A program made the position numbers and the translations under genes. DNA of 64,000 nucleotides from Haliotis cracherodii (Eukaryota): the NCBI RefSeq assembly GCF_022045235.1, contig NW_027266277.1, positions 5,456,001 to 5,520,000 of the forward strand, written 5' to 3'. Below are positions 1 through 64,000 of the stretch, piece after piece; positions within the stretch are counted from its first letter, which is position 1, and every line of letters starts with the position of its first letter. The notes beneath the pieces were generated by a model. That model saw only the letters and a list, made by a program, of their open reading frames with translations. It made no database searches and had not been told where the DNA came from.

Positions 1-3000
1 GCTGTACCCACCCTACACAATACTCACTACACAAAAGTGATTGCTGTACCCGCCCTACAAAGAACTCACTACATCATTGTGATTGCTGTACCCGCCCTAC
101 ACACCACTCACTACACCAAGGTGATTGCTGTACCCACCCTACAAACAACTCACTACATCAAGGTAAATTCTGTACCCGCTCTACAGTCAATTCACTACAT
201 CAATTTGATTGCTGTACCCGCCCCAAAACTCCACTCACTACATCAATGTGATTGCTGTAACCGCCCTACACACCACTCACTACACCAATTTGATTACTGT
301 ACCCGCCCTACACACCACTCACTACACCAAGGTGATTGCTGTACCTACCCTACACACAACTCACTACATCAAGGCGATTCCTGTACCCGCCCCAAAACAC
401 CACTCACTACATCAAGGTGATTGCTGTACCCACCCTACACACCACTCACTGCATCAAGGTGATTGCTCTACCCACCCTACAAACCACTCACTACATCAAT
501 GTGATTGCTGTACCCACCCTACACACCACTCACTACATCAAGTTGATTGTTGTACCCGCCCTACAAACAACTCACTACATCAAGGCGATTGCTGTACCCG
601 CCCTACACACCACTCACTACACCAAGGTGATTCCTGTACCTGCCCTACAAACAACACTCACTACATCAAGGTGATTGCTGTACCCGCACTACACACCACT
701 CACTACACCAAGGTGATTGCTGTACCCGCCCTACACACCACTCACTACACCAATTTGATTGCTGTACCCACCCTAAACACCACTCACTACACCAAGGTGA
801 TTGCTGTACCCGCCTTACACACCACTCACTACATCAAGGTGATTGCTGTACCCGCCTTACACACCACTCACTACATCAAGGTGATTTCTGTACCCGCTCT
901 ACACACCACTCATTACACCAATTTGATTGCTGTGCCCACCCTACACAACACTCACTACACCAAGGTGATTGCTGTACCCGCCCCAAAACACCACTCACTA
1001 CATCAAGTCGATTGCTGTACCCGCCCTACAAACAACACTCACTACACCAAGGTGATTTCTGTCCCCGACCTACACACCACTCACTACATCAAGGTGATTG
1101 CTGTACCCGCCCTACAAAGAACTCACTACACCAAGGTGATTGCTGTACCTACCCTACACACCACTCACTACATCAAGGTGATTGCTGTACCCACCCTACA
1201 CACCACTCACTACGTCAAGGTGATTGCTCTACCCACCCTACAAACCACTCACTACATCAATGTGATTGCTGTACCCACCCTACACACCACTCACTACATC
1301 AAGTTGATTGCTGTACCCGCCCTACAAACAACTCACTACATCAAGGCGATTGCTGTACCCACCCTACACACCACTCACTACACCAAGGTGATTCCTGTAC
1401 CTGCCCTACAAACAACACTCACTACATCAAGGTGATTGCTCTACCCGCACTACTTACCACTCACTACACCAAGGTGATTGCTGTACCCGCCGTACACACC
1501 ACTCACTACACCAATTTGATTCCTGTACCCAACCTAAACACCACTCACTACACCAAGGTGATTGCTGTACCCGCCTTACACACCACTCACTACATCAAGG
1601 TGATTGCTGTACCCGCCTTACACACCACTCACTACATCAAGGTGATTTCTGTACCCGCTCTACACACCACTCATTACACCAATTTGATTGCTGTGCCCAC
1701 CCTACACAACACTCACTACACCAAGGTGATTGCTGTACCCGCCCCAAAACACCACTCACTACATCAAGTCGATTGCTGTACCCGCCCTACAAACAACACT
1801 CACTACACCAAGGTGATTTCTGTCCCCGACCTACACACCACTCACTACATCAAGGTGATTGTTGTACCCGCCCTACACACCACTCACTACACCAAGGTGA
1901 TTGCTGTACCCACCCTACAAACAACTCACTACATCAAGGTGATTGCTGTACCCGCCCCAAAACACCACTCACTACATCAAGGTGATTGCTGTACCCGCCC
2001 TGCACACCACTCACAACATCAAGGTGATTGCTGTGCCCGCCCTACACACCACTCACAACATCAAGGTGATTGCTGTACCCGCCCTACACACCTCTTACTA
2101 CACCGAGGTGATTGCTGTACCTACGCTACACACAACTCACTACATCAAGGTGATTGCTGTACCCGCCCTACACAACACTCACTACATCAAGGTGATTGCT
2201 GTACCCGCCCTACACACGACTCACTACACCAAGGTGATTGCTGTACCCGCTCTACACACAACTCACTACACCAAGGTGATTGCTGTAACCGCCCTACACA
2301 CAACTCACTACACCAAGGTGATTGCTGTACCCGCCCTACACACCACTCACTGCACCGAGGTAATTGCTGTACCTACCCTACACACCACTCACTACATCAA
2401 GGTGATTGCTGTAACCGCCCTACACACAACTCACTACACCAAGGAGATTGCTGTACCAGCCCTACACACCACTCACTGCAAAGAGGTGATTGCTGTACCC
2501 GCCCTACACACGACTCACTGCACCGAGGTGATTGTTGTACCCGCCCTACACACAACACTCACTACATCAAGGTGATTGCTGTACCCGCCCTACACACCAC
2601 TCACTACACCAAGGTGATTGCTGTACCTGCCCTTCACACCACTCACTACATCAAGGTGATTGCTGTACCCGTCCTACAAAGAACTCACTAAACCAATGTG
2701 ATTGCTGTACCTACCCTACACACCACTCACTACATCAAGGTGATTGCTGTACCTACCCTACACACCACTCACTACATCAAGGTGATTGCTGTACCCACCC
2801 TACACACCACTCACTACATCAAGTTGATTGTTGTACCCGCCCTACAAACAACTCACTACATCAAGGCGATTGCTGTACCCGCCCTACACACCAGTCACTA
2901 CACCAAGGTGATTGTTGTACCCGCCCTACAAACAACACTCACTACATCAAGGTGATTGCTGTACCCGCACTACACACCACTCACTCCACCAAGGTGATTG

Positions 3001-4353
3001 CTGTACCCGCCCTACACACCACTCACTACACCAATTTGATTCCTGTACCTACCCTACACACAACTCACTACATCAAGGTGATTGCTGTACCCACCCTACA
3101 CACCACTCACTACGTCAAGGTGATTGCTGTACCGACCCTACACACCACTCACTACATCAAGGTGATTGCTGTACCCACCCTACACACCACTCACTACATC
3201 AAGTTGATTGTTGTACCCGCCCTACAAACAAGTCACTACATCAAGGTGATTGCTGTACCCGCCCAAAAAAACACCACTCACTACACCAAGGTGATTTCTG
3301 TACCCGCCCTACACACCACTCACTACATCAAGGTGATCGCTGTACCCACCCTACACAACACTCAGTACATCAATTTGATTGCTGTACCGGCCCCAAAACA
3401 CCACTCACTACACCAAGGTGATTGCTGTACCCATCCAACACACCACTCACTACGTCAATGTATTTTCTGTACCCACCTACACACCACTCACTACGTCAAT
3501 GTGATTTCTGTACCCGCCCTACACACAACTCACTACACCAAGGTGATTGCTGTACCCGCCCTACACACCACTCACTACACCAAGGTGATTGCTGTACCCA
3601 CCCTACACACCACTCACTGCACCGAGGTGATTGTTGTACCCGCCCTACACACCACTCACTACATCAAGGTGATTGATGTACCCACCCTACACACCACTCA
3701 CTACATCAAGTTGATTGTTGTACCCGCCCTACAAACAAGTCACTACATCAAGGCGATTGCTGTACCCGCCCTACACACCAGTCACTACACCAAGGTGATT
3801 CCTGTACCCGCCCTACACACCACTCACTACATCAAGTTGATTGTTCTACCCGCCCTACAAACAAGTCACTACATCAAGGCGATTGCTGTACCCGCCCTAC
3901 ACACCAGTCACTACACCAAGGTGATTGATGTACCCACCCTACACACCACTCACTACATCAAGTTGATTGTTGTACCCGCCCTACAAACAAGTCACTACAT
4001 CAAGGCGATTGCTGTACCCGCCCAAAAAAACACCACTCACTACACCAAGGTGATTTCTGTACCCGCCCTACACACCACTCACTACACCAAGGTGATTGCT
4101 GTACCCACCCTACACAACACTCACTACATCAATTTGATTGCTGTACCCGCCCCAAAACACCACTCACTACACCAAGGTGATTGCTGTACCCATCCTACAC
4201 ACCACTCACTACGTCAATGTATTTTCTGTACCCACCTACACACCACTCACTACGTCAATGTGATTTCTGTACCCACCTACACACCACTCACTACGTCAAT
4301 GTGATTACTGTACCAGCCCTACACACCACTCACTACACCAAGGTGATTGCTGT
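1..4353. repeat. 42-bp CA-rich minisatellite (about 100 units, truncated by window start)
   Basis: Unit TCAAGGTGATTGCTGTACCCGCCCTACACACCACTCACTACA (period 42, e.g. GTGATT at 671 and 713), with 43/44-bp variants. It explains the repetitive ORFs (IKVIAVPALHTTHY)n and (HHSLHQGDCCTRPT)n. Confidence 0.97.
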
Positions 4354-5280
4354 TCAATTTAATTCACGTAAAAGCAAGCGAACACCGCTCGCATTCTCGC
4401 ATAGTCATTTAACCGTAGACACAGGGTTTTACCTAACTTGAACTACAAAGATCTACAGCCCATCGCAGAGGGTGGAATGCAGGAATGTACGGAATAAACA
4501 ACCAGCTCTGTGACTTATCGTGACAGTCAACAGCAGTCTGTGCATTTACTTTACATGTATTCCACAAGTCACGTTCAGTGACAACAATGGGAAGAACTCT
4601 ACTGTTGCCTTTGTTTGCGTGTCTCCTGTTGCGTATTACAGTGTTAATGAATGTAGATGATTTGTGGGGTAATTCTGAACAGGAGTTTTCATATCTTATA
4701 ATATTAGTCAAGTCCACAAATATTGAAACTGGAGACTACATACGGTATTTGGGCATACACACGTTTATATTATCTCTCACTTAAGACACTTTCCCCAAGT
4801 ATGAGTTCCGTGGAGTGTGAACCTTCTGACGTACGGACCTCCCCCTATGAAGCTCACAGTGTAATGAGCTGAAGCAGTGGAGTCAGTTTTTACACAAAGG
4901 CTGCAGATGTTACGTCTATTATCTGAAATGAAAATATGATTGTTGTTGTTATTTAGCATATAATGCACAATAAACTGGAGAAGTCTAGACTGGCCAAAGT
5001 ATTGTAGAGTTGCTTGGGGATTTTCAGATATGTTTGTTCCAGGTTCTAGATGAGAGACTTGTTTTTTAATCTTATTAGAAAGACAAAGTCTGTTTTTTCA
5101 AGAGGATCGTGTGAGCAATAAATTCTACAAATATCAGAATACTCCTCCCCTAGATACATATTCCGCTGAACTATGATTGAGCACATTTTGTTGGAGTAAG
5201 ATAAGAAACGTCACCGGTACTGATAGGTTATCAGCAGAGAGCGGTACCATTCAGGTGTGTGTCGTACACATATCTCGAGA

Positions 5281-7561
5281 ATGACACAGTGTATTCTATA
5301 TCTTCTCCTCTTTCTCTGTTATGCTGAGGCTGCTCCTCTTATTTCAAGCCCCTGGGGTAAGATTCAAGGAGTCACCCAAACCTCACCGACCGGCAAGACG
5401 TACAACGCCTATTATGCCATACCTTATGCTCTCTCTCCAACTGGAAAACTTCGGTTCCGACCGCCAAGTCCACATCCAGATGTTATAGAAGTCTGGCAGG
5501 CCACACAGTATGGCCCAGTTTGTAGTCAGCAAGGTTTTGGCTTTGAATATTCCTTCGAGCGAGGACTGTCTGACGTTAGGCGTCCATGTACCAACATCCG
5601 GAGGTTCTGGAAAGTCTGTTATGGTTTGGATCCATGATGGATCGTTTACGACGGGCGGTGCTCCACTGTATGATTCGTGGAAGCTGGTGACAGAGGAGGA
5701 CGTCATCGTTGTGGTTGTCCAGTACAGACTGGGTGTGTTCGGATTCCTCTCAACAGGCAACGCTGAAGCTCCGGGTAACTTTGGGTTACTTGACCAGGTT
5801 CTCGCATTGAAATGGGTTCAGAAAAATATTGGATCATTTGGAGGAGATCCTGACAGTGTCACCATTGTCGGGGAGTCTGCGGGGTCAGCTAGCGTGTCCC
5901 TCCATACCCTGTCTCCTGTGTCCAAGGGACTCTTCAAAAGAGCTATAATGCAGAGTGGAGCTGCCACAGCATATTGGGCGAATGACAAAAGATACAGAGA
6001 GAAGCTTGACCAAATTTCCTCAGCCGTGAATTGTTCTGGGATGGCGACAGACAAGCAGACCGTTGCCTGTCTAAGAGGCCTACCTGCTAGTGTTCTTCTC
6101 ACGGCGACGGATGGAATGGATTCCGAGCCTGTTGTTGATGGATATTTCATGCCAGCTGATCCTGCTACCTTGATCCAGAACGTAACGTACCTCACAGATC
6201 TAGGGTTTTATTGCATGGACGCATTGGTTGGTGTCAATAACAACGAGGGCGGGCTACTGCTTGAGAACGCTAGATCTTCCGATGCTCGAGATAACACGTC
6301 CACTGCTGAAACACTGAATTCAACATACGTTTACGACAAAATACTCATTCCCAATATTTTAAAGTCAACCCATTTGTATAACGCCATTTTGGCTGACATC
6401 TTATCATACGAGTACACGTCACCGCGAACAGAGAACCAGAAAACCCTCGATATCAATGATGTTCTCCACACCTAAGGTGATGTCACATTCGTCGCCCCTG
6501 CAGTCGCGTATGCCCGGCGACACTCCGACAACAGAAAAAATGGCGGGAGGGGCAAAACCTATTTCTACTATTTCAATCATTACACATCATTCTCTGCAGG
6601 AAGTGGCACACAGGGAATGTACCATGGATTTGATGTATATATATGTTTGGCCTCAGTACAAAATCGATATCTTTCTTCAGACTCTTCGGACTCATCACAA
6701 AAGATGAAGAGACCCTGTCAAACACATTTGTAAACTTCCTGACGCCGTTTGCTAAAACAGGGTAGGTACATGAAGAATTACAGACAGTTATGCACTAGTT
6801 ACACATTGATTGATCCTCTTAATTTATTTCTTCACATCAGTACATGCTTACTGAAATATATTTCAAACTGATAATATATATATATCGATTTTGTGGTGGG
6901 GTGGGGTGTTCAAGCAAGATGTTTCGGAATGTCGTGTTCGTGGAGAATACTGTTCACACAAATGTGTCGGATTTCAGGAACACTGAACTCTGTTTAGGAA
7001 TACCTAGAGAATTTAAATATGGGACGGACAGCGACGAAATAATTATTTGTGAAGCTTGAGGTCAATATTCCATTCATAACCCGCACAAGACATGTAGGCC
7101 ATGGTGTTATTCTTAACTTAACTTACACTTACAGCTGTAATCAATAATATCTTATCACTGGTATTTTACACATGTTTGTATTTTCAGCTTCTCTGATCAA
7201 TTTTTAAACTTTCTCAATATTCGGCAAAAGATAATGGTATCATTTCGAAAATGTAATTCGTTGACACCGGTAATAAGGTCGACGATGACAAATCAACGTA
7301 ACACAAGTATACATGGGGTGGTTTGGTAGTAGAAATTCCAGTTCAGCCGTGCAGCTTCCCCTGGGTGGTACATGGAAACAGTTTGACGGCCAGGATGAAG
7401 CCTACCTCTCCTTCACCACCAACATGACCCTGGAGCATCACCTGCAGGCTAAACATGTCTCCTTCTGGCTCCATCTGATGCCGGAGCTCTTTCAGCTCGA
7501 GCGGGCTAAACTCACGGCTCCAGGCATCGGACACCAAGGCACAGACATGATGGTGGGGTGA
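5281..7561 (+). pseudogene. Type-B carboxylesterase pseudogene (CES-A), paralogue of CES-B
   Basis: Exon 1 is 5281-6761 and exon 2 is 7333-7561 (GT..AG). Compared with CES-B it has an 8-bp deletion near 5542 (frameshift), oxyanion motif HGGS->HDGS, TAC->TAA at 6473-6475 and a 1-bp deletion near 6635. GESAG, EDCL and NNNEG are retained. Confidence 0.92.
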
Positions 7562-9880
7562 CCGCGACCATTCAATAATAAAACCGCTGAATGACTTCAT
7601 GCCGTGTAGGTTTGTTTACGATCAATTTATATCCAAATCAGGATCTTGTAGTTCACGAGGAACTGTATTAAAATTATAACGAAGGGCACGGTGTTTGGTC
7701 ATACATAGTAATAACATGCATAGTTAATACCTCTTACAAGGCATGATTATTAACACAAGGGACTTCTCTCATCTACCCAATACACTCTACAATCGACAAC
7801 TTGTGACGACAGAGGATAACTTACACAAATGATGTGTCATTAATTATATTCATGCAGACATGTTGCTCTTCGTGAGTTGGAATCTCTGTCTAGATTCCAT
7901 AAAAGAGTAATATACTATACTTCTATATACTGCCTGAAGCTGACCTACCACAAGTCAACGCTGGGTGAGTGAAGGTCTATCATTTATAAATACATTCCGC
8001 CGATATCCCCGCTGAGCATTAGACATGTTTCGGTTTCCTGAAACTATCAGCTGGATTTACATAATGTCCTTTTGGTATGTTATCCTTACCGAATGAATTC
8101 CTTATGACTTTCAAGGCCTTTCTCTCAGAAACGTCAAACTCTGATCAAGAATGCATATCCCGTTTAAACCAAACAAAATCCGAAAATGCCCAAGCAAGTC
8201 CACAATAAATTTGCAAGTCTAGATTCCTTCAGTTCTGCAAAATTATAACATTCTCTTGGCTCCGTTTCGTAAACTAGTGAAATGTTGGTCCAATGAAATA
8301 CCGCCCGTGTCTGAATAATGCAGACATTCTTCACAGTGTCAGACAGGAGATTGTAGGAGCGCTTCACAATACCCGTCTTTCTCAGTGCAGTTGTTCAATG
8401 TGAGTCAAACCGTCTATTGAACTGTCACCAATTAAAGCGAGTGGCTCCGATGGTTTATCAACGAATGGACACTTAAATTGAACTCCCCGCAAACGTCAGT
8501 GTTTAGGGTGTCCTTCACCCACGTTATTTGTATTTTCATTATCTCTCCACCAGTGTTGCTGAACTAAACCATGTTAGAAGTTCCGTGTGCCTACATGAGC
8601 GTACTTATGTACATCACAGTTTATTTTCAAGTCGTGTCACGGCGATGACACCAGCATTGTTTGTGTTGACAAGGAAGGCATATCGAAGTTCTTGTGAATT
8701 TTCACTCTTTGAAATGTAGCATGTTTACATAATTATGTACACATGATAATACCATTCAAAAGACCCATAATAGCGGATACTTTCAATGTGTTCAGCGGAT
8801 GTTGATTATTTGTTTCAAACACACACTGCTTGCATGTTGTGCTGGGATAACACCAACCAATTTTAAACAGAGAAATGGTATCTTTCACATGACAATAGAC
8901 CTTACCTTACGTCTACGTGCTTGATACCTGTGTGAGATCGAAATGGCCGCACGTTTTTTCTTTTAGGGTTATATTTTAGTATGACCAGAAATCTTCTGAA
9001 TATATTGAATATTGGCTGTCCGTTATTATCAAACGATCTGCACTTGTGGGAGGAGAAATGATAGAACCCCAAAAGAAAGTTAATGATAATAATGTATTAC
9101 AAAGTGAAAGAAAACAAAAACGGATTTTTAATTACATAAACCAATGCTAATACTACTGATACTAAATTAATACTAAACTAATACTTATGCAACTATTACA
9201 CGACAACTAAAATACTACACTTTTAATACTACTATTAACTCTCCACTGCTAATACTAAGACTAACCACTATTACTATCCACTAAACTACACACTAACCTC
9301 TACTCTAATACTACTAATTATAAATATATTACATATCTACACATACAAATTCCAGTACAATACAGGATACAGTTCAGGTATCACACATTCATCTGTTAAT
9401 TCAAGTCACAATTCAACTGATGATGTTCACATACACAGTATGACACAGAAGACACATACAAAGTATTTTGCGTGAAAACAAAATGTAATGGGGTCCATAA
9501 TAGCGACATTAGCAGGTTCAGGACAATAGGTACTCATTCACCTGTCTTTTCTGTCCAGTCATGATTATCACAATTGTCCTCCATGACAAAAGAGTTCACT
9601 GGCGTAGGTGGTTAACGTCTATTATCATCCAAAACTGGCTCCCACGGGAGATATCGGTTGGATGAGACCAAGCGATATCTACACTGTAGATATCGCTGCA
9701 ATGAAATTACACCACAATGCTTTGCAGACCATTGTGACGTCACTGGTTACCATGACGTCACAATCAATTGACATCACTAATGGCTCTGCTACTGAAGCTG
9801 CTTGAAGTACTTTTTACACTGAAGACACTGCTAATTACTATCTACAAATTGAAAAAGTTGAAAGAATGATGTTGGATGAT

Positions 9881-10038
9881 AAATAAAATCTCACCCTCGT
9901 GTCTTTTGATATCAAATATATCAATACTCGTTGATAAAAGTGGCAAAAACCCTCGGCAAGCCTCGGAATTTTTCCACTTTTATCAACTCGTGTTGAAATA
10001 TTTGATATCAAAAGACACTCGGGTGAGATTCTCTATTT
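9881..10038. repeat. About 158-bp imperfect palindrome (foldback), probably the terminus of a non-autonomous DNA element
   Basis: The arms of about 70 bp (AAATAAAATCTCACCCTCGTGTCTTTTGATATCAAATA... / ...TATTTGATATCAAAAGACACTCGGGTGAGATTCTCTATTT) are near reverse complements. Confidence 0.8.
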
Positions 10039-10164
10039 ACAGTTCATGTTGAGGAGATATAGTATTCCCCGCAACACTTTTATACTCCACCACGATTGGA
10101 GTTTCGTATTTGTCTCCCCCCAGACGGTCCCCCTCTGTATACCTGTGTGGCTCTCCGTTTATCC

Positions 10165-10866
10165 CCAGCGTGAGACGAACTGGGGTGGTCCGAGTATCAT
10201 GGTGTGGGGTGGAATGGGTCCTGCACAGAGGGACGGCCCTGTGGTCTTGAAGAACATCGGTCCAGGGAGACGCAATGGTGACACAGCAGCTCGGTACATT
10301 GATCAAGTCTTGAGACCACACGCCATACCTCATTTGACACGTCGCCGCAAGTCGCCGCAACCACGAGTTTCAGCATGATAATGCCCATGCCCATACTGCG
10401 AGATCAACACGAGACTTCCTCCAGCAGAATGGCATGAGAACCATGCAGTGGCCTGTCCTCAGACCCGATTTAAATCCCATTGAGCACCTGTCGGGCGAGA
10501 TTCAAAGACGGCTGAATGACGTCCGACCAAGGTCGACAACTGCAACTGAACTGCGTCAGGCGTTCCTCAGAGTGTTGGCACAAGTACCTATAGCCTTCAT
10601 CAACCGCCTCATACATTCCATGTATCGACGTTGCATTGCAGTCATCAATGCACATGGCGGACACACGAGACACTGACTTGTGATGTCATTTTCTCAGAGA
10701 CTAGTGTTTCACTTTAAGAACATTTGACACTTTCATTTCAACCTTAGTGATCAGTTTTGATTAGTTTGATCTTTTTAATATGTCTCAAAGTATGTTTACA
10801 GTGTTTGTACAAATAAGGTTTCTCATAAATCTATCCATGGTGACGTTTCTTTTGCGGTTCAGTGTA
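10165..10866 (+). mobile_element. Tc1-like (DD34E) transposon, degenerate 3' fragment
   Basis: Translates to GGPSIMVWGG..RYIDQVLRPH..FQHDNAHAHTAR..WP..PDLNPIEHL..GGHTRH. A 10-bp duplication (GTCGCCGCAA) causes a frameshift. Right TIR ...CGTTTCTTTTGCGGTTCAGTG is followed by TA. Confidence 0.9.
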
Positions 10867-11042
10867 CATTATATATATAGAGATCTCTGTTATGAATGCA
10901 TCATAGTAAAAGCTGAAAAATATTATAACGCTTTGTTACAATTTTACTCCACAATTACCTTTACAATACTCGCATAATTTCAGTATTTACTACACAATTA
11001 CCATATGAATAAACTACACGATTCTACAATACACGAAAAGAG

Positions 11043-11232
11043 TTTGTTTGTATGTTGTTAAACGCTGCACCCACTAATATTACAGCTATATGAAGGCCGT
11101 CTCTAAATAATCTAGTCTTGACTAGATAATACAGTGATTGACATCATGAGCATCGATCTACGCAATTCGGATACGATGGCATGCGGCAACTAAGTCAGCC
11201 GATTCCGTTAATCGCCTCTTATGACAAGCATT
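11043..11232 (-). mobile_element. SINE fragment (HaSE3-like family; same family as 25754 and 30033)
   Basis: Shares the (TTTG)n tail and the core ATCATGAGCATCGATCTACGCAATT..GATACGATG with the other copies in the window. Confidence 0.7.
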
Positions 11233-11537
11233 GGCTAGATGGATACAAGTTTATACAAGCATTTATATTTTAAATAAATATGATCACTTAACTACTTTTA
11301 ATTTAATTCAGTGTTTTGGCAATGTTAGTTGTTTATTGTCTGTCATTTGGCCTTTTTCGTATTTGACTACACACTGAGGTCATTTCCAATTTTCACCGCT
11401 AAAATGTAAACACAAACTGAAAATTGTAAGTTCAGTGCTTCATAGGATGATGATGAGTATTGGTGTGATGATTCTTTTGATAGTTTTATACTCTTTTTAT
11501 AGAGTGATTCTAACCCCTTCATATTCACGTTTTTTTA

Positions 11538-11885
11538 TGTAATCTCGAAACGTAGATGAAAGTGTCATCTGTAAACGTAGATGAAAGTGTCATCTGTAAA
11601 CGTAGATGAAAGTGTCATCTGTAAACGTAGATGAAAGTGTTATCTGTAAACGTAGATGAAAGTGTCATCTCGAAACGTGGATGAAAGTGTCATCTGTAAA
11701 CGTAGATGAAAGTGTCATCTGTAAACGTAGATGAAAGTGTCATCTGTAAACGTAGATGAAAGTGTCATCTGGAAACGTAGATGAAAGTGTCATCTGGAAA
11801 CGTAGATGAAAGTGTCATCTGTAAACGTAGATGAAAGTGTAATTTGTAAACGTAGATGAAAGTGTAATCTGTAAACGTAGATGAT
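11538..11885. repeat. 25-bp minisatellite (about 13-14 units)
   Basis: Unit AAACGTAGATGAAAGTGTCATCTGT, period 25 (11548, 11573...). Each unit contains the inverted repeat AGATGA-aagtg-TCATCT. Confidence 0.95.
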
Positions 11886-12501
11886 ACTTTCACCTACGTA
11901 GATGGTACTAGTATTTTATGGGCGTCCAAGTCAAAGGATACCGCACTGGGACTTAGTGCCAAAACGTCAACAATACTTATTCCACTAGTGACAACACTTT
12001 AAAATACTCCCCGTTGCGTTGATTGAAGCCAATGACATACAATGTAAATGATTTCTGGAGAAATTCTGGACAGAAACGTTCACCTCTTTATGATGTTTGT
12101 TAAATCTACAAATAATGTTACTCGTGACTGAAAGGCATTTGAGCATACATGCGTCCACATTATCTCTCACTCGCACTATATGAAAGAGTGTTATAACGAA
12201 ACATTCCTTGTAGTGTGAACCGTCCGACGTACGGACCTCGCTCTGTGAAGGTTAGCAGTGTAATGAGCTGACCCATTGGAGTCAGTTTTTACATAAAGGC
12301 TGAACATGTTAAGTATATTATCTGAAATGAAAGTGGGTCGTGCACACAGTAGTATTAGAATATTCCTTCCCTAGATACATATTCCGCTGAACTATGATTG
12401 AGCACATTTTGTTGGAGTAAGATAAGAAACGTCACCGGTACTGATAGGTTATCAGCGGAGAGCAGTAGAATTCAGGTGTGTGTCGTACACATATCTCGAG
12501 A

Positions 12502-14877
12502 ATGACACAGTGTATTCTATATCTTCTCCTCTTTCTCTGTTATGCTGAGGCTGCTCCTCTTATTTCAAGCCCCTGGGGTAAGATTCAAGGAGTCACCCAA
12601 ACCTCACCGACCGGCAAGACGTACAACGCCTATTATGCCATACCTTATGCTCTCTCTCCAACTGGCAAACTCCGGTTCCGACCGCCAAGTCCACATCCAG
12701 GTGTTATAGAAGTCTGGCAGGCCACACAGTATGGCCCAGTTTGTAGTCAGCAAGGTTTTGGCTTCGGCATTTTGAATATTCCTTCGAGCGAGGACTGTCT
12801 GACGTTAGGCGTCCATGTACCAACATCCGGAGGTTCTGGAAAGTCTGTTATGGTTTGGATCCATGGTGGATCGTTTAAGACGGGCGGTGCTCCACTGTAT
12901 GAGCCGTGGAAGCTGGTGACAGAGGAGGACGTCATCGTTGTGGTTGTCCAGTACAGACTGGGTGTGTTCGGATTCCTCTCAACACGCAACGCTGAAGCTC
13001 CGGGTAACTTTGGGTTACTTGACCAGGTTCTCGCATTGGAATGGGTTCAGAAAAATATTGGATCATTTGGAGGAGATCCTGACAGTGTCACCATTGTCGG
13101 GGAGTCTGCGGGGTCAGCTAGCGTGTCCCTCCATACCCTGTCTCCTGTGTCCAAGGGACTCTTCAAAAGAGCTATAATGCAGAGTGGAGCTGCCACAGCG
13201 TATTGGGCGAATGACAAAAGATACAGAGAGAAGCTTGACCAAATTTCCTCAGCCGTGAATTGTTCTGGGATGGCGACAGACAAGCAGACCGTTGCCTGTC
13301 TAAGAGGCCTACCTGCTAGTGTTCTTCTCACGGCGACGGATGGAATGGATTCCGAGCCTGTTGTTGATGGATATTTCATGCCAGCTGATCCTGCTACCTT
13401 GATCCAGAACGTAACGTACCTCACAGATCTAGGGTTTTATTGCATGGACGCATTGGTTGGTGTCAATAACAACGAGGGCGGGCTACTGCTTGAGAACGCT
13501 AGATCTTCCGATGCTCGAGATAACACGTCCACTGCTGAAACACTGAATTCAACATACGTCTATGACAAAACACTCGTTCCCAATATCTTAAAGTCAACTT
13601 ATGGACAGTATGACGCCATTTTGGCTGACGTCATATCATACGAGTACACGTCACCGCGAACAGAGAACCAGAAAACCCTCGATATCAATGATGTTCTCCA
13701 CACTTACGGTGATGTCACATTCGTCGCCCCTGCAGTCGCGTATGCCCGGCGACACTCCGACAACAGAAAAAATGGCGGGAGGGGCAAAACCTATTTCTAT
13801 TATTTCAATCATTACCCATCATTCTCTGCAGGAAGTGGCACACAGGGAATGTACCATGCATTCGACCTTCCATATATGTTTGGCCTCAGTTCAACATCAG
13901 TATCCCTCTTCGGACTTTTCGGACCCATCACAAAGGATGAACAGACCCTGTCAAACACATTTGTAAACTTCCTGACGGCGTTTGCTAAAACAGGGTAGGT
14001 ACATAAAGAATTACAGACAGTTATGCACTAGTTACACATTGATTGATCCTCTTAATTATTTGTTCAAATTTATTTCCTAAAATATATTTTAAACATAATA
14101 TACAAACTCTCTTTCCGTTTCACACACATTGACAATTTAGTAGCGAATCAATATTGACAAGGGCAACACATTTTACATCGATTACAGGGAGTCCAGCAAG
14201 ATGTTTCGGAATGACGTGATCGTGGAGTTAAGTGTTGACAGAAATGTGGTAGGAATACTGAACTCCTCTGTTTAGGGATCTCTAGTGAATTTAAATATAG
14301 GACGGACATGGCGAACAAAATATTTGCGAAGCTTGTGGTTAATATTTCAGACAAAACCCACACAAGGCATGTAGGCCATGATGTGATTCTGCAGAAGGGA
14401 CATAACTCACAGCTGTCATCAATAATATCGTATCACTGGTATTTTACACATGTTTGTATTACCGGGTTCTTTCAGAAAATGTCCAACTTTCTCAATATTC
14501 GGCAAAAGATAATGGTATCAATCGAAAATGTAATTCATTGACTCCGGTAATAAATTCGGCGATAAATAATCAACTTAACAATAATCGTAACAGTGATATA
14601 TTATGACAGCGGATATATCCTGGTATACAGGGGGTGGTTTGGTTGTAGAAATCCCAGTTCAGCCGTGCAGCTTCCCCTGGGTGGTACATGGGAACAGTTT
14701 GACGGCCAGGATGAAGCCTACCTCTCCTTCACCACCAACATGACCCTGGAGCATCACCTGCAGGCTAAACGTGTCTCCTTCTGGCTCCATCTGATGCCGG
14801 AGCTCTTTCAGCTCGAGCGGGCTAAACTCACGGCTCCAGGCATCGGACACCAAGGCACAGACATGCTGGTGGGGTGA
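12502..14877 (+). CDS. Secreted type-B carboxylesterase (CES-B), about 573 aa, 2 coding exons
   Basis: Exon 1 is 12502-13994 and exon 2 is 14649-14877 (phase-2 intron in KTG|NP; total 1722 nt, in frame). Signal peptide MTQCILYLLLFLCYAEA; motifs SEDCL, WIHGGSF, GESAG (Ser), NNNEG (Glu), YHAFD (His). No TM and no HxEL. AATAAA lies just after the stop. Confidence 0.92.
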
Positions 14878-16149
14878 CCGCAACCATTCAATAATAAAAC
14901 CGCTGAATGACTTCATGCCGTGTAGGTTTGTTTACGATCAATTTATATCCAAATCAGGATCTTGTAGTTCACGAGGAACTGTATTAAAATTATAACGAAG
15001 GGCACGGTGTTTGGTCCATCTTGTGTGTGGTCATACATAGTAATAACATGCATAGTTAATACCTCTTACAAGGTATTATTGTTAACACAAGGGACTTCTC
15101 TCATCTACCCAATACACTCTACAGTCGACAACTTGTGACGACAGAGGATAACTTACACAAATGATGTGTCATTAATTATATTCATGCAGACATGTTGCTC
15201 TTCGTGAGTTGGAAGATTCCATAATATACTATACTTCTATATACTGCCTGAAGCTGACATACCACAAGTCAATGCTGGGTTAATGGAGGTCTCTCATTTA
15301 TAAATACATTCCGACGATATCCCCGCTGAGCATTAGACATGTTTCGGTCTACTGAAAAAAAGACAATTTCTTGAAAGTTTAAACGGCTTCAAACGAAGAG
15401 CAATGTCACTTTTCAGTTAGAATCAAATCGGAATTTTGACGGTTATCCAGTCAAAGCGAATAAAACGAGGTCAGCCTGTCTGACCTACCGATTGTGTATA
15501 TTAACACCTGTCTTTACTCAGGGGGTAAGACAACAGCACAGACACATGCCCTCTCACAGTGACAAATAGGGTATGGATATGTAAACATTACCTAACTCTC
15601 TCTAAAACTCGGATCCAGTGTTAGTCCATCAAATAAGCCAAACAAGATCCCTAAATCCGAAATTCCGAAAATACCCAAGCAAGTCCACAATATTCGTGCA
15701 AGTCCAGATTTCATCACTTCTGGAAAAGATGGGATTCTTTGGGCTCCTTTTAGTAAACTATTGAAATGTTAGTCTAACGAAATACCGCCCGTGTCTGTAT
15801 AATGCAGACATTCTTCACAGTGTCAGACAGGAGATTGTAGGAGCGCTTCACAATACCCGTCTTTCTCAGTGCAGTTGTTCAAGGTGAGTCAAACCGTCTA
15901 CTGACCTGTCACTGAGCGAGTGGCTGTGATGTTAAACAACGTGTGTACACTTAAATTGACCGCCCTTAAATGTCAGTGTTTTGGGTGTCCTAGCTATACC
16001 CATGTACGTCTTCGCTTGCTCATGATCTTTCAACCGATGTTGGGAAACGAAACTGATAGAAGTTGCGTGTGACTGTCAGGAGACATATCAGAGGAACTAA
16101 AGTTGTATCCATTGCTGAGTCCACAGACATTCTGCACCTGTATAAGATA

Positions 16150-17690
16150 TGATAAAATAAATGCGAGTGTAAATATACATACACCCACTAGGGGTACAGA
16201 AGCAAATTAAACTCATTATACAGTATAACAGTCAGAAATATATGATACAGTAATCAAAATAAGTAAAGCAATGTCAGAGTGTGTAGTAATGACACTGTGC
16301 TGGAACTCACACAGTTAGGGATCTCACCGCATTTCAAACATACTGTGTTTTGAGTGGGCTGAGAGGGATGAACAAGATGGGCTTAGTGGGGATTCTAAAA
16401 CAGTGATTCCTTTTGGAGTTATGAGCTGGAAATAATAACTTAAGCTTAAAGTAGTGTTGAGAGAGCAGTTAGGCAGACGTGGTGTTCATCTTCAGCCTCT
16501 CCTGGGTGGCACAGCTTCCACTTGATGGGCACTGAGAGGCTGTTTGATCAAAGCCTGCCCATGGTTCTTGTTTCTGACTGAACTAACATCAGATATAATT
16601 TCAATAATGTGTTACTATTTGTTCCCACAATTCTCAGCAAGTGTGTTTTGTCGTGTGCTGTAGATTGCGATGTACCATTATAGTAGATGTCAATATATGT
16701 GTTGTGCAATAATTCATTTATCTTGAGTTTTAACATGCCATTCTTGTCAGACTGATAATGCATAATCGTTGTCATTTTGTGCTGACACGAACGTTTTGAG
16801 TTGGTCCCCTGAAACGACACTTCCTCCGTCATAGCAGCATATACATGTTTGCTATTATTAAATTGTTTCATCAGGATATAATATTTTAAACATTGTGGTG
16901 AAGATATTTATCGTAAGGGGAAATAGTCCTTTTTCACTCAATGTTGCTTGTTCATCTTGACACTTTATGACGAGTCTTTGGAATCTTCATAAGGGTATTA
17001 TTACATAGCAACTTGTTCCGTATGCCTGTATTAATGGAGATCTGCTCTCCCCGTACTTCACATTCATATGTGGCAGGTGGCATCACCAAGGCCCTGTATA
17101 TTAATAGTAAAGACTCTGCTTGTAATTGAGTATCTGTTGTCAAGCTATTTGGACAGTCAACCAACCATGCCTGACGTCTCCTCTCACGTTAGCTTGTTTG
17201 AGGGATCCATTCCGGTGAAGTGATACCCCTAAAATATGTAAGACTTAAACAAGTCAATACAACAATTTAGGTTTGCTGAGGTTAATATTCAACTTCCTGT
17301 CATCACCGAAGATTAAAGGATTGTCAACACTAGTTTATTGACATTTTGTAGAATGTGATAACAATACAAGATCACCAGCATATAGTAAGTAGGCAACATC
17401 TTTACCATTTAATTGAAGATTTGAAAAGGCACAGAAGGATAGATAATCTTGCAGGTGATTCAAATAAAGATGTGTGGGACTACACACACATATTGCTATC
17501 CTCTTGTGTATGATTGGATGGATTCAATCACACCCTTCTTTTTTTGACAGAATAGCTAATTTCAGAGTGCATACTAAGACATTGAAGATATTTCCATTTA
17601 AACCATAATTAAGTGATTTATGTCTAAACCATCTTTTCAATTTGAGCCAATAGCTTTGGAAAAGTCCACAAAAAGGCATTAAATTTCTTC
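16150..17690 (-). mobile_element. Degenerate non-LTR retrotransposon (L2/Crack/Daphne-like) RT remnant
   Basis: Minus-strand translation gives CLFVDFSKA (about 17670) and LNGKDVAYLLYAGDLVLLS (YADD motif, about 17380), plus C-terminal RT-like segments with many stops. It interrupts the homology with the region downstream of CES-A. Confidence 0.75.
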
Positions 17691-20339
17691 GTAGTTTCTT
17701 TGCGTCGACATCAGTGTATTGAGATTGAAGCGTTCATTCGTAGGACGGTGACAAGTGATCTTTCACTAATCCCTCACTGCGACGTCTTGCGAATTTTTCT
17801 GAAAATCATGCAAAATTATTTACTATTTCCTTTCCCGGATTAAACAAATAAGTGCATTTAATTGTCAATACATATGCTTTTCTTTACGCTCTCAGTGGTC
17901 GGGTATTTCAATGTGCGTTGTTTCTGTTGTTGGATTATAAGCATGCAATCAAACTGAGGGGTAGTCCACATGGAACGAACAATTTCAAGGGTACTTACAA
18001 AGACATCACTGTCAGATATAAATCGTATTTCGATCATTCAAACGCCTCATTTTAAAACGCAGAACATATTCCGAGTTGATTTGTTTTTTTCAGTCAATTC
18101 GTGTTCGACAATGACACCAGCATTGTTTGTGTTGACAAAGGAGAGCGTAAAGTTTGAAAAAGGAGCATGTTAACACCTGTTGCACATGCTAATATCATTC
18201 AAAAGATTAATAATAGTTGATATTAAAAAATATTAAGAGTTTTTAGTGAATCCGAAACAGAATTATTCAGAGACTTAAAGTGATCTTCCCATTCAGCCAC
18301 TGGAATATCTTGTATATCTGTCACACCGCTTGCTGGCTGCTGTACTTCACAACACAAATTCTACATGTTAGAAGAATAATGGAATTCTTTGATCACGAGT
18401 AACACGATACGTTTATATACAGAACAAAACTACATTGAAATAGGGCAATTCCGCAACACTGTCATATTGCATTGCAGGGTAATTATGAACACATGGGAAA
18501 ACACACTTGTGGGCCGCCGGGGGGCAGACAGACTAGCAACAGACAACCACGTGAGGAAGGTGGAATCAGACATATGTTCCAGATTCCAGAAATGTCTGAC
18601 ATATCGCACGTATGCTGTGCTTTGTTTGTTAATAGGAAACATCAATGTTGCATCGCCGCGTAAGTAATGTAAAGCACTGAAACAGTATAAGTATCTGAGA
18701 TCATCAGTTCCAATATTATGTCTGCCTTGTGCCACTTTATAAGAGAACATTAGTAGAGTAAGGGACCAACAACGCATTTCCGCCGTACTTTATTTCACAG
18801 GAACAGGTTTTAATCGGTTTGGACCACCCGGGTTCAGCTACTGCTCACTCTGTGTAACGTGTTTCAAATTCATGTGTGGTATAATAACGGTCTTTTTGCA
18901 AGATGGCATCGTGTCTTTAGACTCTCTGAAATGACAATTCTTACAGAAAACACAGCTGCTAAATGTTGTCAGTGAAATGTAAAAACAAGGAGCTCAGAGA
19001 CTCTCTTCATTTTCAGAAGACTGCAGTGAGGGGGAGGGGTGGGCGGGTTGAGAGAGAGAGAGAGAGAAGAGAGTAGCCAGCAACCTAAATGCCTTCAATC
19101 GTCTTCATTCCTCAAAACAGATATTATAAGATATTGTATGCAACTTCTAACACGGTCTTTATCTGCCTAGATTTTAGTTTAGCAACATTCGGTGACAAGA
19201 TAATGGAAACATAAATACGAACATGGGTATAAGGCACCCAAAACATTGACATTCCTCTTTGGTGGAGGGCCGCCCTACTAGAACCAACACACTGGGGTCT
19301 TTCATTCATGACAACCAAGTACATCATTATGTACAGCAACATCTGAGCGGCGTTAGCGGACAATCTTGATAAATGGGAACCATCCAAATATGTCGGATAG
19401 ATAAAATAGTTCAAAGATAAGCACCGCGGCTACTGTGACGAGTCTTGTTTGAGAACATAACACCTCCCTCATTAACGCCCGACCAACCTACAGAGGAACA
19501 TTTTCACACACCGGGGTGCAATACATACCAGCCTTCTCATATGTACTGAGGTGTACCCAATGGCTGGCGCACGCGCTCACGTGCGAGGCAATCGCAGACT
19601 CTCCTTCCGGTTGCTGGTATGTTCTGAACTGGGCCAAAGTAATTGAGACGATTTTAGTGTGCGTGAAGCTTCGAAACTGTGGCAGTATCAAGTACTTCAC
19701 CTAATTTACCCTCTACCACAACGCTAGCCTTATGAGAGGGTTCTGACCAGTAACTAACCGCAGACAAAAAGGTTCTAAAGCAGGACGCTTAAAGGAATTG
19801 TACATCAAAAGCTGGATCCGTAATTTGAGGAATTTATACAAGAAATGAGTGGTAAGACATATATTCTTCTCACTAGTGGTTCAGTGCGTGCCCACTGCCC
19901 ACAGCGGACGTGTATTTCTATGCGGTGATGGGGCAGGATGTACACACGAACAGTTCTCAGTGATTCTACCACAGGGAGAGGGGCCAACATTTCGCACCCA
20001 TGTGTGTTTCGCCTCGTTCATTTGATGTGTGTTTTGACATTAATACAAATATTGTATGATTTATTGGACAGCTGTGTGTGTGCTGGCACTGCCTCGGGTC
20101 TGTCGTCGCCTGCACTTAGCGGCAACACAGAACGGCCTGATTTGGGGTTAAGAAGAAAGAATGTTGAGTTAGCAAGCCGTCCATATTCAGAAAGATAATA
20201 CGACAATCGGTTGTATCAGTTTAATACTCTAATGAAGATGTTATTAAGATGTGTGTTTATTAGAGATGACGATACGTGTCAACAACAAAAGAAATACACG
20301 AATGCTGTGTCAGTAAAACCAGTACTATTTATATACTGG

Positions 20340-20820
20340 TAAGATAAGATAAGATAAGATAAGAAAAATTCCATTACGGGACAGATGCATTTTTTTAAAA
20401 TGACAAAACATTATGATTCATATATACATATATACAGACATACATACATGTTTGATGATATTATACATAAATGTCATCGGTTCATTACGATCAAGGGGTA
20501 TATATTGCTTGAAGTGATACACATAAAAACAAGTGCAATTGATGGCTTCAATATTTTAGAGAATGTAGTGAAATAATTTGTTTTCATGACTGTGGGTGGA
20601 CATTTACATTTTGTGTGGATACTTTTCCAAAGAGTATATGTCTTGAGTGTGTTTGGTGCAGTGAAGTGTGTTGTGTTTTTCGTCATCAATGATTGAACAT
20701 GTAGAGCATAGTCCCTGATGTAGTGGGGTTGGTGGCTTTGTATGTCCTCCACGTTCAATATTTAATTTATGGTTACTTAATCTTAGCCTAGAAAACTGCT
20801 CTCGATATTTTCTTATTTCA
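20340..20820 (-). mobile_element. 3' end of an L2/Daphne-like LINE with a (CTTAT)n tail
   Basis: Minus-strand IERGGHTKPPTP..GLCSTCSIIDDEKH..HC resembles the LINE ORF2 C-terminal motif. (AAGAT)n at 20341-20363 forms the tail. Confidence 0.65.
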
Positions 20821-23145
20821 CAGTAACTGAGATAGGGTTCTTATTTTATTTCATTTTTAACTATCCTGTATGCCCTGTGTGTTATTATCTTTTCATCATC
20901 CTCTCTTATAAAGTATCTGGAATGAAGTTGAGTCTTCTTCTTTGCAAATGTGTTCGTTTGTGTATAATTATGTATCTGCATTGCCACTGAAGAAAATGCA
21001 CATTTCATGATATAACTGATCCAAATGCGGGAATACTTTTATTAATTTAATAGTATACATTCAATTATATAATGATAGATATTTTCACATGGATTAACAC
21101 ATGCACAATATGTTTCTTTCTTCAAACAAACTTTAATCATAGTATAATGAAACCCAATTGTGTCGTAAAATTAAATTTTATGGACTTATGTCCAACATCT
21201 TGTCTGATTCCTGACATGAAGAAGGCAGAGTGTGCAAGTTTATATACTATATACTATATTTATGACAATGTAAATAGTAAAATAGGTTTTTATGTTTGGT
21301 CGAATAATAATGCTTTAAAGTTTATTAAACGAATACAGAAATCTTCGGGTGAATAAGTAGGTAATAAGAATGTCAAATTACCTCAACACCAGGCGACATT
21401 CACTGATCCCCGACGCTACTGTAGTGGACAGTGACGTCATTGCATCTCCTAGCACCACTCAGAACAGCGTGCGCTATCAGTTTAACGCCTATCAGCCGCG
21501 ATGGGAGCTTAAGTTGACAACAACCATGACCTCATGCAGAATATATACTAAATGACACTGTACACTATATCAATGCTGGTTTTGGAGCTGCTTCACGGGG
21601 ATATGTGTCACTCTATGGATAGCGGTATGTGTTGGGATCAAACCACATCCTGCATGTCGTACAACTGGACAGAATCCCGACTGTTTTAGGGGCGTCATAA
21701 CACACATGATAAATGTCGGATTGTGTCCAATGTGAAGCTGATTCGGTCTGCCATGTGATCTTTCATAAAATGTCATGCATCCCTTCTTAAAGTTCAAAAA
21801 TGGATTTAATCATCAAATGATAGCCCATGACCTATGGTATAATAGTAGTTTCAGCAACGGTGAATATATTTGTTTCGTTTTGTCCGGTTCGACACTTCCC
21901 ATTTAACAAAGTGATGTGTGTGCTTCTGGGTCATCGTCCCGAGCAACTGGAGTACTGTCGCCAGGGCAACCGGAATCGGTCAGTATTAAGCTAAGGGGGG
22001 CTTGGGGTATGTTATGGGGTTCATGTACACTTTTTGTAGATAGATAATGAATTACATGTGAGCAAACGTACGAACACGCGTGTGTTATTGATTGTTTTCT
22101 GTCACACAAAAGCTTAATCAATTAATTTCCGTTAATGGCAATGTTATATCGTTACATACTGCGGTATGTTTATGTGTCCATTTCTACTACAAGAAATTGG
22201 AACAATACCTTGGCACATTTATACCTCCGCGTTCCTGAAACAGATTCTACTACGCATGATCCGTGTGTGTGATGCCTTTACCACGCGCGTTGGCGAGAAG
22301 GTGCACGGTGACTTAGCTCTCAGTACGGAATGTCAGACTAAATACCATGTTGAAAGTGTGTGCACACTCGGGAAAATAAGTTCTATTTCTTTGCTAGAGG
22401 CAGTTTCGTGTTGATGACGCAGAACAACAGTGAATAGCTTCGTCTTAAGATCTTATCTATGTAGTTGCCATAGAAACGGGTGTATTTTATTTGCACTCGC
22501 TTCCTTTCGTCCATTGCTCATTTCCAATCAGTGCTAATTTACCTCCTAGCCTCTAGCATCTCTGTATCCTAGCATTCATTCACCCAGTGAAGGAGTAAGT
22601 ATACTCCGAAACGTTGTGTTCCTCATAATAGAGAAGTTGACATCCATAAAATTTCTCTCTTGTGGTTATCACTTCTAAATGCCATTTAAAGACTTGAAAC
22701 AACATACATAAACACGGAATCATAATGACTTTAACATCATTGGTTGCCCCAGATCTGTATTCTGAAAGATATTCAGCAACAATGTATTTCCGCATTATTT
22801 ATCGAAATTTAGCATTTCTATGCGAAATATTCGGAAGGTGAGAATTTTTTTATTTCGTCCCTATTTTTAAAAGCGTTGGGGCTTGACTCCCAGCATGGCG
22901 TGAGACGGCGATAAGCTTGCATCCGCCGCGCTCTCATGTAATATTGGGCAACAAGCACACTGACTGCTTTGAGGCAAGGATCAAAGGCCAAGTTGATTTT
23001 CAGATGACTTACAGTGTTTTGCCGGTGTCAGATGACTGTTAGCACCGTGGGTATTTATGGGTGATGAAGGCCGGTGCTTGTCGTTGTGGGAAGTTCAGTG
23101 AGAAGGAGGCGGCCATTTGTTGACTACAGCTGACCGGGAAGCGAC

Positions 23146-26100
23146 ATGCCAGGTGACGGTTGCACAGAAGTAGTTACGTCTCTGTGAAATACAGTAACTC
23201 ACAAAAATATGTTACCTGCCATGACAACATGTTATTTGGTCGTGAAAGTAAACGTTATGATAGTTTACACATCGTGTTTCATTTTTGGGGGTGGACTCTT
23301 CCCCCCATCCCACAACCCCACCCCACTGAAGGTACAAGTGCCCACCCCCTCCTCTTTTAAATCATGAATCCGCCCCTGGAATAACAACACCTGTCTGTCC
23401 ATTTGTCTGTTATTAAGATTTTATAAGCAAAATCATGACACTGAAATGCAAATATTTAAACTTTCCTTAGTTCCAGTGCCTTTTCATACAAGAAGCTCAA
23501 GGAATGTTAGTAGCGTGCTGTTTTCAAGAGGGTGGCTCTAATCGTTTTTCGCAAACAAGCGACAGCTTTAACTCCTCTGGTTGTGGGTTGGTAGCACATC
23601 CCGTAGGACGCCATATGCTAAAGGTTTAGTGCTGTCCAAAACTAATACAGTAATAATCTCTTTTGGGCTGAGCATGCAGATTCATTGTTTTCCATTAGTC
23701 GGAACTGTCCAGTAGCGTTATCTGCATCCCTGGTCGCGTCTTGGAGCACAAGTCTTCACTCCTCCCCACCTGCCTTGGGACTAGTCAACGTCCGCCGCAC
23801 CCGGTATGCAGGTCGTGGATCATTTGCCTTCCAATGCATGCAGTTTAAAAGTACCTCATTGTTATATGTTATATGTGTCTTCACACAATACGTATATGGC
23901 ATACACATCATATTGATAGGTTAATATTCATTTTAGGTGATATTCCTGAACTCCATACACTGGTTGGAACCTAGTCCTGCACCATGACTGTGAAATATAT
24001 TTAATTTATGAGAAAAAAACACAGTCTGAAAACGTATACAAATGTCTACCCAACTCTAGCTAGCTCTATTCCACAATCAGCATGGGGATTTTTTTTAATG
24101 TTTAGAGTCAAGAAGGGTTTTGTGTAATATAAGATTTCATAGACTAAATGTTAGTCCAGCTGGTACCATGAAAGCTCGATATCTGTCTGTCCCTGCTACC
24201 ACCCAGAGAGCCATGAAAAACACATATCTTACATTCTGATGGAAGATATCAGACATACTCATCTTGATGTCAAATTAACAGTTGTGAAGTGTGTGACCGC
24301 GACCTCTGGACTTCTGTCACTTTATCTCATATCATGTGAACGTTTACCCAGCTGCGGCCTCATTCCTTTACAACAACTATTTTTATCGAGTTTTTACTAA
24401 ATTTTTAATTTTTTTATTTTTGGTGTTATTGTGTGCAGTGGATGGTCGAGCTTCCCCAGAGGCCTGGAACCAAAGTCGAACCCCGACTGAAGTCGACAAT
24501 GATCTCGACGAGAGGTCTACCGCTACTCCAACCACCCCCGACCAAACTTCCATTGTGACGTCACAGCCCCGACCAACGCCGAAGAAACTGACCCGTGTCC
24601 AGTTGTTGATGCCCGCGGACGATTCCTGCAGTGAACGGGAATGGACGTCAGGGCTGTGCCAGTGCAGCAAAGGCAGACGGAACTGTACGCAGCCTTTCCA
24701 CTTGTCTGTCTTTCAGTGCCTGAACCATATTATTTTCGCTTCCGCCCACCCCGTTCTGTAATGCAAAAGCCCTAAGTGAAGCATGTCTAGATTATCTTCA
24801 GGTTCTGTATCACCCTGGGGCTCCTTTTCAGTTTAAATGGGGTTATTTGTTTCTATCAAAATTATATGTTTTCAGAGACCAAACGTTAGTGTACCTTTCC
24901 GCGTATCAGCAGTAGCTGTCAGAACTGCATCAAACAGTTGATCAAACAGAACTGCGTCAAACACTTTTCTGGATTTGGAACTTTTCTGGCCTGTGAAAAA
25001 TGTCGAAAAGCACCAAATAAAAGTGGAATAATTAAAATGCTGTTCCTCATATCATAACCATGCATCTAAATACCACATTTAAGGGCGGAAGGCTACCCGA
25101 GTGGTTGGCCCGACATGCTGAAGACCTGGGTTGGATTCCCCAAATGTAAAAGTGATATTCCTTGGATATAGCTTAATGCGACGTAAACACATTACTGACT
25201 AACAAGACTGTACGAGCCCATGATCTGTTGCAGGCTGCATGATGAGCTGCTGCTGGGTGTATCACCGGTACATCATCGCCACCAGGGTCGGGGAGACCCC
25301 CTTCATGTCACTCATCCCTTGCGCAGCCTTCGCCCTCAGAGTCAAAGTCAGAACGCTCTTCAGCATCAAAGTAAGCGCTAATGCATTTTGCTTTCCGTAG
25401 TATTCTATTCAGTAGCTGCTACTTGACTTACGCCACGTGCTTCTGTATTTAGCGTCGACCCCGGCGCTGTGGGATTGTCTGAGTCCTCACAAACTGTCTT
25501 GGTCGCACCCAGATTATGTCGCCAACAACGGTAGTCTAATGAAACAATCTTAGTTATGCAAACAGTAAATATAAAATAGATACACATCGGAACCGGAAGC
25601 AGAATATATTACACACTGTCTGAAATCAACAATAATGACCAGGGCCCTTTCACAAAGCGATCTTAGCGCTACGATGATTAAAACCAATGTTGAAGTATGG
25701 GTGTGTCGATCACCTTAGGGCTTAGCTCGCTGTGTAGAATGGGATCAAGCTTTGGATTTGTTTGTCGCCTTACGCCGCACTCAACAACATTCCAGCTATT
25801 TGACGGCGGTCTGTAAATAATCAAGTCCAGAGGTTGACATCATGCGCATCGATCTAGGCAGTTGGGATACGATGACATACGAGTCAGTGAACCTGACCAT
25901 CTCGTTAGTCAACTCTTATGATAAGTTATGTCATAGTAGCCTTTTTCAGTAAGCATGGGTTGCTGAAGGCCCATTCAACCCCGGATCTTCACGGGTTCAA
26001 GCTTTAGAAGAGTGATTGAAATGTGTTTAGGTTCTCCACGTCACAGTTTTGTTTTGTCGGAAAGTTTTGTTTTATGGTATTGAAGTGAGTGAAAGAGAAA

Positions 26101-26326
26101 AAGGGTGATGTCAGTAACTGCCTCACTCACCCTCATGTTCATTAATTCATGCTCACATTGTCTCTCTATTCTCAGGGCCTCACTCACTCCTCATGTTCAT
26201 TAAGTCATGCTCACATTGTCTCTCTATTCCCAGGGCTCAATTCTTCAGGATTTTTGGACAGCTTTATGTTGTGAACCGTGTGCAGTATGCCAGATGACGA
26301 GGGAGCTTGATGACGTCGGACTATGA
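23146..26326 (+). CDS. PLAC8-family / cornifelin-like cysteine-rich protein, about 160 aa, 4 exons
   Basis: Exons 23146-23152 (ATG CCA G; least certain), 24439-24684, 25234-25370 and 26234-26326, all GT-AG, 483 nt in frame. Protein: ...VTSQP...REWTSGLCQC..NCCMMSCCW..IATRVGE..ALRVKVRTLFSIKGSILQDFWTALCCEPCAVCQMTRELDDVGL*, matching the PLAC8 signature (WxxGLcxC, GE, R..IxGS..D, CCxPCaxCQmxREL). Confidence 0.88.
25081..25200 (+). mobile_element. Degenerate tRNA-derived SINE (HaSE1-like) in PLAC8 intron
   Basis: GGGCGG..CCGAGTGGTT..GAAGACCTGGGTTGGATTCCC..GCGACGTAAAC resembles the copy at 40476-40646. Confidence 0.55.
25754..25996 (-). mobile_element. SINE (HaSE3-like) with 9-bp TSD
   Basis: TSD TCAAGCTTT at 25745-25753 and 25997-26005. 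The minus-strand head is ACCCGTGAAGATCCGGG; homologous to 30033-30291. Confidence 0.8.
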
Positions 26327-28096
26327 CGTCATCAACTAAGCATCCAATGAAAGTGTTTTTTTAAGATCATTCAATCACTTGTAAAGTATGCAATGCCAGC
26401 ATGGAGCTTTCTGAAAGAAGTTTGTACAGGGACTAACGCCAAGGGCACATATATGCCTGTTGCTGGCTTGGTACTTCCACTGAGGCTATGCGAGAGACTA
26501 ACACCAGCGAGCGTCAAAATGTCGACAAGAAGACGACAGTACTCGAGAAATCCGTAATTCAACAGTGTCCGTCAATATCACCGCATAGTTGGAGAGTAGT
26601 TATGTAAGCTCGCTCTCTCTCAAGAACATGTGACATTTTACTTCCATTTGCATTGTACATTCATTGTTAAAGATATACAAATGTGACGTTTGAAACATAC
26701 TTCACCCTATAGAAAATTTAGAACCGTCACGTCATGACTTCCACTTGTTCAATGGCATCAACGGCGCATCTGACTTCTTAAATAGATCAAGCAGAAACAG
26801 AACTTGCTTAATTACCTTCGAATGAGATAACTAAAAAAAGACCTGTGTGAGTGTCAGTAAGTTCGGCTAATGCTATGAAAGCAGCTCAGAGTTTTGCTTA
26901 TCTTGTATGAGTGGTCAAACTACGCTTGGTCTTTTACGGTTTCGAATAATTCGGGGACAGTTGATGACGCGTTAAGACATAATCAGCGTCCGTGTCACCG
27001 ATACCGCACATTACCGCTGTCATCTGACGAATGTAGCTATGGAACAGTTGTACGAGGAACAGTTTTCCACGCTACATTTACACTGTCAGTATTTGTTCCG
27101 GGTGGAACTACTTCCACATGGAACTGATGATCGTTGACAGCTGCACCATGGAAGCTGTACGCATCGTCAGACTCGCCTCCTTTTGTCATTGCTTCAAGTA
27201 GACATTATAAATATTAAATGATTGTAATCAATTACTATATGCAAATTTCAAACAATTAGCTCAATTTAAAACGTCATTCCCCATATTATTCGATGTTATT
27301 ATTTATTGTACAAGATCTCTTCAGTGTCTGTAGACAAAATTTAGATAATAAATATACACTTTTCAAATAAAGTGTGAAACAAATCAAGTATTGTCTGTTT
27401 TGTTAAACATATTCCATGCTGGGATCGTGAGTAACTTCCTGTACATTGTGTTCGCTGTGATGTCAGCAACGCAAGCTGCGTATATAAGTATCCATCAGCT
27501 TTCCGCCTAACCATGAGATTAAACTAGTCACATTCGATTGCTGTACAGTTATGTTTGTGTCAATTATATTAAGAAGATGGCTTTAAGGTTCGAAAATCAT
27601 AGGGAAGGGAAGTAACTCCTTTGAGTCTGAGGCAGTTGAAGTCAGCAGCCATATAATGAGATATGTTGAGAAATGAAAAGTCGTCGGACCGCGTTCTGTT
27701 TTGTAAACATCATAGGGGACCACGTACGGGGTTGGCTGAATGGACCTGAGCCGAAGGATGTCTGGTACACCTTTTACAGCTCATATGTGTTATAAGTACA
27801 GTTTTCTCCATGTTTACGTGCTGCATTTCAATCAAATACACAACTAGGCAGTATATTTCAGCAGGCTTCACAATTACTAGGTATTTTCTATTGATGATAG
27901 GCACACAGTTTTCAGCAGAAGTACCAGAATTAGTGAGTCATTACTGTTATTTCCATCACTGCTTGGTATGAGTTCGTTTATTGTTATTTCTTCGCGATCA
28001 GTTTTCTCCTCACTGAATAGCCTTCTATAACTGTTTCTTAATTTGCAATATTGAGATAATTCGTTAATATCCCCACTTCTCGTTAAATTGTTCACA

Positions 28097-29170
28097 TGCC
28101 TCGTCACACCATACAGCTTGATCATCCTGTGTAGCATTGCAATGCTTAACTTGTAGGCCACTTGCCTCGTCACACCATACAGCTTGGTCATACCGTGTAG
28201 CATTGCAATGCTTAACTTGTAGGACACTTGCCTTGTCACACCATACAGCTTGGTCATACCGTGTAGCATTGCAATGCTTAACTTATGGGCCACTTGCCTC
28301 GTCACACCATACAGCTTGTTCATCCCGTGTAGCATTGCAATGCTTAACTTATAGGCCACTTGCCTCGTCACACCATACAGCTTGGTCATACCGTGTAGCA
28401 TTGCAATGCTTAACTTATGGGCCACTTGCCTCGTCACACCATACAGCTTGTTCATCTCGTGTAGCATTGCAATGCTTAACTTGTAGGCCACTTGCCTCGT
28501 CACACCATACAGCTTGGTCATCCCTTGTAGCATTGCAATGCTTAACTTGGAGGCCACTTGCCTCGTCACACCATACAGCTTGGTCATCCCGTGTAGCATT
28601 GCAATGCTTAACTTATAGGCCACTTGCCTCGTCACACCATACAGCTTGGTCATCCCGTGTAGCATTGCAATGCTTAACTTATAGGCCACTTGCCTCGTCA
28701 CACCATACAGCTTGTTCATCCCGTGTAGCATTGCAATGCTTAACTTATAGGCCACTTGCCTCGTCACACCATACAGCTTGGTCATCCCGTGTAGCATTGC
28801 AATGATTAACTTGTAGGCCACTTGCCTCGTCACACCATACAGCTTGGTCATCCCGTGTAGCATTGCAATGCTTAACTTGTAGGCCACTTGCCTCGTCACA
28901 CCATACAGCTTGGTCATCCCGTGTAGCATTGCAATGCTTAACTTATAGGCCACTTGCCTCGTCACACCATACAGCTTGGTCATACCGTGTAGCATTGCAA
29001 TGCTTAACTTATAGGCCACTTGCCTCGTCACACCATACAGCTTGTTCATCCCGTGTAGCATTGCAATGCTTAACTTATAGGCCACTTGCCTCGTCACACC
29101 ATACAGCTTGGTCATCCCGTGTAGCATTGCAATGATTAACTTGTAGACCGCATGCATCGTCACACCATAC
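28097..29170. repeat. 66-bp minisatellite (about 16 units) with an internal 14-bp palindrome
   Basis: Unit TGCCTCGTCACACCATACAGCTTGGTCATCCCGTGTAGCATTGCAATGCTTAACTTATAGGCCACT contains AGCATTGCAATGCT. Confidence 0.96.
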
Positions 29171-29269
29171 AGCCACATGCCGAAGCGCAGGTTTGTAATG
29201 TCTCGGTAATTGACAGCGAGATCGACGTTCGCTGTCAACAACTGAGAACACTGATCAAGGCTAAAGGCA

Positions 29270-29560
29270 GACAGCAAATCAAACATCTCAGCATTGAAAA
29301 TAACACTAATGTGATTTTTCCATCTAAATCTTGGTATGTTCATGTCTCTTCTTTGCGGTCCTTATTTACATTTCTGTCAACACTGTTTAACACTTTTTGG
29401 AAATTGTATCAAAACCATGCACATTATTAATACAAAATAAAGTCAACCACACTTGTACCATTTTCCTTAACACGTGTAATGTACCTTCCATATCTCCAGG
29501 GAATCTACCATATAGCATTTGAATTTACAGCATAAGACTATGCGGTCCTTCATGTAGTCA
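29270..29560 (-). mobile_element. LINE ORF2 endonuclease C-terminal remnant
   Basis: Minus-strand MLYGRFPGDMEG..ENGTSVVDFIL..PRFRWK resembles the end of the APE endonuclease (NGR..SVVDY) of L2-group LINEs; frameshifted. Confidence 0.5.
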
Positions 29561-30032
29561 TTCCATACATCACCTCAAGAAATGTACAAGTGTTATAGTT
29601 CATATTTCCAAACCTGAAATAAATCTATTGTTATCGTTCAAACTATAATCATAAGCGCCAATGATGAGCGCACTCCGACTGCCACGCCTCCTCTGCAGTT
29701 AAAATATCCGGGACTCGAATAAATGGAGATACCCGGGAATGCAGACTCAATGTTCCCATTTCGAACAGCTGCTTATGATTTCGTGAGGTCCACAAAATGT
29801 CAAAACAATGGCAAATAATAAATCCATTATCAGGTGTCAATGCTTGGATTGCATCGAATCCGGGTCACCTTTCGGATTTTTGGGGTCTGTACTTGTCAGC
29901 TGTAGCTGATGCTCTTCACCTGATTTGTCTTTTGGTACAGGGCTGGACTCCACCCCAGCTCGCAACAACAAGAATACGATAAATACCGTGATACGTGTAG
30001 CCATGTAGACATGGCAGCCCTCTGACTTATTT

Positions 30033-30291
30033 TTTTTGTTTGTTTGATGTTTAACTTCACACTCCAACTATATGACAGCGGTCTGTAAATAATCCAGTCT
30101 GGACCAGACAATCCAGTGATTGATATTATGAGCATGATCTACGCAAACTGGGATACCATGGTGTGCATCAACCATGTCAGCTAGCCTGACCACTCGATCC
30201 CTTTAGTCGCCTATAATGACAAGCATAGTCGCCTATTACGGCAAGCATGGGGTGCTGAAGACCTATTGCAACCCGGATCTTCACGGGTCCC
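30033..30291 (-). mobile_element. SINE (HaSE3-like) with 9-bp TSD
   Basis: TSD GACTTATTT at 30024-30032 and 30292-30300; (TTTG)n tail; same family as 25754. Confidence 0.8.
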
Positions 30292-30534
30292 GACTTATTT
30301 GACACAATTCCACCACTAGTGCTGTAAAGCTGCAAAACACCCAAGCTTTGCACGAAACTGTTCCGTGCAATTCCCACTGCACATTCGTTTGAAAGATAAT
30401 ACTTTAAACGTGTTAGGTGGGAAATCCACGGAATTACATACCATGTCACCTCATCAATGGGAAGATATGATAATGGACGATCGATGACTTACCACACGTC
30501 ACATAGCCAACACAGCATGTATCTCTCGAAGAGT

Positions 30535-32129
30535 GGCTGGATATGACGCGAGGTATATGACGTCAGTAGAACTACTGGGTTTGACGCTCAGTATATAACG
30601 TCAGTAGAACTGCTGGGTATGACGATCAGTATATAACGTCAGTAGAACTGCTGGGTATGACGCTCAGTATATAACGTCAGTAGAACTACTGGGTATGACG
30701 CTCAGTATATGACGTCAGTAGAACTGCTGGGTATGATGCTCAGTATATAACGTCAGTAGAACTGCTGGGTATGATGCTCAGTATATAACGTCAGTAGAAC
30801 TGATGGGTATGACGCTCAGTATATAACGTCAGTAGAACTGCTGGGTATGACGCTCAGTATATGACGTCAGTAGAACTGCTGGGTATGACACTCAGTATAT
30901 AACGTCAGTAGAACTGCTGGGTATGACGCTCAGTATATGACGTTAGTAGAACCACTGGGTATGACGCTCAATATATAACGTCAGTAGAACTGCTGGGTAT
31001 GACGCTCAGTATATAACGTCAGTAAAACTGCTGGGTATGACGATCAGTAGAACTGCTGGGTATGACGTTCAGTATATAACGTCAGTAGAACTACTGGGTA
31101 TGACGCTCAGTATATAACGACAGTAGAACTACTGGGTATGACGCTCAGTATATAACGTCAGTAGAACTACTGGGTATGACGCTCAGTATATGACGTCAGT
31201 AGAACTGCTGGGTATGATGCTCAGTATATAACGTCAGTAGAACTGATGGGTATGATGCTCAGTATATAACGTCAGTAGAACTGCTGGGTATGACGCTCAG
31301 TATATAACGTCAGTAGAACTGCTGGGTATGACGCTCAGTATATGACGTCAGTAGAACTGCTGGGTATGACGCTCAGTATATAACGTGAGTAGAACTGCTG
31401 GGTATGACGCTCAGTATATGACGTCAGTAGAACTGCTGGGTATGACGCTCAATATATAACGTCAGTAGAACTCCTGGGTATGACGCTCAGTATATAACGT
31501 CAGTAGAACTACTGGGTATGACGCTCAGTATATAACGTCAGTAGAACTGCTGGGTATGACGATCAGTATATAACGTCAGTAGAAGAGCTGGGTATGACGA
31601 TCAGTAGAACTGCTGGGTATGACGTTCAGTATATAACGTCAGTAGAAGAGCTGGGTATGACGATCAGTAGAACTGCTGGGTATGACGATCAGTATATAAC
31701 GTCAGTAGAAGAGCTGGGTATGACGATCAGTAGAACTACTGGGTATGACGCTCAGTATATAACGTCAGTAGAACTGCTGGGTATGACGTTCAGTATATAA
31801 CGTCAGTAGAACTACTGGGTATGACGCTCAGTATATAACGTCAGTAGAACTACTGGGTATGACGCTCAGTATATAACGTCAGTAGGACTGCTGGGTATGA
31901 CGTTCAGTATATAACGTCAGTAGAACTACTGGGTATGACGCTCAGTATATAACGACAGTAGAACTACTGGGTATGACGCTCAGTATATAACGTCAGTAGA
32001 ACTGCTGGGTATGACGTTCAGTATATAACGTCAGTAGAACTACTGGGTATGACGCTCAGTATATAACGTCAGTAGAACTACTGGGTATGACGCTCAGTAT
32101 ATAACGTCAGTAGAACTGCTGGGTATGAC
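30535..32129. repeat. 38-bp minisatellite (about 42 units, homogeneous) with CRE and half-CRE motifs, upstream of CES-C
   Basis: Unit GTATAT(A/G)ACGTCAGTAGAACT(G/A)CTGGGTATGACGCTCA, period 38 (30591, 30629). Confidence 0.96.
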
Positions 32130-32663
32130 ACAAGGCATGTGACGTCCGTAGAACGACTGGTTGAGGCGTCACATTTAAAACACCGGGAGGGCAGCCAACC
32201 CCAACCGGTATCAATCGACAGGCTGTGTTTATGATAAAGATAACGATAAAAAGGTCAATATTTACTAATACTTTGGACTTCAGGCTGGAAAGGACGCTCC
32301 GCCCACCATGTGTCCAGAGACGATATCTCACGTACACTTCCTGCCAGATTACAAGTCACCTGACTCTCCCGTATACACACGCATGGTACACACCACCCAC
32401 GCACGCATGATACAGGGCCGTGAGAGTAGATTGTGCGGACTGTGTACAGTGCGAGCATAGGTCATTATATGAATACAAGTTTCACATCTAAATCCCTGCA
32501 ACACCTTACTCTCGTATACGTTACATTATAAATTTTCCGAACAGTGATTACAGAAAACGACATTTCGCAATAGTCAAGATCAGGGTCAAGAAGCACAGGC
32601 GAGGAGCGACGGGATAGTAACTGATGAAAGTCAGTTTGTTGTTCGATGTACCAAACTTTTCAT

Positions 32664-34742
32664 ATGGATCAGCTGATTATTGTGGCCTTGTTGATCCTCC
32701 CTGTGATGGGGAGGGAGGCACCAGTGATAAATGCAACCTGGGGACGTATACAGGGCGTCACGAGAACCAGTAGAGACGGACTACCTTACTTTGGCTACTA
32801 CGGAATCCCGTACGCGACACCTCCAGTGGGAGATTTCAGATTCAGAAAACCCAAAGCACATCCAGGAGTTTCTGACATATTTAATGCTTCCAGCTATGGA
32901 CTGCCATGTCTTCAGCAATCACCAATGCTCCCTCTGAACATCTCCTTTCCAGCCATGAGTGAAGACTGTCTCACCCTGAATGTGTTTCTGCCCAACACAA
33001 CTGAGGTATCGTCCAGCGTGCCTGTGATGGTCTGGATCCACGGGGGAGGGTTTGTGTATGGAGCTGCTTCTTTGTACGAGCCTTGGCAATTGGTGACAAA
33101 AGGTGACGTCATCGTCGTCACCATCCAGTACAGGCTGGGGATATTCGGATTTTTCAGTACCGAAAATGACGTCGCACCTGGTAACTACGGATTATGGGAT
33201 CAGCACCTGGCACTCCAGTGGGTCAAGGACAATATTGAAGCGTTTGGTGGTGACAGTAGCAACATCACCATCATTGGAGAATCTGCAGGGGCGGCGAGTG
33301 TCGCGTATCACGTGCTGTACCCTGAGTCAAAGGGGTTGTTCCAGAGGGCAGTTCTACAGAGTGGAGCTGCCACGTCTCTCTGGGCGATCAACAGACATGT
33401 CAGATTTCAAGCGTCGTATATGGGATACATCTTAGGGTGTGATAAAATAAGTAACCAACGAGCAATGGTAGACTGTATGAGGAAGAACGATAGTGCGTCA
33501 ATTTTAGGTTATTCCTACTTTGGAGGGACACCAGCCTACGAACTAATGCAGTACACGTGGGTCCCGACCATTGATGGAACCTTTGTCAAAGACGATCCAC
33601 AGGTATTAATGAGAGACATCACTTTCTTAAATACCACATGTATCAAGGACATCGACGTAATGGTAGGGGCTAACAACAACGAAGGGGGACTTCTGCTGAC
33701 GACAGCTCTAGCATTCGACAAGGCGTATGGCTACACATACGCAACCGATATCTTCAAGCAGAAGGAGTTTGATACAGATATTCTTCCAACAGTTACATCA
33801 TTGGCATTAGCAGCTTTCCCTCCATCCATCAATGATATCGTCAGTGTGGAGTACACATACCCGCGACCACCATCTGACGAGCCCCTGCCTCAACAACAAG
33901 TGCTTTCAACCTACGGTGACCCCAGCTTTCTGATACCGGGACTGCTCTTTGCCAGGACGCACGCATCGTTAAACACCAACAGGAGTTGTTATTTCTACCT
34001 GTTTAATCACTACCCATCTTTCGCCAGAGAGAGCCCTGTGAAAGGTATGAGCCATGGAACGGACACCTTGTATCTGTTTGACCTGGACCCGTCCACAGTC
34101 AAGATACTTGGCTACACAGGGAACCTGACGTCAGAGGAGTATGAGCTGGCAGAAACATTTGTCTCTTTCATTGCTGACTTTGCCAAGACAGGGTACGTAA
34201 CTGGTCTTAAGTAAAACATGATCCTTTTTGCACCATGACAATGGAATAACAAATGACCTTGTACTTATGCATACCCCAATATTGTTACATTCCCTCAATT
34301 GCGAGGAATGAACAGTCCTTTATTCATCTGTATTTCAAAGTATTGACTTTATTTTCACAGTGACCCCAGTCCTACCTTTGAAGAAAAACTTGGGCAGGCA
34401 TGGCCCGAGTACAAGATGTACGACCAGCGTTATCTGTCCTTCACAACAAACATGTCACTAGGTGACCACGTGTACCCCAGGCGAGTGACCCTGTGGCTGG
34501 ACATCATCCCGAACCTCGTGAACATCCCGACTACATCTACAGCTTCCACGTCATCTACATCCACTACAACAACATCTACATCTGCCCCTACATGGTTCGG
34601 GCTAGACCCTCACACGGCCGAAGTGACTATCCTGGCCCTCATCGTAACTCTGTGTGTCGTCGGCATGTTGCTGGTTACATTAGCAGTGTGCTGCTGTTTG
34701 AAGCGGAGGAAACACGGAGTGGAAGGATATGCACTAACATGA
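32664..34742 (+). CDS. Type-I membrane-anchored type-B carboxylesterase (CES-C), about 636 aa
   Basis: Exon 1 is 32664-34192 and exon 2 is 34361-34742 (1911 nt). Signal peptide MDQLIIVALLILPVMG; WIHGGGF, GESAG, NNNEG, SHGTD; Ser/Thr stalk; TM VTILALIVTLCVVGMLLVTLAVCCCL; KRRK and a short tail. Confidence 0.93.
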
Positions 34743-35354
34743 GACCAACAGATCTCAGGGGTATTTACAGCTTTGTGTCAAGTTTAGATCATGAGGCCGA
34801 TAATCAGTTGACGATCATGCTTATAATAATATTACTGGACTACATTCAACGAGATGGTGGGATTGTAGCAACTTGATAATTCATTCTGTCAAGCATATAA
34901 AGGAAATACAATAAATCTAGCGTGTTTTTCATCAACCAACAAAAGACGTCATTATATCAACTCTAATTTGGCCAATAACATTGATGTAAAGTGTTCCTGG
35001 TCGACGTGTCAATAATAAATAGCGACAATGTTGTTTCTTTTGGGGAGGGTTCCCAAACAGTCAGAATTAGACATCAGTATGCAGTCAAGTCGTGCCCCTG
35101 GAACATGTACAGGCTATTTTACAGGCAATGACGCTGGTCCTGGGGAAGGAATGGGGCGAGGCACACAGAGCCGTCCTAGATATATAAATGTTCATTGTCT
35201 CACCTCGTGCCAGATTCGTTCACTGCTCTATATAACAGCATCCGCTTATGTTACACAGTAACAGCTGTACCTATGGCATCTCTCGGCAAGTTTTACAATA
35301 TTAGCAAAGGTACACCAAAATGAACTTCACACACTGTAGGGTACCCCATGCACT

Positions 35355-36385
35355 GAACGCTAGGTATATGACGTCAGTTGAATTCCTGGGCATGGCGCTA
35401 GGTATATGACGTCAGTAGAACACCTGGGCATGACGCTAGGTACATGACGTCACTAGAACTCCTGGACACGACGCTCGGTACATGACGTCAGTTGAACTCC
35501 TGGTTATGATGCTTTGTATGTGACGCTACGTGTACGAAGTCGGCAGAACTAATGGAGATGACGTCAATAGACCCCCTGAGCATATCGCTAGTTACATGGC
35601 GCCTTAGGAGAACTCCTGGGTAAGACGCTAGGTATATGACATCAGTAGAGCTGATGGGCATGGATCTAGGAATATGACGTCAGGAGAACTGATGGGCATG
35701 ACGCTAGTTATATGACGTCAGTTGAGCTGCTGGGTATGAAGCCAGGTATATGACGTCAGCAGAACCAGTTAGTATAACAGTAGATATATGACGCCAGGAG
35801 AACTACTAGATATGGCGCTAGGTATATGACGACAGGAAAACTGATGGGTATAATGCTAGGCATATGACGTCAGGTGAGCTCCTGGGCATGACGCTAGATA
35901 TATGCCGTCAGGAAAACTGCTGGATATGAGGCTCGGTATATGACGTCAGGAGAACTACTGAGCATGATGCTGGGTATATGACGTCTGGAAAACTGCCGGT
36001 TATGAGGCTGGGTATATTACGCTAGGACAACTTTTGTGTTTGAGGCTTGGTATATGACTTCAAGACGACTGCTGGGTATGAGGCTCGGTATATGACGTCA
36101 GGACAGCTTCTGGGTATGACGCTGGGTATATGACGCAAGGAAAACTGCTGGGTAGGAGGCTTGGTATATGACGTCAGGAGAACCGCTGGGTATATGACGT
36201 CAGGACAGCTAATGGGTATGAGGCTTGGTATATTACTCTAGGACAACTGCTGGTTCTGAGTATGGTTCTATGTATATTACGTCAGGACAACTGCTGGGTA
36301 TGAGACTCGGTATATTACGTCAGGAGAACTGCTGGGTATGGCTCTAGGTATATGGCGTCAGGAGAACTGCTGGGTATGCGCTAGG
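35355..36385. repeat. Degenerate 38-bp minisatellite (same family as 30535-32129), upstream of CES-D
   Basis: Unit approximately CGCTAGGTATATGACGTCAG(T/G)AGAACTGCTGGGTATGA, period 38. Counted 13 perfect TGACGTCA. Confidence 0.9.
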
Positions 36386-36830
36386 CTTGTACTGCTTGTA
36401 TGTGTACAGGCTGTGTTTCTTAATCCGGAAACAGATAAAGGCTGGTCAATAAAGGACCATCCCCGCACACCGTGTGTCAAGAGACGATGTCACGTACAAG
36501 CACCTCTAAGATTACAGGTCACGTGACTTTATTCACATACAAGACAAACACCAACCACACCGTGTATAATACAGTGCCGCATTCACAGTGTAGATTGACG
36601 TGGCTGTGTTCAGTACCAGTATAGCTCATGATATGAAAGTAAGGTACACATCTAAATCCCCGGAACGCCTCACTCCCGCATCCGTTATCAGTTTGTGTGA
36701 ACAGTGAGTACAGAAAGCGACGAAATGTCGTAATGAACAGTAAACATCTGGGTCAAGAAGCACAGGCGAGGAGCGACGAGGAAGGTTACTGATAAATCCC
36801 AGTTTATTGTTCGATGTAGCGGATGATCAA

Positions 36831-38988
36831 ATGGATCAGCTGATTATTGTGGCCTTGTTGATCCTCCCTGTGATGGGGAGGGAGGCACCAGTGATAAATG
36901 CAACCTGGGGACGTATACAGGGCGTCACGAGAACCAGTAGAGACGGACTACCTTACTTTGGCTACTACGGAATCCCGTACGCGACACCTCCAGTGGGAGA
37001 TTTCAGATTCAGAAAACCCAAAGCACATCCAGGAGTTTCTGACATATTTAATGCTTCCAGCTATGGACTGCCATGTCTTCAGCAATCACCAATGCTCCCT
37101 CTGAACATCTCCTTTCCAGCCATGAGTGAAGACTGTCTCACCCTGAATGTGTTTCTGCCCAACACAACTGAGGTATCGTCCAGCGTGCCTGTGATGGTCT
37201 GGATCCACGGGGGAGGGTTTGTGTATGGAGCCGCTTCTTTGTACGAGCCTTGGCAATTGGTGACAAAAGGTGACGTCATCGTCGTCACCATCCAGTACAG
37301 GCTGGGGATATTCGGATTTTTCAGTACCGAAAATGACGTCGCACCTGGTAACTACGGATTATGGGATCAGCACCTGGCACTCCAGTGGGTCAAGGACAAT
37401 ATTGAAGCGTTTGGTGGTGACAGTAGCAACATCACCATCATTGGAGAATCTGCAGGGGCGGCGAGTGTCGCGTATCACGTGCTGTACCCTGAGTCAAAGG
37501 GGTTGTTCCAGAGAGCAGTTCTACAGAGTGGAGCTGCCACGTCTCTCTGGGCGATCAACAGACATGTCACGTTTTTGTCAATGTTTGTTGGAAGCAGTTT
37601 AGGTTGCCTCGGTGATGGCCCTGATATAATGAGTAGACAACAAGCAATGGTAGACTGTATGAGGAAGAACGATAGTATGAGAGTGTTAGCCTTTTCGTAT
37701 GTTGGAGGGACACCAGCCTACGAGCTAATGCAGTACACGTGGGTCCCGACCATTGATGGAACCTTTGTCAAAGACGATCCACAGGTATTAATGAGAGACA
37801 TCACTTTCTTAAATACCACATGTATCAAGGACATCGACGTAATGGTAGGGGCTAACAACAACGAAGGGGGACTTCTGCTGACGACAGCTCTAGCATTCGA
37901 CAAGGCGTATGGCTACACATACGCAACCGATATCTTCAAGCAGAAGGAGTTTGATACAGATATTCTTCCAACAGTTACATCATTGGCATTAGCAGCTTTC
38001 CCTCCATCCATCAATGATATCGTCAGTGTGGAGTACACATACCCGCGACCACCATCTGACGAGCCCCTGCCTCAACAACAAGTGCTTTCAACCTACGGTG
38101 ACCCCAGCTTTCTGATACCGGGACTGCTCTTTGCCAGGACGCACGCATTGTTTAACACCAGCAGGAGTTGTTATTTCTACCTGTTTAATCACTACCCATC
38201 TTTCGCCAGAGAGAGCCCTGTGAAAGGTATGAGCCATGGAACGGACACCTTGTATCTGTTTGACCTGGACCCGTCCACAGTCAAGATACTTGGCTACACA
38301 GGGAACCTGACGTCAGAGGAGTATGAGCTGGCAGATACATTTGTCTCTTTCATTGCTGACTTTGCCAAGACAGGGTACGTAACTGGCCTTATGATGATGT
38401 CATGGTTTCATTTCCATAATCATCATGTAGGATATGTCATCAGCCGACACTTATTAAGTAAAACATGAACTGTTTTTTCCATCACAATGGAATAACAAAT
38501 GACCTTGTACTTATAAATACCGCAGTATTTTTACATTCCCTCAATTGCGAGGAATTAACAGTCCTTTATTCATCTGTATTTCAAAGTATTGACTTTATTT
38601 TCACAGTGACCCCAGTCCTACCTTTGAAGAAAAGCTTGGGCAGGCATGGCCCGAGTACAAGATGTACGACCAGCGTTATCTGTCCTTCACAACAAACATG
38701 TCAGTAGGTGACCACGTGTACCCCAGGCGAGTGACCCTGTGGCTGGACATCATCCCGAACCTCGTGAACATCCCGACTACATCTACAGCTTCCACGTCAT
38801 CTACATCCACTACAACAGCATCTACATCTGCCCCTACATGGTTCGGGCTAGACCCTCACACGGCCGAAGTGACTATCCTGGCCCTCATCGTAACTCTGTG
38901 TGTCGTCGGCATGTTGCTGGTTACATTAGCAGTGTGCTGCTGTTTGAAGCGGAGGAAACACGGAGTGGAAGGATATACAGTAACATGA
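36831..38988 (+). CDS. Type-I membrane-anchored type-B carboxylesterase (CES-D), about 641 aa, near-identical paralogue of CES-C
   Basis: Exon 1 is 36831-38374 and exon 2 is 38607-38988 (1926 nt). Intact triad motifs, stalk and TM as in CES-C. Confidence 0.93.
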
Positions 38989-40407
38989 GACCAACAGATC
39001 TCAGGGGTATTTATAATTGAGCTTCAAGTTTTTATCACAGCCAAATAATCAGTTGACGATCATGCTTATGGTGATAATAATGCACTCCATCACCTATATA
39101 TCCCACTGAGCTATGCTACCCCAGATGAAAGTACACGATTTTGTGTACATCAAATTGATTTCTTTAATCACATACCAACAGAATAAAAACTCATATTAGT
39201 GAAAAACTTAATATATTTGTCGAAAACCTCAAGCACCACTGGGTCTAAAGATGTAAGGATCGACAACAGAATGATAGGCATTGCTTCCATGCATCAGTAG
39301 CTGTGACATCCCAGATACAGTCGTCGGTTGCAGCATCAGGTGAGACATCGGATGGACCATATGGGAGCCTATTGAATGACTCGAAGTTCGTTGTATTGTT
39401 CTTTGGGTTTGGGGGGGGGGGGGGGGGGGGGGGTATTTGAAGAGAATGCGCAGTTAATTTCCATCTCTACGTAAGCTATAGCTCAGGGCCTGTTTTCGGA
39501 AGGTTCGAGATAATCAGCAAGAATAATACCGGCATGTCATCGGTAGACAACTTTGTAAAATCATACGGTAATCAGAAGATTAACGAATAAACTTAATCGT
39601 CCCCTTGATGTGGATTTACCGTTATCTGGGGAGAGTGACAACCGTTCTGGGTACAACGTTTGCCAGGGCGCTGTGTCCATTGATGATGCGACTGAGGTGA
39701 TCACAGAATGTTTCCAACGGTGCAAGTCAACCTCACCGGCGAACTTCCTCAAAGACATGGGGATCATAGTCGTCACTCATGTTGACAAATACTTGAATAT
39801 ATCGACCTGTTTGTGTACCTCAATGCTTTTCTTTATCGGGAACGTGTTGTGGTTGAATTTCTGAAGCTCCATACGCACTCTTTATGTCCCACTGTAGCGT
39901 ATCTACATTTTCTTATAATACATACCCTTGACACATTTGTATTTTTCACTGTGGAATGTCGTGAAACAGGCATCTCTCTGTTTAAGAGTTCGGAATAGTG
40001 TTGGATTCTGGCAGGAATTTGGGTTTTAGGTAAGTATCCCATCCGCAAGTCAGGATGTAAAATGCCTCGAATCGCCGTCCTGGTGTTTTTGTATAGGTAC
40101 AGGCAGCCTTCTAGAAACTGCCCCATCCCGAAACTTCTAGAACGTCAAGAAGTCAAGCATACACGGTATAATATTCATTAAATATTCCTTCGCTGACAAA
40201 GTTATCTATCACGAGGTACAATCTTGTCATGCAGTCCTTCAGCTACATATACTGCACAGTAAACAAGACTGTGAGGTGCATACACAATAAAGATTCAAGG
40301 ACTGAAAACAACCTCACATAATTGACAATTTGAAATGATCCATCTTCACTCATCAATCGATCATTAATAAAATCTACTGCATGCCCTCTTTTCACAAATG
40401 CGTATAT

Positions 40408-40700
40408 CGATGTTCACGAGGTCAATCATTGGAGTGTCTGGTCCAGACTCGATTATTAACTGACCTCCGTCATGAGTGAGCGAGTGAGTGAGTGAGGTTT
40501 TACGCCGCTTTTAGCAATATTCCAGCAATATCACGGCGGGGGACACCAGAAATGGGCTTCACACATTGTACCCATGTCGGGAATCGAACCCGGGTCTTCG
40601 GCGTGACGAGCTAACGCTTTAACCACTAGGCTACCCGACCGCCCCTCCTCCGTCATGAAGCTGGAATATTGCTAAGTGTGACTTAAACAACAAACAAACA
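40408..40700 (+). mobile_element. 3' part of a HaSE3-like SINE interrupted by a nested SINE
   Basis: CGATGTTCAC..TCTGGTCCAGACTCGATTATT..CCGTCAT|AGCTGGAATATTGCT..AAACAACAAACAAAC matches the family at 25754/30033 in the opposite orientation. Confidence 0.7.
40476..40646 (-). mobile_element. tRNA-derived SINE (HaSE1-like), full length, 12-bp TSD
   Basis: Minus strand GGGGCGGTCGGGTAGCCTAGTGGTTAAAGCG (A box)..GGTTCGATTCCC (B box)..(ACTC)n tail. TSD CCTCCGTCATGA at 40464-40475 and 40647-40658. Confidence 0.9.
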
Positions 40701-41526
40701 TCATGGTTCGACCTTTATAGTCTTTTCAGAACACCAGTGCAAAAATATAGAGAGTACCAATCACTTTCAAGCTACTCACTTTAACCATTTCACACAAAAG
40801 ATTTAGCATCTACATACCATAGTTATTGTCGCCATTTGAATCTGTTGAAAATGATCCACAGATGATGCTGGAGTAGCTGGTAGTTTGGAGAAAACATTGA
40901 ACATTTCAAAATGTACACGTGTTATCTTGATGAACAATATGCATTCGAATGAAGTCAGTGGAGCAACAGGGGTTGTTGACTCCGTAGATTTGTTCATGTA
41001 CATTATGATCAAATGTATAATAAAGTGCAAAGACCATGTTATCATATCACTTGATGACATGCATTCGCCTTTATTCTTGGCTGTTTCCGTGCATTTTCCA
41101 CATGTTTATTTTTGTGCCAGGAACTGCTGCCATTTCATACGATTTACTTTCCTTAAACTACAGCTATCATATGCAACTGGGGCTTATAATAAATATTGTT
41201 TATTATTTATGCAAGCCTTGTCTTATTTGTGGTAAATATAATCATTCAGCTTCATGCCTTTTGTTTCTGCCATGCAGAAGCTCCGTGTCTCAGGTACATT
41301 TTCTCCCGTTAACTTTGCCCTGCATTAAATAGTAACGTCATAATTATGCATTTCTGTGTCATCACATATGGTGGGGAATTTTGACGATCTGCGTCAATGT
41401 GTTCTTGTAATCCCAAAGGTTAATCTATCTGCATATTGTTATGAGGACGCCATTTTAATTTGTCTGGGAATGACTTGGGACGTTGCTCGTTATATCCAGC
41501 ACTGGTGTGTCCTGTCTAGACTCGAT

Positions 41527-41682
41527 TACAGTCAAACACCTTTGTGTCTAAATTACAGTTGTCTCGAAGTTAAAGTTTGGTCCCTACGAATTCCTTCTTT
41601 ATTCATCATTTTCGGGTGTGCTGAATCTCGGATAACTCGAAGTATTTACGTGTCAACATCAACACAACGGTGTTCGACTGTA
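41527..41682. mobile_element. Tigger/pogo-like MITE with TA TSD, inserted in a SINE remnant
   Basis: TA-CAGTCAAACACC ... GGTGTTCGACTG-TA. A matching terminus GGGTTCGACTGTA also occurs at about 57271. Confidence 0.65.
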
Positions 41683-42753
41683 TGTGCAGGCCTCAGTATA
41701 GAACAACAAACATAATAAATAAAACTTTCATAATCTTGTTGACACACGTTAACCTCTCGTTGTACATGATGTTGCCTCTTGAATGTCTCTTACAGAGGAG
41801 GGAGAACCAACCCGTCGTTCTTACAAGCCTGACTTGATAGTCGCCCTGGCCCAGATCATTGGTGACATGAGGATGAAGTGAGGGTCATGATTGTTATTTC
41901 ATACAAATAACAAGAAGTGCCTCATTGTCAGTCCTAGAGAAGTTTTGAAGTTAAAAACTGTATGTGATTATAAATTTGAGGACGACGAGTGGAAGTTGTT
42001 TATCGCACCATACAACACAGCATCTCAGGGTTTATTCTCCCTGCAGTGTTTTATTGTACGATCAACAACTCGTCGTTTATTTCTTTAATGAGATATAAAC
42101 ATTAGGTACAGGCTGTTTAAGGATGTTAGGAAAACGTACACGGTTGAAACATATTTGCCCGTATTTAAATAATGATGACGATAATGTGACGACACCTCAC
42201 CTATGCAGGCATTCTCAAGGCGCCCAGGACTTCGGTCTCTTGAAACAATTACTGTTCCTGGGTTGGCCAGGTGGATCCCCGTGTAGACATGGGCTAAATC
42301 AAGACCTGCTGGGATGCTCGTTAACTCTGTGACATCACTGACATTGACACCTGAGCTGGATATACTGCTAGAAGAGTTGCCCAGCGCAGGAATGTTCGCT
42401 CACTCTTGTACGACATGTTTTGTGATATGCACGTATCCATTTTACCAAATTCCTACAGCTACTCCCCACTCTTTTATCGACTCTTTCATTCCACCTACGG
42501 TCAAAATCATTTGACATACATAAAACTTTTAGTGGTTTTAATTACCTTCATAAATATTCAGTGCATTTGCCTATGCTTGGATACTTTACTGTACTTCAAT
42601 TTACCGTTCGACCACAATATCCACGTTAATTATATCAGAGATTCTATCATGAATGGGCCATCAGAGAATTTTTACAAGGATAGTCTCTAAGGTTTCAAAG
42701 GGAAATGCTAGTTTTAGTTCCACAATATCCACGGCTGCCGGCGATATGTTCAT

Positions 42754-44913
42754 TCAGTAGAGAGAGAAGCTCTGTTGGTCGTGAGAGGAACGACTCTTGA
42801 TGCAAAAGCACGTTACAGTTACAACCAGCACAGGGGTCAACGCGCCGGGTGAGGAGCCCATCACTATGACTGCAACTCTTGAGTTGTCAGGGCACCCTGG
42901 TGACGGTGGTGACGATGTTGGGGCGGATGAATGCGTTGTTGGTTGCAAAACTGGCGATGGCCCTTCATTCAGCCTTGGGACAAGATCAAGCCAAAGCGAG
43001 GCTCTTTTGGAGTAAAGGTGACGTCCGATTGACATATTGACGTTGAAAGACAGATATTATTCATTTGAGACGTCAAACTCAGGCCATGGCATAGCTAACT
43101 GTGTCTCCAGCACTGAATTGGGATCACTGAAACAAAAACAACTTTAAGTAAGAGAGTAATTATTCACTGCACAAATATACAAACATGTCACAAATAATGA
43201 TTAAAGAGGTTTGTTTCATTATCAGCCACCACAAAACATGGTGTATTCTTTTATTGCCCGGGAGGTTAGCTAGATAGATACATTCTATAATTCCCGGATT
43301 CTGTATCTTACATGCCTATCTGAATTATTTAGGAAGTGTATACAAACAAATACACATCTCAAGCAATAATCATTTCAGGACAATAGCAAAGCTGCACACA
43401 CTCACCCCGATTTTGCAAAGGCCCCGATGAATGCTGTGAAGTTGTCCGCCAGCTGATACTCCTCACTGGTGATGTTTGTATTGTTTGGGTCCAGCTGACC
43501 AAACAGATACCGGATGTCCATACCGTGCACCATCCCTTTCACTGGAGAGTCTCTTGTGAACGACGGGTAATGGTCAAATAAATACAAGTAGGTTTTCTTG
43601 TCTGCCTTGAATATGTAATGAACTCTGGAAAACAATATGGCTGGCACGTAAAATGCCGGATCTCCGTAGGTCTCGAAGACCTGGTACTGTGGTAGACTCA
43701 TAGTAGCATTAGGGCGTGGATAGGTGTATGTAAATCCAATGACATCATCGACGTGTGGGCCGTGATGTCCTAACGTCAGATTAGTTACCATTGGCAGGAC
43801 GTCTGTGTCGTATGGCGCTGGTTGGAATAGCTGTTTGACATATGTTGTGTTCAGTAACCTGTCAAACATAACAGCAACATCATACAGGATCCCCCCTTCG
43901 TTGTTATTGACGCCTACTAGGACGTCAACGTCTTTCAGGACGGTACTGGACAGAAACGTGTGGTTCAACATGAGTTTCGCTGGTTCATCATGTATAAACT
44001 TTCCATCCTTTGTTGGCAGCCATGACAGGACCAACAGGTTATGGGCCATTGAACCGTTTATCACAGAAGAACGAAGAAGTTTGTCCACGGATTGTGTTCG
44101 CAAACATTTCATTATGTTGCTCGGCTTAGCAAAGGAATCGGTCATACAACCAGCAGCCTTGGCGACAAGCATCAGCGTCGCCATTGGGTTTCTTTTGTAC
44201 GCCCAGACAGGCGTGGCAGCTCCACTCTGTAGAACTGCTCTCTGGAACAGTCCCCCTGACTCTGGGTACAGCACGTGATACGCGACACTCGCCGCCCCTG
44301 CAGATTCTCCAATGATAGTGATGTTGCTACTGTCACCACCAAAAGCTTCAATATTGTTCTTGACCCACTGGAGTGCCAGGTGCTGATCCCATAATCCGTA
44401 GTTACCAGGTGCGACGTCATTTCCGGTACTGATGAACCCGAATATTCCCAGCCTGTACTGGATGGTGACGACGATGACCCCGGTCTCAGTCACCAGTTTC
44501 CATGGCTCATACTCTACAGCAGCGCCAGACATAAACCCTCCTCCGTGTATCCACACCATCACAGGCGTTTGAGTCGACCACACAGTGGAATTGGGCAGGA
44601 ATACATTCAACGTGAGACAGTCCTCATCTGAGAGGTTTAAGTTCATATATTTGAATGATGGACACGCATAACCATACGCTGTTGCATTGAACACATCGTT
44701 TACTCCAGGGTGACGTTCCGGTTTGTTGAACCTCAGATTGCCTGTTGGGGGTTTCGCGTATGGTATTCCATAGTAACCAAAGTACGGAAGTCCATCTTTG
44801 CTAACTTTATCCACACCTTGTATCTGTCCCCACGTAGCGTTGACCTCTGGCGCGGACAGCACAGACCACGGGACGCAGCCTAGAACCAGAAGCCAGAGAA
44901 CTGAGAGTCTCAT
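42754..44913 (-). CDS. Type-B carboxylesterase (CES-E); intact exon 1, premature TAA in exon 2 (truncated allele or young pseudogene)
   Basis: Exon 1 is 44913-43406 and exon 2 is 43126-42754 (1881 nt in frame). Signal peptide MRLSVLWLLVLGCVPWSVLS; WIHGGGF, GESAG, NNNEG, VHGMD. In-frame TAA at 43059-43057 (PWPEFDVSNE*YLSF). A probable 5'UTR acceptor TTTTCCAG lies just upstream of 44921. Confidence 0.85.
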
Positions 44914-45559
44914 TGTGGAACCTGGAAAACTGTTGACTAAAACTTGTACGCTGTCCTCACACACGTCCTCACACACGTCCTCACACACGTCAATCTAATT
45001 TGTGAAACATTTTGCGTTAAACATTACAAAAGACCTGAATGTAGAATCCGTAAGCGGTAGGTGTGGATAACAGCGGTCTATACCTTTCACGTATCGCTAG
45101 TGCAATGTACTTGGCGCACCTACAACCATGTGACGGTTATCAGAAATGTGATACAGCTTGCTCGGAGGTATTGTCTTACTGAAATGATTGTGGCTGAGGT
45201 CACCTTATATACTGCTATAGTATCTATACACAACACTTATAAAGAGAACTGAAGGCGTTTGTGAAGAAAAAATACAAAATATTACTGCAATGTGAGTGTC
45301 TAAAGAATATCATATTAGGCATCAGTTTAGTTCTTAGTACATACGACGATATCGTTTATCAGTAGATAATATAAGGCCAAGACAAATTGATTGCTTGATC
45401 GTTTAAACTGTTACTTTTCTTTAAATACAAATATCTTAGTATTGTTCTTTATGAGATTCGTTGATCTACAAAACTACCTCAGTTGGAAGGAATCCACTGA
45501 ATGAAGGTCGAAGGAATCTACTCAACCAATGGGGAAGGAATCCACTGAAACAAGGTGAG

Positions 45560-45960
45560 TGCATCACTCCGTTTCTAGCTGATTTAAATAAAGGGCATTC
45601 AATGAACAAATGATATGAATTTTCACATGGGCTATCATATCGGCATTTTGGATCCTCGTTTAAACCCTTTCTAAATAAGTCAATTTTTAATTCATTGCCA
45701 TCATATCTTAATTGTGTATGCATTATGTAAGACCATAGGAGAAATATGATGGATCTGTAGATTTATCTATTCTTAAACTGGATTTAAATCGAGAGAAGGT
45801 TTCAATATGCCTTTGCTGTATGGGTGATGTATTCCACAATTTGATAGCGGATGGTATAAACGAGGATTCAGGTAACTTACTACTAATAAAGGCATAGTTA
45901 TATTGTGAGCGGTTCTGGTTGTATGTTACGTTTGTCCCGACAGAGTGAGGTACTAGATCA
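45560..45960 (-). mobile_element. CR1-group LINE 3' ORF2 remnant
   Basis: Minus-strand SSFIPSAIKLWN..FSRFKSSL..HTQLR..DLF..PKC..EN..HLFIECPLF. Confidence 0.7.
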
Positions 45961-48760
45961 GGGGCAGTGTGTGGGTAATGACAGTGTAGGGATAGTGGGT
46001 GTGTGGGTAATGACAGTGTAGGGATAGTGGGTGTGTGGGTGATGAGTGTGTAGGGGTAGTGGGTGGGTGGGTGATGAGTGTGTAGGGGTAGCGGGTGTGG
46101 GGGTAATGACAGTGTAGGGGTAGTGGGTGTGTGGGTAATGACAGTGTAGGGGTAGTGGGTGTGTGGGTGATGAGTGTGTAGGGGTAGTGGGTGTGTGGGT
46201 GATGACAGTGTAGGGGTAGTGGGTGTGTGGGTAATGACAGTGTAGGGGTAGTGGGTGTGTGGGTGATTAGTGTGTAGGGGTAGCGGGTGTGTGGGTAATG
46301 GCAGTGTAGTGGTAGTGTGTGTGTGGGTAATGAGAGTGTAGGGGTAGTGTGTGCGTGGGTAATGACAGTGTAAGGGTAGTGGGTGTGTGGGTAATGACAG
46401 TGTAGGGGTAGTGGGTGTGTGGGTGATGGCAGTGTAGGGGTAGTGGGTGTGTGGGTGATGAGTGTGTAGGGGTAGCGGGTGTGTGGGTGATGGCAGTGTG
46501 GGGAAGTGGCTGTGTGGGTAATGACAGTGTAGGGAAGTGGCTGTGTGGGTAATGACAGTGTAGGGAAGTGGCTGTGTGGGTAATGACAGTGTAGGGAAGT
46601 GGCTGTGTGGGTAATGACAGTGTAGGGGTAGCGGGTGTGTGAATGATGAGAGTGTAGGGTAGTGGGTGTGTGGGTAATGAAGGTGTAGGGGTAGTGGGTG
46701 TGTGGGTAATGACAGTGTAGGGAAGTAGCTGTGTGGGTGATGAGGGTGTAGGGAAGTGGGTGTGTGGGTGATGGCAGTGTAGGGGTAGTTGGTGTGTGGG
46801 TAATGAGGGTGTAGGGGTAGCGGGTGTGTAGGTGATGGCAGTGTGGGGAAGTGGCTGTGTGGGTAATGACAGTGTAGGGAAGTGGCTGTGTGGGTAATGA
46901 CAGTGTAGGGGTAGCGGGTGTGTGAATGATGAGAGTGTAGGGTAGTGGGTGTGTGGGTAATGAAGGTGTAGGGGTAGTGGGTGTGTGGGTAATGACAGTG
47001 TAGGGAAGTGGCTGTGTGGGTAATGACAGTGTAGGGGTAGCGGGTGTGTGAATGATGAGAGTGTAGGGTAGTGGGTGTGTGGGTAATGAAGGTGTAGGGG
47101 TAGTGGGTGTGTGGGTAATGACAGTGTAGGGAAGTAGCTGTGTGGGTAATGACAGTGTAGGGAAGTGGCTGTGTGGGTGATGACAGTGTAGGGAAGTAGC
47201 TGTGTGGGTAATGACAGTGTAGGGAAGTGGGTGTGTGGGTGATGAGTGTGTAGGGGTAGCGGGTGTGTGAATGATGAGAGTGTAGGGAAGTGGGTGTGTG
47301 GGTAATGACAGTGTAGGGGTAGTGGGTGTGTGGGTAATGACAGTGTAGGGAAGTAGCTGTGTGGGTAATGAGAGTGTAGGGAAGTGGCTGTGTGGGTGAT
47401 GAGGGTGTAGGGGTAGCGGGTGTGTGGGTAATGAGGGTGTAGGGGTAGCGGGTGTGTCGGTAATGAGTGTGTATGGGTAGCGGGTGTGTGGGTGATTAGT
47501 GTGTAGGGAAGTGGATGTGTGGGTGATGAGGGTGTAGGGAAGTGGGTGTGTGGGTGATGGCAGTGTAGGGGTAGTTGGTGTGTGGGTAATGAGGGTGTAG
47601 GGGTAGCGGGTGTGTGGGTAATGACAGTGTAGGGAAGTGGCTGTGTGGGTAACGAAAGTGTAGGGGTAGTGGGTGTGTGGGTGATGAGTGTGTAGGGGTA
47701 GCGGGTGTGTGGGTGATGGCAGTGTGGGGAAGTGGCTGTGTGGGTAATGACAGTGTAGGGAAGTGGCTGTGTGGGTAATGACAGTGTAGGGAAGTGGCTG
47801 TGTGGGTAATGACAGTGTAGGGAAGTGGCTGTGTGGGTAATGACAGTGTAGGGGTAGCGGGTGTGTGAATGATGAGAGTGTAGGGTAGTGGGTGTGTGGG
47901 TAATGAAGGTGTAGGGGTAGTGGGTGTGTGGGTAATGACAGTGTAGGGAAGTAGCTGTGTGGGTAATGACAGTGTAGGGAAGTGGCTGTGTGGGTGATGA
48001 CAGTGTAGGGAAGTAGCTGTGTGGGTAATGACAGTGTAGGGAAGTGGGTGTGTGGGTGATGAGTGTGTAGGGGTAGTGGGTGTGTAGGTGATGGCAGTGT
48101 GGGGAAGTGGCTGTGTGGGTAATGAGAGTGTAGGGAAGTGGCTGTGTGGGTAATGACAGTGTAGGGGTAGTGGGTGTGTGGGTAATGACAGTGTAGGGAA
48201 GTAGCTGTGTGGGTAATGAGAGTGTAGGGAAGTGGCTGTGTGGGTGATGAGGGTGTAGGGGTAGCGGGTGTGTGGGTAATGAGGGTGTAGGGGTAGCGGG
48301 TGTGTCGGTAATGAGTGTGTATGGGTAGCGGGTGTGTGGGTGATTAGTGTGTAGGGAAGTGGATGTGTGGGTGATGAGGGTGTAGGGAAGTGGGTGTGTG
48401 GGTGATGGCAGTGTAGGGGTAGTTGGTGTGTGGGTAATGAGGGTGTAGGGGTAGCGGGTGTGTGGGTAATGACAGTGTAGGGAAGTGGCTGTGTGGGTAA
48501 CGAAAGTGTAGGGAAGTGGGTGTGTGGGTGATGAGGGTGTAGGGGTAGTGGGTGTGGGTGTGGGTGTAATGAGAGTGTAAAGGTAGTGGATATGTGGGTA
48601 ATGAGAGTGTAGAGTTGTGGGCGTGTGGGTAATGAGAGTGTAGGGGTGATGGGTGTGGGGGTAATGAGGGTGTAGGGGTAGTGGGTGTGGGGAGGGTGGG
48701 TATTGAGAGTGTAGAGTTGTCGGGGTGTGAGTAATGAGAGTGTAGGCGTAATGGGTGTAC
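45961..48760. repeat. G/T-rich 31-32-bp minisatellite (about 88 units), upstream of CES-E
   Basis: Units GTGTGTGGGTAATGACAGTGTAGGGGTAGTGG (32) and GGGAAGTGGCTGTGTGGGTAATGACAGTGTA (31). Explains the Pro/His/Thr-rich ORFs. Confidence 0.96.
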
Positions 48761-50004
48761 CTGCCAATGCTTACATGCTTTTAAGCAAGGCTCCTTTGTC
48801 TTTGAACATGCATTAACTGACCGAATCGTTCGTTTCACACCAATTGGCAATGTCAGAACTATATTTACCCATTATCATTTACGTTGATGATAGAACAATT
48901 TTACGAAACAAGTGGGATTCGAACTGACACTGCAACATAGAATATATAATGTGGAATAAACAATTACATATTTACTGTCAAGATTATTAGTAAATCCGCT
49001 TGTGAACGGGGCTATGTGTGATTTTTTCTGAATGTTTTTACAATGAACGTACGGGAGATTTGGTAGTTCTCCGATATAATTACTGTGTTCTGGGTCATGT
49101 ACTTGATCTTCTTCATGTTTATTCAGAACTGGGCAATTAATAATTAAGTGATTGATAAAGTGGTTGTGTTGATGCTCTGTGAATTGTATACGTTCCCCGG
49201 CACGTGCATTTCATAACCAGAGTCGCCAAAAAGCGAGGTGCACGCGCAGAGAGTTCAGGGAACATATTTCACGTGCATCACGCAGGACTGACTCACGCAG
49301 TGTCCTGGGAAGCACAAATGTCCTGAATATCTATTTAAATGCAGTTAGGCTCGGACACATTCTATCCAAGGGGAGGAGACAGGTAGGGCTTTTTGTTGAA
49401 AACGTTATGGGGGAGGATCAATAATTTGTTTCTCACCAAGAAAACAAACAAAATGTTGTTTTAGAAGTTACGGCTCTTTGAAAGTTGATAACACGCATGT
49501 AATGTGTTTTTACTGGCAATGTTCAGTGTACATGTAGATGTCATTGATTTTACAGTCGCTTCGACTAATAAATCAGGCGACAGCTTTGTCCAATACATAC
49601 GAATTGTACTGGTTTCTTTGAGACTTGACGCGCTATCCGTTCAGCATTATGATGCATGGAGGCGGTCATGTAGTTTGTGTTGTATTTATACTTTACAATC
49701 TACAATGTGATGTAATTTCCATTTGTATATAAATGTGAAACTGACAAACGTAAAGCGAGCACCACTGCACACATCTATCCAATGGCTGTAGGTATACTTC
49801 GTGTACATTACGGCTGATTTCACCAGGGATCATCTACAGGTAAAGCAAACGACAAAGAAAGCCTTCCAGAAATCTATATAACTGGCAACTCGTAAATCTA
49901 TGTATGTGTTGGATAGGTAGTATTACCTGTAGGTATTGAAACCGTTTGAAAATTTAAGAACATGTATCGATTATCAAAGTATTATTCTACTCATTTGTTT
50001 AACT

Positions 50005-50941
50005 TGTGTAGTAGCGGGTATAGGGAAGATGTTGGTTGGGCACACACAACACGAAGCTACTTGTAGGTTCAGATGACAACCATGTTTATTCAAAGTGCAT
50101 GATATTAATTAATAAGCCCAGAAAATGTGATAATAACGTAAATCTTTTGTCAAAAAAGCATAATGTAGCTTTCGTATAGATTACACACAATTACATGACT
50201 TCGTATTATTAGCTAGCACATTAGCACTAGCATGAATAAATATTTCAATATAAATAGCAGGTTGTAAACTATTTCTGAATACTATGTGAATTCACAACAT
50301 TAGTTTAGAAGGATAACTATATACTAGTTATTAGTTTGACCAAAAGGTATATATATATATATATATAAGCATGAAGATACATATAAATCAATTCCATGAT
50401 TACACATAAGTATCTCAATACCAAGTAGATACAAATAGTAGCCATGATGTATGAATAGTTATAATTTATGGTTCACGTCAACAAGTCTTTCCATAAAGAA
50501 ATATTAATGAATATAAATAATAAAATATGTAACGATACATATAAACAAATATATTCCCCACTTTCCACCGTGTGGCAATGAGCTCACTAGGTGCGCATGC
50601 GCAGTCAAGTTCAGGGGTAAAGGTCACATGACGTCATTCTACAAAGGTTGAAATAAGACCTTGACAATACTAATAATGGTCATATAGAATAAGTAATAAT
50701 AAAAACAACAGATGTCCCATACATACGTTCTTATTCCATACCGCATTCATACAGTTATAGGTTTAGGAAATGTTTAAATATTAATTCAGTTTAGTTAATT
50801 ATACTGGTATTACTGTATTTAACTAGATACAATACTGTATTGATGCAAAACGATACAGTTTAGATTTAAATGGATCAAATAATTCCGCAAACAAACAACT
50901 GTACTGGTGTTTGAAATACGTACTTTACTTTAACCACCAGT
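50005..50941 (-). mobile_element. Interspersed repeat, LTR-like; 50435-50941 has a second copy at 53175-53607 + 55078-55102
   Basis: Direct homology (CCCCACTTTCCACCGTGTGGCAATGAGCTCAC..CCTTGACAATACTAATAATG..TACTTTACTTTAACCACCAGTTA). Minus-strand AATAAA near 50085 and a CA end at 50005. Boundaries and class are uncertain. Confidence 0.45.
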
Positions 50942-51335
50942 TAAAGGGGCACTGATCTAAAGCAATTCCCCTGGACTGGTTGTTGCCTTTGTTATTGTTT
51001 TTTCCCGTGAGTACCCGGATGATATAGCAGAAACCTAGACTAGTTCGCAACCTGTGCTGCGCAATTCGTAAGCGCATTTGTCACTTTTAGTGATAGTATA
51101 AGGGCGTATGGTCACATGGCAACAAAATGAAATACAGTTTTCGAAATGATAAGGAAATGTAGGTATCTTTGTGGTGACGAAGTTTTGATAAGTCACTTGC
51201 TTGGTAATTGTGCGATTTTCGTTTACACTATTTTGACTTACAACACAAAGTAAATAGTTCTCCTGAGCATTGCTTATTTTATCGTTTTTATATTTTTACA
51301 ATCAAAATGTGCAAAATTTTCACTTATGTAATTTA

Positions 51336-51615
51336 TTACACCCCTGAATATTCAGCTATTTTACTAATTGACTGAAAAATATGTCCATCTGTATTATTAT
51401 GACAACGAATTCAAAACATTTTTATGTTTAATATCATCACCAAGAGACTGAAAATGTTACGATGAAAAGTACATTTCTATATTGTTTGGCTTCTAATCCT
51501 ACATAATAATCTATTGTGATGTTTTTAGGCCCTATTGATCGTCTTAATCAATTTTGGTCAATCTGTTAAAGAAATGGACAGATTTTTCAGTCAAAATGAC
51601 TAAAATATTTACACG
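51336..51615. mobile_element. Possible MITE with imperfect inverted repeats
   Basis: TTGACTGAAAAATATGTCC (51368) and GGACAGATTTTTCAGTCAA (51576-51594) are an 18/19 reverse-complement match. Confidence 0.4.
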
Positions 51616-52321
51616 TTTTATAACTGAGAGAACACATTTTACGAATTGACTGTAATATACAAAGGAAAACACTTGTGAAAACAACGTCTATCGCGCATCG
51701 AAGAATTTACAAGACGTAGAGGAACAAGAATGAATCTGTCCAATGCTACTGCAAATGAAGGAAAACAAAATGCGAATATCATAATTACAACCTACCAAAT
51801 GTATGTGTATAATTTTAGGCAGCTTCCTTGTTCGAGTAATGTATCCGTGAATATCCACACAAAGGAACAATATCCCAAACGTCTGCAGCTGTACAAAGAA
51901 ACGTATTCTATGTCACGTGTCTCTGTAACAATCAAATATTTTAAAATGTATATATCGTTTCGGGATATTATAACCCGTGTTCGTTTCTCAACTGATCACT
52001 TAGATTGTTTCAGGTGTTTCACATAGGTGACAAGTCTCAAAGGTTGGCTGAGAAAGCCCACGTGACAACTATTTTCATAACGTCCACGGTTCCTAAAAAA
52101 ATCCATTGAGTTAGATAGCAATGAGCAATTAATCAACGTATTATCGGTTAACCCCTATGAACAAAGTATGTTGTTTTTACATCGGCACTTCACGCAAGGA
52201 TGTGAGTGTCTTCCCTTTGTTTTAGTAAACCTAGACATGTAATTAACATCTGATTAATCTATCTCTACATCTTACCGATATTGTATATATTTTCATGTTC
52301 ATGTATGGAACAGTTCTACTA

Positions 52322-53165
52322 TACTCACACGCAAAAGAAACGCAAGTCGAATATGCAGTATACATGTTATTTATTTTCAACAGTAAAGACAAGAAATACT
52401 AATAGGGCAAGATTGACAAATTTGACTGAAGACAGTTTAATGACTTAAAAGGCAGATGACATAATTGGGTTTTTTCGAATGTTAAGGGTTTACACAGTTT
52501 CGGGTCAATACCCAAAATGTCAGTCAATACCTGGTGTGACCACCATTAGCATTGATCACTGCCACACATCTCCTGTACATTGAGTGGATCAGACGATTTG
52601 TGAAGGCCCTAGGGATCCTCATGCACACATCCAGAGCAGTTGTGCGTAGTTCATCGGCAGTTGTAGAACACGGATGTTGTGTTGTTGCAGAAAGGCCATG
52701 GTAGCTCTGGCAACTTGGGGACGAGCGTTGTCCTGCTGGAAAATGTGTTGTTGATGTTGTGCAAAAAATGGAACAACGTGGGGTCTGATCACTTGGTCGA
52801 TATACCGCTGAGCAGTGTCCCCGACCGTGACCAACATTCAGAAAGCACATGGGTCCAAGTCTCGCATTAAATCCATGCCCATATCATGACGCTAGGTCCA
52901 CCCAATGGATACCTTTCCACAACGTACGTTTCTGTCAGCGAAACGATCACCTCGACGCCGCCAAATTCTGACTCTTCCGTCTGCATGGGAGACACAAAAG
53001 CGACTTTCATCAGAGAAGATGACACGCCTCCACTCACAATGACGCCGATTGCGATGACCCTGTGCCCACTGAAGTCGTGCTTGTCGATGCTGTGGTTGGA
53101 GAATAGGACGACGTGCTGGTCGGCGACATCTGAGGTTGTTGGAACGGAACTAATGTGTCGATTAT
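52322..53165 (-). mobile_element. Tc1-like transposon, 5'-truncated and internally deleted
   Basis: Minus strand FSDESRFC..RYIDQVIRPHV..FQQDNARP..RRCVAVINANGGHTRY; the SPDLNPIE segment is deleted. TIR TACTCACACGCAAAAGAAACG at 52322. Confidence 0.85.
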
Positions 53166-53607
53166 GTGTTCCTAGATGGTAGTCATAATATGTGAATACA
53201 TTTGATTCATGTCAACATTTCTTTCCGTAAAGAAATATAACCAATATAAATGATAAAATATGTAGCGATCGATATATACAAATATATTCCCCACTTTCCA
53301 CCGTGTGGCAATGAGCTCACAAGGTGCACATGCGCAGTCAAGTTCAAGGGTAAAGGTCACGTCATTCTTTCAAAGTTGAAATAATACCTTGACAATACTA
53401 ATAATGACCATGCAAAATAAGTTATAATAAAAACAGATGTCCCCTGCATAGGTCCCTATTCCATACAGTTAGGAAATGTTTAAATATTGATTTAATTTAG
53501 TTAAGTTTATACTGGTATTATTTAACTAGAAAACATACTATATGATAGATTATAGATTTAAATTACTTAAAATTCACAAACAACCAACTGCACTGATGGT
53601 TGAAATA

Positions 53608-55077
53608 TACTGAGAGGCACAAATAACGCATACTCAAATTTAAGTGTCAATTTTTTACTGAAATGAAATATACAAATGACAATCAATACAAATGACTAAT
53701 TAAAGATTACACTGATGAATTTCATGAACAGTTACTGTGTGACAATGAATTAACGTCTATGAAATTGACGTCAAAGGCGAGTGGTGTTAATAACGAGTGT
53801 GTCCTTGTGCAGCAATGCACGCTTGAAGCCTGAGAGACAGTCGATGAATTGCAGCCTGAGGAATACGTCTCCAATGGTGCAGGAGAGCTTGAGTCAGTTC
53901 TGGAACCATCTGTGGAGGATTTTGTTGACGTCTGGCACGGCGGCCAAGTTCATCCCACAAATGTTCTATAGGGTTCAAATCTGGGGACCTTGAAGGCCAC
54001 TTCAACACATTAACGTTGTTCTGTTGCAAGAAGGCATTTGTTATCCTGGCAGTGTGAGGCCTTGCATTGTCATGTTGAAAGACATGGCGACGTAAACCAC
54101 GTTGAGTCAGTAATGGCAGCAGAACAGGCTGTAGAACGTTGTCGATGTAACGTCTGGCATTAAGGTTCCCCTGAATAACAAGATCCGAGCGGAAATTTGC
54201 ATTGATTGTTCCCCAAACCATAATACCTCCACCTTCAAACCGATCACGTTCAATAACACATGGTTGTGTAAATCGTTCATGTTGGCGTCGGTATACACGT
54301 AAACGTCCATCAGGGTAGCTGACTGTGAAACGTGATTCATCAGAAAAAAAACAACTTTTCTCCAATCTCTACTACCGAGATTACCTCCACCAGCTGCCCA
54401 TCGCTGCCGTGCTAGGCTGTGTGCCTGAGTCAAGATTTGTCCACACCTCAAATTCCTGGCAGCAAGACGACGACGCACTGTACGGTCACTGATGTGTCTT
54501 CCACGGAGACCAATGGTTGCATTTGCCATTGACCTGGCAGACGTGAAGCGATTTCTGAGGTGGCTGTTAACGATTTGACGATCTTGTCTATGTGACGTCA
54601 CAGGCGGTGCACCTGGTCGAGGACGGTCCCTTACGCTGCCTGTGGTTCCCAACCTCTCATGTAATCTCGATATTGTCGTTTGATGGCAATGGAAATGAGC
54701 AGCAACTTGTTCTTAGGTACGACCAGCATTTAACATCCCCATTGCTTCATTACGCTGATCTTGCGTTAACCGTGGCATTGTGTAGGCAAATGATGGCAAA
54801 ATGCCATGGTGTGCATTTATAGGGCCTATCTTTTGAGGTTTGCACGTGCATCATGCCTTTCACAAAATGTGCATCGATAGCAGCATTCCTAGGGGTGTGT
54901 TGCGTTTTGGTGATTGGCTTCGTTTCCAGAAACAGTTTTTGTTTGCAACCCATATGACATGTTTACAGTTATAACCAACAATGGACAGTGTCAACAAGGT
55001 AAAATGTAAACGGACCTCATATGTTCTTAAAAAATTATATCTTAAAATTGAGTATGCGTTTCTAATGCCTCTCTGTA
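53608..55077 (-). mobile_element. Full-length Tc1-like DD34E transposon (inactivated transposase)
   Basis: TIRs TACTGAGAGGCACAAATAACGCATACTCAAATTTAAG / CTTAAAATTGAGTATGCGTTTCTAATGCCTCTCTGTA. Transposase runs 54778-53787 (MPRLTQDQRNEA.., FSDES, QHDNA-x34-E SPDLNPIE) with a stop and a frameshift. Confidence 0.93.
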
Positions 55078-55616
55078 TACATACTTTACTTTAACCACCA
55101 GTTATAAGTTTAATTATACACCGATGCATTAATCTAACACATCTTAAGAAATATAATACATATACAATATATGAAATACACAAATCAAATAAACTAAACT
55201 GGATAATGAAATCCTCAAAACACAATCACTGACTTCCAAGAATACATACAATATTCCAAATCCAAAATCAGCAAGGGGCCGATTTAAAAAAGAAAATGAT
55301 CAATTAATGTGACCTCCTGAAACACATGTGTAAGACTGCCAACGAGATATGCCAGACAGAAGTTCTCTTACACTAAATACACAATAGATAGTAAGCTGAC
55401 CGGGGAAACTAAAGCAGAAAGACAGAAGACAGTTGTGCAGAGTGCAAGCGCGTGGGTCAGAACCTGGCGTGACCCAGTCAGGTGGCTAGTGTTAAGTGCA
55501 GGGTGCAGGGCTATAGGCTTATTGTTTTGGGGGGTTGTATAACTCAAAGGGTTTGTAGTGTACTGTATGTAAAGTTAAAAGCTGAAATGAAACATCTAAA
55601 ATATCTAACTAATATA

Positions 55617-57119
55617 TACTCTTCAAAAGAAGACACTTGACACTGACTTTCAAAATGTAATATAATGCGAGTGTTTCAAAATAGGACACAGAAACCATAA
55701 TTGAAACACTGTTTGAAGATCAATGTACACAATGTTCAAAACATTAATCGTGTCACCTAGACGGACACACGTACACGATGCAGTTAATGTCACAGGGGTA
55801 CAGAAAATGTCAGTATCGGTTGTGCCCACCACGTGCAACAATCACCGCTTGACACCGACGACCCATAGATGCAATCAAGTTGTCAATAACACGCTGTTGG
55901 ATGTGCTGCCATTCATGCTGAAGTGCATCAAGAAGCGCCGGAAGTGTTTGGGGCGGTGGATTCCTTCTGCGAACGCGTCAATCCAACTCGTCCCACAGAT
56001 GCTCAATCGGGGACAAATCTGGTGACCGGGCTGGCCAAGGTAATGTCTGGATGTTGTTGTGCTGTAAGAAGTCCTGACAAACACGTGCAATATGCGGTCG
56101 AGCGTTGTCCTGCTGGAACTGTCCGCAATGAACGTTGACGTGAGGAAGAACGTAAGGCTGTAGGATCAAGTCTCTAACGCACACCTGTCAATGCACCTGC
56201 CACATGCACGAGAGGCGTCCTACCACCGTGATGAATTCCAGCCCATACCATGACACTCCCGCCGACAAATGGGACAACCTGCTGCACACAGTTGGGGGCG
56301 TAACGTTCACCCCGACGTCTGTAGACACGTGCGCGCCCATCAGCACGTGTGAGTAGGAAACGGGACTCGTCAGTAAACAGTACATTTCTCCACCTTGCAC
56401 GTGCCCATCTAACCCTCTGTTGGCACCAAAGCAGACGGTCCGCCAAATGACGTGTTGTCAATACATGACGTCGAACAGGTCCTCGTGCAAAAAGTCCAGC
56501 CTCCCTCAGTCTGTTGCGTACCGTTTGATCTGATATTCTGCGTACCCCAGGGATCTGTGCGGTTGTAGACGTGGCTGTGGTAGTGCGGTCTCGGAGGTGT
56601 CGCAGCCGGATGTATCGATCTTGTGCTTGGGTTGTCACCCTTGGTCTGTCGTCAACTCTGTTGGTGTTGTTGTATCGGGTCCACAGTGCGGAGATTGTCT
56701 GTCTGGATACGCCAAAGTGCCTGGCCACTTCTTGCTGAGTTGCTCCAGCTTGTAATCTCCCAATGGCGTTGTTCCGTTGAGCTGCATTCAGTCTTGGCAT
56801 TCTGTCCCCGCCTCTACTGCCGTTATAAGGACTGTATGAACAGCCGTTGATGTGGATTTTTATACCCACTCAGCAGGGGGGCCTGCATGCCTAAATGTAG
56901 GATCCTGTGCTGCACGTTTTTTTACAGGCGGTTGCGTTTGGATGAAGCTGTAAAATTGATCCCCAAACGCCACGTTTATGTGCTTTGCATGTGTTTTCGC
57001 GAATTATAGACACATCATCTTTCTGTTTGACTTATTTAGTTCTCATTTAATGTAATTATTTTAGATATTTGGCAAAAAGTGGTTTTACATCTATGTCAAG
57101 TTTCTTTTTTTCAAGAGTA
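55617..57119 (-). mobile_element. Full-length Tc1-like DD34E transposon, second family (frameshifted)
   Basis: TIRs CTCTTCAAAAGAAGACACTTGACA / TGTCAAGTTTCTTTTTTTCAAGAG in a TATA context. Transposase from 56800: MPRLNAAQRNNAIG..FTDES..QQDNARPH..SPDLSPIEHLWDE, with frameshifts near 56180 and 55980. Confidence 0.93.
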
Positions 57120-57352
57120 TATATGAATACGTAAAACTTGACTTGGCCACACTTGAATAAAGAGAATGTGTGATGTGTAAGTGTAATATGATAATTACAT
57201 ATCCGGAAATTCGTTTATCCGGGCGATTCTTTGAAAAGTGCAAGTGTCCGGATAAGTGGGGTTCGACTGTACAAATGAATCTCGTTCCTCTGGAGTTTGT
57301 TTTGAGGTTTCACAGTTTTACATCACAACGTCACGAAGGATGTTCACCTGAG

Positions 57353-57600
57353 TGGCGTCGATAGCCTCCGGTGTCTGGTAGTCGAGCGTCTGCCCGGGAA
57401 GCGGAGGGTCGGGGACTCGATCACCGGCCGCGTCATACTAATGGACGTTTAACGATGGTACGTTTTGTTTCCCTGGCGCTCGACTATTAGGGGATAAAAC
57501 AATGACTAGTCGGCTCGGAGGTGGTATGCTGTGTCTGAGTGGGGTATTCATGTTAAACTGCGTATTTTCAGTGGGCTTATAGCATTGTAAACTCGGCATT
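57353..57600 (+). mobile_element. tRNA-derived SINE with a Meta/MESC-like core
   Basis: tRNA-like head (TAGCCTCCGGTG..GGTAGTCGAGCG..GACTCGATCACC) followed by GTCATACT..GACTAGTCGGCTCGG..TGTGTCTGAGTGGGG..TTTCAGTGGGC; recognised from memory. Confidence 0.55.
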
Positions 57601-57894
57601 AGTTGTTCAGTCGCATTTCATTCACAGCCACCTTGCTAACATAACGAGTTACTGCCCTGTATAACACGATATGCATGTAGTAATGCTAACAGTCCAGTTT
57701 GGAACGACAGCAGAATTTGGCATAAAATTGGAAATTTTCATCCATGTGAAGATAAATTTGTACTGAGAAACAGATGAGGTTACGTTGAACCCTTAACACG
57801 GAACACAGTGGGCATGAAAAAACGACACAATTCTATTTTCTTTTCAAATAAAAAATATAAATCTGGACATTATTTAGGGATTGCTAATTTACTA

Positions 57895-58040
57895 TAGGGA
57901 GCGGAATCATTAAAAAATATTTTATGTAATTGGGAGGCCGTGAATTTTTTTTATATAAAATAGGGGGGTGCAAAATAATGATACAGTCCTAAAACCAATC
58001 TCAACACGCCCCACCTTCCATAATTAATGACCAGTCGCTA
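57895..58040. mobile_element. Small MITE-like element
   Basis: Imperfect TIRs TAGGGAGCGGAATCATTA / TAATGACCAGTCGCTA. Confidence 0.35.
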
Positions 58041-59724
58041 AAAGAACCGATCTCCTGATGACATCCCGTGGATATAGCGGGTAATGAGGCGATATTATAC
58101 GTCATAGTGTCAGCAATATATATACATTGATGTACTTGAATTTTGAATTGTTTGCCTGTGGATGGTTTAAACGCTCACAGTTACAGGGTGAATTTAGTTA
58201 GGGCACTGCACCTTGCGAACTGTGTTAAACTGTAGTTCCACGCGTATCAAATTGTATCTAATGACATATATCAAACAACAGGCAACTCTGTGGATAGTTG
58301 ATGACATATTATGACATAATTGTCCAGTCGGCCCGAAACTCATAAATCTGCCACAGATGTCTCCTAGGCGGCATGGATGAAGGGGGCTTAAACTAGTCAC
58401 GTGTTAAACGGCAGTCATGATTCCAAATACAGTTATATCGCCAGGGGTAGTCTCTGCACATTGTATTTGATAGGGAAAGTGGGAGGGGCAGCAGTAGAGT
58501 CTCTGTGTGTGTGTGTGGGGGGGGGGGGGGGGGGGGGGGGGGAATGAAAGTGAAAGTTGCAGCACTAATTAAGTCAGACTGTCGCCTCCCTGCCTTAGGC
58601 AAAATGGATGTAGACGTGTACACACTACGTACGTACTACGCACACTTGCCTCCAGACATGTTCCATGAAAATACTGTCTTTTGTTTCACAATCCCTCCAT
58701 TGTTATGAGTTTATTTCCATCATGGTCGGTGACGATATCGAAACTAATAACATACATTCTCGTTTGAGCAAGGATCTGTGTAGTAAAAGATGAGAGTTTA
58801 TTTAGACAATTAGAAACGTATCGCTGTAGTGTTGCAAGCATATCACTAAATGTGTTGTTAGTAATAATTGAACCAGAGACCATAAAATAAAGTGTCAGCC
58901 AATTTTCTCTCATCAGAAACTGATATCAATTCGAGTAATATCTAGGATATCCATGCATATGAAACTCAGAAATAACTTTATGTATGTTTCTTGATAGAAC
59001 AATACGTATTGGGTATATGCATTACTGTATAATATAATATACTGCAAACTTTTTAACACATCACATCTGACCAGAAGAACTTAGTTTCAATACGACGCAC
59101 AGTCCCAGTTTATAAATGTGTCGAAGAAGTTCATTCTCATAATAATGCACTCAATGATTTTACGCTCAAAAACATTCAAAACAATTGAATACAATGCAAT
59201 GTTATTTTCCGGCGAAGATCTGAAGTTTAACTGCCACAGAATTGACTTCCTTCTGCATGTCTGCACGTGGGAAAATGGGCGTGGCATGTTTTAACGGAGC
59301 GGAGGCCGAATACGTGGTACATGACTGAGATAGGTTCTTACACATGTTAATTTATACATACTGTCAAGACGACAGTGAAAATTTCACACGATTTAAGATT
59401 TTAGATTTTTTTAGTGTCATTCTCAAATGTCCAGTCGTGCTATTTTGATAAGAGTTTTGCGTCAAAGTGACCTACTACATGTATGAATATGAACTTTGAA
59501 CCCATGTCATTCATTTGTTTATGATGATAAAATAGTGCGCCGATCAGAATAAAATATGGATGATGTCATTTGGTCACGCTTCATTATCACAACACATTGC
59601 ATTGTTTGTGTGTGGAACAACTGACACTATTAGATAATTCTAAATGAACAGCCTACTTCTCATGCGTGTCAGTGACGCCACTTGCTGCGCTAATATGAAA
59701 GCTTAGTTGCGATTCGTTGAAAAT

Positions 59725-60008
59725 ACCGGAAGTACAGGTGCCCGATGAGAACCGACCAATCAAAACAACTGTCTGATGGTGTATCAGTCGGCGTATGAAT
59801 ACCTCCGCAGGTCACATAAGGCATAGATCCTCTCTCTACGTGGTTGGTAAGTGTGGCATCAGTCTGTAAGAATTCCTCGCGAAATGGTTTTCTGAGGCTT
59901 CAAGTAATTATCTCATTTGGTAATTTCAGATTAAAACGCAGCCACATTGGAGCCAGACGAAGGTTACCCTAAACACTAGGACGGATAAACGGACGCAGTA
60001 CGGTAAGA
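59725..60008 (+). promoter_or_regulatory. Putative vigilin promoter and non-coding 5' exons
   Basis: ETS ACCGGAAGT at 59725, CCAAT at 59756, pyrimidine initiator CCTCTCTCT at 59829, donor GTAAGT at 59847, acceptor TTTCAG at 59929, donor GTAAGA at 60003. Confidence 0.5.
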
Positions 60009-61563
60009 AAGCTCTAACAAATGCGACACGTCGACCCGTCTGTCAAGATGGGTGCAAAGTGTTTACGTGGACAAGGACATCGGACACATTTTGCCATATT
60101 TTCACTAATCCACCAAAATATCAAGCAGCCTGTCTCTTATTTACAGTCAGATCGTATTTATGGTTGAACTACAGTGCTGTTTGATAGCAATGCGGTTCAA
60201 TTATTCATGAGTTTGTTTCGTGGGCATACGTGTCAGGTACGGGGGTATATCAATATAGGCTAAGCTTTGGTTGGAAAAGCCGGTAGGTGATGGTATGCGT
60301 GTACTCAAGCTAAAGCTTTTCAGTCCACAACTCTATATACTTAAAACAGAACTGACATTTTCATACCTTGTTACAACATATGTTGGGTTTAATTTTTTAC
60401 CCGTTCTGCACCGAAACTACAGGTTGACGAATGGCTTGTAATGCATACTGATACACATCATTCTTTGGTTATCGGTCCCTGTCGTTCACTTGTTGAACTC
60501 CAGATCACGTGAATCCCACAGAACATGTCATAGTAAATCAGATTCCTGATAGTATAGGTTACACTAATTTTACTAGAGGAATGTAAAATTTGAGGGAAAG
60601 GTGTACTTTAGCGTTCAATATTTGTTAGTGATCTTTATGCTTACCAGATTTTGTTTTATCGAACTGAAAAGTATGTCGTGTGAACACATACTTTTTAAGT
60701 ATGGATATCAAAATCAAAGATACTCAAATGCCTATTGACAGCACAAGGAATATATTGTACCAAGTCTTTTAAGGCAGTGGCATGCATATGTAACTTCAAC
60801 ACGTACAAGGGAAATGTCAAGCCCAAAGACATCTTTCTGGTGTATCGACCAATCATTTGTATAAAATCATTCTTTAAAGTAGTTTTAACTACAATTTATC
60901 AGGGAAATACTGAAACTAATTTGTTCCAGTCAACATGGGAAATAACATGTAGTGGGCAAGTTACCCGGAGTTTGACCAGAATTATTTAATTTCTTCTCCA
61001 ATCCTGTATGCTTGTGGCCTTACATATTAGCAGCCAAGACATTTACCTGAAAGTTGTTAGTCTGAATAGTGATTAAAATATATGGACACCTATGTTATTA
61101 CAGCTTTGCAGGGGTGACATGCATTGCAGAACCTGACCAATGAACAAAAACAGACTTCAATAGTTTTACGTGTTTGTATTAATTGAACTGATAAAATACC
61201 CATGAATTTAAGAAATTACAGGTTTTAAAGAACAAACTTTTGGATATTTTAAACTACAGCTAGTGTTGGGTCTAGATAAATCCATGATAATTCATCTGAG
61301 TGCATCTGTAATGTGTCCATGTTTGTCTGTTTTCCCAAAAATATTAGCATTTTCATAATATTACTATTTATCACATTTCAACGTTCTTTTATTCTCATAT
61401 TTTTATTATCGTATTGGTCTAATGCCAATTGTTTGCTGTCATTGAGCATCAAACAGACAAAGATGTTTACTTTGATATGTTGTCATTTGGTTGAGCCATT
61501 GTTTTGTACTTGCAGCAAGTACTGTACGACTCGGCTCTGTCTACTGACTACTGAGTATAGAAC

Positions 61564-63952
61564 ATGGCAACGAACTCTGAGGCGGTGCCGAATGTGGAGG
61601 ATGAGGCCTTTGAGCCTCCAACTTACGATGAGGCCTTCCCAGCCCTCAAGGCGGAAGTGCGTGAACCAACTCCTATCACTGATGACTTTACATGGCAGCC
61701 CAAGTTTCTGAACCGATCTAAATGTACTCAGGTGGGTGACGTTTTCCAATAGCTTGTTACTCAATAAGGCACCAATCATTGACACACTGGGAAAATATCA
61801 GTCATTAGTTGGAGTGAATGTAACCATTGGTAATACTCAAGTCAAACTTTTCTTCGAGAGAATGGAAACATTTACCACTATTTCTGAGGCATTCCTGTTT
61901 TTCGTAGACTTCAAACAAAAAGCTGATAAACATGATAAGGTATTCAAAATAAGTAAACTCCTTTTTGAAGGAGCAAGTCTTTTTTCATTGATGTTCAGGG
62001 ATGTGCCACTTTTTGACAAATGTCTTCAACATGTGTTTGATTACCACCTAGCAGGGAATGTGTGATGTGTTGTGCAGGTCTTCACAGTACCCCTAGAAGA
62101 AAGAAGGTTCAAGGAGATGAAGGAGACTCAGTTTGGAGAAGAGAGTGAACAAGCCAAGATCTGCAAGGAAATCATGAATAAAACTGGTAAGGACATTCTG
62201 TTGTAGATTAAAACATGCTTTAGGATGCTCATTGAAATGGATATTTTTTTACACAATTATGGAATATATAAGCTTTACCCTGCTTTCTAGTTGGAGACAG
62301 AATGTGACCTAATAAAGCTTTATTTCAGATGTCTCAATTGAAATCAGCTTGGCCAAGGACCAAAGTTTGACAGTAGTGATTCATGGCAAGGCACAGGATG
62401 TGATCAAGGCAAGGCGTGAAGTTCTTACAAGGCTGCAGACTCAGGTGGGATATACAATGATGCCCAAGCATTCAACAACACAAGAATTAGTATGTGCGGC
62501 CACGCACACATGCATGCACAAGGCTATATAGCTGCAATAGTTTGAAAGCAATGTTGGGTCCCACCTTGTCACGCTTGATTTGTCCACTGTTGACTTGTTT
62601 GTTGAATTTCCTATCATTGTACTTCTTATTTTCAGGCCAACATTCAAATCAAGATTCCCCGTGAACACCACCGATTCCTCTTGGGCAAGAGTGGCAAGAA
62701 ACTGCAAGACCTTGAACTTGCAACAGCTACTAAGATCTACCTGCCTCGTGCTGACGAGAACTCGGACATCGTTCGTATTGTTGGAACTAAGGATGGTATC
62801 GACAAGGCCCGACATGAGATTCAGATCATTTCCGACGAACAGGTGAGATTCTAGCTTTGTGCTTCACTATACATTGCAGGTGATGCTAGCACTATAATTG
62901 ATCATCAAACCTCGCTTCACATCAGATGTAGCCAAGTGTATGAAGTAGACTTGCCAGGTGTAGTGATGTTACAATTGTGACGTTGGCCACCCTTGAGTCT
63001 GTGGGAGTCGGGGCGGGTGTCCAGACATGTCCTTGCTCCTTGTAGTGGTCATCTTCCAGAGGCAAGAGAGTTAACTGACTTTAAAAGTCCAGTTTCCACC
63101 CTTGCCGAACTAGGCTGGAATTACTGGGCTCAATCGTAGCGCCACCAGTGGCTATTAACAGTTATGTCCCTTTTAAGCCTGTCCTATGGACCAATCAGAT
63201 TCCATCGCTTAAGTTTGCTTCACACAAAATGTTGGCGCCCAGTCAGGACGATCTGATAGATAATCAAGATCTATATTGTGATAAAACGGGTCTTACATCG
63301 CGAAATGCATCAAATCACGAAAGCATGAAAAGATTCGGAAAATATCTGCTGACAGCAGGTTGACGGTGCACATGCTTTGCAAATCCTGCAATCGATTGAA
63401 ATCTGCATGACAGTTTACGAACCGGATTTCGATTTTGGTGCACAATTTTGATTGGACTATGCAAAGACTCGTTAGTCCAGCCAAAATGTAACTCCATAAT
63501 ACCAGCCTAGTTCGGCAAGGGTGGAAACTGGACTTAAGCAGTCAGTTAACTCTCTGCCACGGGAAGATGTGTGGTGGTGGACCCAGTAGTTTACTACTTG
63601 CTTATGTTGGCACCAGGAAGTAGGCACAGGTGATTTTATACTGATGGGGATTGTTTCTCACACTACTGATTTTCATTTCACGAATAAACTCATCCATGAC
63701 AGAAGTAGTGATTTTTATTTTAAATTTTACTTTCAGGCTAAGCTGGCGTTCGAGCGTCTCCCAGTACCGAAGGTGTTCCATCCATTTGTTTGTGGCCCCA
63801 ACAACTCGAATATCAAACAGTTGATGGAGGAGACTGGTGCAAAGATCAATGTGCCCCCACCCAGTGTGATGAAGGATGAGATCGTTGTGTCTGGAGAGAA
63901 GGAAGGGGTGATGAAGTGCAAGGCTACTATCATGCAGATCTGTGAGGAAAAG
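61564..63952 (+). CDS. HDLBP: Vigilin (HDL-binding protein, multi-KH RNA-binding protein), N-terminal coding exons; gene continues beyond the window
   Basis: Exons 61564-61731, 62078-62186, 62329-62444, 62636-62842 and 63737-63952. Protein: PPTYDEAFPAL..TQVFTVPLEERRF..FGE..QAKICKEIM..IEISLAKDQSL..LQTQA..IPREHHRFLLGKSGKKLQDLELATATKI..ISDEQAKLAFERL..FHPFVCGP..TGAKINVPPPSV..SGEKEGV. Confidence 0.95.
63050..63569. mobile_element. MITE with about 69-bp TIRs in a vigilin intron
   Basis: CATCTTCCAGAGGCAAGAGAGTTAACTGAC..AGTCCAGTTTCCACCCTTGCCGAACTAGGCTGG / CCAGCCTAGTTCGGCAAGGGTGGAAACTGGACT..GTCAGTTAACTCTCTGCCACGGGAAGATG. Flanks AGTGGT / TGTGGT are a possible 6-bp TSD. Confidence 0.85.
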
Positions 63953-64000
63953 GTAGGCATCTCTTCACATTGTAGTACCCTTTTGTGCCAAACTCTACAA

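What the first reader, a model, noticed from the sequence alone, without database searches (positions are those of the whole stretch)
33403..37704. CES-C and CES-D are almost identical except for one sharply bounded divergent patch near the putative acyl-pocket region
Seen: exon 1 differs by only 2 silent changes that I could find in the first 735 bp or so, and by a handful in the last 670 bp. In contrast, 33403-33522 versus 37570-37704 is strongly divergent (RFQASYMGYILGCDKISNQR-AMVDCMRKNDS-ASILGYSYF vs TFLSMFVGSSLGCLGDGPDIMSRQQ-AMVDCMRKNDS-MRVLAFSYV, +5 aa), while both Cys are kept. Known: in cholinesterase-fold enzymes this segment holds the second disulfide loop (C254-C265 in Torpedo AChE) and leads into the acyl-pocket loop before xPxxDG. 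Inference: conversion homogenises the scaffold while selection protects a specificity cassette.
Basis: partly seen in the sequence, partly recalled or inferred. Interest (0 to 1): 0.7.

Follow-up and report, generated by a model that had tools for sequence, protein, structure and literature searches.

The report
Conversion-resistant cap patch in abalone esterases
Two neighbouring abalone esterase genes are almost identical, likely through repeated copying between them, except for one 45-residue segment whose two versions recur in three abalone species, likely because selection keeps two different enzymes; it is a clear new example of a known pattern.

Summary
CES-C and CES-D, tandem membrane-anchored carboxylesterases identical to records labelled Haliotis cracherodii, differ at 12 of 1788 coding bases outside the patch but 35 of 120 (plus a 15-bp indel) inside it; promoters differ by 21%. 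Short-read contigs from other studies support both genes and both patches. Homologues from H. rubra and H. asinina show the key point: scaffolds group by species, patches group by type (C or D) across species (AU p<1e-4 both ways), so the duplication is old, the scaffold is converted and the patch is not. The same segment shows no peak in 7 of 7 comparisons from three other esterase arrays. Selection is the likelier cause (about 0.6), but dN/dS is 0.44 and the segment evolves fast between orthologues, so neutral escape is not excluded. Correction: the patch is the 'cap' subdomain; the acyl-pocket equivalents lie outside it and are identical, and three diagnostic residues sit on the helix face that is polar in the family. 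Known pattern (opsins, Drosophila, pig liver esterases); new case.

The parts
32664..34192 (+). CES-C exon 1 coding part: signal peptide and carboxylesterase domain; triad Ser 33282, Glu 33681, His 34053 (NCBI model starts 6 codons earlier)
   Evidence: (spliced product equals P0001 minus 6 N-terminal residues)
33403..33519 (+). C-type cap patch (C residues 247-286): sub-patch 1 33403-33460 with the 15-bp deletion, identical core 33461-33494, sub-patch 2 33495-33519
34193..34360 (+). CES-C intron; ends near-identical to D, middle diverged, 65 bp shorter than D
34361..34742 (+). CES-C exon 2: end of domain, Ser/Thr-rich stalk, predicted transmembrane helix, short tail
36831..38374 (+). CES-D exon 1 coding part; triad Ser 37449, Glu 37863, His 38235
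   Evidence: (spliced product equals P0027)
37570..37701 (+). D-type cap patch (D residues 247-291): helix 246-256, Cys259 loop, helix 266-279 with Cys276, helix 282-288
38375..38606 (+). CES-D intron, GT..AG, skipped in a contig of run X8
   Evidence: table 5
38607..38988 (+). CES-D exon 2; predicted transmembrane helix about residues 605-626
32290..32663 (+). CES-C upstream region, 21% different from the D upstream region 36451-36830; marks the duplication as old
30536..32129 (.). 38-bp minisatellite (41 copies) upstream of C; part of the duplicated unit
35359..36385 (.). Degenerate 38-bp minisatellite (27 copies) upstream of D
43402..44994 (-). CES-E exon 1 frame, 58% identical outgroup paralogue; its cap is unlike both patches
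12502..13998 (+). CES-B exon 1, control: its frameshifted twin CES-A (from 5281) has 0 differences in the 141-bp cap segment 13210-13350

Best explanation
CES-C and CES-D are an old tandem pair of carboxylesterases with predicted membrane anchors whose coding sequences are likely kept alike by repeated gene conversion, while the cap segment (D residues 247-291) has stayed in two versions across three abalone species, likely because selection removes conversions that overwrite it, so that the animal would keep two enzymes with one catalytic core and different caps. Shown: sequence pattern, both genes in other samples, trans-species patch types, conflicting trees. Inferred: conversion as the homogenising process (strong), selection as the reason for the island (moderate). 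Mechanism committed to (inferred): the cap variants change substrate access or docking (gorge rim, side-door channel, or a hydrophobic outer face that meets lipid or a partner), not the acyl pocket itself. C types carry Y252/Y255/I256/Y288/F291; D types carry F/S/S/F/V (L/G/R/F/V in H. asinina).
For: Old flanks (21-23% different) against 0.7% scaffold difference. Scaffold tree groups by species (C+D 92/97; H. asinina C+D1+D2 100/96); patch tree groups C types of three species (95.6/95); each region rejects the other's tree, AU p about 9e-5. In 6 overlapping quartets 0 of 20-64 species-grouping sites lie in the patch, while 5 of 6, 5 of 5, 2 of 2, 2 of 2, 7 of 7 and 8 of 8 orthologue-grouping sites do. 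Species grouping wins in 11 of 14 windows and loses in the 3 that overlap the patch. F58, S482 and F521 are shared by C and D but differ from H. rufescens, H. rubra and H. asinina, which points to conversion after speciation. Five diagnostic residues are the same in 3 of 3 C types. H. rubra and H. asinina keep both types without any indel. Cap divergence is at or below the rest of the exon in 7 of 7 comparisons from three other arrays, 0 of 120 in the pair with a dead copy. Toy neutral model: islands in 0 of 443 and 3 of 451 kept runs at cap replacement rates near the measured one. Cap frames the pocket entrance and side door in mouse Ces2c (PMC9655854, passages).
Against: dN/dS in the patch is 0.44, no excess of replacements. 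Orthologues also diverge 1.6-2.8 times faster in this segment in 6 of 6 comparisons, so the flat-orthologue check of Osada and Innan is not met. The intron middle shows that neutral escape happens in this very pair. The toy model gives islands in 90 of 439 kept runs if the cap is weakly constrained and blocked by an indel from the start, and 11-15 of 60 if it is fully neutral. Residues 252, 255, 256 fall on the helix face that is polar in 88 family members, so they need not touch substrate. No activity data, no model coordinates, no DNA for the H. rubra or H. asinina genes.
Confidence: 0.6

Rival explanations
1. Neutral heterology island: conversion is real, but the weakly constrained cap gathered mismatches early, became too different to be copied over, and persists without any functional advantage.
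For: Cap evolves 1.6-2.8 times faster between orthologues; dN/dS 0.44; promoter, intron middle and 3' flank escaped too; toy model gives islands in up to 90 of 439 kept runs under loose constraint plus an early indel block. Coding-only concerted evolution with free flanks is known (PMC3924832, section 11).
Against: No peak at this segment in 7 of 7 comparisons from three other arrays; no indel in H. rubra or H. asinina; 0 of 443 and 3 of 451 runs at the measured constraint without an indel; edges are sharp and the patch is narrower here than in the other species (positions 245-246, 292, 298-302 are shared here), so tracts reach its borders.
Confidence: 0.27
2. One reading: the patch reshapes the acyl pocket and so sets acyl-chain specificity.
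For: The patch lies between the W236 and F295/F297 equivalents and ends at the W286 equivalent; the five diagnostic residues are about 240 cubic angstroms bulkier in C than in D (recalled residue volumes); in H. rubra and H. asinina differences extend to 298-302.
Against: W240, M300 and Y302 are identical in C and D here; 252 and 255 point away from the family-buried face. Any effect on the pocket would be second-shell. This is a sub-case of the best explanation, scored apart.
Confidence: 0.15
3. Recent duplication followed by import of the patch from a third gene.
For: Scaffold is 99.3% identical.
Against: Flanks differ by 21-23%; each patch matches only C and D in the genome (2 matches each; protein search); both types exist in other species; both promoters exist in organism E.
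Confidence: 0.04
4. Assembly or polishing artefact, or two alleles laid in tandem.
For: The best DNA holder may be the assembly's own sample; the one raw-read run gave only 12 reads.
Against: In run X5 one 2123-bp contig joins C's 3' end to D's start, unique parts have depth 30-35 and shared coding parts 53-68; run X1 of another study shows 3.6-3.9 against 8.2-9.6 on two of its three long coding contigs (4.4 on the third); organism E shows 12 against 25-34 with breaks at the same patch borders; run X8 holds both patches.
Confidence: 0.02

Closest known systems
Divergence peaks in duplicates under gene conversion: primate red/green opsin exon 5, Drosophila CG18281/CG17637, Tigriopus GOT1p1/p2 (PMC3924837 and PMC2588116, passages; PMC3728101, abstract)
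   Same: Pre-speciation tandem pair, paralogues group by species except in a short block that groups by orthology; cluster of type-N sites amid type-C sites.
   Different: Here orthologue divergence is not flat across the block, dN/dS is below 1, and no function is tied to the block; the block is one structural module of an enzyme.
Pig liver esterase isoenzymes (PMC5047458, passages and section 8 part 1 of 2)
   Same: Same enzyme family, tandem genes at least 96% identical, differences clustered in a few blocks including 285-302 in the cap region.
   Different: PLE genes have near-identical introns and promoters and several shuffled blocks; here flanks are old, there is one block, and it is trans-species. 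PLEs are ER-retained; these have a predicted type-I membrane anchor.
Type-B carboxylesterases, Pfam PF00135 (mouse Ces2b/2c/2e, human CES1, cholinesterases, bile-salt-activated lipase, neuroligins)
   Same: Fold (TM-score 0.80-0.83), Ser-Glu-His triad, two disulfides, lid/cap/regulatory modules.
   Different: About 30% identity to all; no AChE choline or acyl-pocket aromatics; catalytic Ser kept unlike neuroligins; substrate not known.
Drosophila amylase and esterase clusters (PMC3924832, section 11; Est-5 seen only as a cited title)
   Same: [quoted passage not shown]
   Different: No single protected block is described in the passage read.

Membership tests
Carboxylesterase family PF00135 | Score above the Pfam cut-off over the full domain | tested here: met
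   454.9 and 444.5 bits against 27, profile 2-515 of 515
Carboxylesterase family PF00135 | Ser-Glu-His triad, oxyanion glycines, two disulfides | tested here: met
   S207, E345, H469, glycines 127-129, C82-C102, C259-C276 in D, same in C; model pLDDT 94.8, TM 0.80-0.83
Carboxylesterase family PF00135 | Ester hydrolysis | not testable with these tools
   No assay
Acetylcholinesterase | Choline-site W86 and acyl-pocket F295/F297 | tested here: not met
   Aligned positions are S94, M300, Y302 (roles from PMC12447245 Table 3)
Neuroligin | Loss of the catalytic serine (recalled; seen in the aligned neuroligin chains) | tested here: not met
   S207 present although neuroligins top the fold list
Divergence island in concertedly evolving duplicates | Duplication older than speciation | tested here: met
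   Both patch types in three species; flanks 21-23% different; both promoters in organism E
Divergence island in concertedly evolving duplicates | Species-grouping sites around, orthologue-grouping sites within the block | tested here: met
   (protein level only)
Selected divergence peak (Teshima-Innan, as applied in PMC2588116) | Flat orthologue divergence across the peak | tested here: not met
   1.6-2.8-fold higher in the patch in 6 of 6 comparisons
Selected divergence peak (Teshima-Innan, as applied in PMC2588116) | Peak unlikely under neutral conversion | tested here: inconclusive
   Own toy model: 0-1% near the measured constraint, up to about 20% (pooled) under looser settings
Selected divergence peak (Teshima-Innan, as applied in PMC2588116) | Excess of replacement type-N sites; functional difference | not testable with these tools
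   No DNA for the other species' genes; no assay

The most novel reading that the evidence does not exclude
The cap is a self-contained specificity module kept in two forms across the genus Haliotis, and it works through an outward-facing aromatic face (F248, Y252, Y255, I256 in C) that selects a lipid surface, bulky substrate or partner for a cell-surface esterase, rather than through the catalytic pocket; the converted scaffold then gives a natural chimera pair that isolates cap function in the cholinesterase fold.
Probability: 0.2. Interest if true: 0.62.

Novelty: new member of a known kind. Interest (0 to 1): 0.42.

Why it matters
The pair is a natural domain-swap experiment: two enzymes that differ at 8 of 596 residues outside one cap module. 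If activities differ, the role of the cap in cholinesterase-fold enzymes becomes directly testable with two constructs. It also adds a well-controlled mollusc case (three species, in-genome controls) to the short list of conversion-resistant blocks. Short-read work in abalone will collapse these genes. The evolutionary pattern itself is known and no substrate is identified, which limits the interest.

Tried and rejected
Single-sequence fold failed (pLDDT 34); the 100-sequence fold worked but gives no coordinates, so distances to the active site were not measured. Homodimer prediction for D gave no answer (score 0.00 in 2 of 2 runs; no evidence either way). Raw-read run X21 gave 12 reads, of no use. 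No RNA holder is on record; X8 is RNA by guess only. I first read the D letters at full depth in X5 (33967-33979) as a converted allele and dropped this, because contigs drop variants. Missing cover of C's untranslated ends in X8, and of D's promoter and patch in X11, is not used as evidence. One search had exon borders off by one (exon 2 read out of frame); its exon-2 figures were discarded and redone. A third-gene donor was sought and not found. Papers on bile-salt lipase pocket residues were not found (0 hits; not held); Teshima and Innan 2008 and King 1998 are not held. H. rubra fragment P0008 and isoform P0030 were left out of the trees (12 of 14 rows used, 9).
Full report
What is there. 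The window holds five carboxylesterase genes. CES-C (32664-34742) and CES-D (36831-38988) each have two exons; their spliced products equal database proteins P0001 (less six N-terminal residues) and P0027, which the source labels Haliotis cracherodii. Both score far above the PF00135 cut-off, keep the Ser-Glu-His triad and both disulfides, and end in a Ser/Thr stalk, a predicted transmembrane helix near residues 605-626 and a short tail. Each gene is preceded by a 38-bp minisatellite, so the duplicated unit includes it.

The observation. Confirmed: 2 silent differences in the first 739 coding bases, a patch at 33403-33519 / 37570-37701, then 5 differences to the end of exon 1. In the patch 35 of 120 aligned bases and 18 of 40 residues differ, plus a 15-bp indel (pS 0.455, pN 0.25, dN/dS 0.44); outside it 12 of 1788 bases and 8 of 596 residues differ. 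0 of 20,000 random placements cluster as much. The patch is two islands around 34 identical bases. Near-identity begins 4 bases before the ATG and ends about 26 bases after the stop; the promoter differs at 77 of 359 aligned bases, the intron middle at 9 of 83 with a 65-bp indel, the distal 3' flank at 13 of 56.

Not an artefact. Of 21 runs listed I laid 8. In X5 a 2123-bp contig links C's 3' end to D's start; unique parts have depth 30-35, shared coding parts 53-68. X1, another study, gives 3.6-3.9 against 8.2 and 9.6, though its 3' coding contig is only 4.4. X8 has contigs for both patches and a GT..AG joint at the D intron. In organisms B and E the contigs break at 33462 and at 37541-37568, the borders seen here, and coding contigs have about twice the flank depth; organisms C and D carry the C patch with its deletion. 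Contigs drop variants, so alleles cannot be read from them, and X5 may be the assembly's own sample.

Old pair, converted scaffold. H. rubra and H. asinina each have a C-type and two D-type genes; H. rufescens has a D-type record only. The scaffold tree groups C with D within species (92/97 here, 100/96 in H. asinina; H. rubra unresolved), the patch tree groups the three C types (95.6/95), and each data set rejects the other tree (AU p about 9e-5; 12 of 14 rows used). With fixed topologies the species grouping is best in 11 of 14 windows and worse by 29, 66 and 17 log units in the 3 that overlap the patch. In 6 non-independent quartets no species-grouping site lies in the patch and 29 of 30 orthologue-grouping site counts do. 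F58, S482 and F521 are shared by C and D and differ from all three other species, which is what conversion after speciation gives. This is the type-C/type-N signature described in PMC2588116 (passages) and reviewed in PMC3924837 (passages). No third donor was found: each patch has 2 matches in the genome, itself and its twin.

Why the island persists. For selection: the five diagnostic residues are unchanged in 3 of 3 C types; the other species keep both types with no indel; the patch is narrower here than in those species, so tracts have reached its edges; and the same segment shows no peak in 7 of 7 comparisons from three other arrays (10 of the 20 loci fetched were used), including 0 of 120 differences in the A/B pair, where A is frameshifted and the flanks are about as old (58 of 279 different). 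In my own toy neutral model (480 runs per setting; runs with scaffold above 1.5% dropped) an island arose in 0 of 443 and 3 of 451 runs at cap replacement rates 0.3 and 0.45, 24 of 434 at 0.7, and 90 of 439 at 0.7 with an indel block from the start; with a fully neutral cap, 11 and 15 of 60 in the two best-fitting settings. Against selection: dN/dS is below 1; orthologues diverge 1.6-2.8 times faster in the segment in 6 of 6 comparisons, so the flatness check of PMC2588116 fails; the intron shows neutral escape in this pair; and a rare event can be picked out after the fact. I put selection at about 0.6 and neutral escape at about 0.27.

Where the patch sits. The model of D (pLDDT 94.8; TM 0.80-0.83 to Ces2, CES1, neuroligins and cholinesterases) shows helix 246-256, the Cys259 loop, helix 266-279 and helix 282-288. 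Against AChE (numbering is chain number minus one; roles from PMC12447245 Table 3, passages) the acyl-pocket residues W236, F295, F297 match W240, M300, Y302, all outside the patch and identical; position 290-291 matches the rim residue W286. Diagnostic positions 252, 255 and 256 are mostly polar in 88 family members and lie 99-160 degrees from the buried face, yet are aromatic or aliphatic in C. So the likely effect is on access or docking, not on the pocket lining. In H. rubra and H. asinina paralogue differences also fall in the lid (85-97) and at 298-302, which fits selection on substrate-gating modules but also their looser constraint.

Known context and novelty. The pattern is known from opsins, a Drosophila transporter pair and copepod GOT1 (PMC3728101, abstract only); clustered blocks in near-identical esterases are known from pig liver esterases (PMC5047458, passages and section 8 part 1 of 2); coding-only concerted evolution from Drosophila amylases (PMC3924832, section 11). 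Searches for this locus found nothing: Haliotis + carboxylesterase + gene conversion, 0 papers; abalone + carboxylesterase + expansion + gene family + tandem, 0; none among 20 of 24 listed or 15 of 106 (listings only). The library lacks most subscription papers, and no supplements were read; genome-paper supplements could mention the array. The scan's index held no note on it. Verdict: real, a new and well-controlled member of a known kind; interest 0.42.

Noticed in passing
window 5281-6770 (CES-A) versus 12502-13998 (CES-B): CES-A has an 8-bp deletion near 5542, a 1-bp deletion near 6634 and a Gly-to-Asp change in the oxyanion motif, yet differs from B at only 44 of 1490 aligned bases while the flanks differ by about 21%: a dead copy still homogenised with its twin.
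   Followed up: partly
window about 42300-43150, minus strand (CES-E exon 2): An in-frame stop truncates CES-E before its stalk and membrane anchor (525 aa against 630 aa in H. rubra and H. asinina): a secreted form, a broken allele or a sequence error.
   Followed up: no
window 37564, run X13 (organism D): A contig matching D begins just before the patch and is preceded by at least 255 unrelated bases, suggesting a 5'-truncated or interrupted D copy; the same run has a 3-bp insertion at 32874-32875, where P0026 has a one-residue insertion.
   Followed up: no
window 33373-33490, run X8: The C patch is present but no contig covers C's own untranslated ends; tip clipping or a C patch within a D transcript cannot be told apart.
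   Followed up: no
L004/L005/L006/L009 and L013/L016/L017: Other esterase arrays have divergence peaks at other places in exon 1, which may be further conversion-resistant blocks; not mapped to residues.
   Followed up: partly
P0028 and P0030 (H. rubra): The two 'isoforms' share exon 1 but differ at many exon-2 positions, as if two exon-2 copies exist.
   Followed up: no
window 1-4353, 28093-29173, 45967-48758: Large tandem repeat arrays that give long spurious open frames.
   Followed up: no
window 53787-54712 and 56174-56869, minus strand: Open frames that look like Tc1/mariner transposase fragments (likeness recalled, not tested).
   Followed up: no
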